Shown here piece by piece: positions 1 through 64,000 of a stretch of DNA of 64,000 nt. The stretch spans positions 5,267 to 69,266 of the forward strand of contig JAFLSW010000010.1 of assembly GCA_022510725.1 (NCBI GenBank). Reading direction: 5' to 3'. Under the pieces are notes generated by a model. It saw nothing but the letters and a program-made list of their open reading frames with translations, had not been told where the DNA came from and did no database searches. The stretch is from Lachnospiraceae bacterium (GTDB lineage Bacteria > Bacillota > Clostridia > Lachnospirales > Lachnospiraceae). A program made the position numbers and the translations under genes. Positions within the stretch are counted from its first letter, which is position 1, and each line of letters opens with the position of its first letter.

Positions 1-1027
1 CGATGCCCATGGATTCCAGGGTGGCGCTTACCGTATGCTTATGGGAGGAGCAGGCGCTTCCTGCGGAAACACAGACTCCTTTTTCTTCTAAAGCATGGAG
101 CAGTACCTCGCTTCGGATTCCGGCAATGGATGCGCTGACAATATGAGGGGCCCCCTCTTCATCCTGCGGACCGTTGATATAGATCTGATCCATCTGCCCC
201 AGGCCTTCTATAAAACGCTTTTTCAGTCCATACAGCCTTTTGGTATCTTCATCCAGGTCCCGGTAGATCAGTTCTGCCGCTTTGCCGATCCCGGCCACAC
301 CGGGTACATTTTCCGTGCCGGAACGATAGTTTTTCTGCTGACCGCCCCCAAAGATCATAGGCTGGATCTTTACCTTATCGTCTATATACAAGAATCCCAC
401 GCCCTTGGGTCCGTGAATCTTGTGGCCACTGACGGAGACCATATCGATGTTCCATCTTTTGGGGAAAAGTCTTAACTTGCCAAAGCCCTGTACTGCATCC
501 ACATGGAAAAGGATGCGGGGATCGATCCGTTTGATCAGAGCGCCGATCTCTTCTATGGGCTGAATGGTACCCACCTCGTTGTTGACATACATAACGGATA
601 CCAAAATGGTATCTCTACGAATAGCCCGCTGCACATCCTCCGGATATACCCTGCCCAAAGAATCCACAGGCAGATAGGTGACCTCAAAGCCCTGCTCCTC
701 TAAATGCTCCATGGTCTTTAACACCGCAGGATGTTCGATGCGGGTGGTGATCAAATGCCTTCCCATGCGGGCATTGGCATAAGCCGCTCCCATCAACGCC
801 CAGTTATCCGCCTCCGTTCCCCCGGAGGTATAAAAGATCTCTTTTTCCTGGACCTTTAAAATGCCTGCAATGGTTTTCTTGCTGGCCTTTATATATGATT
901 CGGCTTCCACACCCTTTAAATGCATGCTTGCCGGATTTCCGTATTCTTTTGTCATGATCTCTGCAACCAGACTGGCAACCTCAGGGTAAGCCCTCGTGGT
1001 TGCAGAATTATCCAGATATACTTCCAT
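1..1027 (-). CDS. iscS: Cysteine desulfurase (IscS/NifS family), runs off the left window edge
   Basis: Absent from the ORF track because it is truncated. Manual translation from the ATG at 1027 gives MEVYLDNSATT..., FYTSGGTEADN, SGHKIHGPKG (PLP lysine) and SAGSACSS (catalytic Cys). Confidence 0.9.
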   Translation of the reverse strand, partial: MEVYLDNSATTRAYPEVASLVAEIMTKEYGNPASMHLKGVEAESYIKASKKTIAGILKVQEKEIFYTSGGTEADNWALMGAAYANARMGRHLITTRIEHPAVLKTMEHLEEQGFEVTYLPVDSLGRVYPEDVQRAIRRDTILVSVMYVNNEVGTIQPIEEIGALIKRIDPRILFHVDAVQGFGKLRLFPKRWNIDMVSVSGHKIHGPKGVGFLYIDDKVKIQPMIFGGGQQKNYRSGTENVPGVAGIGKAAELIYRDLDEDTKRLYGLKKRFIEGLGQMDQIYINGPQDEEGAPHIVSASIAGIRSEVLLHALEEKGVCVSAGSACSSHKHTVSATLESMGI

Positions 1028-1120
1028 GATTAACTCCCTTCATAGGTTTCCGATGCATTTTTTCTACCTTATCATATGCAATTCGACACCTTTCTGATAC
1101 CTGCACAAGGCATGCCTGTC

Positions 1121-1861
1121 CTACTTTTCCAAGCAGTACATCAGGATGGAAAGCATGGCCATTCCCGCCGTTTCCGTGCGAAGGATCCGCCTGCCCAGGG
1201 TAATGGGAATAAAGTTTGATTTCTTTGCCGCCTCTACTTCTTTGGGATCAAAGCCGCCTTCCGGTCCGATAAAGATCCCCACCCTTTGTCCCGGTTTTAT
1301 CTTTCCTATGACCTTTCTGGTGGCATCCATATCCTCCGCCAGCTCATAGGGGAGCAGCTTCACATCCAGCTCTTCTGCCAGTTCCAAAGCCTTACCAAAA
1401 TCCATGACGGGCATGACCTGTGGAATCAGCCCCCGCTTACTCTGCTTTGCCGCCGCCTCGCAGATAGCCTGCCAGCGGGCTGTCTTGGACTGCTTCTTTT
1501 TTTCATCCAGCTTTACCACACAGCGGGACATGGCAACAGGGACAATGCAGTAAGCCCCCAGCTCCACCGCCTTCTGGATCACCAGTTCCATCTTGTCCTG
1601 CTTGGGCAGACCCTGAAACAAATACACCTGACAGGGCAGTTCCACAGAGGCCTCTTTGATGAACCGCAGCTCGCATTCAATCTCATCCTCCGAAAAACCA
1701 AGGATCCCAACTCGATACTCCCGTTCCGTTTCTCCGTCGGATAAGGACAACTCGTCTCCCGGCTTCATCCGCAGCACATTTTTAATGTGGTTCACATCCG
1801 TTCCCCGGATATAGATCCGATCTCCCTGAATCTGCTCCGGTTCTATAAAAAAGCGACTCAT
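1121..1861 (-). CDS. rsmE: 16S rRNA m3U1498 methyltransferase RsmE
   Basis: HIKNVLRMKPG, IGPEGGF and LGRRILRTETA motifs. Start moved to the ATG at 1861, which overlaps the prmA stop (ATGA). Confidence 0.93.
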   Translation of the reverse strand: MSRFFIEPEQIQGDRIYIRGTDVNHIKNVLRMKPGDELSLSDGETEREYRVGILGFSEDEIECELRFIKEASVELPCQVYLFQGLPKQDKMELVIQKAVELGAYCIVPVAMSRCVVKLDEKKKQSKTARWQAICEAAAKQSKRGLIPQVMPVMDFGKALELAEELDVKLLPYELAEDMDATRKVIGKIKPGQRVGIFIGPEGGFDPKEVEAAKKSNFIPITLGRRILRTETAGMAMLSILMYCLEK

Positions 1862-2943
1862 ATGCCTCTCCTTGCCGTTACGCTGACCCATTCATTTTGG
1901 TGGGTCACTTCCAACACTTCCATGCCGGCTGCTTTTACCGCGTCCACCACCAGCTGTTCTTTTTCTTTGATGATGCCGGAGGTGATATAAATACCGCCGG
2001 GTTTTAAATGCTTTACTACCACAGGTGTAAGAGGTACCAATACCTCTGCCAGGATATTGGCTGTGATCAGGTCGTATTTTTCATAGCCTGCCCAGTCCTG
2101 CACTTCTTTTTCCGTAATCAGATTGCCGATGATCATATCAAAAGCATGGGAAGCGATGCCGTTCATTTCCAGGTTTTCCTGTACCGCTTCCACTGCACAG
2201 GGATCTAGGTCCGTGCCTGCTGCCTTTTGAATGCCGTAAAGCAGCGCTACGATGGCCAGGATACCGCTGCCCGTTCCCACATCCAGCATGACGGTATCGG
2301 AAGTAATGTATTTCTTTAACTGTTTGATACAAAGCTGGGTTGTCTCATGCATGCCGGTTCCAAAGGCCGTGCCCGGATCGATATGAAGCACCTTCTTATC
2401 CCGATCCTCCGGCTTGACCTCCTCCCAGGAAGGGGTGATCAACAGGTCATCAATATAAAACTGATGAAAAAACTCCTTCCAGTTATTCATCCAGTCCTTG
2501 TCTTCCGTTTCGGAAAGAGTGATGCTGCCTTCTCCGATATCCATGAATCGGCGCATGCTCTCCAGCTTTTCTTCCACTGCCTTTATCAGAGCATCCATAT
2601 CGACAGGTTGTCCCGTGCTAACCAATGAGTAAGAATTGTCTGCAGCCTCATCCAGTCCGGGTTTCAGAGCTCCTGCCTTTGAGCCTTCTATAGCCTGTCC
2701 GCTTTTATTTGTAGTCAAACCCCCGTCCTCTTCCGGCACCTCCACAAAAAAGCTGACATAGGCAATGCCGTCATCCACCGGTGCGTCCGGCAGAATATCT
2801 ACAAACATCTGCTCTTTTTCCCACGCAGTCAAAGGAACGGAATCTTCGATCACCGCTCCTTCCAATCCGATATCATATAACTCGGAGATTAGAATATCCT
2901 CCGCCTCCGTTACTGTTTTTACAGTCAGTTTTTTCCACTTCAT
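1858..2943 (-). CDS. prmA: Ribosomal protein L11 methyltransferase PrmA
   Basis: IDPGTAFGTGMHETT, LDVGTGSGIL and ANILAEV motifs; sits upstream of rsmE as usual. Confidence 0.93.
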   Translation of the reverse strand: MKWKKLTVKTVTEAEDILISELYDIGLEGAVIEDSVPLTAWEKEQMFVDILPDAPVDDGIAYVSFFVEVPEEDGGLTTNKSGQAIEGSKAGALKPGLDEAADNSYSLVSTGQPVDMDALIKAVEEKLESMRRFMDIGEGSITLSETEDKDWMNNWKEFFHQFYIDDLLITPSWEEVKPEDRDKKVLHIDPGTAFGTGMHETTQLCIKQLKKYITSDTVMLDVGTGSGILAIVALLYGIQKAAGTDLDPCAVEAVQENLEMNGIASHAFDMIIGNLITEKEVQDWAGYEKYDLITANILAEVLVPLTPVVVKHLKPGGIYITSGIIKEKEQLVVDAVKAAGMEVLEVTHQNEWVSVTARRGI

Positions 2944-3002
2944 TACTTTTCTGTCCTAACTTGTTCTTGCAAGGTATATCATTTCATTTTACCGCATCAA
3001 AT

Positions 3003-4265
3003 TCACTGCATTCGAAGGGCCACAGACATTTCATGGGCTGCCAGGCCTTCCGTATGTGCCATGGTCATACAGGTATCCGACAGGTTCCGCAAGCCCTCTT
3101 TGGTGATATGCTGTACAAAGGAGGTCTTTAAGAAGGTGCCTACCCATACACCGTTTGCAAATCTGGCGTTTTTCATGGTAGGAAGAGTATGATTGGTGCC
3201 GGAGCAATAGTCTCCCAAGGCAACCGGCGCATCCTCTCCGATAAATAAGGAGCCAAACTGATACAGCTTCTTGCTGTATTCCACCGGATCCTTGGTATGC
3301 ACTTCCAAATGCTCCGGTGCCGCTTCATTGGCGATCTGAGCCATTTCATCCATGCTGTCTGCAATAATAATGGTGCCGTTATGTTCAAAGCTGTCCATAG
3401 CCGCTTCTCCCGTAGGAAGGTCCTTAGCCAGTCTTTCCATTTCGGATAAAATCTGCTCCACCTTGCTCTCATCTGTGGTCACCAGAATGGATTTTGCAAA
3501 AGCGTCATGCTCACTTTGGGCCAGCAAGTCAATTGCAATGTAGGTAGGATTGGCACTTTCGTCCGCCGCGATCAAAACCTCGCTGGGTCCTGCCAGGGAA
3601 TCAATACCCACAGTGCCCATGACCTGTCTCTTTGCTTCCGTTACATAGCGGTTACCGGGGCCGGCAATGAGATCCACCTTGGGGATCGTTTCCGTACCAT
3701 ATGCCATGGCAGCCACCGCCTGTGCGCCGCCTACGGTATAGATCTTGTCCGCTCCTGCTATATCCATTGCCACCAAAGTTGCCGGATGGATGGTTCCGAA
3801 TTCTTTATTTGCGGGAGAACATACCACTACCTCTTTTACCCCTGCGATCTTGGCAGGAAGAATCAGCATCAACGCCGTGCTGGGCAGAGGGAATCTGCCT
3901 CCGGGCACATAAAGTCCCGCTCTGTCAACAGGGATCAGTCTATGTCCCAATTCCACGCCTGCTACCGGGCTTTGCACCTGCAACGGTTTCATGCAGGCAA
4001 GCTGCTCTTTGGCATAAAAAGAAATCTGTTCTGCTGCCTTTTTAAAGCTTTCCACCACATGGGCATCTACCAGCTCATATGCCTTTTCTATGTCTTTTCG
4101 GGAAACCTGAATCTTTTCCAATTCCGTTTTGTCAAACTGTATGGAAAGATCCTTTAAGGCCTGATCTTTTTCCTGTCTGACCTTTAAGATAATATCTGCT
4201 ACCGCTTTGGTAGCCTGGGCATCCCGCACTTCTTTTTCTTCTTTTACTGTTTTGTAGTATTTCAT
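3003..4265 (-). CDS. hisD: Histidinol dehydrogenase family protein (orphan, outside a his operon)
   Basis: YVPGG, GPGNRYV, AGPSEV, QSEH, APEHL, GDY, NHTLPT and terminal H motifs of the HisD family. Confidence 0.8.
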   Translation of the reverse strand: MKYYKTVKEEKEVRDAQATKAVADIILKVRQEKDQALKDLSIQFDKTELEKIQVSRKDIEKAYELVDAHVVESFKKAAEQISFYAKEQLACMKPLQVQSPVAGVELGHRLIPVDRAGLYVPGGRFPLPSTALMLILPAKIAGVKEVVVCSPANKEFGTIHPATLVAMDIAGADKIYTVGGAQAVAAMAYGTETIPKVDLIAGPGNRYVTEAKRQVMGTVGIDSLAGPSEVLIAADESANPTYIAIDLLAQSEHDAFAKSILVTTDESKVEQILSEMERLAKDLPTGEAAMDSFEHNGTIIIADSMDEMAQIANEAAPEHLEVHTKDPVEYSKKLYQFGSLFIGEDAPVALGDYCSGTNHTLPTMKNARFANGVWVGTFLKTSFVQHITKEGLRNLSDTCMTMAHTEGLAAHEMSVALRMQ

Positions 4266-4368
4266 AATGTTGTCCTTTCAAAACTTAAACATACCTATGC
4301 CTATTGTATCAGCAGATGGCACAATAGTCAAAAGCATAATCGGTCCATTGTTCGGGCATACTTTTTCT

Positions 4369-4902
4369 ATGAAAAACAGACGGATTTTTTCTCTATTGAT
4401 ATTTTTCTTTTTTGTGGCTTCTCTGGCAGGCTATATCTGGGAAGTGCTTTTGACATTCGTCCTTCGGGGAGAATGGTACAACCGGGGATTTCTTTATGGC
4501 CCCTGGCTTCCCGTATACGGCTTCGGGGCTTTGCTTTTTACATTGCTGTTAAGCTCTTACCGTTCCCATCCCGTATGGCTCTTTTTCTTGTCAGCGATTT
4601 TGGGAAGCTTTTTGGAGCTGGTTACCGGACTGGCACTGTCCAATTATTTTCATATGCGCTACTGGGATTACTCATCCCTCCCCATGGATCTGATGGGCTA
4701 TATCAGCCTCTTGCCTTTTTTAGGCTTCGGTCTGGCAGGACTTGTGTGGATCCGCTATATCGCCCCTTTCCTGACAAAGCTTTGGAACCGCTTTTCCTCC
4801 ATCAGCCACAAACTGTTTTTATTTCTTTTTCTTGGGATCTTTCTTTTGGATTATATTGTCTCTATGATTGTTCCCAATTCAGGCAGAGGCATTACATTTT
4901 AA
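4369..4902 (+). CDS. Putative ABC transporter permease-like membrane protein (CmpB/DUF1113-like)
   Basis: Multiple hydrophobic helices with the NRGFLYGPWLPVYGFG and YWDYS motifs. The ATG at 4369 was chosen over the upstream TTG. Confidence 0.65.
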   Translation: MKNRRIFSLLIFFFFVASLAGYIWEVLLTFVLRGEWYNRGFLYGPWLPVYGFGALLFTLLLSSYRSHPVWLFFLSAILGSFLELVTGLALSNYFHMRYWDYSSLPMDLMGYISLLPFLGFGLAGLVWIRYIAPFLTKLWNRFSSISHKLFLFLFLGIFLLDYIVSMIVPNSGRGITF

Positions 4903-4932
4903 AAAGCAGCCATTTAGGGAATGGCTGCTTTT
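4902..4932. terminator. Bidirectional intrinsic terminator
   Basis: AAAAGCAGCCATT-5nt-AATGGCTGCTTTT between convergent genes. Confidence 0.8.
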
Positions 4933-4952
4933 CTTATGGGTATCACCCGATC

Positions 4953-6110
4953 TTATTTAAAAAATCCTTTTTTCTTTTTATCCTTGCCGTCTCCGTTTTT
5001 CTTTTCCGTGGAGTTCTTTACCGCTTCCAAAGAATTCCCCGTCTCCTGATCAAACTTGCGAAGCAGCTCCTTTGCTTCCGAGGAAAGCTTGGTAGGTGTC
5101 TCTACTACCAGCGTAACATAGTGATCGCCTCGCACATCTTTATTGCGAAGGGTAGGAACGCCTTTTCCCTTCAAACGGACCTTGGTATCCGTCTGGGTTC
5201 CTGCTTTTACATCATATGCCACTCTGCCGTCAATGGTATCGATCAGCACCTCTCCGCCCAATGCCGCAACGGCAAAGGAAATGGGAACAGTGGAGAAAAT
5301 ATTGTAATCCTGACGCTGGAAAATGGAATGTCGCTGCACCAGTACTTCTACCAGCAGATCGCCCCTGGGTCCGCCATTGGTTCCCGGCTCTCCCTTTTCT
5401 CTGATACGGATGCTCTGCCCCGCATCAATACCTGCAGGAATGGATACTTGAATCTTCTTCCGACCGGGAATAAAACCGCTTCCATGGCAGTCGGGGCATT
5501 TTTCTTTAATGATCTTGCCGGTACCGCCGCAGTCCGGACAAGTCTGCACATTGCGGACCGTTCCGAAAAAGGACTGACTGGTAAACACCACCTGGCCTTT
5601 GCCGCCGCACTTAGAACAAGTCTCTTTGGTAGTGCCGGGCTTCGCGCCCGTTCCCCGACAGGTCTTACACTCATCCTTTAAGGTCAGCTCAATTTCTTTC
5701 TCTACTCCAAAGCATGCTTCCTCAAAAGTAACATGTACGCTTGTGCGGATATTGGAGCCCTTCATGGGGCCGTTGTGAGCACGCCTGCTGCCGCCCCCAA
5801 ACATGCCGCCGAACAGATCTCCAAAGATATCCGCAAAATCCATGCTGCCAAAATCAAAGCCACCGGCTCCTCCCGGTCCGTCGAAGGCTGCATGACCATA
5901 CTGATCGTATTGTCGACGCTTCTCCGGATCGCTGAGGATCGCATATGCCTCGGAGGCTTCTTTAAATTTCTTTTCCGCCTCTTCATCTCCCGGGTTCATA
6001 TCGGGATGATATTTTTTGGCAAGGACACGATATGCTTTTTTGATTGCGGCATCATCCGCATTTTTTTCTACACCGAGAACTTCATAATAGTCTCTTTTTT
6101 GTTCTGCCAT
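4953..6110 (-). CDS. dnaJ: Chaperone DnaJ
   Basis: J-domain HPD motif, G/F-rich region and four CxxCxGxG zinc repeats. Confidence 0.97.
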
Positions 6111-6144
6111 AGCCGTTCACCTGATCTAAAATCCGTTTTTGATC

Positions 6145-8055
<1,911 letters not shown>

Positions 8056-8069
8056 TTAATTTGATCTGT

Positions 8070-8684
8070 TTACTGTACTACGCCTACCATGCTGTGGCGG
8101 ACCACCGCATCCCGATAGGTATAACCTTTTTGCAATTCGCTTGCTATGATACCGGACTCATATTCCTCGGACTCTACCTGCATTACCGCATTGTGCAGGT
8201 CGGGATCGAATTCCTCTCCCACCGCGGGAATGACCTTTACTCCCAGGTTCTCAAACTCCGTCATCATCTGCTTATATACCTTGTTCATTCCGTCCACAAA
8301 AGGGCTGTCCTTTTCTTCTTCCGGAACGCTGGCAAGACCTCTTTCAAAATTGTCGATAACGGGAAGGATCTTTTCGATCACGCTTTTTGCTCCCGTCTCA
8401 TACATGGCTGCTTTTTCTCTTTCGGTCCTGTTGCGGAAATTTTCAAATTCTGCAAGCTGTCTTTTTACCTTATCCTCCAGCTCCTCGATCCGCTCCTGAG
8501 CCTTATTCTTCTTTTCCTTTTTGGAAGCCTTCTTTCCCTCCGGCTTTGCTTCTTCCTTTGCCGGGGCTTCTTTTTTCTCTTCGCTTTTTGCCTTCTCTTC
8601 GGTCTTTGCTTCTTCCTCAGAACCTTCCATGGTTTCTTTCATGTCTTCTGCGCTTTCCTGCACTTCTTTTTCCTGATCCGGCAT
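8070..8684 (-). CDS. grpE: Nucleotide exchange factor GrpE
   Basis: AEFENFRNR, FDPDLHNAV and LQKGY motifs; operon position. Confidence 0.95.
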   Translation of the reverse strand: MPDQEKEVQESAEDMKETMEGSEEEAKTEEKAKSEEKKEAPAKEEAKPEGKKASKKEKKNKAQERIEELEDKVKRQLAEFENFRNRTEREKAAMYETGAKSVIEKILPVIDNFERGLASVPEEEKDSPFVDGMNKVYKQMMTEFENLGVKVIPAVGEEFDPDLHNAVMQVESEEYESGIIASELQKGYTYRDAVVRHSMVGVVQ

Positions 8685-8705
8685 GATTTCATCCCTTTCT
8701 GTTTT

Positions 8706-9758
8706 CTATGATTTATTTCCATATAGATCATCCAACTGTTTCATAACGGTCTGCAAAGTACCTACCACCTTTTCATAGTCCATACGCTTGGGGCCAATGA
8801 TACCGATGGTACCCTTCATGCCTTCTCCCAGTTCGTAGGTGGCGGTTACCACACTGCAATCTTTCATGGAAGAAACCGGCGTTTCGTCTCCGATATAAAC
8901 CTGGATGCCCGTATTATCCTCTTTTGCCAGGGTGTCCTGTACAAGAGTGGTCAACAGCTGTTTTTCTTCAAAGGTGCTGATGATCTCACTGGCTTTCTGC
9001 TGATCTGCAAGCTCGGGATATTTGAAAATGTTGTTGGCTCCCGAGGTGTAGATCTCCAGATCGTCATCCGCCTTAATGGATTCTGCCACCGCATCAACAA
9101 CCTCGCCTACGATGTCACTGTGAATGCCCGCCTGCTGCTTCAGTCTTGCTACCAGCCCCAGATTGATCTCTTCAATAGGCAGCCCATTTAAATGGGTGTT
9201 CAATAACACATTCAGCTTCAATATGGTTTCATCATCCAAAGGTTCGGATGTGGTGATCATATTGTTTTTTAAAATGTTGCCCTCCAGCACGATCACGGCA
9301 ATCAATTGAGTTGCCTCCACTCTGGAAAGCTGAATGAATTTTAACCTGCTGCCACTGTAGCTGGGTGCGGAGATCATGGATGCGTAGTTGGTATTCACCG
9401 CCAGGGTTCTTGCCATCTGCTTTAACAGCTGATCCATCTTCTCCTCTTTTTCCAGCAGGATGCCTTTTAACTCCTCTACCTCTTTGGACTTTTCTGCAAC
9501 AGCACTGTTCATCTGCTCCATCATGGTGTCCACATATAAGCGGTAGCCCTTATCAGAAGGAATCCGTCCTGCGGAGGTGTGGGGCTGAAGGATGTATCCC
9601 ATCTCCTCCAGATCGGCCATTTCATTCCGAATGGTAGCAGAACTTAAATTCAGGTCGGTGTACTTGGAAATGGTACGGCTTCCTACCGGTTCGCCGGTCT
9701 CCAAATAATTTTTGATGACCGCCTGCAAAATTTTCATTTTTCTCTCATCCAGTTCCAC
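8706..9758 (-). CDS. hrcA: Heat-inducible transcription repressor HrcA
   Basis: EPVGSRT, SSATIRNEMADLE and PHTSAGRIP motifs. A GTG start at 9758 behind GGAAGTGAGG is likely. Confidence 0.95.
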   Translation of the reverse strand: MELDERKMKILQAVIKNYLETGEPVGSRTISKYTDLNLSSATIRNEMADLEEMGYILQPHTSAGRIPSDKGYRLYVDTMMEQMNSAVAEKSKEVEELKGILLEKEEKMDQLLKQMARTLAVNTNYASMISAPSYSGSRLKFIQLSRVEATQLIAVIVLEGNILKNNMITTSEPLDDETILKLNVLLNTHLNGLPIEEINLGLVARLKQQAGIHSDIVGEVVDAVAESIKADDDLEIYTSGANNIFKYPELADQQKASEIISTFEEKQLLTTLVQDTLAKEDNTGIQVYIGDETPVSSMKDCSVVTATYELGEGMKGTIGIIGPKRMDYEKVVGTLQTVMKQLDDLYGNKS

Positions 9759-9832
9759 GACCTCACTTCCTTTCTCAAGGACCGTTTCTGTCTGCATCCG
9801 TTCCATTCGTTATTGCGGTTTGGCTTTATTTG

Positions 9833-9859
9833 TTAGCACTCATTTAAATAGAGTGCTAA
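9833..9859. promoter_or_regulatory. CIRCE operator (HrcA site)
   Basis: Perfect TTAGCACTC-N9-GAGTGCTAA upstream of hrcA. Confidence 0.97.
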
Positions 9860-9875
9860 TATTCTTACAGTACCT

Positions 9876-9904
9876 AACATATCACTACCTTTTTCTATTG
9901 TCAA
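9876..9904 (-). promoter_or_regulatory. SigA promoter of the hrcA operon
   Basis: TTGACA-17 nt-TATGTT with an extended TG, just upstream of CIRCE. Confidence 0.8.
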
Positions 9905-9937
9905 CAACTTAAAAGGAAATATTTATTAAAAAAAAAT

Positions 9938-9959
9938 AAACGGAAGGTTTTTTCCGTTT
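9938..9959 (-). terminator. Intrinsic terminator after the hydrolase gene
   Basis: AAACGGAA-6nt-TTCCGTTT with an adjacent A run (U tract on the minus strand). Confidence 0.65.
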
Positions 9960-10761
9960 ATTTTAGGAAACTTTTCATCCTCTTATGAAAATCTTTTGCC
10001 TCTTCATACAATCCATGTCCCAGACCTTCATATATAAATAATTCACTGCCCGGAATTTTCTCCGCTATTTCAATAGAAGCATTTCCGGTAACGATCTTAT
10101 CATCATCACCGCCGACCACCAAAGTGGGACATGTGATCTTTTCCAATTCATCATAAGCATTGTGTCCAATACAAGCCTTTGCCTGTATGAGAAATCGATC
10201 AAAGCTTTCAGGCTTTCCTACCTTTCCCAATATAGAATAAAAGGGACGATATTTTTTCAGATACTTTTCCGAATAGGATTTTTCCGCCGTATCGATCATG
10301 ATGCTTTTATAGTCATCTTGTTTGGCAAATCCCATCCAACGATCAATAACATTTTTCACCGTATCATTTTGTTTGGACAGGGTAACGGTCAAGATCAGTT
10401 TTTCCACCAGATCGGGATGATCAATGGCAAGATACTGCGCAACCATTCCGCCTTGGGAAACTCCCCAGATCATGGCTTTCGAAATGCCCAGCTTTCTCAT
10501 TGCTTCCGCCTGGTCTTTTGCCATATCCCTTGTGGAATAGCCCTCTTCCAAATGATTTTTTCTGCTGAACATATATACCTTATAATCCCGTGCATACATC
10601 CGATATGTAAAAGCCATTATGTTAGCCATGCCTCTTACCGTGGTCAGACCGTCACCCAATCCGGGAATCATGATCAAGGCAGTGCTTCCTTTTCCAAAAG
10701 TGATATAATCCATATCTGTATTACCGATGTTGACACATCCATTCTTTGCGTTCCAAAACAC
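9958..10761 (-). CDS. Alpha/beta fold hydrolase
   Basis: GVSQGG nucleophile elbow, D in DDKIV and H in GLGHG. Confidence 0.85.
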   Translation of the reverse strand: MFWNAKNGCVNIGNTDMDYITFGKGSTALIMIPGLGDGLTTVRGMANIMAFTYRMYARDYKVYMFSRKNHLEEGYSTRDMAKDQAEAMRKLGISKAMIWGVSQGGMVAQYLAIDHPDLVEKLILTVTLSKQNDTVKNVIDRWMGFAKQDDYKSIMIDTAEKSYSEKYLKKYRPFYSILGKVGKPESFDRFLIQAKACIGHNAYDELEKITCPTLVVGGDDDKIVTGNASIEIAEKIPGSELFIYEGLGHGLYEEAKDFHKRMKSFLK

Positions 10762-10811
10762 GATAGCTGTCTCCCTTTATATAAAAATCAACTTTTTCAA
10801 TACTATATTGA

Positions 10812-11249
10812 TTAACCAAAAAACATGAGTATCAGCAATGTTCCAAGTCCGGTCCCACAGATCAGTCCCAATATACAGGTAGCCACCGCAAAGCGGTCAA
10901 ATACCTTCCCCAGTTTTTTATTGAAAAGAACATGATAGGTTTTATCCGTCCGATACAATTTCTTTCGAAAAATTCCCTCCTCCGGAAACAGGCAGGGAAT
11001 CTCTTCCCCATCCACCAGATAATAGGCTACTTTAAACTCAACTTTCTCCGATGGAGATTCCATCCGCAAAAACTTGGCTTCCTTCCACTTTGACATCAAC
11101 AGCAATACTGAACAGATTAAAAAAGTGAGCACCAATACTCCGGAGATGAGCAATAGAAAACCAAACATGCCAAAGAAAACATACCCCACATTTCCTGTCA
11201 GTACGCATACGAAGATTGCAATTGCGATCAGAACAAATACATATTCCAT
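10812..11249 (-). CDS. Hypothetical membrane protein
   Basis: Hydrophobic N- and C-terminal segments; GAGGAAGAG RBS. Confidence 0.65.
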   Translation of the reverse strand: MEYVFVLIAIAIFVCVLTGNVGYVFFGMFGFLLLISGVLVLTFLICSVLLLMSKWKEAKFLRMESPSEKVEFKVAYYLVDGEEIPCLFPEEGIFRKKLYRTDKTYHVLFNKKLGKVFDRFAVATCILGLICGTGLGTLLILMFFG

Positions 11250-11348
11250 AACCCACTCTTCCTCTCTGCCATAAATATTGGTTTAAAAAACCACCGCGAA
11301 AATATTCCACGGTGGTTTCATTTCTACTCATTTTCAAATATGTAATGA

Positions 11349-11861
11349 TTAGATTGCAAAGCTTCCTGTCGTTTCTCCGTTGATCACATAGTATGCACGA
11401 TTCTCTTCCGGTTTTACATACAGTTCGATATTCTTGAAATCTGCAGCTTTCTGCTTCAGGTCATATTTCCATACATCCTTTGCGATCTTGATCAGGTCTG
11501 CCTCTGTATAAGATTTACCTGAAAACTGAAGATTTACGGTAGCCTTAACAGCGCTCTTAGCTGTTGTCTTCTTTGCTGCTGTCTTCTTAGCCGGTGCTTT
11601 CTTGGTAGCTGTCTTTGCTGCTGTTGTCTTCTTTGCTGCTGCTTCTTTCTTAGCAGGAGCCTTCTTTGCTGCTGTCGCTTTTTTAGCTGTTGTCTTTTTT
11701 GCAGGAGCTTTCTTTGCAGGAGCTTTCTTTTCTGCTGTTTCTGCTTTAACAGGTGCTGCTTCTTTTACCTCTGTCTTAACTGCACCTGCTGCTTTTGCTT
11801 CTGCTACTGCTTTTGCTGCGGGCTTGGCTGTAACTACAGCTTTTTCTTTTAAATCTGCCAT
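11349..11861 (-). CDS. Lys/Ala-rich histone-H1-like protein with a conserved C-terminal domain (DUF6465-like)
   Basis: KKAPAKK/KKTTAKK repeats followed by the ELYVKPEENRAYYVIN motif; GGAGG RBS. Confidence 0.75.
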   Translation of the reverse strand: MADLKEKAVVTAKPAAKAVAEAKAAGAVKTEVKEAAPVKAETAEKKAPAKKAPAKKTTAKKATAAKKAPAKKEAAAKKTTAAKTATKKAPAKKTAAKKTTAKSAVKATVNLQFSGKSYTEADLIKIAKDVWKYDLKQKAADFKNIELYVKPEENRAYYVINGETTGSFAI

Positions 11862-12003
11862 GTTTTCCTCCTTTTCACATACTTAAATGTGTCTGTTATA
11901 GCATGTATGATTATTTTAATAACCAAATATATATTTTCTCTTGTTTTTGAGTGTACTCCAAAAACAGGAGATTGTCAAATTTTCTTATCTTTTATAAGAC
12001 ACT

Positions 12004-12840
12004 TCATCCTGCCGCCATAAAATAGACGAGAACCAAAACACCTAATATGATACGATACCAGCCAAAAATCTTAAAGTTATGTTTTTTAATATAATCCATT
12101 AAGAATTTGATCACAAAAAGGGATACCAGAAAGGCAACGATCATGCCTGTCAGCAGGATCGCCACTTCCATGCCGGTAAAAGAAAATCCAAATTTTAAGA
12201 TCTTCAAAAGGCTTGCTCCAAACATGACCGGTATGGCCAAAAAGAAGGTGAATTCCGCTGCCACCGTACGGGATACACCGATCATCAATGCCCCCAGAAT
12301 GGTCGCGCCGGATCTGGATGTTCCGGGAAAGACTGCGGCGATCAATTGGAATACACCAATAATGATAGCAGTGGTATAAGTAATATCCTGCAGCTTTCTT
12401 ATCTTGGGTTTTTTGCCTTTGTTTTTATTTTCTACGACCAAAAATAACACACCAAAGAGAATGAGCATAATGGCAACGGTCTGATAGTTATAAAAATAGG
12501 CTTCTAAGATATCATCAAAGGCCAGCCCCACGATCGCAGCCGGAATACATGCCGCCAGAATCTTAAACCAAAGCACAAATACATCTTTTCTGATAAAGGT
12601 ACCCTTTTCCTCTGCCTGTTTGCCCACATAAAAAGGAAAGATCTTATTCCAAAACAAAACCACTACTGCCAGTATGGCACCTAACTGGATAACCACCTCA
12701 AACATAGACCAGAATTCTTCACTTACATCCAGAGTCACAAACTCATTCAACAAGATCAAGTGTCCGGTACTGCTGATGGGGAGCCATTCTGTGATTCCTT
12801 CCACCACGCCAAACAGGATTGCTTTTAAAATCTCTAACAT
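12004..12840 (-). CDS. uppP: Undecaprenyl-diphosphate phosphatase
   Basis: EGITEWLPISSTGH and PGTSRSGAT motifs. Confidence 0.95.
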   Translation of the reverse strand: MLEILKAILFGVVEGITEWLPISSTGHLILLNEFVTLDVSEEFWSMFEVVIQLGAILAVVVLFWNKIFPFYVGKQAEEKGTFIRKDVFVLWFKILAACIPAAIVGLAFDDILEAYFYNYQTVAIMLILFGVLFLVVENKNKGKKPKIRKLQDITYTTAIIIGVFQLIAAVFPGTSRSGATILGALMIGVSRTVAAEFTFFLAIPVMFGASLLKILKFGFSFTGMEVAILLTGMIVAFLVSLFVIKFLMDYIKKHNFKIFGWYRIILGVLVLVYFMAAG

Positions 12841-12848
12841 AAGTCCTC

Positions 12849-13721
12849 CTAACTTAATTTTAAATATTTTGCCATATCCGGGAATGCAGTCTTTGCATCC
12901 TCATAACCGGTTTCATACAGTGCCCTGAGTTTCTTTTCATCCTTTTCCAGTCTTCCCACATCGGGATTGACTTTGGGCCTGATCACAAAGACATGCCCTT
13001 TCTTTTCATGCTCCTCAATAAAATCCAAAGTCTTATTATAAATAATATGTCTTCTTGCCATATCTCTGACCATATTTGGATATTTATGATAACGAATCCG
13101 GATGGCATGCATATTGGAGGCAGGCTTTCTCCGATAACCCACTTCCTTTGTCATAACGATCACATTCTTTTTATTGCCGTCCCGAAGAGAGCGGATGATG
13201 GGAATGGAATCCGCAATGCCGCCGTCTAAATAGGGTGTGTTATCTATGTACACATTATTGGAGATCAAGGGCAGAGATGCGGAAGCCCTGACCGCAACAA
13301 CATCCCGGTGCATTTCCAAAAGGGGCTTATATTCCGCCTTGCCGGTAATGATATTGGTCACCACCGCATAAGCCCTTCCTTCATACTCGGAAAAGGTCTT
13401 GTAATCGTAGGGATCCAGTTTGTTGGGAATGGTATCATAAAGCATCTTGGCTCCAAACATATCTCCCGTGGTGATCAGACTACGAAAGCTGCAATATTCT
13501 TTGTCCTGCAGATAGTCCACATTCACTCTGTAAGCCCGGCCCTTCTGCCAGGAAAGATAGCTGCACATATGACAGGCTCCTGCACTGACACCGTAGCAAT
13601 CGGAAAACAAAATGCCCTGCTCTATAAAATAGTCTAAAACGCCGGCTGTATAGATGCCTTTCATACCACCGCCTTCCAACACCAATCCCGCCTTGATCAT
13701 TCTTTTTTCTGCATCTGCCAT
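12849..13721 (-). CDS. Patatin-like phospholipase family protein
   Basis: GGGMKG, GVSAG and DGG motifs. Confidence 0.88.
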   Translation of the reverse strand: MADAEKRMIKAGLVLEGGGMKGIYTAGVLDYFIEQGILFSDCYGVSAGACHMCSYLSWQKGRAYRVNVDYLQDKEYCSFRSLITTGDMFGAKMLYDTIPNKLDPYDYKTFSEYEGRAYAVVTNIITGKAEYKPLLEMHRDVVAVRASASLPLISNNVYIDNTPYLDGGIADSIPIIRSLRDGNKKNVIVMTKEVGYRRKPASNMHAIRIRYHKYPNMVRDMARRHIIYNKTLDFIEEHEKKGHVFVIRPKVNPDVGRLEKDEKKLRALYETGYEDAKTAFPDMAKYLKLS

Positions 13722-13726
13722 TTTTA

Positions 13727-14923
13727 TTACCTCTTTTCCATGCCGTAATCTTTGGCAATTTTTCTAAGGGCTTCCAGAGACCGTTCTACCTTTTCTGTCT
13801 GAATACAATAAGACAGCCTGAAGTAACCGGGACAACAGAAGGAATCGCTGGGCACCATGCACAGATCATATTTTTGTGCATCCTTACAGAATACTTTTGC
13901 ATCCTCTATGGGCGCCTTGGGGAAGATATAAAAGGTGCCGCCCGGCTTCACACAAGTAAAACCAAGGTCTGTCAGTTCCTTATACAAAATATTCATATTG
14001 GTTTCATATACGGACAGATCCGATGTCTCCCCCAGCATTTCTGCCACTGCTAACTGAATCAGGGAGGACGGACAGTTATGTCCGATACCTCTGGAAATCT
14101 GGGTGCACATATCCACGATCAGCTCCGCATCTGCACAATGGGGGCAGACAGCCAGATATCCGATTCTTTCTCCCGGAATGGACAAAGATTTACTGAAGGA
14201 ATAGCACATTAAAGTGTTGTCGTAAAGAGCAGAAATACAAGGATTGTCCACTCCCGCAAATACGATCTCACGATAGGGCTCGTCGGAAATGATATAAATC
14301 GGATGACCGTATTTTGCCTCTTTCTCTTTTAAAATTTGTGCAAGCTTTTTTATGGTCTCCGTAGAATATACAACGCCGGAAGGATTGTTGGGCGTGTTGA
14401 TCAGGAGCGCCGCTGTTTTTTCCGTACACATGGATTCAAATGCTTCAAAATTGATCTGAAAGCTCTCTGTATCCGCAGGAACCACTTTTAGCTCTGCACC
14501 GGTTTCCTTAATATAGGGAACATATTCCGGAAAAAAGGGCGCAAAGGTAAGGATCTCGTCTCCTTCTTTTGCCACTGCCCTTGCAGCATGAGCAATCGCC
14601 CCTGCCGCCGCGCTGGTCATAAAAATATGCTCCATTTTGTAAGGCAGGCCGTACCGCTTACTCAAATATGCCGCAACCTTCTCTCTTACCTCAGGCAGGC
14701 CGTGTCCGGGACTGTATCCATGAAGCGCAATCGGCTCTCTGGTATCTACCAGTTCTTTGATGACCCGATTGAATTTTTCCGGTACGGGAACGGAAGGATT
14801 CCCTAAACTGTAATCAAATACATTCTCATATCCGATTTCTTTTCCTCTTGCATTGGCATAGGCGGATATCTCCCGGATCACCGATTTCATACCCAGCATA
14901 TCTTGATATTTTTGTACGATCAT
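13727..14923 (-). CDS. PLP-dependent class I/II aminotransferase
   Basis: NTPNNPSG, SDEPY and SFSKSLSIPGERIG motifs. Start set at the ATG at 14923 behind GGAGG. Confidence 0.9.
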   Translation of the reverse strand: MIVQKYQDMLGMKSVIREISAYANARGKEIGYENVFDYSLGNPSVPVPEKFNRVIKELVDTREPIALHGYSPGHGLPEVREKVAAYLSKRYGLPYKMEHIFMTSAAAGAIAHAARAVAKEGDEILTFAPFFPEYVPYIKETGAELKVVPADTESFQINFEAFESMCTEKTAALLINTPNNPSGVVYSTETIKKLAQILKEKEAKYGHPIYIISDEPYREIVFAGVDNPCISALYDNTLMCYSFSKSLSIPGERIGYLAVCPHCADAELIVDMCTQISRGIGHNCPSSLIQLAVAEMLGETSDLSVYETNMNILYKELTDLGFTCVKPGGTFYIFPKAPIEDAKVFCKDAQKYDLCMVPSDSFCCPGYFRLSYCIQTEKVERSLEALRKIAKDYGMEKR

Positions 14924-14982
14924 GTTTTTTCCTCCTGTCTCTTTTCCATTCTGCCCATTGCTCATTCCATACTATCTTTATT

Positions 14983-15909
14983 TCATTGATCGCCATCTAA
15001 GTATTTTTGCAAGTCTTCTATTAAAAGTGCTGTTCTGACCTGAACTCCCTGATCGTTCAGATGCAGATAGGTATTATAAAACAATTCCTGATCCATCATA
15101 TAATCTTCATACCGGGAGATCAGAGGACAAGCAAGAAGGGAACCAAGCTTGTCAGAAAATGCCACATATTCCTCCCTATCCGGCGTATATTCACAAATAG
15201 GGGTAGGATAAGCAGCCACCAGCAATGTGGCCCCATTCTCTTTCAGCTTTTGGTCAAGAGCATTGATGCGGTTAATGGTCGCATCGCCGATTGCCGGTAT
15301 ATGCACCTGTGAAAAATCCGTGCCCGGTGCCAGCATCGGTCTGCCATAGATGTTGTCTCCATATTCATTGAACTGCTGCCTGCTGTATTCGTCTTCACTG
15401 CTCATATTTCCAATACCCTGAGTCCAGAGCTCCAGGCAATCTTTTAAATAAGTGGGATAGGCTCTGATCATACCCTTCCAGTCCTTGGGCCGGACATAGC
15501 TATATAATTCCAAATGGTTCTCTATGGTGATCCAGGCCAACTGCGGATTGCGGATCACATCCCCATCGTCAAAATTGCTGTAGCTTAAAATAACAATATC
15601 CCCTTCATGGACATTTTTCAACGCGGCCTGTTCTACAAAAGGATTACCCAGGTTGCCATGCATCCCCATGTTGACTACAGGCATCCCAAAGGCTTCTTCA
15701 ATAGCAGCAGAGTCGATTCCAAAAACCAGATTGGAATTGCCGATCAACACGATCTTAGGCTCGTCTATGGAACACAAGCGTTCATTTTTATCTATGAGCG
15801 CCGCCTGGTAATTATTCAGATATTGAGGCATAACGATCCAAAAACAAAATAGGATCACGATCCCCAGCATGATCAGACACTTTAAAAAAAATAGCAGTTT
15901 CTTTTTCAT
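14983..15909 (-). CDS. Membrane-anchored SGNH-like acyltransferase partner of the MBOAT protein (AlgJ/DltD-like)
   Basis: N-terminal TM helix, GNS motif and C-terminal YLH; directly downstream of the MBOAT gene. Confidence 0.55.
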   Translation of the reverse strand: MKKKLLFFLKCLIMLGIVILFCFWIVMPQYLNNYQAALIDKNERLCSIDEPKIVLIGNSNLVFGIDSAAIEEAFGMPVVNMGMHGNLGNPFVEQAALKNVHEGDIVILSYSNFDDGDVIRNPQLAWITIENHLELYSYVRPKDWKGMIRAYPTYLKDCLELWTQGIGNMSSEDEYSRQQFNEYGDNIYGRPMLAPGTDFSQVHIPAIGDATINRINALDQKLKENGATLLVAAYPTPICEYTPDREEYVAFSDKLGSLLACPLISRYEDYMMDQELFYNTYLHLNDQGVQVRTALLIEDLQKYLDGDQ

Positions 15910-15933
15910 GGATCTCTCCCTTTCTGACTAAGG

Positions 15934-17424
15934 TCAGAACTGAAAATAAATAAACTCTGTCTGGGTATAATCCAGCCCGTAAGCACCATATAACATGATC
16001 ACAAAAAGCAGTCCCAGATATACCAGCCAGCGAAACCAGATACCCTGGGTCAATACCAGGGAACGGACATCCTTTCCCCGATCCTTCAGACCGTCCACCA
16101 CAAACAGCAATATCACTGACAGAAGTAAAGCAATTTGCTGCTGCGCACTAAAGCCCATGCGCATGACTGCCAGACCAAAAAGCTGAGGGAACTGCAGGCT
16201 TTCTATGGTATGCCTGATCATGTCAAGGGCCTTGCCAAGGGTTTCCGCTCGGAAAAACAGCCAGGAAAAATCCACCAGCGCAAAAGTAAGCAATGTGCAG
16301 CCCAGTCGATAACTAAAACGGCTTTCATCTGCACGAAATACAGCTTTCACTTTGTTCCTAAAAGGTTCTGCTGCCTCTCCCACGATCAGATAAAGGCCAT
16401 TTAAGGCACCCCATATCATATAAGTCCATCCTGCTCCGTGCCACAGGCCGCTGATGAAAAATACAATAAATATATTGATAAACTTCCTGATACGCCCTTT
16501 CCGGTTGCCTCCCAAAGGAATATACAGATAATCCCGGAACCATCCGGTCAGGGAAATATGCCATCTTTTCCAGAACTCCTTGACACTTATTGCCTGATAA
16601 GGAGAACGGAAATTCTGCATCAGGTCAAATCCCAACACTCTGGCACTTCCCAGAGCCAGATAGGAATACCCTCCGAAATCACAGTAGATCTGGATAGCAA
16701 ACAAAACTGTTGCTAAAATCACTTCTACACCTGTATAGGCTGTATAATTCTCATACACCGCATTCACATATACTGCCGCATTATCCGCTATGACGATCTT
16801 CATAAACAGACCCCACAGCATGGTAAGGAGTCCTTCCCTTACCCGGTCCACATCAAAATCATTCTTTTTGTCAAACTGGGAGAGCAGATTGCTGCTTCGC
16901 TCAATGGGTCCTGCCACCAATTGCGGAAAGAAGGAGACAAACAGCATGTGTCGGAACAGATTCTTCGTAGCGGGCGTCTTGCCCCGGTACACATCCATGG
17001 TATAACCCAAAGCTTGAAAAATAAAGAAAGAGATGCCTACCGGTAACAGGATGTCCAGAATAGGGAACTGCTTTGTGCTGCCGGTAATACCCAAAAGGCG
17101 GTTTATATTCTGAATCAAAAAGTTAGCATATTTAAAATAGAATAAAAGAGAAAGATTCAAAAAAAAGTCAATACCCAAGATCCACTTAGCCGATCCGGTC
17201 TGTTCTTTTTTTATGGCTCTCTCTATCAGCAATCCCGCTGCATATGTAATAAAGGTGGATGCAAATAAAAGCAGCGCATAAGCTGCATTCCAACTCATAT
17301 AAAAATAATAGCTGGCAATCAAAAGCCAGAGATTGCGCAACTTTAGACACTTACCCGGTATGAGAAAATAAATTCCTGTTACAATGGGAAAAAATACCAG
17401 ATAATCCAGAGAATTAAACAGCAT
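15934..17424 (-). CDS. MBOAT family O-acyltransferase (AlgI/DltB-like)
   Basis: LPVGISFF, FFPQLVAGPI, FWKRWHISL and SGLWHGA motifs. Confidence 0.9.
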   Translation of the reverse strand: MLFNSLDYLVFFPIVTGIYFLIPGKCLKLRNLWLLIASYYFYMSWNAAYALLLFASTFITYAAGLLIERAIKKEQTGSAKWILGIDFFLNLSLLFYFKYANFLIQNINRLLGITGSTKQFPILDILLPVGISFFIFQALGYTMDVYRGKTPATKNLFRHMLFVSFFPQLVAGPIERSSNLLSQFDKKNDFDVDRVREGLLTMLWGLFMKIVIADNAAVYVNAVYENYTAYTGVEVILATVLFAIQIYCDFGGYSYLALGSARVLGFDLMQNFRSPYQAISVKEFWKRWHISLTGWFRDYLYIPLGGNRKGRIRKFINIFIVFFISGLWHGAGWTYMIWGALNGLYLIVGEAAEPFRNKVKAVFRADESRFSYRLGCTLLTFALVDFSWLFFRAETLGKALDMIRHTIESLQFPQLFGLAVMRMGFSAQQQIALLLSVILLFVVDGLKDRGKDVRSLVLTQGIWFRWLVYLGLLFVIMLYGAYGLDYTQTEFIYFQF

Positions 17425-17642
17425 AACAGCCCTCTTCCACATAGATCAGTCCATGTTTTCGTAAATATATCTAAAAAAACCAAAAAATTGTGGGCACAAT
17501 CACTCTATGATTTTTTTAAATTCTTTGTTATGATTTTGGCAGGATGAATAACAATTCTTTTTGGTTGTTATTCTTTCACCTTGCCGGTCCCGCCTTGTAG
17601 GCGGGGCCATTTTTTATGAGCCAAGCCGGCTTCTTATGTCAC

Positions 17643-17954
17643 TTACAGTTTTTCAAATTCAAGGTCGAGCTCTTCCCTGCTATGGAATCCTACCAGCTTC
17701 TTTACCATCTGTCCATCCTTAAAAATGATAAGAGCAGGAATATTGGCAATTTCATACTGTGCTGCCAATCCTCCTTCTTTATCCACATCCACTTTACATA
17801 CCGTGATATCGCTTCTTTCCTGCGCTAATTCTTCAATAACAGGTCCCTGCATCTGACAGGGCCCACACCATTCCGCCCAGAAATCAACCAGGGTAAGACC
17901 TTCCTTATTTATATTTTGGACAAAGTTAACGCTTGTCAGGTCTATTGCTGCCAT
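17643..17954 (-). CDS. trxA: Thioredoxin
   Basis: WCGPC active site. Confidence 0.93.
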   Translation of the reverse strand: MAAIDLTSVNFVQNINKEGLTLVDFWAEWCGPCQMQGPVIEELAQERSDITVCKVDVDKEGGLAAQYEIANIPALIIFKDGQMVKKLVGFHSREELDLEFEKL

Positions 17955-18213
17955 ATTGGTTCCTCCTTATATTTTACAACCGGGAATCTTTTCATATCCG
18001 CTGCAATATTATTTTAATCTTATCTTTTCTCTTCCTTGCACTTTTATTCTGAAAATCACATTTACTTTATGTATTGTAGCATAATTGGCAAAAATTGGCT
18101 ACCACAGCATAAAAAAACACAATGGGATAGATCACGAAATTTGAGGGGCTCTGTATCTGCAGACACAGAACCCCTCTCATTAGATATTGGAGTATATCCC
18201 CTATTTTTATCTC

Positions 18214-19383
18214 TTATTTGCCTTCCTTCTTTGTTGTTACATCGAAGATAACTGCTGCCAGCAATACAAGACCTTTTACCACTCTCTGGTAGTTGCTGTC
18301 AACACCCATAATGGACATACCCAGGTTGATAACACCCATCAGCACCGCACCGATGATAACGCCGGGAACGGTACCGATTCCGCCGTATGCGGAAGCACCG
18401 CCGATGAAGCAGGAGCCAATGGCATCCATTTCATAGTTCTGTCCGTAAGTGGGCTGTGCACTGGTCAGACGGGCAATGGTCAGGATACCTGCCAGACCTG
18501 CCAAAAGACCCATATTGGTATAGGCAATGAAGTATACTCTGTTGGTATTGATACCGGAAAGCTTGGTTGCTTTCTCGTTACCGCCCACTGCATAGAAGTA
18601 ACGGCCAATGGTAGTCTTAGATGTAATGTAACCATAGATCAATACGACGATCAATACCCAGATCAATGCAGTAGGAATACCTTTATAGTTAGAAAGCTGA
18701 TATGCTACCGCACAGATAGCAACACAGATGATCACAGTCTTTACGATCATGCCTGCAAGAGAATCCACTTCATAACCTTTTTTCACTCTTGCCAGACGGT
18801 TCTTAACCTGGATCAGTACATAGATCACACAAGCTAAGATGCCTGCCAGCATACAGGTTAAGTTAAAGCCTTCCACGCCAAATACATCAGGAATATAACA
18901 ATTTGCACCGCCACCGAATACTTTCTGGAAGCTTTCGGAAGTAACGGATACTGTCATACCGTTTAATACCACATTAGAAAGTCCTCGGAATACCAACATA
19001 CCGGACAGTGTGGTAATGAAGGGCGGAACATGTACATATGCGATCCAGAATGCCTGCCATGCACCGATCAAGAGACCAACGATCAGCATGGTAATAACTG
19101 CTGCAACTACATTGATGTTTTTATCCATCATGGTAGCGCCCACCGCACCGACGAAGCAGACCACGCTGCCGACGGAAAGGTCGATGTTACCACCGGTCAA
19201 GATACATAACAGCATACCTGTTGCCAATACAAACACATATGCGTTCTGAGAGATCAGATTGGTTACATTCTGGGGTTTAAAGAGCAGCCAGTTTGTACCC
19301 ACCCCAAAGAAGAGCATTACCAAAACCAGTACAATGATCATGGTATATTTTTTGACAAATGTCATAACTTTTGCTTTATCCAT
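18214..19383 (-). CDS. Monosaccharide ABC transporter permease (GguB/XylH-like)
   Basis: IDLSVGS and GRYFYAVGGNEKATKLSG (EAA-like) motifs. Confidence 0.9.
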   Translation of the reverse strand: MDKAKVMTFVKKYTMIIVLVLVMLFFGVGTNWLLFKPQNVTNLISQNAYVFVLATGMLLCILTGGNIDLSVGSVVCFVGAVGATMMDKNINVVAAVITMLIVGLLIGAWQAFWIAYVHVPPFITTLSGMLVFRGLSNVVLNGMTVSVTSESFQKVFGGGANCYIPDVFGVEGFNLTCMLAGILACVIYVLIQVKNRLARVKKGYEVDSLAGMIVKTVIICVAICAVAYQLSNYKGIPTALIWVLIVVLIYGYITSKTTIGRYFYAVGGNEKATKLSGINTNRVYFIAYTNMGLLAGLAGILTIARLTSAQPTYGQNYEMDAIGSCFIGGASAYGGIGTVPGVIIGAVLMGVINLGMSIMGVDSNYQRVVKGLVLLAAVIFDVTTKKEGK

Positions 19384-19404
19384 TTTTTAACACTCCTTTA
19401 CTTA

Positions 19405-20937
19405 TTATTTACTTGATTTCAAAATATGTGACATGATGACTTCCTGAGATGCTTCCTCAGCGGAAACCTCTCCTACCATCCTGCCTTCATTCATGATGTA
19501 GATCCTGTCGCACATACCCAGAACCTCCGGCAGTTCGGAAGAGATCATGATAACCGATTTACCTTCTGCTACTAACTGATTGATGATACAATAAATCTCA
19601 TATTTTGCCCCAACGTCAATACCGCGGGTAGGTTCATCCAAAATCAATACATCCGGATCTGTAAACATCCATTTTGCAAGGAGTACCTTCTGCTGGTTGC
19701 CACCAGACAGATTACCTACATTCTGCTCTACACTTGGGCACTTTGTTCTCAGTTTTTCTTTATAGTCAACAGCCACTGCATACTCTTCATCACTGTTGAT
19801 AACTGTGTTCTTGCTGACAGCCTTTAAGTTTGCCAAAGTGGTGTTGATCTTAATGGAATTAGAGAGAACCAAACCATTTCCTTTTCGGTCCTCTGTTACA
19901 TATGCTAATTTATTTTTAATGGCTTCGCTTACGGACTTCATTTGGACTTCTTTGCCATTGATGGATACCTGGCCGGAAATATTCGTACCGTAGCTATGAC
20001 CGAATACGCTCATAGCCAGCTCTGTACGGCCTGCACCCATCAGACCGGAAATGCCTACCACCTCGCCTTTTCTCACATTCATGCTGACATTGTCAACAAC
20101 CTTACGCTCTGTATAGATGGGGTGGTATACTGTCCAATCTTTGATCTCCATGTTGACTTCGCCGATATTCTTGGTTTCTCTCTTGGGGAAACGGTCTGTC
20201 AGATCACGACCTACCATGCCTTTGATGATACGGTCTTCTGAAATATCGTCTTTTTCTTTGTCCAAAGTCTCAATGGTAGAACCATCACGGATTACCGTAA
20301 TCTTATCTGCCACATAAGAAATCTCATTTAATTTATGAGATATAATAATCGATGTCATACCTTCTTTTTTGAATTTCAAAAGCAGATCCAAAAGTGCCTG
20401 AGAATCTGTTTCATTTAAGGAAGCCGTAGGCTCATCCAAAATAAGAAGTTTTGCATTTTTGGCCAGCGCTTTGGCGATCTCAACCAACTGCTGCTTACCT
20501 GTACCGATATCTTTGATCAGGGTTCTGGAGGACTCTTTCAAGCCTACCATCTTTAAATACTTCTCTGCGAGGCCATGGGTTTCGTTCCAATTGATGGCAA
20601 AGGACTTTCCTCTCTCATTTCCCAGGAACATGTTCTCACCGATGGTCATATAGGGAATCAGTGCCAGCTCCTGATGGATAATAACAATACCCTTCTCTTC
20701 ACTGTCTTTGATCTTATTAAACTTACAAATCTCACCATCATAAACAATATCGCCCTCATATGTACCATAAGGGTAAATACCGCTTAAGACATTCATCAGT
20801 GTGGATTTACCGGCGCCATTCTCACCAACCAGTGCGTGGATCTCGCCCTCTTCCACCTTCAGATTTACATTGTCAAGGGCTTTTACTCCGGGGAATGTTT
20901 TGATGATGTTCTTCATTTCAAGCAATACTTTCGCCAA
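19405..20937 (-). CDS. Monosaccharide ABC transporter ATP-binding protein (GguA/XylG-like)
   Basis: Two NBDs, GENGAGKST and [12 protein letters not shown] start behind GGGAGGG is likely. Confidence 0.9.
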
Positions 20938-21006
20938 CTCTATCCCTCCCAATATCCAATATATTTTTACTATACTTCCATACTAAAAATCTTCCGATTA
21001 TCATGA

Positions 21007-21030
21007 GCAGGCGGGATAAATCCCGCCTGC
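21007..21030. other. GC-rich hairpin between the SBP and ATPase genes (probable mRNA-stabilising or partial-termination element)
   Basis: GCAGGCGGGA-TAAA-TCCCGCCTGC, a perfect 10-bp stem with no U tract. Confidence 0.6.
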
Positions 21031-21054
21031 AACATGTTTCAATATGAAATTCGA

Positions 21055-22179
21055 TTACTGTAAATCGCTTTCCTGATAGTATCCGGAATCGATCAACAGC
21101 TCTTTGTAGTTGTTTACATCAGCGAATACAGGCTCGCAGAGTAAGGAAGGAATTACACCGGTTCCGTTATCATAAGTCTCTGTATCAAGACCGGTAATCT
21201 CCTTTCCATTCATGATAGCATCTACCATGTTTACAACTTCTTTTGCAAGTGTACGAGTATCTTTGAAGATAGACATGGACTGTTTACCTGCAATGATGTT
21301 CTTTACATTTGCTACGTCACAGTCCTGACCGGTAAGGATAGGCCAAGATCCGGTATAACCTGCATCCAGTGCATTTGCAACACCAAGTGCAGTAGAGTCA
21401 TTGCTTGCCAGTACTACATCTAAGTTAGTTCCATCAGAGTAGTAGGAAGAAATAATTGCTTCAAATCTGGACTGTGCTGCATCAGTTGCCCAGTTTGCAG
21501 TAGAAACAGCTGCTTTTTCGATCTGTCCGGAAGGAACAACCAGCTTGCCTGCATCAATGTAAGGCTGTAATACATCCATAGCGCCGCCATAGAAGAAGTT
21601 AGCGTTGTTGTCACCGGGGTCACCTGTTACGATCTCAAGGTTGAAAGGACCTGCTGCATTGTCAAGGTCTAACTGCTCAACAATGAATTCACCCTGTTTC
21701 TGACCTACTAAGTAGTTATCAAAGGTTGCATAGTAGGTAACTGCGTCGGAGTTCATGATCAAACGGTCATAAGCGATAACAGGAATGTTCTGCTCTTTTG
21801 CCTGCTGTAAAACAGTTCCTAAGGAGTCACCGTCGATAGAAGCGATAACCAACAGCTCACAGCCACTGGAGATCATGTTCTCGATCTGGGAAACCTGTGT
21901 AGGAATATCGTTGCTTGCAAACTGAAGATCTACGCTGTAGCCTGCTGCTTCCAGCTGTGTCTTCATGTTCTCACCGTCCTGGTTCCATCTCTGCAGATCC
22001 TTGGTAGGCATGGATACACCGATCAGATGTCCGCCGCCGCTGGTAGATCCACCGGCTTCTTCAGAGCCACCTTCTTCTGTTGCAGGTGTAGTTGTCCCTG
22101 TAGAATTGTCACCACATCCTACTAAAAGAACTGCTGCCATTGCTACGCTGAGCAATACGCCAAGTAATTTCTTTTTCAT
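21055..22179 (-). CDS. chvE: Multiple-monosaccharide ABC substrate-binding lipoprotein (ChvE-like)
   Basis: Lipobox LVGC, MPTKDLQRW and IAYDRLI motifs. Start MKKK behind GGGAGG. Confidence 0.8.
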   Translation of the reverse strand: MKKKLLGVLLSVAMAAVLLVGCGDNSTGTTTPATEEGGSEEAGGSTSGGGHLIGVSMPTKDLQRWNQDGENMKTQLEAAGYSVDLQFASNDIPTQVSQIENMISSGCELLVIASIDGDSLGTVLQQAKEQNIPVIAYDRLIMNSDAVTYYATFDNYLVGQKQGEFIVEQLDLDNAAGPFNLEIVTGDPGDNNANFFYGGAMDVLQPYIDAGKLVVPSGQIEKAAVSTANWATDAAQSRFEAIISSYYSDGTNLDVVLASNDSTALGVANALDAGYTGSWPILTGQDCDVANVKNIIAGKQSMSIFKDTRTLAKEVVNMVDAIMNGKEITGLDTETYDNGTGVIPSLLCEPVFADVNNYKELLIDSGYYQESDLQ

Positions 22180-22242
22180 AAGAAATCCTCCCTTAATATT
22201 TTCTATGCATAAGAAGCCTAAAAACTCCTTTGCTACACCAAC

Positions 22243-22271
22243 AATATAGCACAAATTTTATCGTAAATCAA
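22243..22271 (-). promoter_or_regulatory. SigA promoter of the sugar ABC operon
   Basis: TTGATT-17 nt-TATATT with an extended TG. Confidence 0.6.
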
Positions 22272-22349
22272 TGACAATCTCTGTCCATTTTTCCACAAAT
22301 ATCCGGTTCTGACATTGCTGTCAGAATCTCCGCAAAAGCATCCTGATTT

Positions 22350-23237
22350 TTATTGTTTTTCAATCTTTTTATCTCCTGCAAAAATATATTGCTCCATCTT
22401 TTTATCTGAAAGAATCACGCTTTTATCTCTCTTAAATCCCAATTTTTGACAAAGCTTTAAAGAAGCGGTATTTTCTGCCTCAAACAACACCCGGATCTCC
22501 TGAAAGCCCAAATTACTTGTGCCGTAGGAAAGGATCGCCTTACAGACCTCTGTGGCAATGCCCTTTCTCTGATAAGGAACACCGATCACATAACCAAGCT
22601 CCGGGGTATCATAGCCTTCCCTCCAGGCCAGGCCCGCCCTGCCGATCAGCCTGCCCGTCTCCTTTAAGATCACAGCCCAGATACCAAAACCATCAAAGCT
22701 GTAAACTTTTTCAATGTATTGTCTGATAAATTTCCTTTCTTCTTCCCTGTCCTCGTAAAGCCCCTCCGTATAGCGGGTAATGGCCGGATCGTCATAAACC
22801 TCATACAGCTCATCCAGATCTTCTTCCGTGATTTCCCGAATGATGCAGCGGTCCGTTTCCAAAATGATCCAGGGTATGCCGTAAAAGCGTTTGTATACAC
22901 TTTCGATATAAACAAGATCCACCGCATCCAAACTTAAGACTCCAAAGGGTGCCTTAGAAAATTCCGCATCTCGATTGCCCTCATGGAGATACAGCAAAAA
23001 GGGAATACGCTCCTGATATGCTGTCTCATAACAGCACTCCCTGTCTGTGACCAAAAATATTTCCCGGCTCTTTTTCAATACAAAATCCGAAAAAGAGCAA
23101 TCCTGCATAGATCGTATCTTTCCCGAAAATTCCTCGGACAGCTTCCTTGCCCAGCTATCTATCTCCTCTGAAGAGACAGCGTCCGAAAAGGAATACCATA
23201 TCTCACTGATGTTTACATTCCATTCCGCCTTCCTCAT
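22350..23237 (-). CDS. GNAT (RimJ/RimL-type) acetyltransferase with an N-terminal extension
   Basis: ELGYVIGVPYQRKGIATE and NTASLKL motifs. Confidence 0.8.
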   Translation of the reverse strand: MRKAEWNVNISEIWYSFSDAVSSEEIDSWARKLSEEFSGKIRSMQDCSFSDFVLKKSREIFLVTDRECCYETAYQERIPFLLYLHEGNRDAEFSKAPFGVLSLDAVDLVYIESVYKRFYGIPWIILETDRCIIREITEEDLDELYEVYDDPAITRYTEGLYEDREEERKFIRQYIEKVYSFDGFGIWAVILKETGRLIGRAGLAWREGYDTPELGYVIGVPYQRKGIATEVCKAILSYGTSNLGFQEIRVLFEAENTASLKLCQKLGFKRDKSVILSDKKMEQYIFAGDKKIEKQ

Positions 23238-23375
23238 ATTGTCTTTCCCTTTCCTTCTTTACCTAGTATAACACAATATCCATGTTTTTTCTTTACCTTC
23301 CTGTAAATTTCGGCTACAATGTATTTGTGCGCTAAATGCACCTTATTTCATCAGCAGACAGGAGGAATCTATAAG

Positions 23376-23894
23376 ATGGCACAAAATCCTATTGTAACCA
23401 TTACCATGGAAAACGGCGATGTGATGAAGGCAGAGCTTTATCCCGACATCGCTCCCATTTCCGTCAACAATTTTATCAGCCTGATAAACAAAAACTTCTA
23501 TGATGGTCTGATCTTCCATCGGGTCATCAAAGGCTTTATGATCCAGGGCGGATGCCCTATGGGTAACGGCATGGGTGATCCCGGCTACTCTATCAAAGGA
23601 GAATTTGCAAGCAACGGTGTACAGAATGACTTAAAACATACAAGAGGCGTCCTTTCCATGGCAAGATCCATGTTTCCCAACTCCGGCGGCAGCCAATTCT
23701 TTATCATGCACAAGGACGCTCCTCATCTGGATGGCGAGTATGCTGCATTCGGCAAAGTCATAGAAGGACTGGATGTGGTGGACAAAATTGCGGAAACGCC
23801 CACAGCATCTGACCGACCTCTTACAGAGCAAAAAATAGCAACCATGACCGTAGACACTTTCGGCGTGGATTATCCTGAACCGGAAAAAATGTGA
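23376..23894 (+). CDS. Cyclophilin-type peptidyl-prolyl isomerase
   Basis: FHRVIKGFMIQGG, GSQFFI and HLDGEYAAFG motifs; GGAGG RBS before MAQNP. Confidence 0.93.
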   Translation: MAQNPIVTITMENGDVMKAELYPDIAPISVNNFISLINKNFYDGLIFHRVIKGFMIQGGCPMGNGMGDPGYSIKGEFASNGVQNDLKHTRGVLSMARSMFPNSGGSQFFIMHKDAPHLDGEYAAFGKVIEGLDVVDKIAETPTASDRPLTEQKIATMTVDTFGVDYPEPEKM

Positions 23895-24008
23895 TCGCGT
23901 CTCCAAAGTAAAAAGCAAATTATGAAAAGACACAGCAAGCCCCGGGTGGTGGAATCACCCGGGGCCCGCTTTGTATATATGAAACTAAGGGATTAGATAA
24001 ACGCAATG

Positions 24009-25763
24009 TTATTCCACATCCTGTAAGGCATCAAAGCCTTCTTCACCGGTACGGATCTTCACAACGCGGTCCACATTGTATACAAAGATCTTACCGTCAC
24101 CGATATGGCCGGTATAAAGCACTCGTTTTGCTTCTTCGATAACCTTTTCTACCGGAATCTTGCTGACAACAACCTCGATCTTTACTTTAGGCAGCAAGGT
24201 TGCATCCATCTCTACGCCACGATACATCTCGCCGGCGCCTTTTTGTACACCACAGCCCATAACCTGAGTTACGGTCATACCGGTAACCCCCAGTTCGTTT
24301 AAAGCTTTCTTTACTTTCTCGTATCTGGACAGCTTGGAAACGATCACTACCTTGTAGATGCCGGTAGGCTCTGACACTGGAGTCTGAACCACTTTGACTG
24401 CCGCATTCTTCTGTACATCGGAAGCCTCGTCGTATTCCTCTGTTCCCAGATCTGTATTTTCGTTCACATCCATAGTCATGGTATTGGAAATATCCATAAT
24501 ACTGAAGCCGGAGTAAGCAGATGCCAGACCGTGCTCGGTAGCATCCAGACCAATGATCTCCTCTTCCTCGCTGACTCTTAAACCAACGGTTGCTTTGATC
24601 AGGAAAAACACAATGGTAATGGTCACTGCTGTCCATGCCGCTACTGCTGCGAAACCGATAAGCTGTTTTCCCAACAGATCAAAGCCGCCGCCGTAGAACA
24701 AACCTGTTAAAGTATCGTTCCCCGGTGCGGAGGTAGTTGCAAAAAGACCTACTGCAATGGTACCCCAGATACCGTTTAAGCAGTGTACTGCCACAGCACC
24801 TACAGGATCGTCGATATGCAGCACATAGTCTAAGAACCAAACGCCAAATACCACCAACAGACCTGCAACGGCACCGATGATGATGGCACCTGATGCATCC
24901 GTTACATCACAGGGCGCGGTAATGGCAACCAGACCTGCCAAGGACGCATTTAAACACATGGAAACATCGGGCTTTCCATATTTGATCCAGGTAAAGATCA
25001 TACATACAACAGTAGCAATAGCCGGTGCAATGGTGGTGGTAACAAATACGGAACCAAGCTGTTCTACCGTGGTACATGCCGCACCGTTAAACCCGTACCA
25101 ACCCAGCCACAGGATGAAAACACCCAGGCAGCCCATGGGAAGATTGTGTCCGGGGAAGGCATTTACCTTTGTTATCTTGCCTTCTTTGTTTTTATTGAAC
25201 TTACCGATACGGGGTCCTAAGATCTTGGCACCCACCAAGGCGGAGATACCACCTACCATATGGATGGCACAGGAACCGGCAAAATCATGGAAGCCCATCT
25301 GGGCAAGCCAGCCGCCGCCCCAGATCCAATGTGCCTCAATGGGATAGATCAGGGCTGAGATGATACCCGAATAAACACAGTAGGATAAAAACTTTGTTCT
25401 TTCAGCCATGGCGCCGGATACGATGGTGGCAGTAGTAGCACAGAACACCAGGTTGAATACAAAATTGGACCAGTCGAAGCTTTCATATGCGGTAAAAATA
25501 TCAAAGCCGGGTTTACCGATCAGTCCTACGACATCCTCTCCTAAGAGAAGTCCAAAACCGATCAGGATAAATACCACGGTACCGATACAAAAGTCCATCA
25601 GGTTTTTCATCAGGATGTTGCCCGAGTTTTTTGCCCTGGTAAAGCCTGCCTCTACCATGGCAAATCCGGCCTGCATCCAGAATACCAGTGCTGCGCCGAT
25701 CAGAAACCAGACGCCAAACACTTCGCCGTTTACGGCACCAAAGATTTCTTCTGTCATAATCAT
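24009..25763 (-). CDS. amtB: Ammonium transporter fused to a C-terminal PII (GlnB/GlnK) domain
   Basis: Amt motifs QAGFAMVEAG, HDFAGS and DDPVGAVAVH. PII C-terminus with GCGVQKG, YRG, LLPKVKIE and GHIGDGKIF. Confidence 0.92.
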   Translation of the reverse strand: MIMTEEIFGAVNGEVFGVWFLIGAALVFWMQAGFAMVEAGFTRAKNSGNILMKNLMDFCIGTVVFILIGFGLLLGEDVVGLIGKPGFDIFTAYESFDWSNFVFNLVFCATTATIVSGAMAERTKFLSYCVYSGIISALIYPIEAHWIWGGGWLAQMGFHDFAGSCAIHMVGGISALVGAKILGPRIGKFNKNKEGKITKVNAFPGHNLPMGCLGVFILWLGWYGFNGAACTTVEQLGSVFVTTTIAPAIATVVCMIFTWIKYGKPDVSMCLNASLAGLVAITAPCDVTDASGAIIIGAVAGLLVVFGVWFLDYVLHIDDPVGAVAVHCLNGIWGTIAVGLFATTSAPGNDTLTGLFYGGGFDLLGKQLIGFAAVAAWTAVTITIVFFLIKATVGLRVSEEEEIIGLDATEHGLASAYSGFSIMDISNTMTMDVNENTDLGTEEYDEASDVQKNAAVKVVQTPVSEPTGIYKVVIVSKLSRYEKVKKALNELGVTGMTVTQVMGCGVQKGAGEMYRGVEMDATLLPKVKIEVVVSKIPVEKVIEEAKRVLYTGHIGDGKIFVYNVDRVVKIRTGEEGFDALQDVE

Positions 25764-25774
25764 TCCTCCTCAAT

Positions 25775-25882
25775 AAAAAAATGTAAAGACTGTGTTTCCA
25801 CTTTCCACCGCTTCGTGGTAACACTGCTTTACATTCTTACAAATAAAAAAGGCGCTTAAGATTTCTCCTAAGCACCTTTGCC
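25775..25882 (-). promoter_or_regulatory. Structured amt leader with an ANTAR-like hairpin overlapping a terminator, followed by a second long hairpin and U tract
   Basis: GGC-AAAGGU-GCU (25871-25882). Terminator GGUGCUUAGG/CUUAAGCGCC-UUUUUU (25845-25876). Hairpin AAUGUAAAG...CUUUACAUU (25780-25835) before the RBS. Confidence 0.6.
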
Positions 25883-25890
25883 TGTAATGC

Positions 25891-25919
25891 AGTATATAGC
25901 AGCAAAATTTGATTGTCAA
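25891..25919 (-). promoter_or_regulatory. SigA promoter of amt-PII
   Basis: TTGACA-17 nt-TATACT. Confidence 0.8.
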
Positions 25920-26239
25920 TGCTCAATTTTTGAAAATTTTTATCCTATCCTCTCCTTTTTTTGTGCATATTTATGGTATTGTTCAAAATTTGTTCATAAT
26001 TCTTTTAAAGTTTTTTAATTTACATAACATCTTTTATCCATTTCTTCCCCGTATACTAAAGCTATAAAATAAGTGTTATGGTTATCGAAACTTTTTCATA
26101 ATATGTGCCGGATGTTACATCATCCGGCATCCTCCCTTTTTTATTAATATCGAATCCCCTTTTGCTGCGTAAGTGACGCAGCAAACAAAAAAGAAGCGGT
26201 CATGTTTCCATCACCGCTTCTTTTATGTATTGTCTGAAA

Positions 26240-27103
26240 TTAAGCTTTTCCAACGGAACCGAATAATTCCATTTTCTCTTTTACTTTTGCCTTGATCGCA
26301 TCAAAGCCGGGTGCAAGAAGCTTACGAGGATCGAAGCCTTTGCCTTCCTGATCTTTGCCTGCTTCAATATATTTGCGGGTAGCTTCAGCAAATACCAGCT
26401 GGCACTCTGTATTCACATTGATCTTAGCAACACCTAAGGAGATTGCTTTTTTGATCATGTCATCCGGAATACCTGTACCACCGTGAAGAACCAAAGGAAG
26501 ATCACCTGTCTTCTGCTGGATGGCATCCAGAACATCAAACTGTAAGCCTGCCCAGTTCTCAGGATATTTACCGTGGATGTTACCGATACCTGCTGCCAAA
26601 AAGTCAATGCCCAGGTCAGCGATTCTCTTGCACTCATCGGGATCTGCGCACTCGCCCATACCAACTACGCCGTCTTCCTCGCCGCCGATGGAACCAACCT
26701 CAGCCTCGATGGAAATTCCTTTTGCATGTGCTGCTGCAACCAGTTCTTTGGTCTTCTCGATGTTTTCTTCGATTGCATAGTGAGAACCATCGAACATAAC
26801 GGAAGGGAAGCCTGCTTCCATACATTTGTAGCAGTGATCATAAGAACCGTGGTCAAGATGTACTGCTACGGGAACTGTGATGTTCTGATCTTTGATCAGA
26901 CCGTTTACCATACCCATAACTACATCATAACCGCCCATGTATTTTCCTGCGCCTTCAGATACACCGAGGATAACAGGGGAGTTACACTCCTGAGCAGTTA
27001 ATAAGATTGCTTTTGTCCACTCTAAGTTGTTGATGTTGAACTGTCCAACTGCATAGTGGCCTGCTTTTGCTTTTTTGAGCATTTCTGTTGCTGATACTAA
27101 CAT
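26240..27103 (-). CDS. fba: Class II fructose-1,6-bisphosphate aldolase
   Basis: HLDHG, IGNIHG and LVLHGGTG zinc-binding motifs. Confidence 0.95.
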   Translation of the reverse strand: MLVSATEMLKKAKAGHYAVGQFNINNLEWTKAILLTAQECNSPVILGVSEGAGKYMGGYDVVMGMVNGLIKDQNITVPVAVHLDHGSYDHCYKCMEAGFPSVMFDGSHYAIEENIEKTKELVAAAHAKGISIEAEVGSIGGEEDGVVGMGECADPDECKRIADLGIDFLAAGIGNIHGKYPENWAGLQFDVLDAIQQKTGDLPLVLHGGTGIPDDMIKKAISLGVAKINVNTECQLVFAEATRKYIEAGKDQEGKGFDPRKLLAPGFDAIKAKVKEKMELFGSVGKA

Positions 27104-27194
27104 TTCTCTACCTCCATTTTATGATTTAATAAAATAATAACATTATCGCTGTCCTTAATTATACCTTATCTTTTTTTAAAAAGAAAGATGGTTT

Positions 27195-28091
27195 TTACTT
27201 TTTATCCGGAATCCTGAGGCGCAGTCCTTTATATTCGTTTTGAATGGTCACATCTTTGTGCTTTCCGCCGTATTCTCCGTCCAGAGTCCAGGGAATCATT
27301 TCGTCCGCTTCAATGGTGATCCGCCTAGTCTTAAAGCAATGCATATAATCGCTGTGAATCTTGCGGCCCAAGAGGGATGTAACGATCAGGTTCAGCTCGA
27401 TCATGTTGTAGGGCATTTTGATCAGGGTCACTTCGAACAGCCCATCGCTGAGATCCACATTTTTTCCGGTAATACCGGTAAAACCACCTACGGAGCTGGA
27501 GTTGGTGACCATGCCGAAGAGATAATCCCCTTCCACTGTCATCTCATCACTGCTTACCCTTAAGTGGTAGCAGGGAATGGCACTGATCCGCTTTGCTCCT
27601 TCCAAAAGATAAGCCAGATGCCCCAGCACATTTTTGATCTGCTGCTTGGTCTCATAAGGCACATCCGTAAACAGTCCGAAAGCCGCAATATAGACAAAGA
27701 TATCATCATTAAAGGAACCGACATCAAAGCCCTGGTCTTTTCCCATGACGATATCCATGGCCGCCTTCTGCATATTGCTGGATATTTTTAAGCTCCTTGC
27801 AAAATCATTGGTTGTACCGGCAGGCACATAGCCGATGGGGATCCGGTCCGTCCGCTGCATCATGCCGGTAACCACTTCATCCAGGGTACCGTCACCGCCA
27901 CTGCAGACCACCAGCTCATAATCGCCGCTTCGGTTGATCACCGCTTCCTTGGCATCGCCCTGTTTCTGAGTAGGCCTTGCGGTAACTGTATAGCCTGCCT
28001 TGGTAAAAATATCGATGATATCCAAAAGATTACTTCTGATCTGTGCCTTTCCCGCATGGGGATTGTATACAAACAATAATTTTCTTTCCAT
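27195..28091 (-). CDS. Diacylglycerol kinase family lipid kinase (YegS/BmrU-like)
   Basis: YNPHAG, GGDGT, PAGTTNDFA and LDGE motifs. Confidence 0.88.
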   Translation of the reverse strand: MERKLLFVYNPHAGKAQIRSNLLDIIDIFTKAGYTVTARPTQKQGDAKEAVINRSGDYELVVCSGGDGTLDEVVTGMMQRTDRIPIGYVPAGTTNDFARSLKISSNMQKAAMDIVMGKDQGFDVGSFNDDIFVYIAAFGLFTDVPYETKQQIKNVLGHLAYLLEGAKRISAIPCYHLRVSSDEMTVEGDYLFGMVTNSSSVGGFTGITGKNVDLSDGLFEVTLIKMPYNMIELNLIVTSLLGRKIHSDYMHCFKTRRITIEADEMIPWTLDGEYGGKHKDVTIQNEYKGLRLRIPDKK

Positions 28092-28152
28092 AATGATGCC
28101 TCCAACAAAAAGGGGAACACTACCGTGTCCCCTTTATATTACACTCTCATGC

Positions 28153-28416
28153 CTACTCTTTTTCGTTGCCGCTGATATAATTCTCCAGATTAGCAACCGC
28201 TTCCGCTTCATCTTCTCCCTCAGCAATGACGGTGACTTCTTCCCCCATGTTCAGACCTAAGCTCATCATCCCCATGATGCTTTTTGCATTTACCTTCTTG
28301 CCCTCTGCTTCGATGTAGATCTTACTGTCGAACATGCTGGCTTTCTGTACCAGTACAGCTACCGGTCTGGCTTCCAGGCCATTTGCTAACTGAATTTGCA
28401 TAGATTTCTGAATCAT
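28153..28416 (-). CDS. HPr-family protein with Glu at position 15 (Crh-like)
   Basis: GLEARP in place of GLHARP; Ser46 retained in NAKSIMG. Confidence 0.88.
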   Translation of the reverse strand: MIQKSMQIQLANGLEARPVAVLVQKASMFDSKIYIEAEGKKVNAKSIMGMMSLGLNMGEEVTVIAEGEDEAEAVANLENYISGNEKE

Positions 28417-28427
28417 TTTTACGCCTC

Positions 28428-29375
28428 CTAATTCAATCTTAATCTCTCTGCAAGCTCACTTAATTTTCGTAATCTGTGATTAACGCCTGATTTTCCCACA
28501 GGCGGATCAGACAATTCTGATAATTCCTTTAGCGTTGCATCCGGATGATCCAGCCGGAGCTTTGCCATCTGGCGCAGGCTTTCCGGCATTCCCGAAAATC
28601 CTACCTTTTCTTTTAAATACATAATATCTTCAACCTGCTTCGCCGCAGCATTTACTGTCTTGGTAATATTTGCCGCTTCACAGTTTACCCGCCGGTTAAT
28701 GGAGTTGCGCACTTCCTTTACCACCCGGGTACTTTCCAATTCCATCAAAGCCCTGTGTGCTCCCATCAGACCAAGCAGTTCTACAATGGCTTCCCCATCT
28801 TTGATATAGACCACAAAGTACTTTTTGCGAAGTACCTCTTTGGCCTCAATGGAAAGCTCCTTTAAAATATGGATCAGCATTTCCGCCTGCTCTTCTGCCC
28901 CGCATACAAATTCCAGATGGTAACCCTTTTCCGGATTGCTCATGGAACCTGACACAAGATACGCTCCTCTTATATAGGCCCGCTTACAACAGGCATTCTT
29001 TAAAAGAACAAGGTCCGTGGTCTTTTTCACCGCTCCCATCCCTTTCGGTAGGGGAAGAAGCTTTAGCGCCAGCAGCACTTCCTCTGCCTGTCTGCTATTC
29101 TCCACCTTCACAGTGTAGACACTGCCTGCAGACCGCTGACTGCTTTTTCTGACCGAAACACTAGAGTATATATTAAATGTTTTTTTCAACAATGTAAAGC
29201 ATTTTATTGAAATTGTTTTATTTTCCGTAAAAATTCCTATGGTAGGACGATTATTTTCTGCATTTTCCACAAATCCGCAAAAGCAGAAGATCGCCGCCAA
29301 TTCTGCCAACAGACAGTGTCTTGCGCTTCCCGTTACAGAAAGCAGCTCTTCTTTTACTTCCTGAGAAAAAGACAT
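28428..29375 (-). CDS. whiA: DNA-binding protein WhiA
   Basis: MSFSQEVKEEL, YHLEF, NRRVNCEAAN and GKSGVNHRLRKL motifs. Confidence 0.93.
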   Translation of the reverse strand: MSFSQEVKEELLSVTGSARHCLLAELAAIFCFCGFVENAENNRPTIGIFTENKTISIKCFTLLKKTFNIYSSVSVRKSSQRSAGSVYTVKVENSRQAEEVLLALKLLPLPKGMGAVKKTTDLVLLKNACCKRAYIRGAYLVSGSMSNPEKGYHLEFVCGAEEQAEMLIHILKELSIEAKEVLRKKYFVVYIKDGEAIVELLGLMGAHRALMELESTRVVKEVRNSINRRVNCEAANITKTVNAAAKQVEDIMYLKEKVGFSGMPESLRQMAKLRLDHPDATLKELSELSDPPVGKSGVNHRLRKLSELAERLRLN

Positions 29376-29389
29376 GGCTCCACCTTTCC

Positions 29390-30250
29390 TCAACTGCTCC
29401 TGTCCACATCCCTGTGCATCAGGGTCAGCCCATAATCCCCCTTGTCCTTCAGCCTTTCATACAAGGCGTTGGCAAGAGTCACGCTGCGGTGTTTTCCGCC
29501 TGTACAGCCGATACAGACTACCAGACGGTATTTCCCTTCTTTTATATAGTTGGGAATTAAAAAAGACAGCATATCCGAAAGTTTTATCAAAAACTCCTCT
29601 GCTTCATCAAATCCCATAACATAATCCCTGACCATAGCATCGTTGCCTGTCAGCTGTTTTAATTCGTCCAGATAAAAAGGATTGGGCAGGAATCTGACAT
29701 CAAAGACCAGATCCGCATCCAGAGGGATCCCATATTTGAATCCAAAGGACATGACCTGTACCATCAGTGAATTATATGCTTCATTTTTGACAAATATCCG
29801 GTCCAGTTCTTCCTTTAAGTTTCTGGTGAGCAGGCTGGAGGTATCGATGACATAGTCCGCTTTTTTGCGGATCTTGCTTAAGATCTTTCTCTCCTTACGG
29901 ATACTGTCCTCCGTTCCGTTTCCTTCTATAGGATGAACCCTTCTGGTCTCTTTATACCTTTTTACCAGGATGGAATCGGATGCATCCATGAATAAGATCT
30001 CATAGGCGATCCCGCTTTCCTTCATGGAACCCAAGGTCTTGTTGATCTCTTCAAAAGACTTATCGGACCGCACATCCAATCCCAAAGCAACTTTGGTGAT
30101 CTCACTGTTGGGAAGGGTGATCAGTTCCACAAATGTACTGATAAGGGCCGCCGGCAGATTATCCACGCAATAAAAACCGGCATCCTCTAACATCTTCATG
30201 GCAGTCCTTTTTCCGGCACCGCTCATTCCCGTTACCACTACAAATTTCAT
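29390..30250 (-). CDS. rapZ: RNase adapter RapZ/YvcJ family P-loop protein
   Basis: TGMSGAGK, DVRFLPNP and GCTGGKHRSV motifs. Confidence 0.92.
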   Translation of the reverse strand: MKFVVVTGMSGAGKRTAMKMLEDAGFYCVDNLPAALISTFVELITLPNSEITKVALGLDVRSDKSFEEINKTLGSMKESGIAYEILFMDASDSILVKRYKETRRVHPIEGNGTEDSIRKERKILSKIRKKADYVIDTSSLLTRNLKEELDRIFVKNEAYNSLMVQVMSFGFKYGIPLDADLVFDVRFLPNPFYLDELKQLTGNDAMVRDYVMGFDEAEEFLIKLSDMLSFLIPNYIKEGKYRLVVCIGCTGGKHRSVTLANALYERLKDKGDYGLTLMHRDVDRSS

Positions 30251-30275
30251 CGTACCTTCCTTTCAGACAAAGCGA

Positions 30276-31187
30276 TCAGAAATCTCCCAGGCGGACCACT
30301 TCCGGTTCCAATCTGACAGAAAACTGCTCTTCCACCTTTTCCCTTACTTCTTCCATCAGCTCATAGATATCCGCTGCAGTAGCATTTCCCAAATTCACAA
30401 TAAATCCGCAATGCTTTTCGGAAACCTGCGCCCCTCCGATCCTGCAGCCCCGCAGTCCCGCATCCATGATCAGCTTTCCGGCAAAATGTCCTGCCGGCCG
30501 CTTAAAGGTGCTGCCTGCGCTGGGAAGTTCCAAAGGCTGTTTGCTTCTGCGCCTTGCATTTAATTCTTCGATTTTTGCATGAATCTCTTCTGCATTTCCC
30601 TTTTTAAGCCTCATCTGTGCGGACAACACCACAAAGGGCCTGTTTTTGATAATGCTGGTGCGATAGCCAAATTCCATGGTTCCGTTATCCAGTTCCAGCA
30701 CTTCTCCATCCTTAGTCATGACCGTTACTTCCGTTACGATCTGCTGCATTTCCCCGTCATAAGCTCCGGCATTCATCACAACAGCGCCTCCTACGGTACC
30801 GGGAATGCCTGCAGCAAATTCCATGCCGGTAAGGCCGCCCGCTGCCGCCGTCTTTGCCACAGCAGAAAGCATGGCACCTGCCTGGGCAGTTACCACCTCT
30901 CCCTCAACGGAAACATCTGCAAAACGGTTCCCCAAATGAAGCACCACACCCTGATAGCCTTTATCGCCCACCAAAAGGTTGCTGCCGTTTCCCAGAATGA
31001 AAAAATCATAACCCGTCTTATGCAAATAATCGATGATCTCCCGAAGTTCCTCCTGGGAACCGATCTCCACAAAGAAATCAGCCGGCCCGCCTACCCGAAA
31101 AGTAGTATGGGCCGCCATTGGCTCATCTATTTTCACGCAGCCTTCCGGAACCTTAGAGATCAAAAACTGATACAATGTCTTATTCAA
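30276..31187 (-). CDS. murB: UDP-N-acetylmuramate dehydrogenase
   Basis: GNGSNLL, GIPGTVGGAVVMNAGAYDG and PSAGSTFKRP motifs. Confidence 0.95.
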   Translation of the reverse strand: MNKTLYQFLISKVPEGCVKIDEPMAAHTTFRVGGPADFFVEIGSQEELREIIDYLHKTGYDFFILGNGSNLLVGDKGYQGVVLHLGNRFADVSVEGEVVTAQAGAMLSAVAKTAAAGGLTGMEFAAGIPGTVGGAVVMNAGAYDGEMQQIVTEVTVMTKDGEVLELDNGTMEFGYRTSIIKNRPFVVLSAQMRLKKGNAEEIHAKIEELNARRRSKQPLELPSAGSTFKRPAGHFAGKLIMDAGLRGCRIGGAQVSEKHCGFIVNLGNATAADIYELMEEVREKVEEQFSVRLEPEVVRLGDF

Positions 31188-31235
31188 GTATCCACCTGCT
31201 GTTCTTTTTATATATGGTATGCCGCTTTCGGGCGA

Positions 31236-32183
31236 TTATGCGGTAACGGAATCCACTACCAGTTTTGCAGCACCGTAAATGCCCGCATCATTTCCTAAAG
31301 TTGCCAGGGTAAATTGTACATCCCTGCTGGCATGGAATACATAGGGGGTATAGTTTTTGCGGATATAATCAAGAAGCACATCTCCTGCTTTGGACACGCC
31401 GCCGCCGATCACAAAGGCTTCCGGGTTGATAACACAGGCAACGGATGCCAGGCCTTTGCCCAGATATTCGCCAAACTGCTCTGCGATCTCCAAAGCCGCT
31501 TCATCTCCTGCCTTTACCGCATCCCATACATCCTTGGCACTGCACTGGCCTGCCACAAGGCCGGTAGGCTTTGTATTTTTTGCCAATATCCGGTTCGCCA
31601 GACGCACCACACCGGTAGCGGATGCATACTGTTCTAAGCAGCCCTTGTTGCCACAGCCGCAGACCTCTGTTTCCCCATCGTCCACATGAATGTGCCCAAT
31701 CTCTCCTGCAGCACCTTTGGCGCCGGTTAAGATCTCTCCGTCCATGATGATGCCGCCGCCGACACCGGTCCCCAGCGTTACCATGACAATGCTTTCATAA
31801 CCCTGTCCGCCGCCTTTCCACATCTCGCCCAAAGCAGCCACATTGGCATCATTGCCGCTTCTTGTGGGAATGCCCAGAAGCTTCTCCAGCTCTTCATTTA
31901 AATTAAAGACACCCCAGCCTAAGTTCACACATTTATGTACGATTCCCTTGGCATCTACAGGGCCGGGAACACCGATTCCCACGCCTATTACCTGACTCTT
32001 TTCGATGGCCTTCTCCGAAAGCTTATCCTCCACTGCCTTTGCAATGTCCGGCAGCACATTGACACCGCCGTTTTCCGTACGGGTGGGAATTTCCCATTTT
32101 TCCAGAACATTTCCTGCCTCATCAAAAAATCCCATCTTAATGGTGGTGCCGCCTACATCTACCCCAAAACTGTACTTTGCCAT
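31236..32183 (-). CDS. glk: ROK family glucokinase
   Basis: GVDVGGT, NDANVAALGE, GTGVGGG and CGCGNKGCLE motifs. Confidence 0.88.
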   Translation of the reverse strand: MAKYSFGVDVGGTTIKMGFFDEAGNVLEKWEIPTRTENGGVNVLPDIAKAVEDKLSEKAIEKSQVIGVGIGVPGPVDAKGIVHKCVNLGWGVFNLNEELEKLLGIPTRSGNDANVAALGEMWKGGGQGYESIVMVTLGTGVGGGIIMDGEILTGAKGAAGEIGHIHVDDGETEVCGCGNKGCLEQYASATGVVRLANRILAKNTKPTGLVAGQCSAKDVWDAVKAGDEAALEIAEQFGEYLGKGLASVACVINPEAFVIGGGVSKAGDVLLDYIRKNYTPYVFHASRDVQFTLATLGNDAGIYGAAKLVVDSVTA

Positions 32184-32196
32184 GCCTCAACTCTCC

Positions 32197-33129
32197 TTAA
32201 TCTTCCCTTTTCTTTGCCAGATTGCTTTGTACCCTTGCATATAATTCCTGCGCTGCATTGTATCCCATCTTCTTCTGACGATGATTTACCGCCGCAGACT
32301 CACAGATCACTGCCAGATTCCGACCCGGACGGATAGGAATGCTGTGGCAGATCAGCTTATTGCCCAAATACTCTGTATATTCCTCTTCCAGACCCAAACG
32401 GTCGTATTCTTTTTCTTTATTCCAGTCCTCCAGTTTGATGACCAGATCGATCTGGCTGGTCTCCTTGACGCTGGAAACACCGAACAAGGTCTTCACATCC
32501 ACAATGCCGATGCCTCGCAGTTCGATAAAGTGCTTGGTAATGGCCGGTGCGGAACCGACCAAAGTGTCGTCGCTTACCTTGCGGATCTCCACCACATCAT
32601 CGGTAACCAGACGATGTCCCCTCTTAATGAGCTCCAATGCCGCTTCGGATTTACCGATGCCGCTCTCGCCTGTGATCAGCACGCCCTCGCCAAATACATC
32701 CACCAAAACGCCATGGACGGAAATACAGGGAGCAAGCTGTACATTTAACCATCTGATGATCTCCGCCGTAAATGCGGAAGTTGCTTTCTTGGTCATCAAA
32801 AGAGGAATCTTCTTCTCCAATGCGATCTTTAAAAATAAGGGATCCGGTCTTAACTCCCGGCAGAAAACGATAACAGGGATGGGACAGGACAAAAGCTGGT
32901 TATAGATCTTTTGCTTTCTCTCATCATCCAGGCTGTTCATATAAGTGTATTCCACAAATCCAATGATCTGCAGTCTGACAGCTTCATAATGCTCAAAATA
33001 TCCTGCCAGCTGCAACGCCGGTCTGTTGATATCCGGTTGATTGATCTTCACATCGGACAGATCCAGCTCCGGTGTAAGGTTTTCCAGTTTAAATCTTTCA
33101 ATGATCTCTTCCACACTGACACTTGCCAT
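32197..33129 (-). CDS. hprK: HPr(Ser) kinase/phosphatase
   Basis: GESGIGKSE and IELRGIGI motifs. Confidence 0.96.
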   Translation of the reverse strand: MASVSVEEIIERFKLENLTPELDLSDVKINQPDINRPALQLAGYFEHYEAVRLQIIGFVEYTYMNSLDDERKQKIYNQLLSCPIPVIVFCRELRPDPLFLKIALEKKIPLLMTKKATSAFTAEIIRWLNVQLAPCISVHGVLVDVFGEGVLITGESGIGKSEAALELIKRGHRLVTDDVVEIRKVSDDTLVGSAPAITKHFIELRGIGIVDVKTLFGVSSVKETSQIDLVIKLEDWNKEKEYDRLGLEEEYTEYLGNKLICHSIPIRPGRNLAVICESAAVNHRQKKMGYNAAQELYARVQSNLAKKRED

Positions 33130-33212
33130 ACCTCAAACCCTCTCTTTACCTATAAATTCGCCATACGCCAAAAAACGGCATATCTCATCTGATTAATCAT
33201 AGCATAGTTTTT

Positions 33213-35099
33213 TTAGTCCTGCAATGATGTATCAGCATGAAAAAAAGCGTAGATCTCTTCCGCCAAAGACCTTGTGATCCCCGGCACTTCCAAAAGCTTT
33301 TCCACCTCAGCCTCTTTGATCTCCGTAATAGATCTGAAATGCCTCATTAAGGCTTTTCGCTTCGCCGGTCCTACCCCTTTGATATCATCCAAAACCGAAT
33401 GGACGCCTTCGTTCCGCCGTAAGGATCTGTGATATTCAATGGCAAAACGATGGGCCTCATCCTGGATCCTGGTGATCAGCTTAAAGCCTTCCGACATCCG
33501 GTCAATGGGGATCTCCTGATTATCAAAATACAAGCCTCTGGTCCTGTGATGATCATCCTTTACCATACCGCACACGGGAATATCGATATGGAGGCTGCTT
33601 AACACTTCCCTGGCAATATTGACCTGGCCCTTGCCGCCGTCCATCAATAAAAGATCGGGAAACTTGGTAAAGCTGCCAAAGGCTTCGTCCATCTGCTTAT
33701 CCTGAAACTGCTTCTGTTCCTCCAGGCCGTGTAAAAACCTTCTTGTCAACACCTCTCTCATGCAGGCATAATCATCGGGGCCTTCCACCGATTTAATGCG
33801 GAACTTCCGATAGTCGCTGCGATGGGACTTTCCTTTTTCAAATACCACCATGGAGCCTACATTCTGGAAGCCGCTGATATTGCTGATATCAAAGGCTTCA
33901 ATGCGGTCTATCTTTTCAATGCCGATAGCCGCTGCGATCTCCTTAGCCGCTCCGATGGTACGACCTTCTTCCCGGCGGATCCGCTCTTTATCCCTGCTTA
34001 GAACCATTTCCGCATTTTTGGCCGCCAGCGTTACCAGCTTTTCCTTGCTGCCGATCTTGGGAACCGTCAGATAGACCTTGCTTCCTTTTCTGCCGGAAAG
34101 CCACTGCCCGATCAGTTCTCTGTCACCGATCTCCTCCTGAAGCATAATGGTCTTTGGCAGGAAGGGCGTACCTGCATAAAACTGCTTGATAAAATTTTCA
34201 ATGATCTCTTCCCTGGGTGTTTCGGCCACATGGGTCATATAAAAATGCTCCCTGCCGATGAGCTTTCCGTTTCGCACAAAGAAAACCTGAATGACCGCGT
34301 CCGCATCGTCTGCCGCCATGGCAATGATATCCTTGTCCTCCCCGGAGCTTTCGGTGATCTTCTGCTTCTGTGCCACCGACTTCACGCTGGCGATCAGTTC
34401 CCTGTAACGGATGGCCTCTTCAAAATCCAGATCCTCCGATGCCCGGTTCATTTTTTCTTCCAGGCTCTTGATGATAGGCGCATAATGGCCGTTTAAAAAT
34501 TCCAGCGCACCTTCCACCTGTTTTCGGTATTCTTCTTCATCGATCCTTCCCATACAGGGGGCGCTGCACTGCTTCATATGATAGTTCAGACAGGGCCTGT
34601 CCTTACCGATGTCTCTGGGCAGCACTCTCCTGCAGGTGCGAAGGCAGAAAAGTTTGTTTAGCAGATCAATGGTATCCTTTACCTTTGCCGCCGCAGTGTA
34701 GGGGCCGTAATATTTGGAATGATCCTTTTTCATGGTGCGGGACATAAACAGCCTGGGATAGGGTTCCCCTAAAGTCACCTTGATATAAGGATAGGTTTTA
34801 TCATCCTTTAACATGGTGTTGTATTTGGGCCTGTGTTCTTTGATCAGATTGTTTTCCAACACCAAAGCTTCCAGCTCGGAGTCCGTTACGATGTATTCAA
34901 AATGATGGATCTGGGAAACCATCTTCTGGATCTTTACCGTCTTTTTTGTACTGGTACGAAAATAAGAGTGCACACGGCGGTTTAAATTGATCGCCTTGCC
35001 CACATAGATAATAGCATCATCCTTATCATGCATCAGATATACGCCCGGTTCGTCCGGCAGCTTTTTCAATTCTTCTTCGATATCAAACATGTTTTGCAC
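33213..35099 (-). CDS. uvrC: Excinuclease ABC subunit C
   Basis: GIY-YIG (GVYLM...IYVGKA), DGGKGQ and HhH motifs. Confidence 0.96.
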
Positions 35100-35145
35100 C
35101 GTTTGAAAAGACTGCTACGGAAGCTCCGTAACAGTCTTTTGTTTT

Positions 35146-37251
35146 TTATTCAGCCGCAAAAGTCGTGCTGTCTGCTGCTGTCTGCGTTTTTACTTCCTCA
35201 CTTGGGGGCTCTGCTTTTGCATCCGCATTTTCTTCGCTTTTCTCTTCCGCTTTTGCTTTTGGGGATGTCTTTTTCTTCTCTTCCTTTTTCTCATCCTCAG
35301 GAGGCTCCGGAATGCCTTTTTCCCTACGGAATATCTTCATAAACTCTTTACCGGTAATGGTTTCTTTCTCGATCAAATGCTCTGCGATCTTATCCATGAC
35401 CGCCCTGTTTTCCTTCAACAGGCTCTTAGCCTCTTTGTAGCAGTCCTTTAAGATCTTCATAACCTCTTCGTCCACGCCTGCTGCCGTCACATCGGAACAA
35501 TTCAGCACGGTGCGGCCATCCAGATAGCGGCTTTCCACGCTCTCTAAGCCTACCAGTCCAAAGCGTTTGCTCATACCGTACTGGGTAACCATGGCTCTGG
35601 CAAGATTGGTTGCCTTTTCAATATCGTTAGACGCGCCTGTGGTAACAGTATCAAATACCAGTTCCTCTGCTGCCCGTCCGCCTAAGAGGCCGACGATCAT
35701 ATCGTGGATCTCCGCCTTGGTATTTAAAAACTTCTCTTCCTCCGGCACCTGCATTACATATCCCAATGCGCCCATGGTACGAGGCACGATGGTGATCTTT
35801 TGTACCGGCTCCGAATTTTTCTGCAAAGCGGAAAGCAGCGCATGACCCACCTCGTGGTAGGAAACGATCTTCCGCTCTTCCTTGCTCATGATCCGGTCTT
35901 TCTTTTCCTTACCGACTAAAACAACCTCTACCGCATCAAAAAGATCCTTTTGGGATACCGCTTTTCTGCCTTCCTTAACCGCATTGATGGCAGCCTCATT
36001 GATCATATTGGCCAGATCGGAACCTACTGCACCGCTGGTTGCAAGGGCAATGGCATCCAGATCCACGCTGTCATCCATCAGTACATCCTTGGAATGTACT
36101 TTGAGAATATCCACACGACCTTTCAGGTCCGGTTTATCCACAATGATACGCCTGTCAAACCGTCCCGGACGAAGGAGGGCCTTATCCAGAATCTCCGGCC
36201 TGTTGGTAGCAGCCATGATCAAAACGCCCTTGGAAGGATCGAATCCATCCATCTCGGAAAGCAGTTGGTTTAAGGTCTGCTCCCGTTCCTCGTTGCCGCC
36301 GCCGTATTTGGAGTCACGGCTCCGTCCGATGGCATCGATCTCATCGATAAATACGATACAAGGCGCCATCTTTGCCGCTTCCTTAAACAGATCCCTTACT
36401 CTGGAAGCACCCATACCTACATAAATCTCCACAAAGTCAGATCCCGCAAGGGAGAAGAAAGGAACATGGGCTTCACCGGCAACCGCTTTGGCAAGCAGGG
36501 TCTTACCGGTTCCGGGCGGTCCTACAAGGAGTGCGCCCTTGGGAAGCTTGGCACCGATCTGGGTGTATTTACCGGGATTGTGCAAGAAGTCTACTACCTC
36601 CTGCAGGGATTCCTTTGCCTCTTCCTGACCAGCCACATCCTTAAAGGTAATGCCGGTCTCTCTCTGGACATAAACCTTGGCAGTGGATTTTCCCATACCC
36701 ATGGGCCCGCCGCTGGAACTCATCTTCCTGAAAACAAACATCAGCACAAAATAGAGCAAGAGAACAGGAACCACAAAGCTTAAAATAAAGTTTAAGATCA
36801 TGCCGGAGTTATCCGGGATCTCTTTGGAATATTCCACATTGTGCTCGTCCAACAGCGCATACAGATTATCGTCCTCTAAATTTCCCGTATAGTAATATTC
36901 GATAACCTGAGGATTCCCGGAGTAGGTATCCACCACAGAATTGTCGCTGAGCGCTTTGGGCACAAAAGGTGTGATCTCGATCTGATCGCTGGTGATCAAC
37001 ACACTTTTGACCTCATCGTTTTCCACCATCCGAAGGAACTCGCTGTAGGTGATCTCTTCGTGATCGCTGGACATAAACCGCATGACAGCGCTCATAGCCA
37101 GAAAAGTAACCATAACGGCAGTCAAAAGCAGCAGAAGATTCTGCCTTTTCTGGGGACCGCCGCTGCCGCCCTGGTTTTGGTTATTATTCTGATTGTTATT
37201 TTGATTGTTGTTTTGATTATTATTTTGATTTGGTTGATTATGATTCTCCAT
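35146..37251 (-). CDS. ftsH: ATP-dependent zinc metalloprotease FtsH
   Basis: Two TM helices, GPPGTGKT and HEVGH zinc motif. Confidence 0.96.
37171..37230 (-). repeat. In-frame 12-bp tandem repeat encoding (NQNN)n at the FtsH N-terminus
   Basis: NQNN x4 plus NQNQ in the translation; AAY-CAR-AAY-AAY units. Confidence 0.85.
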
Positions 37252-37380
37252 ACCATACCTCCAAACAGTCTGTTACTATTATAAATTTACGATTTCCATA
37301 AATCAATACAAACATTGTGAAATTTGCGTCATACTTCTTAAAGAAATATAAAATTTTTTGAATTTTTTTGCCAGAAATCC

Positions 37381-37409
37381 TAGATTTTGGATAATCTTCA
37401 TTGTATAAT
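37381..37409 (+). promoter_or_regulatory. SigA promoter of pyrG
   Basis: TAGATT-17 nt-TATAAT with an extended TG, followed by an AGGAGG RBS. Confidence 0.6.
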
Positions 37410-37436
37410 ACATGAGTATATTAGGAGGATTGTTTC

Positions 37437-39044
37437 ATGGCAGTAAAATATGTATTTGTGACCGGCGGTGTTGTTTCCGGTCTCGGAAAGGGTATTACCG
37501 CTGCATCTTTGGGCAGACTTTTAAAAGCCCGCGGCTATAAAGTGACCATGCAGAAGTTCGATCCCTATATCAATATCGATCCCGGCACCATGAATCCTAT
37601 CCAGCACGGAGAGGTTTTTGTGACCGACGATGGTGTGGAAACGGATCTGGATCTGGGACACTATGAAAGATTTATTGATGAAAGTCTGGATAAAAATTCC
37701 AATGTGACCACCGGCAAAGTCTACTGGTCCGTACTGCAGAAGGAACGGCGGGGAGATTACGGCGGCGGGACCGTTCAGGTCATTCCGCATATTACCAATG
37801 AGATCAAAGGCCGTTTTTATCGAAATTTCAGCGATGACGATATGCGCATCGCCATTATAGAAGTAGGCGGAACCGTCGGCGATATTGAAAGCCAGCCTTT
37901 TTTAGAGTCCATCCGTCAGTTTCAGCACGAGGTGGGACGGGATAACGCAGTCCTCATCCATGTGACTCTGATCCCGTACTTAAGCGCATCCCAGGAGATG
38001 AAGACCAAGCCTACCCAGGCATCCGTTAAAGAGCTGCAGGGAATGGGAATCCAGCCGGACATTATCGTATGCCGCAGCGAGCATCCCTTAGACCAGCAGT
38101 TGAAGGACAAGATCGCCTTATTCTGTAATGTGCCCAATAAGCATGTACTGCAAAACCTGGATGTGGAACATTTATATGAAGCGCCTCTTGCTTTGGAAAA
38201 AGAAAAAATTGCGGATGTAGTCTGTGAATGTCTCCATTTAGACTGCCCCGATCCGGATCTTTCAGACTGGAAAGAAATGGTAGAACGGCTCCGCAGTCCC
38301 AAACATGAAGTGACCATTGCCTTAGTTGGTAAATATATCCAGCTTCACGACGCATACCTAAGCGTGGTGGAAGCCTTGAAGCATGGCGGCATCTTTGCGG
38401 ATACCACCGTCAATATCAAATGGGTGGATTCGGAAACAGTAACTGCCGAAAATGTAAATGATATTTTAAATGATGTAGACGGCATTTTGGTACCCGGCGG
38501 TTTTGGCAACCGGGGCATCGAGGGCAAGATCAAGGCCATTACCTATGCAAGAGAAAACAAGATTCCTTTCTTAGGCCTTTGCCTGGGTATGCAGCTTGCC
38601 ATTGTGGAATTTGCCAGAAATGTGGTGGGCTACAACGATGCACACAGCGAAGAATTGGATCCCAGTACCACCCATCCGGTGATCGCTCTGATGCCGGACC
38701 AAAACGGTGTGGAAGACATCGGCGGAACCTTAAGGCTTGGTTCCTATCCCTGTCATCTGGACAAGGAGTCTCTGGCATTCCGGCTTTACGGAAACGATAC
38801 CATCCACGAACGGCACAGACACCGTTATGAGGTAAACAACGACTTCCGTTCCGCTTTAACGGATCAGGGCATGAAGCTGTCCGGTATCTCTCCTGATGGA
38901 CGGATCGTGGAAATGTGCGAACTGCCCGACCACCCTTTCTTCATTGCCACCCAGGCTCATCCCGAATTTAAGAGCCGTCCCAACAGACCTCATCCTTTAT
39001 TTAAAGGTCTTGTGGAAGCAGCGCTTTCCAAGAAAAAGGGATAA
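37437..39044 (+). CDS. pyrG: CTP synthase
   Basis: [17 protein letters not shown] and QAHPEF motifs. Confidence 0.98.
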
Positions 39045-39082
39045 AAGGCAACACAACTGCAAAAGAAAGCTATTACAAAAAC

Positions 39083-39125
39083 AATACAGACGGAAAACAA
39101 CATGTCCTTGTCTTCCGTCTGTATT
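39083..39125. terminator. Bidirectional terminator
   Basis: AATACAGACGGAA ... TTCCGTCTGTATT flanked by A and T runs between convergent genes. Confidence 0.7.
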
Positions 39126-39144
39126 TTTATGCACATATGATCTC

Positions 39145-40992
39145 TTAATCCTCTGCAATGAGAATGATGGAATCTCCTTCTTCGTATACTACTTCTTCGG
39201 ACTTTAAAGGATTGGTAATGATCTCTGTTTCCCCGTCTATGACCTTCTTGTAACCAACAGCAATTTCTCCTCGCATGCCGGCACTTTCAGTGACAGTGTA
39301 GAAGTTAACCGGCACACCGGTCTTCACATAAAGGGAAGCCGGCTTCATATAAAGCTCCGAACCCTCTTCATCTAAGATATCTTCAAACAGAGCGGTCAAC
39401 TCCCTGTTTTCCGCGATCTGGGTCATTAACAGGTTAATAATATTGGAACCGATCACGAAGTCCTCTACCCTTACCTGGGATGCCAGACGCTGGTTGTTGC
39501 TCTTTCTCATTTCGCTGGTAATGGTAAAGGTCTTTTTGTTCTTTTTGGAAATATCCCGCAGGAAAATAAGCTGTAACAGAGTCTGGGCATCGGAAGCCTC
39601 CGGATCAAGGCGGTCATCGCTTAAGATCAGCACATCTCCCAGATCCTCCTGTAAGAGATTTTCCAACAACTGTCTGTCCGTTACATTTCCAACGACCTGC
39701 TCTATTTCAATGTTTTTAAACTTGTCGTTATCCAGCCCCAGTTCTTCCGGGAAAACTACCTTGACCCTGGAGCCTTTTTCCACATACAGATCATATTCTT
39801 CCAATATCCGCTCTATCATGCTGTTGCAGCCTAAGATCAGCAGTTTCTCCATGGAAGCGGATCTGACTCTTTCTCTATGTACCATCAGATCCTTCTGAAT
39901 CGGGAATTCTTCCCCTCCCAGTTCAAAAGAGCCGTCATCCTCTTCCAATAAAATGATCTGGTCGCCTTCTTCCAATACCGTATCCATCGGAGGATTTAAA
40001 TGAGGGCCGTCCTCTTTTCGGATACCAAAAACAACTGCCTTGGGGAACATATTTAAGGTCTCAAATAAGGTCTTACCATACAGCTCCGGAATGGTTTCAA
40101 AATACAGCTCGTCTCCGTCATAGTCAAACAACTCTACCAGCACATTGGATAAGCCGGGCTGGCGGCAGGTATTGGCGATGATACGGGAAATGGCATCGCT
40201 GGCGTAAATGATCTCCGCCCTGCCTTCTCCTGCAATGCGGGCCGCTTCCACATTCTGAGGATCGGTAACGGATGCGGTCATAAAGAGATCTTCCACCAAC
40301 AGTTTCTTGTCTTTTAAGTAAGATGTGACGGATAAAATGACCTTAATGGTTTCCGCATCATCATAGACATTGATGATAACAGAACGGCTCCGTTCCACAG
40401 AGCACCGCTCCAAAATATGAGGCTCGGAAAGGGATCCGCTTCTGCAGATGATCTTGCTGGTCTTAAAATCCTTGATACGGGAGGCGATCATCTCCTCCAT
40501 CTCTTCCTTTTCCTGGGTGCCCACTACCACGATACATTGATTCTTGTGATTGGAATTTGCCTCGATCAGCTCATTTAACAAAGTATAGACATTGTCGTTA
40601 AAACCGATAATGACCGTATGGCGCTCTTCCAAAACGGTGGACTTGCCTTTTCGCAGTTCATTTAATTTTTCTTCAAAACTGGTGGTCACAATACCGATCA
40701 AAATACTGGTTACAAAAATACCGCACAAAGTGGAAAATGCCATCAGGGCCGTATATGGAATATTGTCTAAGGGTGTGTTGGATAAAACACCGGGATCCAG
40801 CACATGCATGGTACTTCTCCACATTTGAAATCCTACGCTGCCATCCGCCTGAAAAAAGACAGAAAGGATTCCTGCGATCGCTACCACGATCAGCGTTATG
40901 GAAAACAATACACAGATTAATGGTATCGCACCTTTCGACATAACATTATCGATAAAATACTGCACTCTTTTCTTCCATGTGATCTTGTTCAT
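39145..40992 (-). CDS. CASTOR/POLLUX (DMI1)-like putative ion channel
   Basis: TM-pore-TM segment (HVLDPG), LRKGKSTVLEERHTVIIG, CRQPGLS and EGSELYMKPA motifs, with RCK-like domains. Confidence 0.78.
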   Translation of the reverse strand: MNKITWKKRVQYFIDNVMSKGAIPLICVLFSITLIVVAIAGILSVFFQADGSVGFQMWRSTMHVLDPGVLSNTPLDNIPYTALMAFSTLCGIFVTSILIGIVTTSFEEKLNELRKGKSTVLEERHTVIIGFNDNVYTLLNELIEANSNHKNQCIVVVGTQEKEEMEEMIASRIKDFKTSKIICRSGSLSEPHILERCSVERSRSVIINVYDDAETIKVILSVTSYLKDKKLLVEDLFMTASVTDPQNVEAARIAGEGRAEIIYASDAISRIIANTCRQPGLSNVLVELFDYDGDELYFETIPELYGKTLFETLNMFPKAVVFGIRKEDGPHLNPPMDTVLEEGDQIILLEEDDGSFELGGEEFPIQKDLMVHRERVRSASMEKLLILGCNSMIERILEEYDLYVEKGSRVKVVFPEELGLDNDKFKNIEIEQVVGNVTDRQLLENLLQEDLGDVLILSDDRLDPEASDAQTLLQLIFLRDISKKNKKTFTITSEMRKSNNQRLASQVRVEDFVIGSNIINLLMTQIAENRELTALFEDILDEEGSELYMKPASLYVKTGVPVNFYTVTESAGMRGEIAVGYKKVIDGETEIITNPLKSEEVVYEEGDSIILIAED

Positions 40993-41198
40993 AAATTTAA
41001 TCCACCTCATTTGTTATTATCCGGCACACATAAGCCGATATACAAAATATATTATAATATAGTTTTTATAGATTGAATAGGCAAATTTTTGGGTAATTTT
41101 TTCACTGAATTTTAGTTGATTTTCTTTACATTCTCTGTTATTCTGTTACCAAAGAATGCATACATTGAATCATCTAAATGATATTGAGGGAATAGATC

Positions 41199-41732
41199 AT
41201 GAAAAAGAAATCTGTTGCAGAGAAATTGAATAACAACTACGGATTTTCCCTGGTGGAGCTGATCATTGTGATCGCCATTATGGCGATTTTGATCGGTGTG
41301 CTTGCTCCTATGTATATCAAGTATGTGGAGAAAGCCAGCGTTGCTTCGGATAAGCAGCTGTTGGAGTCCATTTATAAAGCTGTTACTTATGCGGTTGCGG
41401 ACGCGGATGTGACCAGCGATCCCTCCGCTCAGGCTTTGATCGATGGTATGACTACTCCTGTAACTTTGGAAAGCCTGATGACTACGCCTAACAACAAGCT
41501 GGCAGAAGAGGTTATGGACACTCTTGGCTGGTCGGATCTGAATCAGGCCACTTATGAATCCAAGCTCCGTTCCGCTCACGCTTCCGGCTGTGAGATCTAT
41601 ATGGTATATCAGGGCGGCGTAAAGAATCCCTTTATCATGTGGATCACCACTACCGATGAGACCGGGAGGAAAGATACCAGTAATACAAGCACTAATGTAA
41701 GTGGTATTGGAAATTGTATTTGTATTCGGTAG
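41199..41732 (+). CDS. Type IV pilin-like protein (prepilin N-terminal cleavage/methylation motif)
   Basis: G/FSLVELIIVIAIMAILIGVLAP with Glu at +5. Confidence 0.88.
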   Translation: MKKKSVAEKLNNNYGFSLVELIIVIAIMAILIGVLAPMYIKYVEKASVASDKQLLESIYKAVTYAVADADVTSDPSAQALIDGMTTPVTLESLMTTPNNKLAEEVMDTLGWSDLNQATYESKLRSAHASGCEIYMVYQGGVKNPFIMWITTTDETGRKDTSNTSTNVSGIGNCICIR

Positions 41733-41742
41733 GAATATATAG

Positions 41743-41938
41743 GCTGGCAGATGGAATTTCGTGTCTGATAAGCCTTTCGGAAAATCTATAATCAGAACAT
41801 ATCAGAAACAAAACACAGCTCATTCCAACAAACTCGTTACACTCGAACAAAGTTGGAATGAGCTGTTCGTTTCTTCTATGTCCTGATTAGATTTTCTACG
41901 AAAGAGCTTATAAAGAACACAAACTTCCATCTGCCAGC
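41743..41938. repeat. ~196-bp imperfect palindrome
   Basis: Perfect outer 14-bp IR GCTGGCAGATGGAA, perfect inner 15-bp IR ACAGCTCATTCCAAC, with alignable sequence between them and a 22-nt loop. Confidence 0.85.
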
Positions 41939-42008
41939 TATTATTATTTTTTCGCTCTAAATGTTAAGAGGTTTATGTCGGCAGCTTTGAGAGAGCTTCC
42001 AAATAAAA

Positions 42009-42497
42009 TCACTTCAATTCATTGAGTAAGTAGATGGATAGGTTTAGGTAGCCGGCGAAGGTGACCCATAAGAGATATGGGATCATCAAATAAGCGGCAG
42101 GTTTGGATACTCTGTAGAAAAGCTTGATGGTCAACAGGATCAGCAGCCACAACAGCACCAGCCAGAAGAAGGAAAACAAGAGCCATTCCAATCTAAAGAA
42201 AAAAATCGGCCAGAAAAAGTTGACAGCAAGCTGCAGGTAATAAACAATAAGGGCAGTGTCGATATATGTCCCTTTTGCGTCGGATACTGCCACCAGTCCG
42301 GCGGCAATGCCCATCAGCAGATAAAGAATGGTCCACACTACCGGAAAAAGCCAGCCCGGCGGCGATAAAGGCGGCTGATCCAAAGCCTGAAACGCCTCCA
42401 TACTGTTTCTCGTAAAAAGACCCGCCAACAAACCTACCAATAAAGGAATAGCAATGCTGCGGATCCAGATCTTCCAATTTTCTTTCAATTTTTCCAC
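42009..42497 (-). CDS. tspO: TspO/MBR family tryptophan-rich sensory protein
   Basis: PPLSPPGWLFPVVWTILY and PYLLWVTFA motifs. Confidence 0.9.
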   Translation of the reverse strand: MEKLKENWKIWIRSIAIPLLVGLLAGLFTRNSMEAFQALDQPPLSPPGWLFPVVWTILYLLMGIAAGLVAVSDAKGTYIDTALIVYYLQLAVNFFWPIFFFRLEWLLFSFFWLVLLWLLILLTIKLFYRVSKPAAYLMIPYLLWVTFAGYLNLSIYLLNELK

Positions 42498-42542
42498 CCC
42501 TATACAACATATGAGGCAGATCGCAATTTATGCCAGGGAGAA

Positions 42543-43355
42543 TCAATCGCTTCCCATCAGCTCATGATAAAATATGTACTGCTGCAGCACACCGCTAAAG
42601 GCCTGATAGCGGTCAAAAGGAAAGCCTTCTTCATAATGCTTTTGCAATGCCTGGTTGATATGGGTATCCTGGGGAAATGCCTCCAACTGGTGAAGGGAAA
42701 AAAGACAGATACAGTCCGCCACCTTCTTTCCTACACCAAAGATACCAAGAAGGGCTTCTTTTGCTTCCCCATAAGGCATGAGGGCAATGGCTTCCAAATC
42801 CAATTCACCCCTTGCCACACTCCTGGCCGCCCGCACCACATACTTGCTGCGATAGCCCAGGTTACATTCCATCAATGCATTTTCTTCCAGATCCGCCAAA
42901 GCTTCCGGCAAAGGAAAGGCATAGTATTCTTCGCCTCCCCCGCTTACCAGCTTGTCCCCATAGGTACGACAGATATTGTCAATACACCGACGGATGCGGA
43001 CAATGTTATTCTGCTGAGAAATCAGGAAAGACACGATGGTCTCCCATAAGTCCTGTTTTAAGATACGGATTCCCATGCCTTTGGCAACCGCCCGATTTAA
43101 ATACAAGTCTTCCGGATCCACCTGACTGATATAAGTGCCATAATCCGTATCCAGATCAAAATAGCGTTTCCAAAAGCCATCAAAATCCTCTTCGCTACAG
43201 TCAAAGGACACCTGGTTGCCGGATTGTCCCACTTCCAGATAACGGTTTCCCGCAATGACAGAAAAAAGGCCCTCCGCCTTTTGCTCCATGCGGAAGCACT
43301 GACCGGACTGACAGATCTGCAATATATCAAAATGGTTTAAATCCCTGTATATCAT
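42543..43355 (-). CDS. 8-oxoguanine DNA glycosylase (OGG/HhH-GPD family)
   Basis: CQSGQCFR, ISQQNNIVRI and GVGKKVADC...D.H motifs. Confidence 0.85.
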   Translation of the reverse strand: MIYRDLNHFDILQICQSGQCFRMEQKAEGLFSVIAGNRYLEVGQSGNQVSFDCSEEDFDGFWKRYFDLDTDYGTYISQVDPEDLYLNRAVAKGMGIRILKQDLWETIVSFLISQQNNIVRIRRCIDNICRTYGDKLVSGGGEEYYAFPLPEALADLEENALMECNLGYRSKYVVRAARSVARGELDLEAIALMPYGEAKEALLGIFGVGKKVADCICLFSLHQLEAFPQDTHINQALQKHYEEGFPFDRYQAFSGVLQQYIFYHELMGSD

Positions 43356-43396
43356 GAATTTCTCCTGCTATGCCTGTGTTCCCCCTGCGATACCTG

Positions 43397-44383
43397 TTAA
43401 GAACGGACCTGATCCTGCCAAAGAATCTGCTGGCCTTTTACCAAAGGATAGTTGGACAGCTTCTCTCCGTCCAGGTCTTCCTTGTGCATGTCCACCGCAG
43501 TAATGCGGCTGTTTTCATAGGTAGTATAATAATAAATACCCTTGTCTCCATTGCAGCAAGAACTGTAAATGGTGATCTCATACTGCCCTTTGCCAAGATG
43601 AACGCAGCCACGCTGCTGTGCCACCGAACCGAGGATGTGGAAAAACTGACTGATGCTCTCTTCCTCTCCTTCCCCGGAAAGAGCATTCATTTTGGTAAAA
43701 GCAGCCTTTACAAAACGGGATGCGGAAGACAAGTCACCGGGCAGCCCTAAGGCACCCATGCCCCGGCTGTAGGTCTTTAGATCCAAGTCCTTGGAAAAAT
43801 GATTGTCCGGTTCATCAGGGGATAAAGCCCTGTAATCATTAAGTCCAAAAAGCTGCATATCAAAGGGAGGATTGTTGGTCAATACCCCAACAGGATTATC
43901 ATAAATCTTGAAACCTTCTTTCACGGACTCCACCACAATAGAACCTGTCTTATCGGAGATCATCCAATGAAGGGGCGATAGAGGAAGTTTCTCACTGAAA
44001 TTAATATTTACCAGATTGATCCGCTCCAAAAGGGCCCTGGCTTCCTTCAGATCGGCACACTGTCCCAATATCCAGGGAATGAATTCAAAGGGAGAGACAT
44101 TGTCCTTTCCTGCTGCCTCTTCTTTGTAATCCGCATTGCCGGGGAAGTTGAGCCCTGCCATACCCAGTCCTTTTTCGTTGATGGCATCATAATAAAGGGG
44201 ATAGTCATCCACCACATATGCCATGCCGATAAGAGCGTGATGGCTTTTTAATTCTCCTGCCTTGCGGAAGGTGAAGGGATAATTTCTGGGGGTAATGGTA
44301 ACAGTCTCGTTATAAGAAAATTCGTAATCCATGTTACGACCGAAATAAAAATCTTTGGTTTGATAGGTAATTGCTGTGCACAT
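43397..44383 (-). CDS. bsh: Choloylglycine hydrolase / bile salt hydrolase (Ntn hydrolase)
   Basis: M-CTAITY N-terminal catalytic Cys, FGRNMDY, DAINEKGL, LTNNP and SRFVKA motifs; GGAGG RBS. Confidence 0.85.
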   Translation of the reverse strand: MCTAITYQTKDFYFGRNMDYEFSYNETVTITPRNYPFTFRKAGELKSHHALIGMAYVVDDYPLYYDAINEKGLGMAGLNFPGNADYKEEAAGKDNVSPFEFIPWILGQCADLKEARALLERINLVNINFSEKLPLSPLHWMISDKTGSIVVESVKEGFKIYDNPVGVLTNNPPFDMQLFGLNDYRALSPDEPDNHFSKDLDLKTYSRGMGALGLPGDLSSASRFVKAAFTKMNALSGEGEEESISQFFHILGSVAQQRGCVHLGKGQYEITIYSSCCNGDKGIYYYTTYENSRITAVDMHKEDLDGEKLSNYPLVKGQQILWQDQVRS

Positions 44384-44411
44384 AGGTGTTCCTCCTCGTC
44401 GTTTGTATGTT

Positions 44412-44440
44412 ATTATACGGAATATGATTATTCTTTTCAA
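44412..44440 (-). promoter_or_regulatory. SigA promoter of bsh
   Basis: TTGAAA-17 nt-TATAAT. Confidence 0.75.
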
Positions 44441-44448
44441 GATTACTG

Positions 44449-44479
44449 TTGACTCTCACGCAGCGTGATAGTGTAATCT
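44449..44479 (+). promoter_or_regulatory. MerR-type promoter with a 19-bp spacer and dyad
   Basis: TTGACT-19 nt-TAATCT with TCACG-CAG-CGTGA inside the spacer. Confidence 0.8.
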
Positions 44480-44554
44480 CATATGCAGAAGACATATTAA
44501 TCATTTGCCGGCAAGCATCAACATGTTTTCAAAAACTTTAAGGAGTGGATCAAA

Positions 44555-45424
44555 ATGAAGACCATCAGTCAGGTTGCAAAGATAACAGGGATCAGTACGC
44601 GGACCTTGCAGTACTATGATGAAATCGATCTGTTAAAGCCAAGCAAAACCACCGATTCCGGTTATCGCTTATATGATGACGAAGCTTTGGAAAAGCTACA
44701 GCAAATCTTGTTTTTTAAGGAGCTGGGATTCCAATTAAAGGAGATCAAAGAAATTCTGGAGAAACCGGACTTTGATAAGATCAAGGCTTTTAAGAAACAA
44801 AAGGAGCTACTTTATCTAAGACGCAATCGGACAGACCGATTGATCTCACTCCTTGACCGATTGGAGAAAGGAGAAACATGTATGAGTTTTAAAGAATTTG
44901 ATCTGTCGGAGTATATTGAGGCGTTGGAAGATTTTAAGTCTAATCAGACAGAAGAAATTATCAAGCATTGGGGAAGCATTGAGAATTTTGATATGTTTAT
45001 TCAAAAAATCAGAGATGATGAAGAGCGGGTGGCAAGGAGTGCCATTCAAGAATTCGGCAGTATTGAAAACTATACCAAAGCTGTGAAGTATAATTTGGAA
45101 CATTTCTCTGAGATCATGGAAGGAAAGCTTTCACAGATTCCGGAAGAAATGAAAAACGAAGATAAGTTTCTGAAATTAGCTTCTCATAAAGGAGAAGATG
45201 TTGCTTCTGACAGCATTCAAAATATGGTGAAAGAGATCATCGCTTATGCCCGTGGAAGTTCTGTGTCCGAATTTATTGAAGATGATGAGCATTTTTGTAA
45301 TATAATTATCGGTACTTATTCCAATGATTATTTAAAGAAAATATTTGACACAAAGTATGGGGAAGGGAGTTGCGATTATATTGTGGAGGCGTTTCGGTGT
45401 TACTCTAAAAATAAATGCTCTTAA
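44555..45424 (+). CDS. MerR family transcriptional regulator (Mta/TipA-like)
   Basis: ISTRTLQYYDEIDLL and GYRLY motifs; long C-terminal effector domain. Confidence 0.9.
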   Translation: MKTISQVAKITGISTRTLQYYDEIDLLKPSKTTDSGYRLYDDEALEKLQQILFFKELGFQLKEIKEILEKPDFDKIKAFKKQKELLYLRRNRTDRLISLLDRLEKGETCMSFKEFDLSEYIEALEDFKSNQTEEIIKHWGSIENFDMFIQKIRDDEERVARSAIQEFGSIENYTKAVKYNLEHFSEIMEGKLSQIPEEMKNEDKFLKLASHKGEDVASDSIQNMVKEIIAYARGSSVSEFIEDDEHFCNIIIGTYSNDYLKKIFDTKYGEGSCDYIVEAFRCYSKNKCS

Positions 45425-45499
45425 GACTAAACAGAATTTTGCAGGGTATAACAATGACACATTTAGATATTGCTATGGATAAAATTTGAGAAATAGGAG

Positions 45500-45531
45500 A
45501 AAAGCTGCCGACTTGATGGTTGGCAGCTTTT
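45500..45531. terminator. Bidirectional terminator at the left edge of the AT-rich region
   Basis: AAAAGCTGCC ... GGCAGCTTTT. Confidence 0.75.
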
Positions 45532-45572
45532 TGATCCTCTAGCAATCCATATATTCCTTTATATACATTTTG

Positions 45573-46745
45573 CTATTTACCATCTATTATCTCTTTAATT
45601 GTTTGGGCATTATCAGTTAAATTCTTCATCTGTTTTAGTATTTTTTTATAAAAAGACTTAATATCATAGTCGGTTAAAATACTATATACTTGACGATTTT
45701 CAATAGCTATATTAATTAAGGTTTCTAAATCTTCATTTTTCCATCCACTACACTTTTTTAACTTATCTATTATTAAATGGGTATTCGCAAAACTTCTACT
45801 ATTTTCAAGAGAAATAATTAAATTCTTTTTCTCCTTTTCTTCATCATTATTTTGTTTATCTGCATCAACAAATTCTTTTTTATATTGATAGTGAATAGTT
45901 TCCAATTTTTCATTTGATGCAGTTCTATCAATTATTGATTTAACAAGCTTATCCAATTCTGTTCCTTCAGAATAATCAGCGGGTACAAAAAAACGGATTC
46001 TATTGTCACGCATCATTTTATAAACTTTACTTTTATCTTGATTATTATCATCATATACACCGATTGAATGACCGCCATATGTATTAACCAGTTTCATGCA
46101 AGGTATATCTGTATCACTGTCACCAATATAAATTATATTGCGAAAAGGTATTCTTATTTCTTCTGGCGGGAAATAATCATTTACTCCTTGATCATTAACA
46201 TCTAATACTCCTTTTTCTATTCTAAACAAAAATTGTGTTTTACTAGTATAATTAATTACCTGTGCTGGCCATATAGCTACTCCATGCTCATCATAATAGA
46301 ATGAACTAGCATATATTTTCTCAAATGCACCTGCTTTTGCAACAGAAGTTCCTTCAATCATTTCTTTTAATCCAGAGGAAATAATATAATGCTCAATAAT
46401 GACACCTTTACTTTTTCCATACTTTCTTACTCTTTCAAACCAGGTATCAACACCAGGATATAATTTGACCTCTGCACCATATTTATTCAGAGCTTCTTCA
46501 TTAAAAACAAAATTACCTTTTGCTTCTTCTATCATTTTATACATATAAGCCAAATTTTGATCCATATCATTCTCTTCTGCAAGCTGATTAGACTCCGTCC
46601 AAAAGTCAGCAACATCATATCCAACAGACTGAATATATCCTTGCGCTTGCATATCATCCGGTGATAGAGTTTTGTCAAAGTCATAACATATTGCTAGAAC
46701 TGGTTTATTTTCTTTTACTTTCCTCTCAAACTGTTTCTTACCCAT
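45573..46745 (-). CDS. HAD-superfamily hydrolase with a C-terminal helical extension
   Basis: DFDKT (motif I), ISSG (motif II) and GDSDTD (motif IV). Confidence 0.82.
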   Translation of the reverse strand: MGKKQFERKVKENKPVLAICYDFDKTLSPDDMQAQGYIQSVGYDVADFWTESNQLAEENDMDQNLAYMYKMIEEAKGNFVFNEEALNKYGAEVKLYPGVDTWFERVRKYGKSKGVIIEHYIISSGLKEMIEGTSVAKAGAFEKIYASSFYYDEHGVAIWPAQVINYTSKTQFLFRIEKGVLDVNDQGVNDYFPPEEIRIPFRNIIYIGDSDTDIPCMKLVNTYGGHSIGVYDDNNQDKSKVYKMMRDNRIRFFVPADYSEGTELDKLVKSIIDRTASNEKLETIHYQYKKEFVDADKQNNDEEKEKKNLIISLENSRSFANTHLIIDKLKKCSGWKNEDLETLINIAIENRQVYSILTDYDIKSFYKKILKQMKNLTDNAQTIKEIIDGK

Positions 46746-46783
46746 ATGAATCTCTCCTTTGAATTTTATATATAATGGTTTGG

Positions 46784-47755
46784 TTAATTTATATAGTCTA
46801 TTTTATAAATATTAGTGATATAAGTCTCTATATTATGCTTTGGTATTATTTTTTGATATTTTTTATCAATTTTAATACCGTCATCAGATTTATATAACTG
46901 GCATAATATATAAACATCTTCATTTTCATATACTATGGCATATATTGAGCATATCATAGCATTCTCTAATTCAAATACATTTTCATCTGTTAATTGACCT
47001 TCACTTTCTTCATATATAACTTTAAAGATGGATTTTTGGCTTTCTATAAACATCCCACACACATATGTGTAAATCGTTAAAAAAGAAACCATAAAAACAA
47101 CTAATAATAAAGAAAATAAAGGATTGGATTTTACTACTTTTTTCTCATCTTCTGATAAACCCTTTACAATATTCTTTTTATTAATTAGATGTGCATAACG
47201 AATTCCCGGAAGATTTATTATAAAAATATAAAATATAAGTAGTATTAATAAAACACACCAAGTTGTAGAAGTATAATTAGCAACTTCTCTAATTACATCC
47301 AAAATTCTATAGCTAGATTGTAAAAAAGATATAAATAATATAAATAATATTTCAAATATAAAAAATAGTGATTTTTTTAGATGTCGTTTTATATGAAATT
47401 TATTATTATCTTCCTGTGTTGCAATAATAAAATAAATAAGATTCATGAATAGCCAAAAAACCATTATTGCTATATACTCAATTATTTCAAGAAAGAAATT
47501 ATCATTTAGAGATATGTAAGACTTATTTATATTATATACAGAAAATTTTGCTGATTGAAATGTATACCCCAATGAACGAATTATCCAAATACAAATTGTT
47601 GTTATAGCTATAAGCATTGCACTAAATTTTTCAAAATGTTTTTTAGCATATATTCTTATTTTTCTGTAAAGTCTATATAGTATCTTTACATAATAATTCT
47701 TATATAAAGAAACAGACTTTTCATTAGATTTAGCAGTAAAATTGTTTTCTTTCAT
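46784..47755 (-). CDS. Hypothetical multi-pass membrane protein
   Basis: About five hydrophobic segments and a soluble C-terminus; ends 38 nt upstream of the HAD gene. Confidence 0.65.
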   Translation of the reverse strand: MKENNFTAKSNEKSVSLYKNYYVKILYRLYRKIRIYAKKHFEKFSAMLIAITTICIWIIRSLGYTFQSAKFSVYNINKSYISLNDNFFLEIIEYIAIMVFWLFMNLIYFIIATQEDNNKFHIKRHLKKSLFFIFEILFILFISFLQSSYRILDVIREVANYTSTTWCVLLILLIFYIFIINLPGIRYAHLINKKNIVKGLSEDEKKVVKSNPLFSLLLVVFMVSFLTIYTYVCGMFIESQKSIFKVIYEESEGQLTDENVFELENAMICSIYAIVYENEDVYILCQLYKSDDGIKIDKKYQKIIPKHNIETYITNIYKIDYIN

Positions 47756-47815
47756 TATTACACCTTTACTTCTTATTTAATTTTATAATTAAAGGATTAT
47801 TTTTTACAAATTAAT

Positions 47816-47923
47816 GCACCCAATCCACAGAGCCCTAGATTATAGAAACTTTTTATCTTTTGTGAATTGGGTGCGATAGATTTAATTTACAAATTTTCTC
47901 TTATATTGACAAATTATATCAAT
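47816..47923. repeat. Copy 1 of a ~108-bp repeated element (inverted repeat plus extended -10 promoter)
   Basis: Shares an identical 19-mer TTTTATCTTTTGTGAATTG and a 22/24 match CTTATATT(G/C)ACAAATTATA(T/C)CAAT with 53981-54086. Confidence 0.75.
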
Positions 47924-48036
47924 GTATGAGTAAAAAGTCCAGTAAATTAATATATAATTAATAAAAAATAGAGTCTTTAATTTGTAAGACTCTATCTCCA
48001 CCTTTTCATTTAAATTCTATACCAATCTTTAAATTT

Positions 48037-49005
48037 TTAACTCAATTCTTGCGCCTGATAGATCAACATGTCCCCAACCATAATCTCAGAAAGATCAGCT
48101 GGCACAATAACTGCCCCATTACGAATAAATACTACTATATCAATCTGATAATCATTTTCTACCGCCTTTACACACTGACCTTTAAAAGGGCTTGTCTCAT
48201 CTACAATCACACTTACAGTTCCTCTTACATTTCTTTTAGTTTCGTTATGATTTTGCATCTGCGTATAACGCTCTACGAAACCGGCAGAAATGATACCGGT
48301 TGGAATGGCCACTACGCCGACCCCCAAAAAAGATATGATAATTGCCATAAGTTGTCCAATTAGGGTAATCGGATAGATATCGCCATATCCCACAGTCAAA
48401 ATTGTAGACATACTCCACCAAATTCCCGAAAAGGCATTACTAAACACTTCCGGCTGCACATCATGTTCTACATTGTACATACACAAAGAGGATGCCATCA
48501 TTAAGACCATAATAATAAAAATAGAGGATATAAGTTGATTTCTTTTTTCACTCAAAACAGAAGTTATAACATTAATAGAATCATAGTATGCATTAATCCT
48601 AAACAAATGTAATATTCTAACTACACGCAACATCCTGAAAGCAATAAATCCTGATAAAAAGAAGAAAGGTAAAATCGTACACAGGTCTACAATCCCCTCA
48701 AAGGAAATCAGGAATCGCAGCATTGCCCTTCCTCTACTTTTATTAGGGTAAAGATATTCCGCCGTCCATATTCGTAACAAATATTCTATTAAAAATATTA
48801 TGACTGTAGCTAATTCTATTACACGCAGAATATTAGAATATTTTCCTACTTCATCAAATGTTTCTAAGAATAAAACTGCTATATTTGCAATAATAGCTCC
48901 TACAATGAGGAAATCAAAAATACGACTGGCAAGATCTTCCTTCTTGCCAATCTGGATGATGTCAAAAATGCGGTTTTTTCTTTTCTCATAAGTTAATGAA
49001 TTCAT
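48037..49005 (-). CDS. Potassium channel family ion transporter (6-TM)
   Basis: TVGYGD selectivity filter and an S4-like RMLRVVRILHLFR segment. Confidence 0.88.
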   Translation of the reverse strand: MNSLTYEKRKNRIFDIIQIGKKEDLASRIFDFLIVGAIIANIAVLFLETFDEVGKYSNILRVIELATVIIFLIEYLLRIWTAEYLYPNKSRGRAMLRFLISFEGIVDLCTILPFFFLSGFIAFRMLRVVRILHLFRINAYYDSINVITSVLSEKRNQLISSIFIIMVLMMASSLCMYNVEHDVQPEVFSNAFSGIWWSMSTILTVGYGDIYPITLIGQLMAIIISFLGVGVVAIPTGIISAGFVERYTQMQNHNETKRNVRGTVSVIVDETSPFKGQCVKAVENDYQIDIVVFIRNGAVIVPADLSEIMVGDMLIYQAQELS

Positions 49006-49719
49006 GAGTCTTCCCTTTTATCATTTATTCCTTTAGATTTTAAATTCAACAAATTATTATAAGTAGTATTCAGAAGCAATAATTAATATTTTATTTAAAC
49101 TCTGACAATTCATAATTTTATATCCAACCTGCGTATTGATTCCCCCTTCATCTTCCCAACTAATTTCTCCCATTTTTTATATTTATCAGATCGGTTTAAT
49201 TATATCCTTGATATCAACTTCTATATTGTAATCGTAATTGTTCATTATATCATATATAATTAATGTCAATTTTGGAAAATCATATAATTAGAATGTTTTA
49301 TATACTTCCTCATATGATATGTTTATAGAGTTTGAAATTTTATATAATTTATTAGACATCTTTTTAAGGATTTTGGATTCTTTATGTATAATATTTTGAA
49401 TTCACTCTGAAAATAAAGAAGAAATATTATCAATCCACTGTAAACTTTGTACTTGTAAAATTGACTTAAAAGTTCCATCAATTTATTTTGTACCATTGTT
49501 AAGAATTCATCAAATATTTCTAGCATATTGTTTTAGACAAAATTTGATTTATAAGTTCTGCAGTCCTCACAAAAGGATCATTTAAATTAGACATAGCAGT
49601 TTTTACTCCTTCAATGTATCCTACATCGTTACAACAACACAATTAATTCTTGCCTTCCAATTATTTGCCACCAAAATGTTATCCTCATAGCTCTCTAATT
49701 CTTCAATACATACCACATA

Positions 49720-50703
49720 TTATAAAACAACCGATGTTTCAAAGATTGCAGGATAATATCTATAAATCTTTTGGTAGGTCTCTATTTCCTCCTTTAACAA
49801 AAATTGAGCTTCTTTAATTGGATATGTTATATTAGGCATGTTGCGATTAAGTACTGTTAATTCCTTATATGTAAAATTAGGAACAGTAATATCATAGGGA
49901 GTATACGAATCATTATAGAATTCTAATTCTGAAAAATTACAATTAGCATATTTTTTAGCATCTTTATTTTTATATAATATCCATCCCATTGTTAGCATAA
50001 TTGCTTTTGAATCATTATATTTAAAATATACTAATTGCTGACATTGATATTTTTCATTTTCAGACAATATTGTCCGATTTCTTTCTAATATTTTATTCCT
50101 TACTACCATATCAAACATCTTATTAGTTGTTTGATATATTTTTTCTTTTGACATATCCTTAGGCTTGATACATTTAACAAGTGCTTCGTTATCTATTCTA
50201 GAGCAATACATTTTTAATTTTTCATTGGGAGATTTTTGCTGAAATTCATTTCCCAAATCCGAATTGAAGCTTATAAAAATGACACTTCCCGAGTCGACTT
50301 TTCCCACACAATTCTCAACATCTTGCAATTGCTCGCCAGTTATCCCACCATCATAATCTAACCAAATAATATTTTTTTTGTTATTCCACTTCAAACGAGA
50401 ACTATTTAATATATCAGATGCTTTACCAAACATCATGTTAATACAATTAAAGGGTTTATTAAATTCAAATCGTTCCTTATTCTTTTTATCTGAATTTATC
50501 TCCATACTGTACATCTCATTTATCCCAAATTCTTTATGGAACAAAGAAAAATCAACAAAATATTTAGCTCCCATTCCAATATATCTATAATTACATATTT
50601 GATCAAAGGCAACTAGTCTTGAAATCATTTCACACATCATTCGTCTTTCAATACTTTTACATGGCCGTATATTATAATTGACACTGACACTGCTTCCAGA
50701 CAT
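49720..50703 (-). CDS. Putative class I SAM-dependent methyltransferase-like protein
   Basis: YIGMG (motif I-like), SME acidic residue and IIWLDYDG (motif IV-like). The ATG overlaps the upstream stop (TGATG) behind GGAGG. Confidence 0.55.
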   Translation of the reverse strand: MSGSSVSVNYNIRPCKSIERRMMCEMISRLVAFDQICNYRYIGMGAKYFVDFSLFHKEFGINEMYSMEINSDKKNKERFEFNKPFNCINMMFGKASDILNSSRLKWNNKKNIIWLDYDGGITGEQLQDVENCVGKVDSGSVIFISFNSDLGNEFQQKSPNEKLKMYCSRIDNEALVKCIKPKDMSKEKIYQTTNKMFDMVVRNKILERNRTILSENEKYQCQQLVYFKYNDSKAIMLTMGWILYKNKDAKKYANCNFSELEFYNDSYTPYDITVPNFTYKELTVLNRNMPNITYPIKEAQFLLKEEIETYQKIYRYYPAIFETSVVL

Positions 50704-51995
50704 CAAATTTCCTCCATTTCACAATAATATTCAAAAAGCTTTTCTCCTACTACCTTATTAGTCTTTTCCCCCATATTGTCTTTAACTTTATCCACTTCTA
50801 CAGTTGGTTTTGAAAAAGTTATTTTGGTCATTGATATTTTCTGTTCTGGTTCTATAATATTAAAATCTACATTTTGATTGATCTTAGCAATTCTACTATA
50901 TGTTAGTTCTTCCTTTTTCGCTTTACATATAAAATCTAAGTCTTTTAAATCATTAACATCATATTTTCTTTTCAGTTCATCTATTAATTTAAAAATTTGC
51001 ACCATAGCCTCATGCATTTTCTGGGTTGCTATAATATATAATCTATTTGAGGTATCGACCCCTGTTTTAGTCGTATTCCATGGCAAAGCCAATAAATCTT
51101 TCGACTCAAAATAAACATATCCCCTAAACTCAGCTAAGCTATTGTGGTATATTCGAGTATTATTTCCCCATCCGGTTAAGCTGGTTTTATCTGCATATAA
51201 AACCAGTCTTCCATTACAATAAATGTACCACCCGGCTTTATTGGGTTCTCCCTTTTCAGTAATACCCGCTATAATAGTAATAGTTCCTTGGCTGTCTTTA
51301 ATTTTAAAATTATATGGCTGTATATTTTTGGATTCCAGTAACTTTTCTTTTCCATAATCAATTGTTATGCCATTAACTTCTATTCTTAGTCCATTCTCTG
51401 CTTCAACCGTCCTATACTTTTGTATATAATCAATTAATGAATTTATGAAGAGTTCGCTTTCGAATTTTGCTGTTATATCATCATTTAAATCTTCTACAAT
51501 TATCTTTGTTCCAGTTTCTGTATTCTTTAATCCGGTTTCTGCTTTCTCAAATTGAAAATTCCATTCATCATCTTTCAGCCATTTATTAACATCAACTTTC
51601 AACACAAAATGCTCTGTATTTGTTGTAGAAATTATCTCAAATTTATTCCCCAATTTAAAAAGCGTTCGCTTCATACCTATACCAAAAATACCTGTAAAAA
51701 AGGCTGCTGTTCCCTCCTTGCGACTAGAAGGCCTGCCAAATTTAAATGCATAAGTTCGAGCAGTCTCAATATCAATTCCTCCACAGTTATCTTCAATAAT
51801 AAATTTATCACTTGACATCTCAATCCTAATAAATAAATCATTATAATTTTTATTTGGCCGAGTTCTTTTAGCCCCATCAATTGAATTATCAATCAGTTCA
51901 ACAATTGCAGGTTTCACATCAATATCTCTTGTTAACATATAAATAAAAAAATCCTTTGTTGGGCTAGCATCAACCTTCTTATTTTGTGTTTCCAT
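50703..51995 (-). CDS. GHKL (MutL/MORC-like) ATPase
   Basis: ELIDNSID, DNCGGI, GIFGIGMK and GTKI Bergerat-fold motifs. Confidence 0.85.
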   Translation of the reverse strand: METQNKKVDASPTKDFFIYMLTRDIDVKPAIVELIDNSIDGAKRTRPNKNYNDLFIRIEMSSDKFIIEDNCGGIDIETARTYAFKFGRPSSRKEGTAAFFTGIFGIGMKRTLFKLGNKFEIISTTNTEHFVLKVDVNKWLKDDEWNFQFEKAETGLKNTETGTKIIVEDLNDDITAKFESELFINSLIDYIQKYRTVEAENGLRIEVNGITIDYGKEKLLESKNIQPYNFKIKDSQGTITIIAGITEKGEPNKAGWYIYCNGRLVLYADKTSLTGWGNNTRIYHNSLAEFRGYVYFESKDLLALPWNTTKTGVDTSNRLYIIATQKMHEAMVQIFKLIDELKRKYDVNDLKDLDFICKAKKEELTYSRIAKINQNVDFNIIEPEQKISMTKITFSKPTVEVDKVKDNMGEKTNKVVGEKLFEYYCEMEEI

Positions 51996-52992
51996 TTGTT
52001 ATCCCTTCTTTCGCTACTCTTTTTTGTTGTATATATCTACGATAGGCTCTAGTATATTCATAAGACTCTTTAAAAACATTATTTACTGCATTAAACAAAG
52101 CGGGTTCATATTCTTTCATAACATGTAATTCTTCTTCAAAGTTCCTTGCAAAGGGGCACCCAGCACAACCCGTTCTTTTTAATCCATATTCACTATAACA
52201 TCTACTATGATCCACATTATAATGCTCTTCATATATTTTTTTTGTTTCATTTAAATACCAAAATATTGGTCTATATTCATCGCCATCGTCATTAGTAGAA
52301 AAACAGGTTTTATAAGCTGATCGCCTTGCTCCACCTTCTGATTTTCTCACTCCATATATATTCAAATCAAATTTTTCTTGCTTTCTAAATTTTAATGCAA
52401 CCTTTTTTTTTGCATAATAGCAACACTTATTTGATATTTTAAAAGTGGGTGGATTTGTAATCATAAATTCTTTTAAATACTGATTATACGCTATATTAAA
52501 ACTACTTTCTTTTCCAGTTTCTGACTTCTGAAAGTCATTACACCACCACCGCAAAGCGGCTCTACATTGCGGATACCTTTGATATAATACATCAAACGAC
52601 TCCTCTTCCCACTGGAAATTATGTTTCTGTAACCTTTCAATCCATTCACTAACTTGCTTAGAAATAAATGGCTGTCCATATGTTTTACAACAATGAGGTA
52701 TTGATTTTTCTGCTCTAATGCGTTCAACATGTACTCCATACTTGTTCTCCAAATAGCTTATATGCTCTTTTGTTGCATTAAACTCAAGCCCTGTATCAAA
52801 AAATGCATATGTGATTTTATTAGATTCATCAAATTTTTCGCAAAGATCAATTAATATATCACTATCACTCCCACCACTGATTGAACATAGTATTTTATTA
52901 TACTGTTTTAGCTTTGCATGAGTAATTACAATGGAATCTGTAATTAATTGATTTTTTTCAGGTGCAACTTTTATTATTTCAAATAATTCCAT
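51979..52992 (-). CDS. PAPS-reductase family (PP-loop) protein with Fe-S cysteines
   Basis: SGGSDS PP-loop, KCC, GVRKSEG and RTGCAGCPF motifs. Confidence 0.85.
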   Translation of the reverse strand: MELFEIIKVAPEKNQLITDSIVITHAKLKQYNKILCSISGGSDSDILIDLCEKFDESNKITYAFFDTGLEFNATKEHISYLENKYGVHVERIRAEKSIPHCCKTYGQPFISKQVSEWIERLQKHNFQWEEESFDVLYQRYPQCRAALRWWCNDFQKSETGKESSFNIAYNQYLKEFMITNPPTFKISNKCCYYAKKKVALKFRKQEKFDLNIYGVRKSEGGARRSAYKTCFSTNDDGDEYRPIFWYLNETKKIYEEHYNVDHSRCYSEYGLKRTGCAGCPFARNFEEELHVMKEYEPALFNAVNNVFKESYEYTRAYRRYIQQKRVAKEGITNGNTK

Positions 52993-53201
52993 TATTTTTC
53001 CATATTCCTTTTTGTTATTTCAAATAATTTATTAACAAGATTCAATATCCTTAGATTAAGAATTGTCTTATACTCACCTTTTGCATATATCATCCACTTG
53101 ACCCAAATTCTTATTATGCTATGCCTATATAATTTACAATTTATACTCAAATTATTATATCTTTATAAGTTTTTCCAATCTGCTAGCATGATCCCATTCA
53201 T

Positions 53202-53230
53202 ATTATACTTAATGTATATTAAGTAAACAA
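53202..53230 (-). promoter_or_regulatory. Candidate promoter of the PAPS-GHKL-MTase operon with a palindrome in its spacer
   Basis: TTGTTT-17 nt-TATAAT, with TACTTAAT-GTAT-ATTAAGTA at 53206-53225. Confidence 0.45.
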
Positions 53231-53534
53231 GTTACTTTTGCTTTTTCTGACATTTGTTAATTATATTAATAAATACCAGAAAACTCTCGCAAAGATAATA
53301 GTGTTCCACTAACTAATTTCTTGTACTAATAGTATGAGTTTTTCAAAATTACAATAATTCATTTCAACACTTATTGTTGCTACAAAATTTTTTCTGTCAC
53401 CACTTTGTTACTAGCTACTAAATATATTTGTTATATAATTACTATTTAGAAATTGTTTATCTTTTAATCCTTTTAATTACGGTATTGCCATCTGGATATA
53501 TTCAATAAAAGCGGTCACAATACATAAATACTTA

Positions 53535-53963
53535 TTACAATAAATTAGACACACAAAAGAGGGATCTAACATGTCCTCTAATTATCATTCCACCCGGTAT
53601 AACAAAGAGCTCAAAAGAACCATCGTTTAACCTCTATTAAACCCCTCACCCACCGTAATATGTGGTACTCTGCTGTTAATGTTGGTGACGATGAAGTTCT
53701 TACCGCCAGACAAGTCAAGGAAAGCCAAAAACACAATGCCTGGTTTGAAGAAGATGATCTCATCCTAAAAAAGTGATTGCTATCTTCACACATATTTAAA
53801 CAACAATTAGCTACTATCCACAGGTTCAGATTCTGGCACATTGTCAAAACTTTATGCAGGATTTTAATCGTAAACAGAAGCACCTATTACAAATATTTTC
53901 ATTTACAGTCAGCTAAACATATTAGTGAAAATCATCGTATTGCCTCTTTGATCCTTCACTAAC
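53535..53963 (+). pseudogene. Degenerate IS3-family transposase remnant (orfA and start of orfB)
   Basis: OrfA-like VLTARQVKE...LILKK, an A6G -1 frameshift motif at 53767-53773, and OrfB-like KTLCRILIVNRSTYYK. Multiple internal stops. Confidence 0.75.
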
Positions 53964-53980
53964 AGATTTAACAATAAATA

Positions 53981-54086
53981 ACACCCAACCCACATACTTA
54001 TAGTCCTTAATCGCTTTTATCTTTTGTGAATTGAGTGTTTAATATTAAATTTATGTCTCTCCCTTATATTCACAAATTATACCAAT
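53981..54086. repeat. Copy 2 of the ~108-bp repeated element
   Basis: See copy 1; reads TGGTATAAT on the minus strand. Confidence 0.75.
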
Positions 54087-54108
54087 ATTCGACAAATAAG
54101 TCTAGCCC

Positions 54109-57100
54109 TTATTTCTCAATCAACCCATGTTTTATAAGCCTTGCCTTTATTGCTCCATAACTCCTTCCATGCGTCTTGGCAATTTGAGTAATTTTCATAC
54201 CGGAAGAAAACTCCTGTTTCAGTCTTTCATCTTCTTCTCGGCTCCACTTAGCACCTGCATTGGCCTTTTCTTGTACTTTTACCTCCTCAGGTGTTATCCC
54301 TAATAAATCAACCAGACTCTTCATATTCCTTGGTGTCATATGCTCCTTATAATGAAGGCCCTCGCTAGTAATATGTAACACCGGATATTTACCCTTTGTT
54401 CCAACGATATAATGCTTGCTGATCAGCCAATCTACCAGCTTATTAAGCGATTCACGATCCAAGTAGGAAAGCTTTCCATACTCCGGAAGCAGATTCAGTT
54501 TATCTTGTAATATTCTTTGGTCATATGAGCCGCGTAAAGTTCTGATTAAGATGGTAGCATTATAAAACTTTTTCGCACTGATACTCACCAGACATTGAAG
54601 AACTGTTTCAGCAATTTCAAATATACTATGACCTTTGTACATAGGATAACGAGATTCATCAACATCTATATTTTGAGTTGTCTCAATAATATTCTTCTCC
54701 CAGTTCTCGTGCTGAATCTGTTCGTTTACATCATTCCTATTTAACTCTTTATTCTTAGTCTGAACAGGTGCTTTCTGTTCTGTTTGAATAGTACTCTGCT
54801 GTTTGGGAATATGCGGTTTATATTCTTCTCGATCTATTTCATTCGGATCATATCCCATCATTTTGTAATACTCTCTCATGGAAAGTGTCTTATTGCATCC
54901 CTGATGATTTGCTTTATAATTACTACAGCCAAGAAAACACTCCCCTCCATTTTTAGGAGTCTTGACTATCAAATATCCATCCCGACAATCAGAACATTTC
55001 ATGATAGAAAGTTTTTTACCCCGCAGGTTGTTCGTCATAAAATCGCATACCTCGGGTTCATTGGTACAGATATACAATCTCAGGCCATATGCCGGTTTAT
55101 ACCTAAACTGCAGTGGAAAGCCGCAGATGGGGCATTTATGCTTACCCAGTATTACAGGTTCATCTTCCGACCACTGTCCACGCAAATAGACATTTTTATA
55201 TTCTTTTTTGATTTCCAGCAAAAATTCTGAAGGATTCTTTTCCGGCGCAACAAAATATACTCTATTCTTAGTCCTTGTCATTGCAACATAAAAAAGTCTT
55301 CTTTCTTCCGCGTATTGAATGCTCTTATCTTCCTTAACCACAAGAGATAAAACAGGATCATCTTCAATCTTGGAAGGAAATCCATATGTTTCATTCCGAC
55401 CATTTAACACGATAACATTATCATATCCTAATCCCTTTGATGCATGGGCTGTCATAAAGGTAAGATTTAAGTTAGGATATTTAACAGATTTAACCTTAGA
55501 ACCTCTGTTGACATATTCAAAAAGACCCGTGCGAGCTAGTCTATCACCATCAAAATTAAATCTGCCCAGCAAGAGAATTTTAGATTCTTCACTCTTCTTT
55601 CCCTCTTGCAAATTATAATTTATGATCTGATCAAGTGCAGTCTGAACAGCATATGCCAACGCATAATTTACACCGCTTCTTCTATTTGATTGAGAATATT
55701 GTACTGCATTATCATAAGTATAAATAATGACCGGCTCTTCAATATGCTTTGTGGAAATAAGTGACTTTCTGATTTGAGAAGTATTCTTCTGAATAAAGTT
55801 ACCGGCAATATCAATTACCTCTTGTGAATTTCGATAGGTTCTTACTATCTTCATAAGCTTTGCATATCCCATTTTCTCTTCAAACCGAGTAAACAAAGTA
55901 ATATCCGAACCACTAAATGCATAGATTGATTGCCAGTCATCTCCCACCGCCATGATCTTGGCATCGGTTACTTCAGAAAATGATTTTACCAGATCAAATC
56001 TTTGTCTGGAAATATCCTGGTACTCATCGACAATGAGGTATTTGAAGTCTAATTTTTGTTGCATTTCCTTTACTTCGTTTAAAACTCTTGCAGATTCATT
56101 AATCATATCTTCAAAGTCCACGGCACGATTTTCAACAAGAAATTTCTTATACTCCAAAAAACATGCATGGGCAATATCAAGAAATAGCTTTGTCCTGACA
56201 TTGCTCGTCTTAAGGGACAATTTATCAAAATCCCTTTCATCATATCCATTTACTTTAAAGTTTCTGATAAAGTTAATAACCAGAAATACCAAACGGTTAA
56301 TGTATTTATTTTCCTCTGAAGCCACCAATTTCTTTACAACCTCTTCATTAGACCGTTTCTTTAATTCAAAACCATGTTTTATAAGACTCTGCTCAAGATG
56401 TGCAGAAATACTGCCTCCATCTTTATATGCAGAATATGTATAGATCAATTCCGTATTATGCTGATGATGCAATTTAACCTTATCATTAATAGCCTTTTTA
56501 TATGCTTCCAGCTCTTCTTTATCATATAAAAAATTCTCTCCGGATTCCGTAATCCCAAAATGTTCAATATAAGCAACATGGTCACCTTGTTGGATTACAA
56601 AATCCGGTGTATATGGCTTTCTTGCCATTGAAATATTATATTTATAAATTGATTCATAAGTATAATCAATATTGTGCAAGTATAAAAAATTAGCAATTTC
56701 CACTTCCTGAATAGAGCGCACAATTTCGTTTTGAATAGTAACCTTTTTTCTGCTGTTTCTATCAATAACTTCTTCCCTAAAATCATCTAATTCACTACGC
56801 ATAGTGGCATAGTTAGCATTTGCCATATGGTTAAAGAAATGGTTAATGTCATCACCTTCGTATGGTGCATCAAAATAGGAAGCAAAGAAAAGTATTAAGC
56901 TATTGACTGTGCTGGAATCTTTTAGGATCTTCTCTCTAAAATAATTTTGCACACAGTAATAAAGCTTGCTGCCATCCACAATATTTAATTGCTCCGGATT
57001 GTTTTTGTGCAATATGGCATTTCCCGTAGAATGAAATGTTGCAATTGGACATGGAATATCAAGATCCTTATTAATGATGCTTCTAAGCTCATTCACCGCT

Positions 57101-57663
57101 TTATTGGTAAATGAAATAATAAGAATCTGACTGGGATCTATTCCCTGCTTTTCTACCAGATATTTTACTTTTGCTGCAACAGTAGTCGTCTTTCCGGCTC
57201 CTGCCCCGGCAACGACAAGGCTATAATCCTCATCGGAAAGAACCACTTTTCTCTGATCTTCATCAAGACTGATGACCGGATCCACTTCTTTTAAAATATA
57301 ATCCAGATATGCTTTTTCCTCAATAAGCTTTGAGTCCACATAGTTGTCATTGACTTTATCTACAATCTCATTAATCTGCTCATACTGATGATAGAGACTG
57401 CGGGCTCTATTCTGATCAAATCCATTTTTAAGGCAATAGTCTGAAAGAATATCATTTTCATCCATTGAAGCAAAAAACTTCATTGTCTCGTCATACTTCT
57501 CGATTTCAGCCGAAAATTCCTTACGAGAGATATAATGATCAGTATCAGCAATCTTATCAAGACACTGCTCCCACTCTAAAAGTTCCAGGCATTTGCCTGA
57601 AACCTTTTTCACTATATTTTCATCTGCTTGCTTTCTTTTCAATAAAGAATCCAGTAATCCCAT
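54109..57663 (-). CDS. UvrD/helicase-IV-like SF1 helicase with an inserted nuclease-like segment, zinc ribbons and an RQC-like C-terminus
   Basis: AGAGAGKTT, VDEYQD, HASKGLG and EERRLFYVAMTR motifs; EVEIANFL...YTPDF...YIEHFG; CPICG/CTNEP.C/CSDC/CSNY. Confidence 0.85.
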   Translation of the reverse strand: MGLLDSLLKRKQADENIVKKVSGKCLELLEWEQCLDKIADTDHYISRKEFSAEIEKYDETMKFFASMDENDILSDYCLKNGFDQNRARSLYHQYEQINEIVDKVNDNYVDSKLIEEKAYLDYILKEVDPVISLDEDQRKVVLSDEDYSLVVAGAGAGKTTTVAAKVKYLVEKQGIDPSQILIISFTNKAVNELRSIINKDLDIPCPIATFHSTGNAILHKNNPEQLNIVDGSKLYYCVQNYFREKILKDSSTVNSLILFFASYFDAPYEGDDINHFFNHMANANYATMRSELDDFREEVIDRNSRKKVTIQNEIVRSIQEVEIANFLYLHNIDYTYESIYKYNISMARKPYTPDFVIQQGDHVAYIEHFGITESGENFLYDKEELEAYKKAINDKVKLHHQHNTELIYTYSAYKDGGSISAHLEQSLIKHGFELKKRSNEEVVKKLVASEENKYINRLVFLVINFIRNFKVNGYDERDFDKLSLKTSNVRTKLFLDIAHACFLEYKKFLVENRAVDFEDMINESARVLNEVKEMQQKLDFKYLIVDEYQDISRQRFDLVKSFSEVTDAKIMAVGDDWQSIYAFSGSDITLFTRFEEKMGYAKLMKIVRTYRNSQEVIDIAGNFIQKNTSQIRKSLISTKHIEEPVIIYTYDNAVQYSQSNRRSGVNYALAYAVQTALDQIINYNLQEGKKSEESKILLLGRFNFDGDRLARTGLFEYVNRGSKVKSVKYPNLNLTFMTAHASKGLGYDNVIVLNGRNETYGFPSKIEDDPVLSLVVKEDKSIQYAEERRLFYVAMTRTKNRVYFVAPEKNPSEFLLEIKKEYKNVYLRGQWSEDEPVILGKHKCPICGFPLQFRYKPAYGLRLYICTNEPEVCDFMTNNLRGKKLSIMKCSDCRDGYLIVKTPKNGGECFLGCSNYKANHQGCNKTLSMREYYKMMGYDPNEIDREEYKPHIPKQQSTIQTEQKAPVQTKNKELNRNDVNEQIQHENWEKNIIETTQNIDVDESRYPMYKGHSIFEIAETVLQCLVSISAKKFYNATILIRTLRGSYDQRILQDKLNLLPEYGKLSYLDRESLNKLVDWLISKHYIVGTKGKYPVLHITSEGLHYKEHMTPRNMKSLVDLLGITPEEVKVQEKANAGAKWSREEDERLKQEFSSGMKITQIAKTHGRSYGAIKARLIKHGLIEK

Positions 57664-57684
57664 TTGACTTTCCTTAATGTAATT

Positions 57685-58971
57685 TTACCCAATTGCTTCC
57701 AACGCCTGCGCCAGATCCGCAATCAAATCCTCTTTATCCTCCAAGCCGCAGGAAATACGAACCAATCCTGCCGGTACACCCGCCTCTTTTAACTGTTCTT
57801 CATTCATCTGCCTGTGAGTGGATGTCGCCGGGTTCAGGCAGCATGTTCTGGCATCTGCTACATGGGTTTCAATGGCTGCTAATTTTAAATTCTTCATAAA
57901 GACCTCTGCAGCAGCTTTTCCGCCTTTTAACTCAAAGGACACAACACCACATCCACCATTGGGAAGATATTTCTGTGCACGCTCATAATACTTATCCGTT
58001 TTCAGTCCCGGATAATTAACGCAATCTACTTTGGGATGGGCAGCCAGGAATTCTGCCACTGCTTGTCCGTTCTCCACATGTTTGGGCATTCTTACATGCA
58101 GGGACTCCAATCCCAGATTCAAATAAAAGGCATGCTGAGGTGACTGGATGCAACCCAGATCACGCATCAACTGCGAAGTTGCCTTTGTGATAAATGCACC
58201 TTCTTTTCCAAACTTTTCTGCATAGGTGATTCCATGATAGGACTCGTCAGGAGTACAAAGTCCCGGGAATTTATCAGCATGTGCCATCCAGTCAAATTTA
58301 CCGGAATCCACAATTGCCCCACCAACTGCCGCACCATGTCCATCCATGTATTTTGTTGTAGAATGTGTCACGATGTCTGCACCCCATTCAATGGGTCTGC
58401 AATTAATCGGCGTGGGAAATGTATTATCTACAATAAGAGGAACGCCATGCTCATGAGCTGCTTTGGCAAACCGTTCAATATCCAATACCGTAAGCGCAGG
58501 ATTGGCAATGGTCTCACCAAATACTGCCTTAGTATTATCCTGAAATGCAGCCGCAAGCTCTTCATCCGTACAATCCGGTGAAACAAATGTAGCCGTGATT
58601 CCCATTTTTGCCATGGTAACCGAGATCAAATTAAAGGTTCCACCATATATAGACGAGGATGCCACAATATGATCCCCTGCCTCACAGATATTAAATAAAG
58701 CCATAAAGTTGGCTGCTTGTCCGGAGGATGTCAGCATAGCTGCGCTACCGCCTTCCAATGCCGCGATCTTAGCCGCCACCATATCATTGGTAGGATTTTG
58801 CAGCCTGGTATAGAAATATCCGGATGCTTCCAGATCAAACAGTTTCCCCATATCTTCACTTGTCTCATAGCGAAATGTAGTAGACTGCACAATAGGAATC
58901 TGCCTGGGTTCTCCATTCCCCGGTGTATAACCTGCCTGTACGCATTCTGTTCCGATTGAGTGTTTGCTCAT
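57685..58971 (-). CDS. metY: O-acetylhomoserine aminocarboxypropyltransferase
   Basis: YTRLQNPT, SSGQAA, VDNTF and HSTTKY motifs; host-like GC. Confidence 0.88.
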   Translation of the reverse strand: MSKHSIGTECVQAGYTPGNGEPRQIPIVQSTTFRYETSEDMGKLFDLEASGYFYTRLQNPTNDMVAAKIAALEGGSAAMLTSSGQAANFMALFNICEAGDHIVASSSIYGGTFNLISVTMAKMGITATFVSPDCTDEELAAAFQDNTKAVFGETIANPALTVLDIERFAKAAHEHGVPLIVDNTFPTPINCRPIEWGADIVTHSTTKYMDGHGAAVGGAIVDSGKFDWMAHADKFPGLCTPDESYHGITYAEKFGKEGAFITKATSQLMRDLGCIQSPQHAFYLNLGLESLHVRMPKHVENGQAVAEFLAAHPKVDCVNYPGLKTDKYYERAQKYLPNGGCGVVSFELKGGKAAAEVFMKNLKLAAIETHVADARTCCLNPATSTHRQMNEEQLKEAGVPAGLVRISCGLEDKEDLIADLAQALEAIG

Positions 58972-59047
58972 AATGATCTCCTTTTCCCTCACAAACTATG
59001 ATATTTCTTTCTTATATTACCATATCAGGGCCTATTTTTCCATAAAA

Positions 59048-59083
59048 TAATGGCAGTTTGAGATTGGTTTCAAACTGCTATTA
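59048..59083. other. 14-8-14 inverted repeat directly upstream of the recombinase gene (candidate recombination core site)
   Basis: TAATGGCAGTTTGA-GATTGGTT-TCAAACTGCTATTA with one mismatch, at the GC transition. Confidence 0.45.
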
Positions 59084-59165
59084 CTACATAATCCTGACCA
59101 TTTCATAGACAATTTCTAGACAGCCTATCATAATTATTAAAAAATACAAAGGAGAAAATTGATTT

Positions 59166-60092
59166 ATGAATACTTTAACAACTTATACTACAGATTATAT
59201 TGAATACTGCGAATGCAGAAAACATTTAGATCCAAAGACCTTAAAAGCATATAAGATCGATTTAAAACAATATAATGATTTTTGTTCTGATTTATCTGAT
59301 TGCTTTTCCAGAAGGACTGTGGATAAATTTATTACTTTTTTGCATAAGCAATATAAGCCGAAAACAATTAAACGAAAGATTGCAAGTCTAAAAGCCTTTT
59401 TCCACTATATGGAGTACAAAGAATTATTAGATGAGAATCCTTTTACCAAACTGGACATTCGTTTTAGAGAAGCCAAACTTTTACCCAAGACAATTCCTTT
59501 TCATTCCATCCAGACATTTCTATCAACACTATATGCACAAAAAGAGTTAGCAAGGTCCCAATATCAGCTGCAGTGCCGTATTCGGGACATTGCCGTCATT
59601 GAATTGCTATTTGCTACCGGAATTCGGATATCAGAACTATGTTCATTAAAACCCGAAGATATAGATTTAGAAAACCATACTGTGCTAATTTACGGAAAGG
59701 GTGCTAAAGAACGAATTTTACAAATCGGTAACCCTGAGGTTATTTCCGCACTATGTCTGTATCAAAACACTTTTCAAAAAGAGATATCTGATTGTGGTTA
59801 TTTTTTTGTAAATAGACTGCATCACAAACTATCTGACCAATCCGTTCGTTATATGATCAATCACTATGCAGAGCTATCCGGCATTAACCTGCACATCACA
59901 CCCCATATGTTCCGCCATTCATTTGCAACCCTTTTATTAGAGCAGGATGTTGATATTAGATATATTCAAAGAATGCTTGGCCATAGTTCCATTAGCACAA
60001 CAGAGATTTATACTCATGTATCTAATACAAAGCAGAAGGAGATTTTAGTACATAAGCATCCTAGGAATTTGATGGAGGTGAATAAAGAATAA
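59166..60092 (+). CDS. Tyrosine recombinase/integrase (XerC/D-like)
   Basis: TGIRISEL (R), PHMFRHS (HxxR), LGH and TTEIYTH (Y) catalytic residues. Confidence 0.93.
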   Translation: MNTLTTYTTDYIEYCECRKHLDPKTLKAYKIDLKQYNDFCSDLSDCFSRRTVDKFITFLHKQYKPKTIKRKIASLKAFFHYMEYKELLDENPFTKLDIRFREAKLLPKTIPFHSIQTFLSTLYAQKELARSQYQLQCRIRDIAVIELLFATGIRISELCSLKPEDIDLENHTVLIYGKGAKERILQIGNPEVISALCLYQNTFQKEISDCGYFFVNRLHHKLSDQSVRYMINHYAELSGINLHITPHMFRHSFATLLLEQDVDIRYIQRMLGHSSISTTEIYTHVSNTKQKEILVHKHPRNLMEVNKE

Positions 60093-60125
60093 TTAGAAGT
60101 TATCTGTTGAATATGTATTAGGAAT

Positions 60126-62129
60126 ATGGAAATAGTGAAAATTTTAAAATTAAATGAACTTTGTGGTATAAAAAACCAATTATATTCGCAGCAACAATAT
60201 ATTGTTTCAGAAAAAGAAAAGGGTGTAATTAATAATTTTTTTGATATAAACTCATTGTTTTGGTCTCAAATATTTAACCCCAGCGCCGTATATAATTTAG
60301 TTGAAAGAGCTAAAAATGAACTCAATAATGATAATTCACCGAAAATAAAAGCTATATTGAAACAACCTCAAATTTTTCTAAAAACAGTATTTATTGCGCT
60401 TAAAAAGCTAGAAGGCTATGTCAATGAGAAAGAACTTTTTCAAAGCTTAGAATCACTTGAAATTTTATGTCATCTTCATACAAAGCTATATTCAAGACCA
60501 CATACTTTAACATTATCTCAAGGTTATATTTTAAGTAAATTTTCTGCATTGGATATGGAAAGAAATTGTCTGTTACCATTTTATAATCCTTATTTAGATT
60601 TTATAAATAAAAAAGTAATGCCCGTAATATTAAGTTATGAACCTTCAATATTAATAATGACAGGAAGACCAAATCTTGCGTCCTTTACAATTGCAAAATT
60701 AGTTAGGTATAAAATACCAAACATTTTTATTATTGCAGGTGAGCATGAATCCGATTATTATTCATTATTTAAAATTCATAGTTTATTAGAAAAAAATACT
60801 GCCTTCTTTTCAGTGTACAATTGTGCCATTATATCAAACTATCACAATGCAATTTCAAAAATAAAAAAATGGTATCTAAACCAATCAAATAATGATTTAA
60901 ATAATATTCCAGGGATTATCTATAGTTTAGATAATGGTAGTACTATAATTAAAACCAATATTCAATCAACATCTTTAACAAATAATAGTGCCCCACTTCA
61001 TTATACAGATAGATCATATGTATATAATATAAAAGTATTTTCTCAAAATCATTGTTATTGGAACAAATGCAGTTTTTGTGGAATTAATAAAAAATATAAT
61101 GATTTAGAAAATCAAGAATGGAATTATACGGAAGCCAGCTTAAAATTAGAATCTTTATATAAAAGAGGAATAAATAGAATTTGGTTGCTAGATGAAGCAA
61201 TACCACCGGTAGTTTTATTCAAACTTGCCACATGCATCATAGATATGGACATTCGTATTTTATGGCATGTAAGAACAAGAATTGAGCATCAATTTATTAA
61301 TAAAGTATATGCAAAAACCTTATTTAAAGCAGGATTAAAACATATTTTATTTGGATTTGAAAGCGCATCAAACCGAATCTTACAATTGATGAGAAAAAAT
61401 TTTGAGAATAATAATTATCTTGAAATTGCGGAAAAGATTGTTGAAAATTTCACTTCTATAGGAATACAAGTTCATTTTACTGCAATTTTGGGATTTCCTA
61501 CAGAAACAAAAGAAGAACGTGATGAAACAATTGATTTTTTACATTATTTACATAGAACATATTCTTTATTTTCGTATAATTTAAATATTTTTTATTTAGA
61601 TATTGGGAGTGAAATATATCATAGGTGGGAAGAATTTGACATATCAACACTTTCTTTTCCGTGTTCACCAAAATACTATTTAGAAAATCATTTAGATTGG
61701 CTTAATTCAGTTTCTTCAAAACAGACTGACATAATTTATAATGAACGAGAAATTTCTATGAAACAACAATTTGAATGGTACCCTGAAGATTCCTTAATAA
61801 AACCGAGTATATTTTTCTCCTTTTGGGAATATAGCAGATATACCTTATATAGCAATGACCTAAAGCATAATAATTTAAGTTTCTATAGTAAACAACCAAT
61901 TATATTATCTTCCGATGTTGCGTTATGTAAGATGGAACATGATACATGGATGCTTTATCATTTATCTAATCATCATTATGTAGTTGGGGGGAATATTTTA
62001 TTGGATTTGGTTAATTCCAGTAAGAATAAGGAATGTTTTTGTACATTTATAGAAAAATACGATCAACCTTATAAAGAAAAGGCTAAGAATTTGCTTATAC
62101 AATTAGTCCAAAAGGAGTTTTTTTTATAA
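60126..62129 (+). CDS. B12-binding-type radical SAM protein with a probable C-terminal RiPP recognition element
   Basis: CYWNKCSFC cluster motif, a degenerate B12-binding region (EPSILIMTG...IFIIAGEH), LDEA, ILFGFESAS and LGFPTET motifs, and a winged-helix-like last ~75 aa. Confidence 0.75.
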   Translation: MEIVKILKLNELCGIKNQLYSQQQYIVSEKEKGVINNFFDINSLFWSQIFNPSAVYNLVERAKNELNNDNSPKIKAILKQPQIFLKTVFIALKKLEGYVNEKELFQSLESLEILCHLHTKLYSRPHTLTLSQGYILSKFSALDMERNCLLPFYNPYLDFINKKVMPVILSYEPSILIMTGRPNLASFTIAKLVRYKIPNIFIIAGEHESDYYSLFKIHSLLEKNTAFFSVYNCAIISNYHNAISKIKKWYLNQSNNDLNNIPGIIYSLDNGSTIIKTNIQSTSLTNNSAPLHYTDRSYVYNIKVFSQNHCYWNKCSFCGINKKYNDLENQEWNYTEASLKLESLYKRGINRIWLLDEAIPPVVLFKLATCIIDMDIRILWHVRTRIEHQFINKVYAKTLFKAGLKHILFGFESASNRILQLMRKNFENNNYLEIAEKIVENFTSIGIQVHFTAILGFPTETKEERDETIDFLHYLHRTYSLFSYNLNIFYLDIGSEIYHRWEEFDISTLSFPCSPKYYLENHLDWLNSVSSKQTDIIYNEREISMKQQFEWYPEDSLIKPSIFFSFWEYSRYTLYSNDLKHNNLSFYSKQPIILSSDVALCKMEHDTWMLYHLSNHHYVVGGNILLDLVNSSKNKECFCTFIEKYDQPYKEKAKNLLIQLVQKEFFL

Positions 62130-62151
62130 AAAATATATAAGGAGGGGTTTA

Positions 62152-62331
62152 ATGTATTTAGAGCATAGAGATGCAGAGATGACATCAAAATTTGAGTTTG
62201 GCGTTAATTATTATTTAGACATAGCTAATACATCGATTGCTGATGCTAAAAATGGCGGTGGCGGTGGTAGCAATGGAGGCGGCTCTGGTGGCGGTGGCGG
62301 CGGTGGCCAAACCGGTGGTGGAAATAAATAA
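62152..62331 (+). CDS. 59-aa Gly-rich peptide, putative RiPP precursor (not in the ORF track)
   Basis: AAGGAGG RBS at 62139-62145. Translation MYLEHRDAEMTSKFEFGVNYYLDIANTSIADAKNGGGGGSNGGGSGGGGGGGQTGGGNK; starts 22 nt after the radical SAM stop and is followed by a terminator. Confidence 0.8.
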   Translation: MYLEHRDAEMTSKFEFGVNYYLDIANTSIADAKNGGGGGSNGGGSGGGGGGGQTGGGNK

Positions 62332-62381
62332 CCGTAAGAAAACCACAGAATAAATTTCTTTAAAACTTCTTTTGGATTAAA

Positions 62382-62409
62382 AAGGCGGTTCATTTTTTGT
62401 AACCGCCTT
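62382..62409. terminator. Bidirectional terminator closing the int-rSAM-peptide unit
   Basis: AAGGCGGTT-10nt-AACCGCCTT between convergent genes. Confidence 0.7.
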
Positions 62410-62435
62410 CTATATTTAATAAACAGATATAAATA

Positions 62436-63878
62436 TTAATGAATTGTATACTCCATTGACTTCACACGCTTAGTGTATTGCTTATCAAGTTTAAAAGAAA
62501 AAAACTTTCCAAATGACACTTCTAGATGCTTGATAGAATTAACATCTTCTTCAACAGTTCCGGGTTTATTATTTACTACACGATTGTCCGTTTTTTCTTT
62601 GAGACTATTCTTTAAATCAGAAAGTGATTTTGTTCCTCCCAATGAATAGTAAAAGATTTGACATACTGTTAATATTTCAGGCAACATTCCGCATAACGCA
62701 ATAATTACATCGTAGGGTGAATGATGCGTTAATTGTATGGAAGTGTCAACATTAGGCGCAATTTCATGAATGGTTACCTCGATAGTTTTAAGTAACTTAT
62801 ACATATCTAAATCACTTAATGATTCAATATCTGTTTTTAAAAGAATCTGAGCTTGCGGATTATCATATGGATTGTCAACTAAAATGTGTTTAATATTCTC
62901 AATATATAGATTATAGCTTTTCCGTAAATAATGTGGAAAATTATCCGGAACAATTAATTGTTTAATCATCACATAAAAATCTCTTAATTGCTTATCTGAG
63001 CAAATATTAAATTTTACTATTAAAGAACATAAATCCTGTAATGCAGCAAAATCGCAAGCTGTTATTACGCTCTCAAATGCAAAAGGCAGTATCTCTAAAA
63101 TTTTCTCTTGTTCATTAAAAGCAATATATACATTTAATATTTCATAAAATTGTTGAGTTTCAAAATAATAAGGAATTAATTCTTTTAATTTGGGTAAAGC
63201 CGCATTAAGCGACATTTCTTCTTCGTTTCCATAGGCAACTTTAACATTTATAGCATTTTGTTGAAGAATCTGAATTAATCCATAATTTCTAGCCAAATCT
63301 AAAATATGGAATGTTACATTATTAAATATTACTTTATCAAAAGTACAATAGCGTACTCCTACTTTTCTTAGATCCATCTTTTCGAAAACACAATTTTTAA
63401 TATTTGATTGTTCAATCGAAGAGTGTTGCATTATACAATTTTTAAATGTTGTGTTTTCAATTTGCATTTGTCTAAATGAACATCCATTAAACTCAATGTC
63501 GGTAAATGCTGAATTTATAAAATTCCCAAAACTAAAATTACAACTTAATATCTTATGATTTTTATTACTTGAACAAAAATTAGAAGAAAATATATCACAA
63601 TACCTAAAATCACAATTATTAAAAAAACAGTTCACAAATTGACAATTATAAAATTTTGATAGTGCACCATCGGAAGAATTGAACTGTGATTCTATAAATG
63701 TACAATTTCTATATATTGGTTTACGAATCAATGCACCTGGAAATTCAATACCAAATGTCTGGTCTTGAGCTTGTTTTGGAGGATAAGAGTCTAATGTATA
63801 TTCTGTTGTAAGTAATGATTTAAATTCTTTAAAAGAATGTTCATAATTTAAATATTTTTGATCTAAATACTCTGGCAT
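62436..63878 (-). CDS. Pentapeptide-repeat protein with a C-terminal helical domain
   Basis: Long run of (C/S/T)xFxx repeats (e.g. CQFVN CFFNN CDFRY, CSFRQ, TTFKN, CVFEK, CTFDK); AGGAGG RBS. Confidence 0.85.
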   Translation of the reverse strand: MPEYLDQKYLNYEHSFKEFKSLLTTEYTLDSYPPKQAQDQTFGIEFPGALIRKPIYRNCTFIESQFNSSDGALSKFYNCQFVNCFFNNCDFRYCDIFSSNFCSSNKNHKILSCNFSFGNFINSAFTDIEFNGCSFRQMQIENTTFKNCIMQHSSIEQSNIKNCVFEKMDLRKVGVRYCTFDKVIFNNVTFHILDLARNYGLIQILQQNAINVKVAYGNEEEMSLNAALPKLKELIPYYFETQQFYEILNVYIAFNEQEKILEILPFAFESVITACDFAALQDLCSLIVKFNICSDKQLRDFYVMIKQLIVPDNFPHYLRKSYNLYIENIKHILVDNPYDNPQAQILLKTDIESLSDLDMYKLLKTIEVTIHEIAPNVDTSIQLTHHSPYDVIIALCGMLPEILTVCQIFYYSLGGTKSLSDLKNSLKEKTDNRVVNNKPGTVEEDVNSIKHLEVSFGKFFSFKLDKQYTKRVKSMEYTIH

Positions 63879-64000
63879 AACATCCTCCTATGTATCTTTT
63901 GGTTAGAAATAAAATTCAATGAAACAAAAACCAATAAACATATATTAAAACTTATATATAACACACAGTTTATAAAATTTCATGGTTTAATAATACATAT

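Follow-up and report, generated by a model that had tools for sequence, protein, structure and literature searches.

A candidate two-module defence cassette of a PAPS-reductase-fold protein, a GHKL ATPase and a PF20553 methyltransferase-fold protein in a Lachnospiraceae bacterium

The window, the whole 64,000-nucleotide stretch of Lachnospiraceae DNA that was analysed, carries three genes on its minus strand within a low-GC island:

51979..52992, minus strand: gene 1 (PAPSw), PAPS-reductase-fold PP-loop protein, 337 aa
50703..51995, minus strand: gene 2 (GHKL), GHKL ATPase, 430 aa
49720..50703, minus strand: gene 3 (MT35), class-I SAM-methyltransferase fold, PF20553, 327 aa
51979..51995, minus strand: overlap of genes 1 and 2, 17 nt (ATGGAAACACAAAATAA), read from the sequence
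50701..50716, minus strand: junction of genes 2 and 3, TGATG with GGAGG, translational coupling, read from the sequence
45500..57670: low-GC island carrying the cassette, GC 0.22–0.37 against about 0.45 in the flanks, from the composition profile

Translational coupling joins the three genes into a single operon. Gene 2 begins with the ATG at 51995, and the TAA of gene 1 ends at 51979. The junction of genes 2 and 3 reads ...GGAGGAAATTTGATG..., in which the ATG of gene 3 at 50703 shares one base with the TGA of gene 2 and GGAGG lies 7 nt upstream. No intrinsic terminator is seen on the coding strand between the three genes. Both overlaps, already described in the first-pass annotation, can be read directly from the sequence. 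The list of open reading frames places the start of gene 3 at a TTG (49720–50706, 328 aa); since the TGATG junction and GGAGG are found at the ATG, 50703 is considered the true start, and the protein from this ATG equals the database protein P0001 in length (327 aa). Because the open frames are long, the family matches strong and the arrangement conserved elsewhere, the triplet is far beyond chance. The catalytic-type motifs are intact in all three products.

PAPSw matches PF01507 (PAPS_reduct, E 2.8e-10) and contains the SGGSDS (residues 39–44), KCC (189–191) and CAGC (276–279) motifs, all of which had been claimed for gene 1. S37, S39, G41, D43, S44, C190, C191, C276 and C279 are invariant across 25 homologues. 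The best sequence match in the PDB is the Fe-S APS reductase 2goy, with the CC and CxxC motifs aligned. An assimilatory APS/PAPS reductase (CysH) was considered and rejected; the best cysH-type scores are 26–28 bits against NCBIfam cut-offs of 154–165, and gene 1 lies in a defence island, in contrast to the sulfate-assimilation context expected of CysH. The PADLOC matches of PAPSw to BrxP (E 6.8e-11) and SspD (E 1.9e-9) are partial, both covering residues 29–118, DndC gives no PADLOC match at E ≤ 0.01, and the hhalign alignment with DndC is limited to 86 columns of the PP-loop region. Since the alignment is restricted to this region, gene 1 is not orthologous to DndC, SspD or BrxP. We propose PAPSw as a DNA-marking enzyme that probably writes a self-mark. 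At least four genes of the class-V aminotransferase (cysteine-desulfurase) type in the host genome are potential sulfur suppliers, in keeping with the earlier suggestion that the sulfur could come from the host.

Gene 2 encodes a protein with a PF13589 HATPase_c_3 match (E 8.5e-13), which also matches phrog_20521 (E 2e-76). The protein combines a Bergerat fold with an S5-like transducer, as in the MORC/Hsp90 type, and ends in a helical/small alpha-beta extension of ~110 aa. In a Foldseek search against the PDB, its AF2 model (pLDDT 88.7) matches the N-terminal and middle domains of TRAP1/Hsp90 and the ATPase modules of MORC2/MORC3 (E ~1e-16, TMq 0.50–0.57, ~400 columns), and no nuclease domain is recognised in this model and search, as had been predicted from the sequence. 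The ATP-binding N, G1 and G2 boxes and the transducer Lys are invariant, with N37, D40, D69-N-C-G-G73, G105, G107 and K310 unchanged in 43 homologues.

Gene 3 encodes MT35, which matches PF20553 (Methyltransf_35) over residues 5–324 (E 2.3e-88, 296.9 bits against a curated cut-off of 27) and phrog_19983 (E 6e-36). Its N-terminus forms a conserved basic helix (NYxxRPxKSIERKM), and the unusual motif noted there earlier, VNYNIRPCKSIERRM, is present in gene 3. The AF2 model (pLDDT 88.8) shows a methyltransferase topology with seven strands, so that the SAM-methyltransferase-like character first ascribed to the 49720–50703 product extends to a class-I fold. Foldseek finds generic class-I methyltransferases only (CysG/BelI, Trm1, Coq5, O-methyltransferases; E ≥ 3.5e-7, TMq 0.29–0.38) and no recognisable nuclease, and no PDB sequence matches MT35. 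G44, G46, E69, N83, D117-Y-D119, Y230 and D232 are invariant, and an insert at about residues 141–220 is poorly conserved in the conservation profile.

The GHKL gene is located directly upstream of the PF20553 gene in the same direction in 80 of 80 GTDB species-level loci from many phyla, and likewise in the window. This pair is a conserved and widespread unit that also partners dnd, Dcm and DISARM. For 76 of the 80 loci, the pair has a DNA-modification module no more than about 5 kb away (farther in L004, where dndCDEA is about 14 kb upstream with a Dpd-like module in between): dnd in 40, a C5 cytosine methylase with or without Vsr in 31, and a lone PAPS-reductase in 5. The dnd loci were first counted as 39, with 5 loci scored 'none', and moving L004 from 'none' to dnd gives 40. 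Vsr is found at 22 loci of the set. An FtsK-family gene adjoins the pair in 22 of the 39 dnd loci, which we interpret as the DndE-HerA/FtsK fusion reported in PMC10853773. The pair is also found inside one class-1 DISARM operon, beside Dcm in the Pseudomonas Pf phage PfAC20, and on plasmids; it occurs in 1 of 50,697 records of the phage collection. The minimal loci (Dcm + pair, PAPSw + pair) contain no other effector. Other restriction modules accompany the pair in DISARM, L004 and L081, and given this company the pair may be accessory there and not the effector. Since no column of the MT35 and GHKL alignments is fixed differently between dnd/PAPS-type and Dcm-type pairs, a fixed mark-reading pocket is not evident. 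PADLOC-DB v2.0.0 has no model for either protein (0 families at E ≤ 0.01), which agrees with the initial view of a candidate new system; NCBIfam gives at most a weak MzaB match (E 5e-5, 21.8 bits against a cut-off of 850), and we found no paper describing the pair in the searchable literature.

The complete triplet recurs, as the first-pass annotation anticipated, in at least five species-level genomes (L002, L003, L039, L076 and L065, the last carrying another PAPS-reductase subfamily) and in a very large number of contigs from the human gut. In the GHKL+MT35 tree, loci of the PAPS-reductase type are nested inside a dnd-type clade, and this type requires at least three changes; L076 (PAPS) is sister to L081 (dnd), and the clade of the window is sister to L005/L004 (dnd). 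Judged by this tree, PAPS-reductase has replaced dnd at least three times. The triplet is the junction of two independently mobile modules, not one indivisible invention. Between the window and L039, PAPSw is 76 % identical, GHKL 45 % and MT35 41 %, and in L065 the PAPS-reductase of the other subfamily (27 %) occupies the same position. Among gut contigs with an identical MT35, PAPSw is intact in all and GHKL is broken in one; the number of such contigs is too small to reveal the asymmetric decay that R genes typically undergo.

PAPSw orthologues are also found without the pair, at 60–67 % identity, beside Pbe, Dpd-like or DUF262 genes. One adjoins PbeA/PbeC and overlaps a cysteine desulfurase (P0212), one adjoins PbeA and a DndD/PbeC-like AAA_23 ATPase (P0233), one lies downstream of DpdF/G/H-like genes with HNH (P0204), and one overlaps a DUF262/GmrSD_N gene (P0179). 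No fewer than 419 IMG/VR viral contigs carry full-length orthologues of 52–61 % identity and lack the pair, which is likewise missing at the 80 viral PAPSw loci, and the replication module of a Clostridium phage holds a 51 % orthologue. From these sequence contexts, PAPSw probably acts as a generic writer with promiscuous partners that is common in gut phages.

Comparison with known systems places the cassette outside the Dnd, Ssp and BREX-4 sets, and the PADLOC scan together with the DndC alignment confirms the earlier statement on Dnd and Ssp. Dnd/Pbe, Ssp and BREX type 4 likewise use a PAPS-reductase-fold PP-loop/Fe-S writer that inserts sulfur, with sulfur from a cysteine desulfurase for which the host can provide the gene, and the Dnd and Ssp writers likewise combine with interchangeable restriction modules (DndFGH or PbeABCD; SspE/SspFGH). 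PAPSw orthologues adjoin PbeA/PbeC and DndA-like genes, and in the 40 dnd loci the pair adjoins dndBCDE. The window differs in having no DndD/SspC/BrxC ATPase, DndE, SspB, DndFGH, Pbe or SspE; its partner module is a GHKL ATPase with a methyltransferase fold. The DndD ABC ATPase and DndE are absent among the open reading frames of 44–58 kb, PADLOC finds no SspB (DUF4007), SspC, SspE, BrxC, BrxZ or BrxL among the neighbours, and a PF08870 search gave no match in the own genome and likewise none in the control genomes. A search for sequencing runs that contain this stretch gave none. To our knowledge, every characterised Dnd, Ssp and BREX-4 writer depends on a partner ATPase of the P-loop type, which PAPSw lacks in the cassette.

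The TdpABC system is likewise a three-gene, hypercompact one, in which tdpC alone is sufficient for phosphorothioation via an adenylated intermediate, without a DndD/SspC-type ATPase, and the other two genes restrict (An et al., Nat Chem Biol 2025, as cited in PMC12914056). PMC12914056 also describes the replacement of DndA by host IscS, and a Bacteroides isolate with a PAPS reductase beside an ATPase, without dndD, in which no PT dinucleotides were detectable. TdpABC is known from extreme thermophiles, whereas the cassette lies in a Clostridia-type genome with relatives in metagenomes from the human gut and other sources. The TdpA/B proteins, a hexameric translocase and a nuclease, differ from the GHKL ATPase and methyltransferase fold. 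No Tdp-named chain was matched by the PAPSw profile among PDB sequences or is among the best 50 Foldseek matches listed for the GHKL and MT35 models.

Prokaryotic MORC/paraMORC GHKL + S5 ATPases are found in operons with cytosine methylases and Vsr, and were predicted to act on the DNA that lies between the site of recognition and that of action (Iyer, Abhiman & Aravind 2008, PMC2292703); PMC2292703 makes no mention of dnd or PAPS-reductase links. The window shares the GHKL + S5 module with these restriction-modification systems, and the 31 Dcm/Vsr-type loci of the pair match them. The SF2 helicases and the restriction-fold, HNH or TIR nucleases of MORC/paraMORC systems are, in contrast, missing from the window operon, and the constant partner in the pair is the PF20553 methyltransferase-fold protein. 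In BREX and DISARM, a SAM-methyltransferase-fold subunit and an ATPase are both needed in a complex excluding unmarked DNA, and a recognisable nuclease is not obligatory for exclusion in BREX. PADLOC detects no PglX, PglZ, BrxC, BrxL or DrmA/B/C homology in the window, and the BREX methyltransferase itself writes the self-mark, whereas loci of the pair have a separate writer.

Since the pair elsewhere is almost always located beside DNA-modification genes, an undescribed compact defence cassette of the restriction-modification type is the most likely explanation; we put the probability at about 0.5 that the cassette joins two interchangeable modules, the PAPSw writer and the pair, as modification plus partner. 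Gene 1 as a stand-alone Fe-S PP-loop enzyme would adenylate a DNA site with ATP and then substitute sulfur from a host cysteine desulfurase at the adenylated site, so that own DNA would carry a phosphorothioate or other sulfur mark, as made by DndC, SspD, BrxP and TdpC. The self-mark is probably sulfur-based, and the pair is best read as its mark-dependent partner or effector. The MORC/Hsp90-like ATPase dimer may act as an ATP-driven DNA clamp that carries the methyltransferase-fold, SAM-binding subunit, in which the variable insert may set site preference, and the pair would block or silence, chemically modify, or recruit nucleases (where present) to mark-less DNA. That DNA is the substrate and sulfur the mark, which of the modules restricts, and any protection against phages are inferences. 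The reading is supported by the strict GHKL–PF20553 linkage, the near-obligate linkage to modification genes of unrelated chemistry, the repeated replacement of dnd by PAPS-reductase, and the pairing of PAPSw with mark-dependent restriction modules and a cysteine desulfurase. The lack of a recognisable nuclease to execute restriction in either partner protein counts against it, as do the Bacteroides case of PMC12914056, if its enzyme belongs to the same family, the confinement of the PAPSw–DndC alignment to the PP-loop and the absent P-loop ATPase.

The nuclease-free composition of GHKL and MT35 would also suit an anti-restriction or epigenetic cassette that only modifies, in which the GHKL clamp loads an active MT35 nucleic-acid methyltransferase and sulfur and methyl marks are stacked on a mobile element. 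MT35 has invariant SAM-binding-type motifs, a D-Y-D-G motif after strand 4, the base N-methyltransferase Trm1 among its best fold matches and a variable insert resembling a target-recognition region. In L004 and DISARM the pair stands beside full restriction modules where a methylase would be, DpdF/G/H-like genes come before the pair in L004 and before PAPSw in L107, and PfAC20 and plasmids carry the pair. Two independent orphan writers, however, are not expected to stay by a further writer unrelated to them (dnd, Dcm or PAPS) in 76 of 80 loci across phyla, the PAPSw-carrying phages never have the pair, and the phage collection is nearly devoid of it; we consider this explanation rather unlikely. 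Still less probable is an accessory or guard role, in which the pair does not read the mark. It would instead watch over or aid immunity based on modification as a whole, for example by detecting disturbed modification or SAM supply or by reshaping DNA for the writer, and would trigger growth arrest or assist other effectors. The diversity of partner marks (PT, 5mC, the DISARM m6A-type methylase, PAPSw) without group-specific residues and the co-occurrence with complete systems (DISARM, dnd + Dpd-like modules) fit such a role, whereas the minimal loci offer no other effector to assist, no toxin-type domain is found, and the idea is speculative, the fold combination having no precedent in such a role.

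Gene 1 could also be a chance neighbour that acts elsewhere than on the cell's DNA, such as in nucleotide, tRNA or sulfur metabolism. PHROGs and GenBank label its phage homologues as metabolic 'PAPS reductase', it is found without the pair in many contexts, and defence islands juxtapose unrelated genes, with PDC-S34 and helicase genes nearby. This is very improbable in view of the 17-nt coding overlap and operon structure, the same arrangement in the other species and gut contigs, and at least three junctions that arose independently and draw on two PAPS-reductase subfamilies. In addition, all other cellular-genome contexts of PAPSw examined are DNA-mark-dependent restriction modules, the own genome has no housekeeping copy of gene 1, and relatives are without it.

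A bolder version of the cassette reading, which we hold to be doubtful, is that gene 1 and its phage relatives are self-sufficient single-protein sulfur writers and that the pair embodies a nuclease-free restriction principle. The mark would then be a phosphorothioate made without a DndD/SspC-type partner, or a thiolated base, and the MORC-like clamp would load the methyltransferase-fold subunit on unmarked DNA, which would be inactivated through compaction or silencing or through damaging methylation. The pair could serve any self-mark that blocks its access (PT, 5mC, m6A or a new mark). Were gene 1 to write the sulfur mark as a single protein, the 'PAPS reductase' auxiliary metabolic genes of phages, numbering in the hundreds, would have to be reread as anti-restriction DNA modifiers, and gene 1 would be a very compact tool for site-specific thiolation of DNA backbone or base. 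Should the pair prove to be a restriction partner, it would account for many 'solitary' dnd/Dcm loci without DndFGH or a cognate nuclease and provide a prokaryotic model for MORC ATPases working with DNA-modification marks. 'Solitary' loci without a restriction partner are a long-standing puzzle (PMC10853773). The PF20553 family is large, with 2,298 clusters at 50 % identity (E ≤ 0.001), yet the searchable literature and PADLOC v2 are empty on it; 1,641 of the collection's data blocks list one allele, and the contigs read are gut and other metagenome assemblies.

Family scans show that the island also carries PDC-S34, a multi-TM protein, a K+ channel, an IS remnant and a UvrD/helicase IV-like gene. 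The UvrD-like gene belongs to SF1, the IS remnant lies between it and the operon, and it is not conserved where the triplet occurs elsewhere; it, PDC-S34, the K+ channel and the others are treated as context outside the cassette. PF20553 is found in the own genome only (1 of 61 related genomes), and PAPSw homologues in just 3 others of 399 genomes of the same class (36–41 % identical, with 5 further weak matches). By base composition and this sparse distribution, the cassette is judged to be horizontally acquired.

The cassette consists of three overlapping genes on the minus strand of the window:

51979-52992, minus strand: gene 1, PAPS-reductase-fold PP-loop Fe-S protein (PAPSw), 337 aa
50703-51995, minus strand: gene 2, MORC/Hsp90-like GHKL ATPase (GHKL), 430 aa
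49720-50703, minus strand: gene 3, PF20553 (Methyltransf_35) protein (MT35), 327 aa

The sequence confirms the 17-nt overlap of genes 1 and 2 reported in the first-pass annotation, and all the motifs named there are found in the gene products. The gene 2/3 junction reads GGAGGAAATTTGATG. Since the last base of the gene 2 stop codon TGA is also the first base of an ATG, and a Shine-Dalgarno sequence lies 7 nt upstream, we place the start of gene 3 at this ATG. A TTG start was rejected as one codon too far 5', and the database copy of the protein is also 327 aa long. No coding-strand terminator was found inside the operon, which lies in a 12-kb island of 22-37% G+C in a genome region of ~45%. 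An empty site was not demonstrable in the closest relative, which has only a MerR gene in common and no conserved synteny. A search for public sequencing runs that contain the stretch found none.

The PF01507 match of gene 1 (E = 2.8e-10) is confined to the N-terminal PP-loop region, which also gives partial BrxP and SspD matches in PADLOC, and the NCBIfam scores of gene 1 fall far under every curated cut-off. Only 86 PP-loop columns align with the DndC profile. Ser37, Ser39, Gly41, Asp43, and Ser44 of the PP-loop and the cysteines Cys190, Cys191, Cys276, and Cys279 are invariant in 25 homologues, and the CC and CxxC cysteines align with those of the best PDB sequence match, the [4Fe-4S] APS reductase 2goy. 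Since the profile matches are partial and low-scoring while the PP-loop and the four cysteines are invariant, gene 1 is assigned from its sequence to a distinct clade of predicted Fe-S PAPS-reductase-fold ATP pyrophosphatases.

The product of gene 2 matches PF13589, and its AF2 model (pLDDT 88.7) superposes on the N-terminal and middle domains of Hsp90/TRAP1 and on the ATPase modules of MORC2/MORC3 (~400 columns, E ~1e-16, TMq 0.50-0.57). In the 43 homologues compared, the ATP-binding boxes and a transducer lysine do not vary. Gene 3 encodes a full-length PF20553 member (E = 2.3e-88), whose model (pLDDT 88.8) has the seven-strand class-I methyltransferase topology, in line with the earlier description of a SAM-methyltransferase-like protein. 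Its likeness to solved methyltransferases is generic only (TMq ≤ 0.38), and its profile found no match among PDB sequences. The canonical SAM-binding positions are invariant, namely GxG after strand 1, Glu69 after strand 2, and Asp117-Tyr-Asp119 after strand 4; the N-terminal helix NYxxRPxKSIERKM is nearly invariant, and conservation is lowest over residues 141-220. Gene 2 had been described as a GHKL protein without a nuclease domain, and nothing nuclease-like matched in it; no nuclease was recognised in gene 3 either.

We scanned for PF20553 in one genome per GTDB species and retained the best 80 of 182 loci, then clustered all ORFs within ~5 kb and annotated them with Pfam. A gene 2 homologue lies directly upstream of PF20553 on the same strand, usually overlapping it, in 80 of these best 80 loci; the conserved unit is the GHKL-MT35 pair. 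Within the same best 80 of 182, dnd genes (DndC, DndD, DndE, DndB, DndA) accompany the pair at 39 loci, a C5 cytosine methylase at 31, and Vsr at 22. At five, a PAPS-reductase gene lies directly upstream of the pair as in the window, so that the triplet does recur in other genomes. An FtsK-like gene occurs in 23 of the 80 loci, and an FtsK-family gene adjoins the pair in 22 of the 39 dnd loci. We interpret this neighbour as part of the dnd writer module, namely the DndE-HerA/FtsK fusion described in PMC10853773, and not as a restriction component. Five of the 80 loci have none of these modification modules within ~5 kb; three of the five have a DndA-like gene only, and some extend to contig ends. 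One of the five, L004, proved to be of the dnd type: its genome has dndCDEA in the same orientation ~14 kb upstream of the pair, with a DpdE/F/G/H-like block inserted between dndCDEA and the pair and a UvrD-like gene between dndA and that block. With L004 included, dnd genes accompany 40, and a modification module 76, of the best 80 of 182 pair loci. Acinetobacter guillouiae CIP 63.46, Enterobacter sp. RIT637, and Pseudomonas mercuritolerans are among the carriers of a dnd-type pair.

The pair also occurs outside this set of loci. On the Microvirga terrae plasmid pR24_2 (4582-6996), it lies inside a class-1 DISARM operon between an MmeI-like methylase and drmA. The accessory end of the Pseudomonas filamentous phage PfAC20 (Pf; 280-3711) carries GHKL, PF20553, and a C5 cytosine methylase, with a second Dcm further along. 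An exhaustive profile search found 2,298 PF20553 clusters at 50% identity (E ≤ 0.001), and nearly all members of the best 150 of these are stand-alone proteins of ~310-345 aa. The homologues P0110 (PAPS_reduct + PF20553), P0112 (GHKL + PF20553), and P0116 resembled Rosetta-stone fusions, but each proved to be a chimera left by a deletion and is not evidence of interaction; in P0110 and P0112, the joint falls at one shared position, DQNINYQ, in near-identical MT35 genes.

In a tree of concatenated GHKL and MT35, the Dcm-type loci form nearly one clade, and the six PAPS-reductase-type rows are nested within a Firmicutes dnd-type clade and require at least three changes. The PAPS-type locus L076 is sister to the dnd-type L081 (branch length 0.12), and the window, together with L002 and L003, is sister to the dnd-type loci L005/L004. 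Between the window and L039, identity is 76% for PAPSw, 45% for GHKL, and 41% for MT35, and at L065 a PAPS reductase of another subfamily (27%) fills the same slot upstream of the pair. On this comparative evidence, gene 1 is a putative interchangeable writer module, and we give very little weight to a purely fortuitous adjacency of gene 1 and the pair.

With 4,654 matches, PAPSw greatly outnumbers the pair. In one member of the Lachnospiraceae that is common in the gut, the triplet lies next to a Dcm/EcoO109I system (P0127, 75%). Elsewhere, PAPSw precedes PbeA and a DndD/PbeC-like AAA_23 ATPase (P0233, 60%), and its remoter homologues (36-41%) lie on mobile elements adjoining recombinases, helicases, and a Dcm. 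Full-length orthologues (52-61%) are present in at least 419 IMG/VR viral contigs, and the pair is missing from all 80 viral loci retained from these. One further orthologue (51%) belongs to the replication module of a Clostridium phage.

Three loci are compact candidate systems in their own right. In one (L105, 281-7137; P0212, 65%), PbeA, a small ORF, PbeC, and a 177-aa ORF are followed by PAPSw overlapping a cysteine desulfurase. Another (L107, 1-7230; P0204, 64%) has DpdF/G/H-like genes, a 218-aa ORF, PAPSw, and then an HNH protein, and in the third (L104, 3028-5984; P0179, 67%) PAPSw overlaps a 658-aa DUF262/GmrSD_N gene. The viral orthologues occur frequently in contigs of gut phages, many of them 150-165 kb long, and 48 of the 80 retained loci have a ~120-aa ORF ~170 nt upstream of PAPSw. 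An nhmmer search with the phage upstream regions found no counterpart 5' of gene 1 in the window or 5' of nine further copies from cellular genomes.

PAPSw occupies the slot where dndBCDE, DndCDEA, or DpdABC would be. Its neighbours are modules with a known or predicted dependence on a DNA mark (Pbe, Dpd-like, DUF262/SspE-like), at one locus a dedicated cysteine desulfurase accompanies it, and in phages it stands alone. This placement and the lone phage copies are the pattern expected of a self-sufficient, sulfur-using DNA-marking enzyme. The pair adjoins writers of unrelated chemistry and is the only non-writer in minimal loci, as expected of a mark-dependent partner. Since both have interchangeable placements, the window operon may combine a writer, PAPSw, with a partner, the GHKL-MT35 pair. 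Sulfur would come from the host via one of the at least four class-V aminotransferases encoded in its own genome. No DndE was found in this genome, in a search whose control was uninformative. Its second PAPS_reduct gene was rejected as unrelated: on contig C3 (~15239-17195; 8239-10195 of locus L103), PAPS_reduct + DUF3440 is followed by a ParB_N protein, an IbrA/IbrB-type pair between chemotaxis and two-component genes.

The role of the pair is narrowed to three readings by the lack of a nuclease, the lack of group-specific residues, and the co-occurring restriction machinery. We favour, with a probability of about one half, an effector that acts without a nuclease, on a principle like that of BREX. 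Against it, neither partner protein has a nuclease and no residue separates Dcm-type from dnd- or PAPS-type pairs, which gives no sign of a pocket dedicated to reading the mark. The pair also accompanies other restriction machinery in DISARM, L004, and L081, as a non-effector might. It could instead be a second, ATP-guided writer, a distinctly weaker candidate, and a purely accessory role seems less likely still. We class the cassette as a candidate defence system of the modification-based kind whose components are new, with an appreciable likelihood that both its restriction principle and its type of DNA writer are new as well.

By analogy, the cassette would work like the phosphorothioate (PT) defence systems. 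The first-pass annotation held that the triplet fits neither Dnd nor Ssp, and the cassette indeed fails the membership tests of both, as well as of BREX-4. Compared by description only, Tdp, with three genes and a single-gene writer, appears closest; according to PMC12914056, tdpC alone is enough for PT synthesis. Host IscS commonly stands in for DndA (PMC12914056). The same paper describes a gut isolate with a PAPS reductase, perhaps of this family, and an adjoining ATPase but no dndD, in which PT dinucleotides were not detected. The GHKL protein agrees broadly with the MORC/paraMORC ATPases of restriction-modification operons that contain Dcm and Vsr, but helicase and nuclease partners are described for those systems, and PF20553, dnd, and PAPS reductase are unmentioned (PMC2292703). 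Genes 2 and 3 lack a model in PADLOC v2, which leaves them unassigned in that defence database, and PHROGs lists both as of unknown function. A full-text literature search found no description of PF20553/Methyltransf_35 or GHKL/HATPase_c_3 linked to phosphorothioate or dnd, and the 2024 Dnd reappraisal mentions none of GHKL, MORC, MutL, or PAPS.

Several natural variants and neighbours of the cassette were seen. Gut metagenome contigs (L082/L209 and L084) carry variants of the Gallintestinimicrobium-type triplet in which GHKL is frameshifted (73 + 338 aa) or PF20553 truncated (190 aa) and the PAPS reductase is intact; among contigs that share one PAPSw allele or one MT35 allele, decay events are too few for an asymmetry to be used. 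The right flank of this cassette type is variable, with integrases and IS21 or Mu-like transposases. In the window, the low-GC island also contains a HAD-fold protein (45573-46745, minus strand) that matches PDC-S34, a single-gene defence candidate in PADLOC, over nearly its full length (E = 7e-200). After it, in the same orientation, come a multi-TM protein of 323 aa without a family (46784-47755) and a voltage-gated-type K+ channel (48037-49005). On the other side, a 1184-aa UvrD/helicase IV-like SF1 helicase (54109-57663, minus strand) has zinc ribbons, an RQC domain, a C-terminal HTH, and GajB-like PADLOC matches, and is not conserved beside the triplet in other genomes. The 1.1-kb gap separating it from the operon holds short overlapping ORFs on both strands (~53611-53962) that resemble an IS3-type transposase remnant with an STYYKY helix-turn-helix motif.
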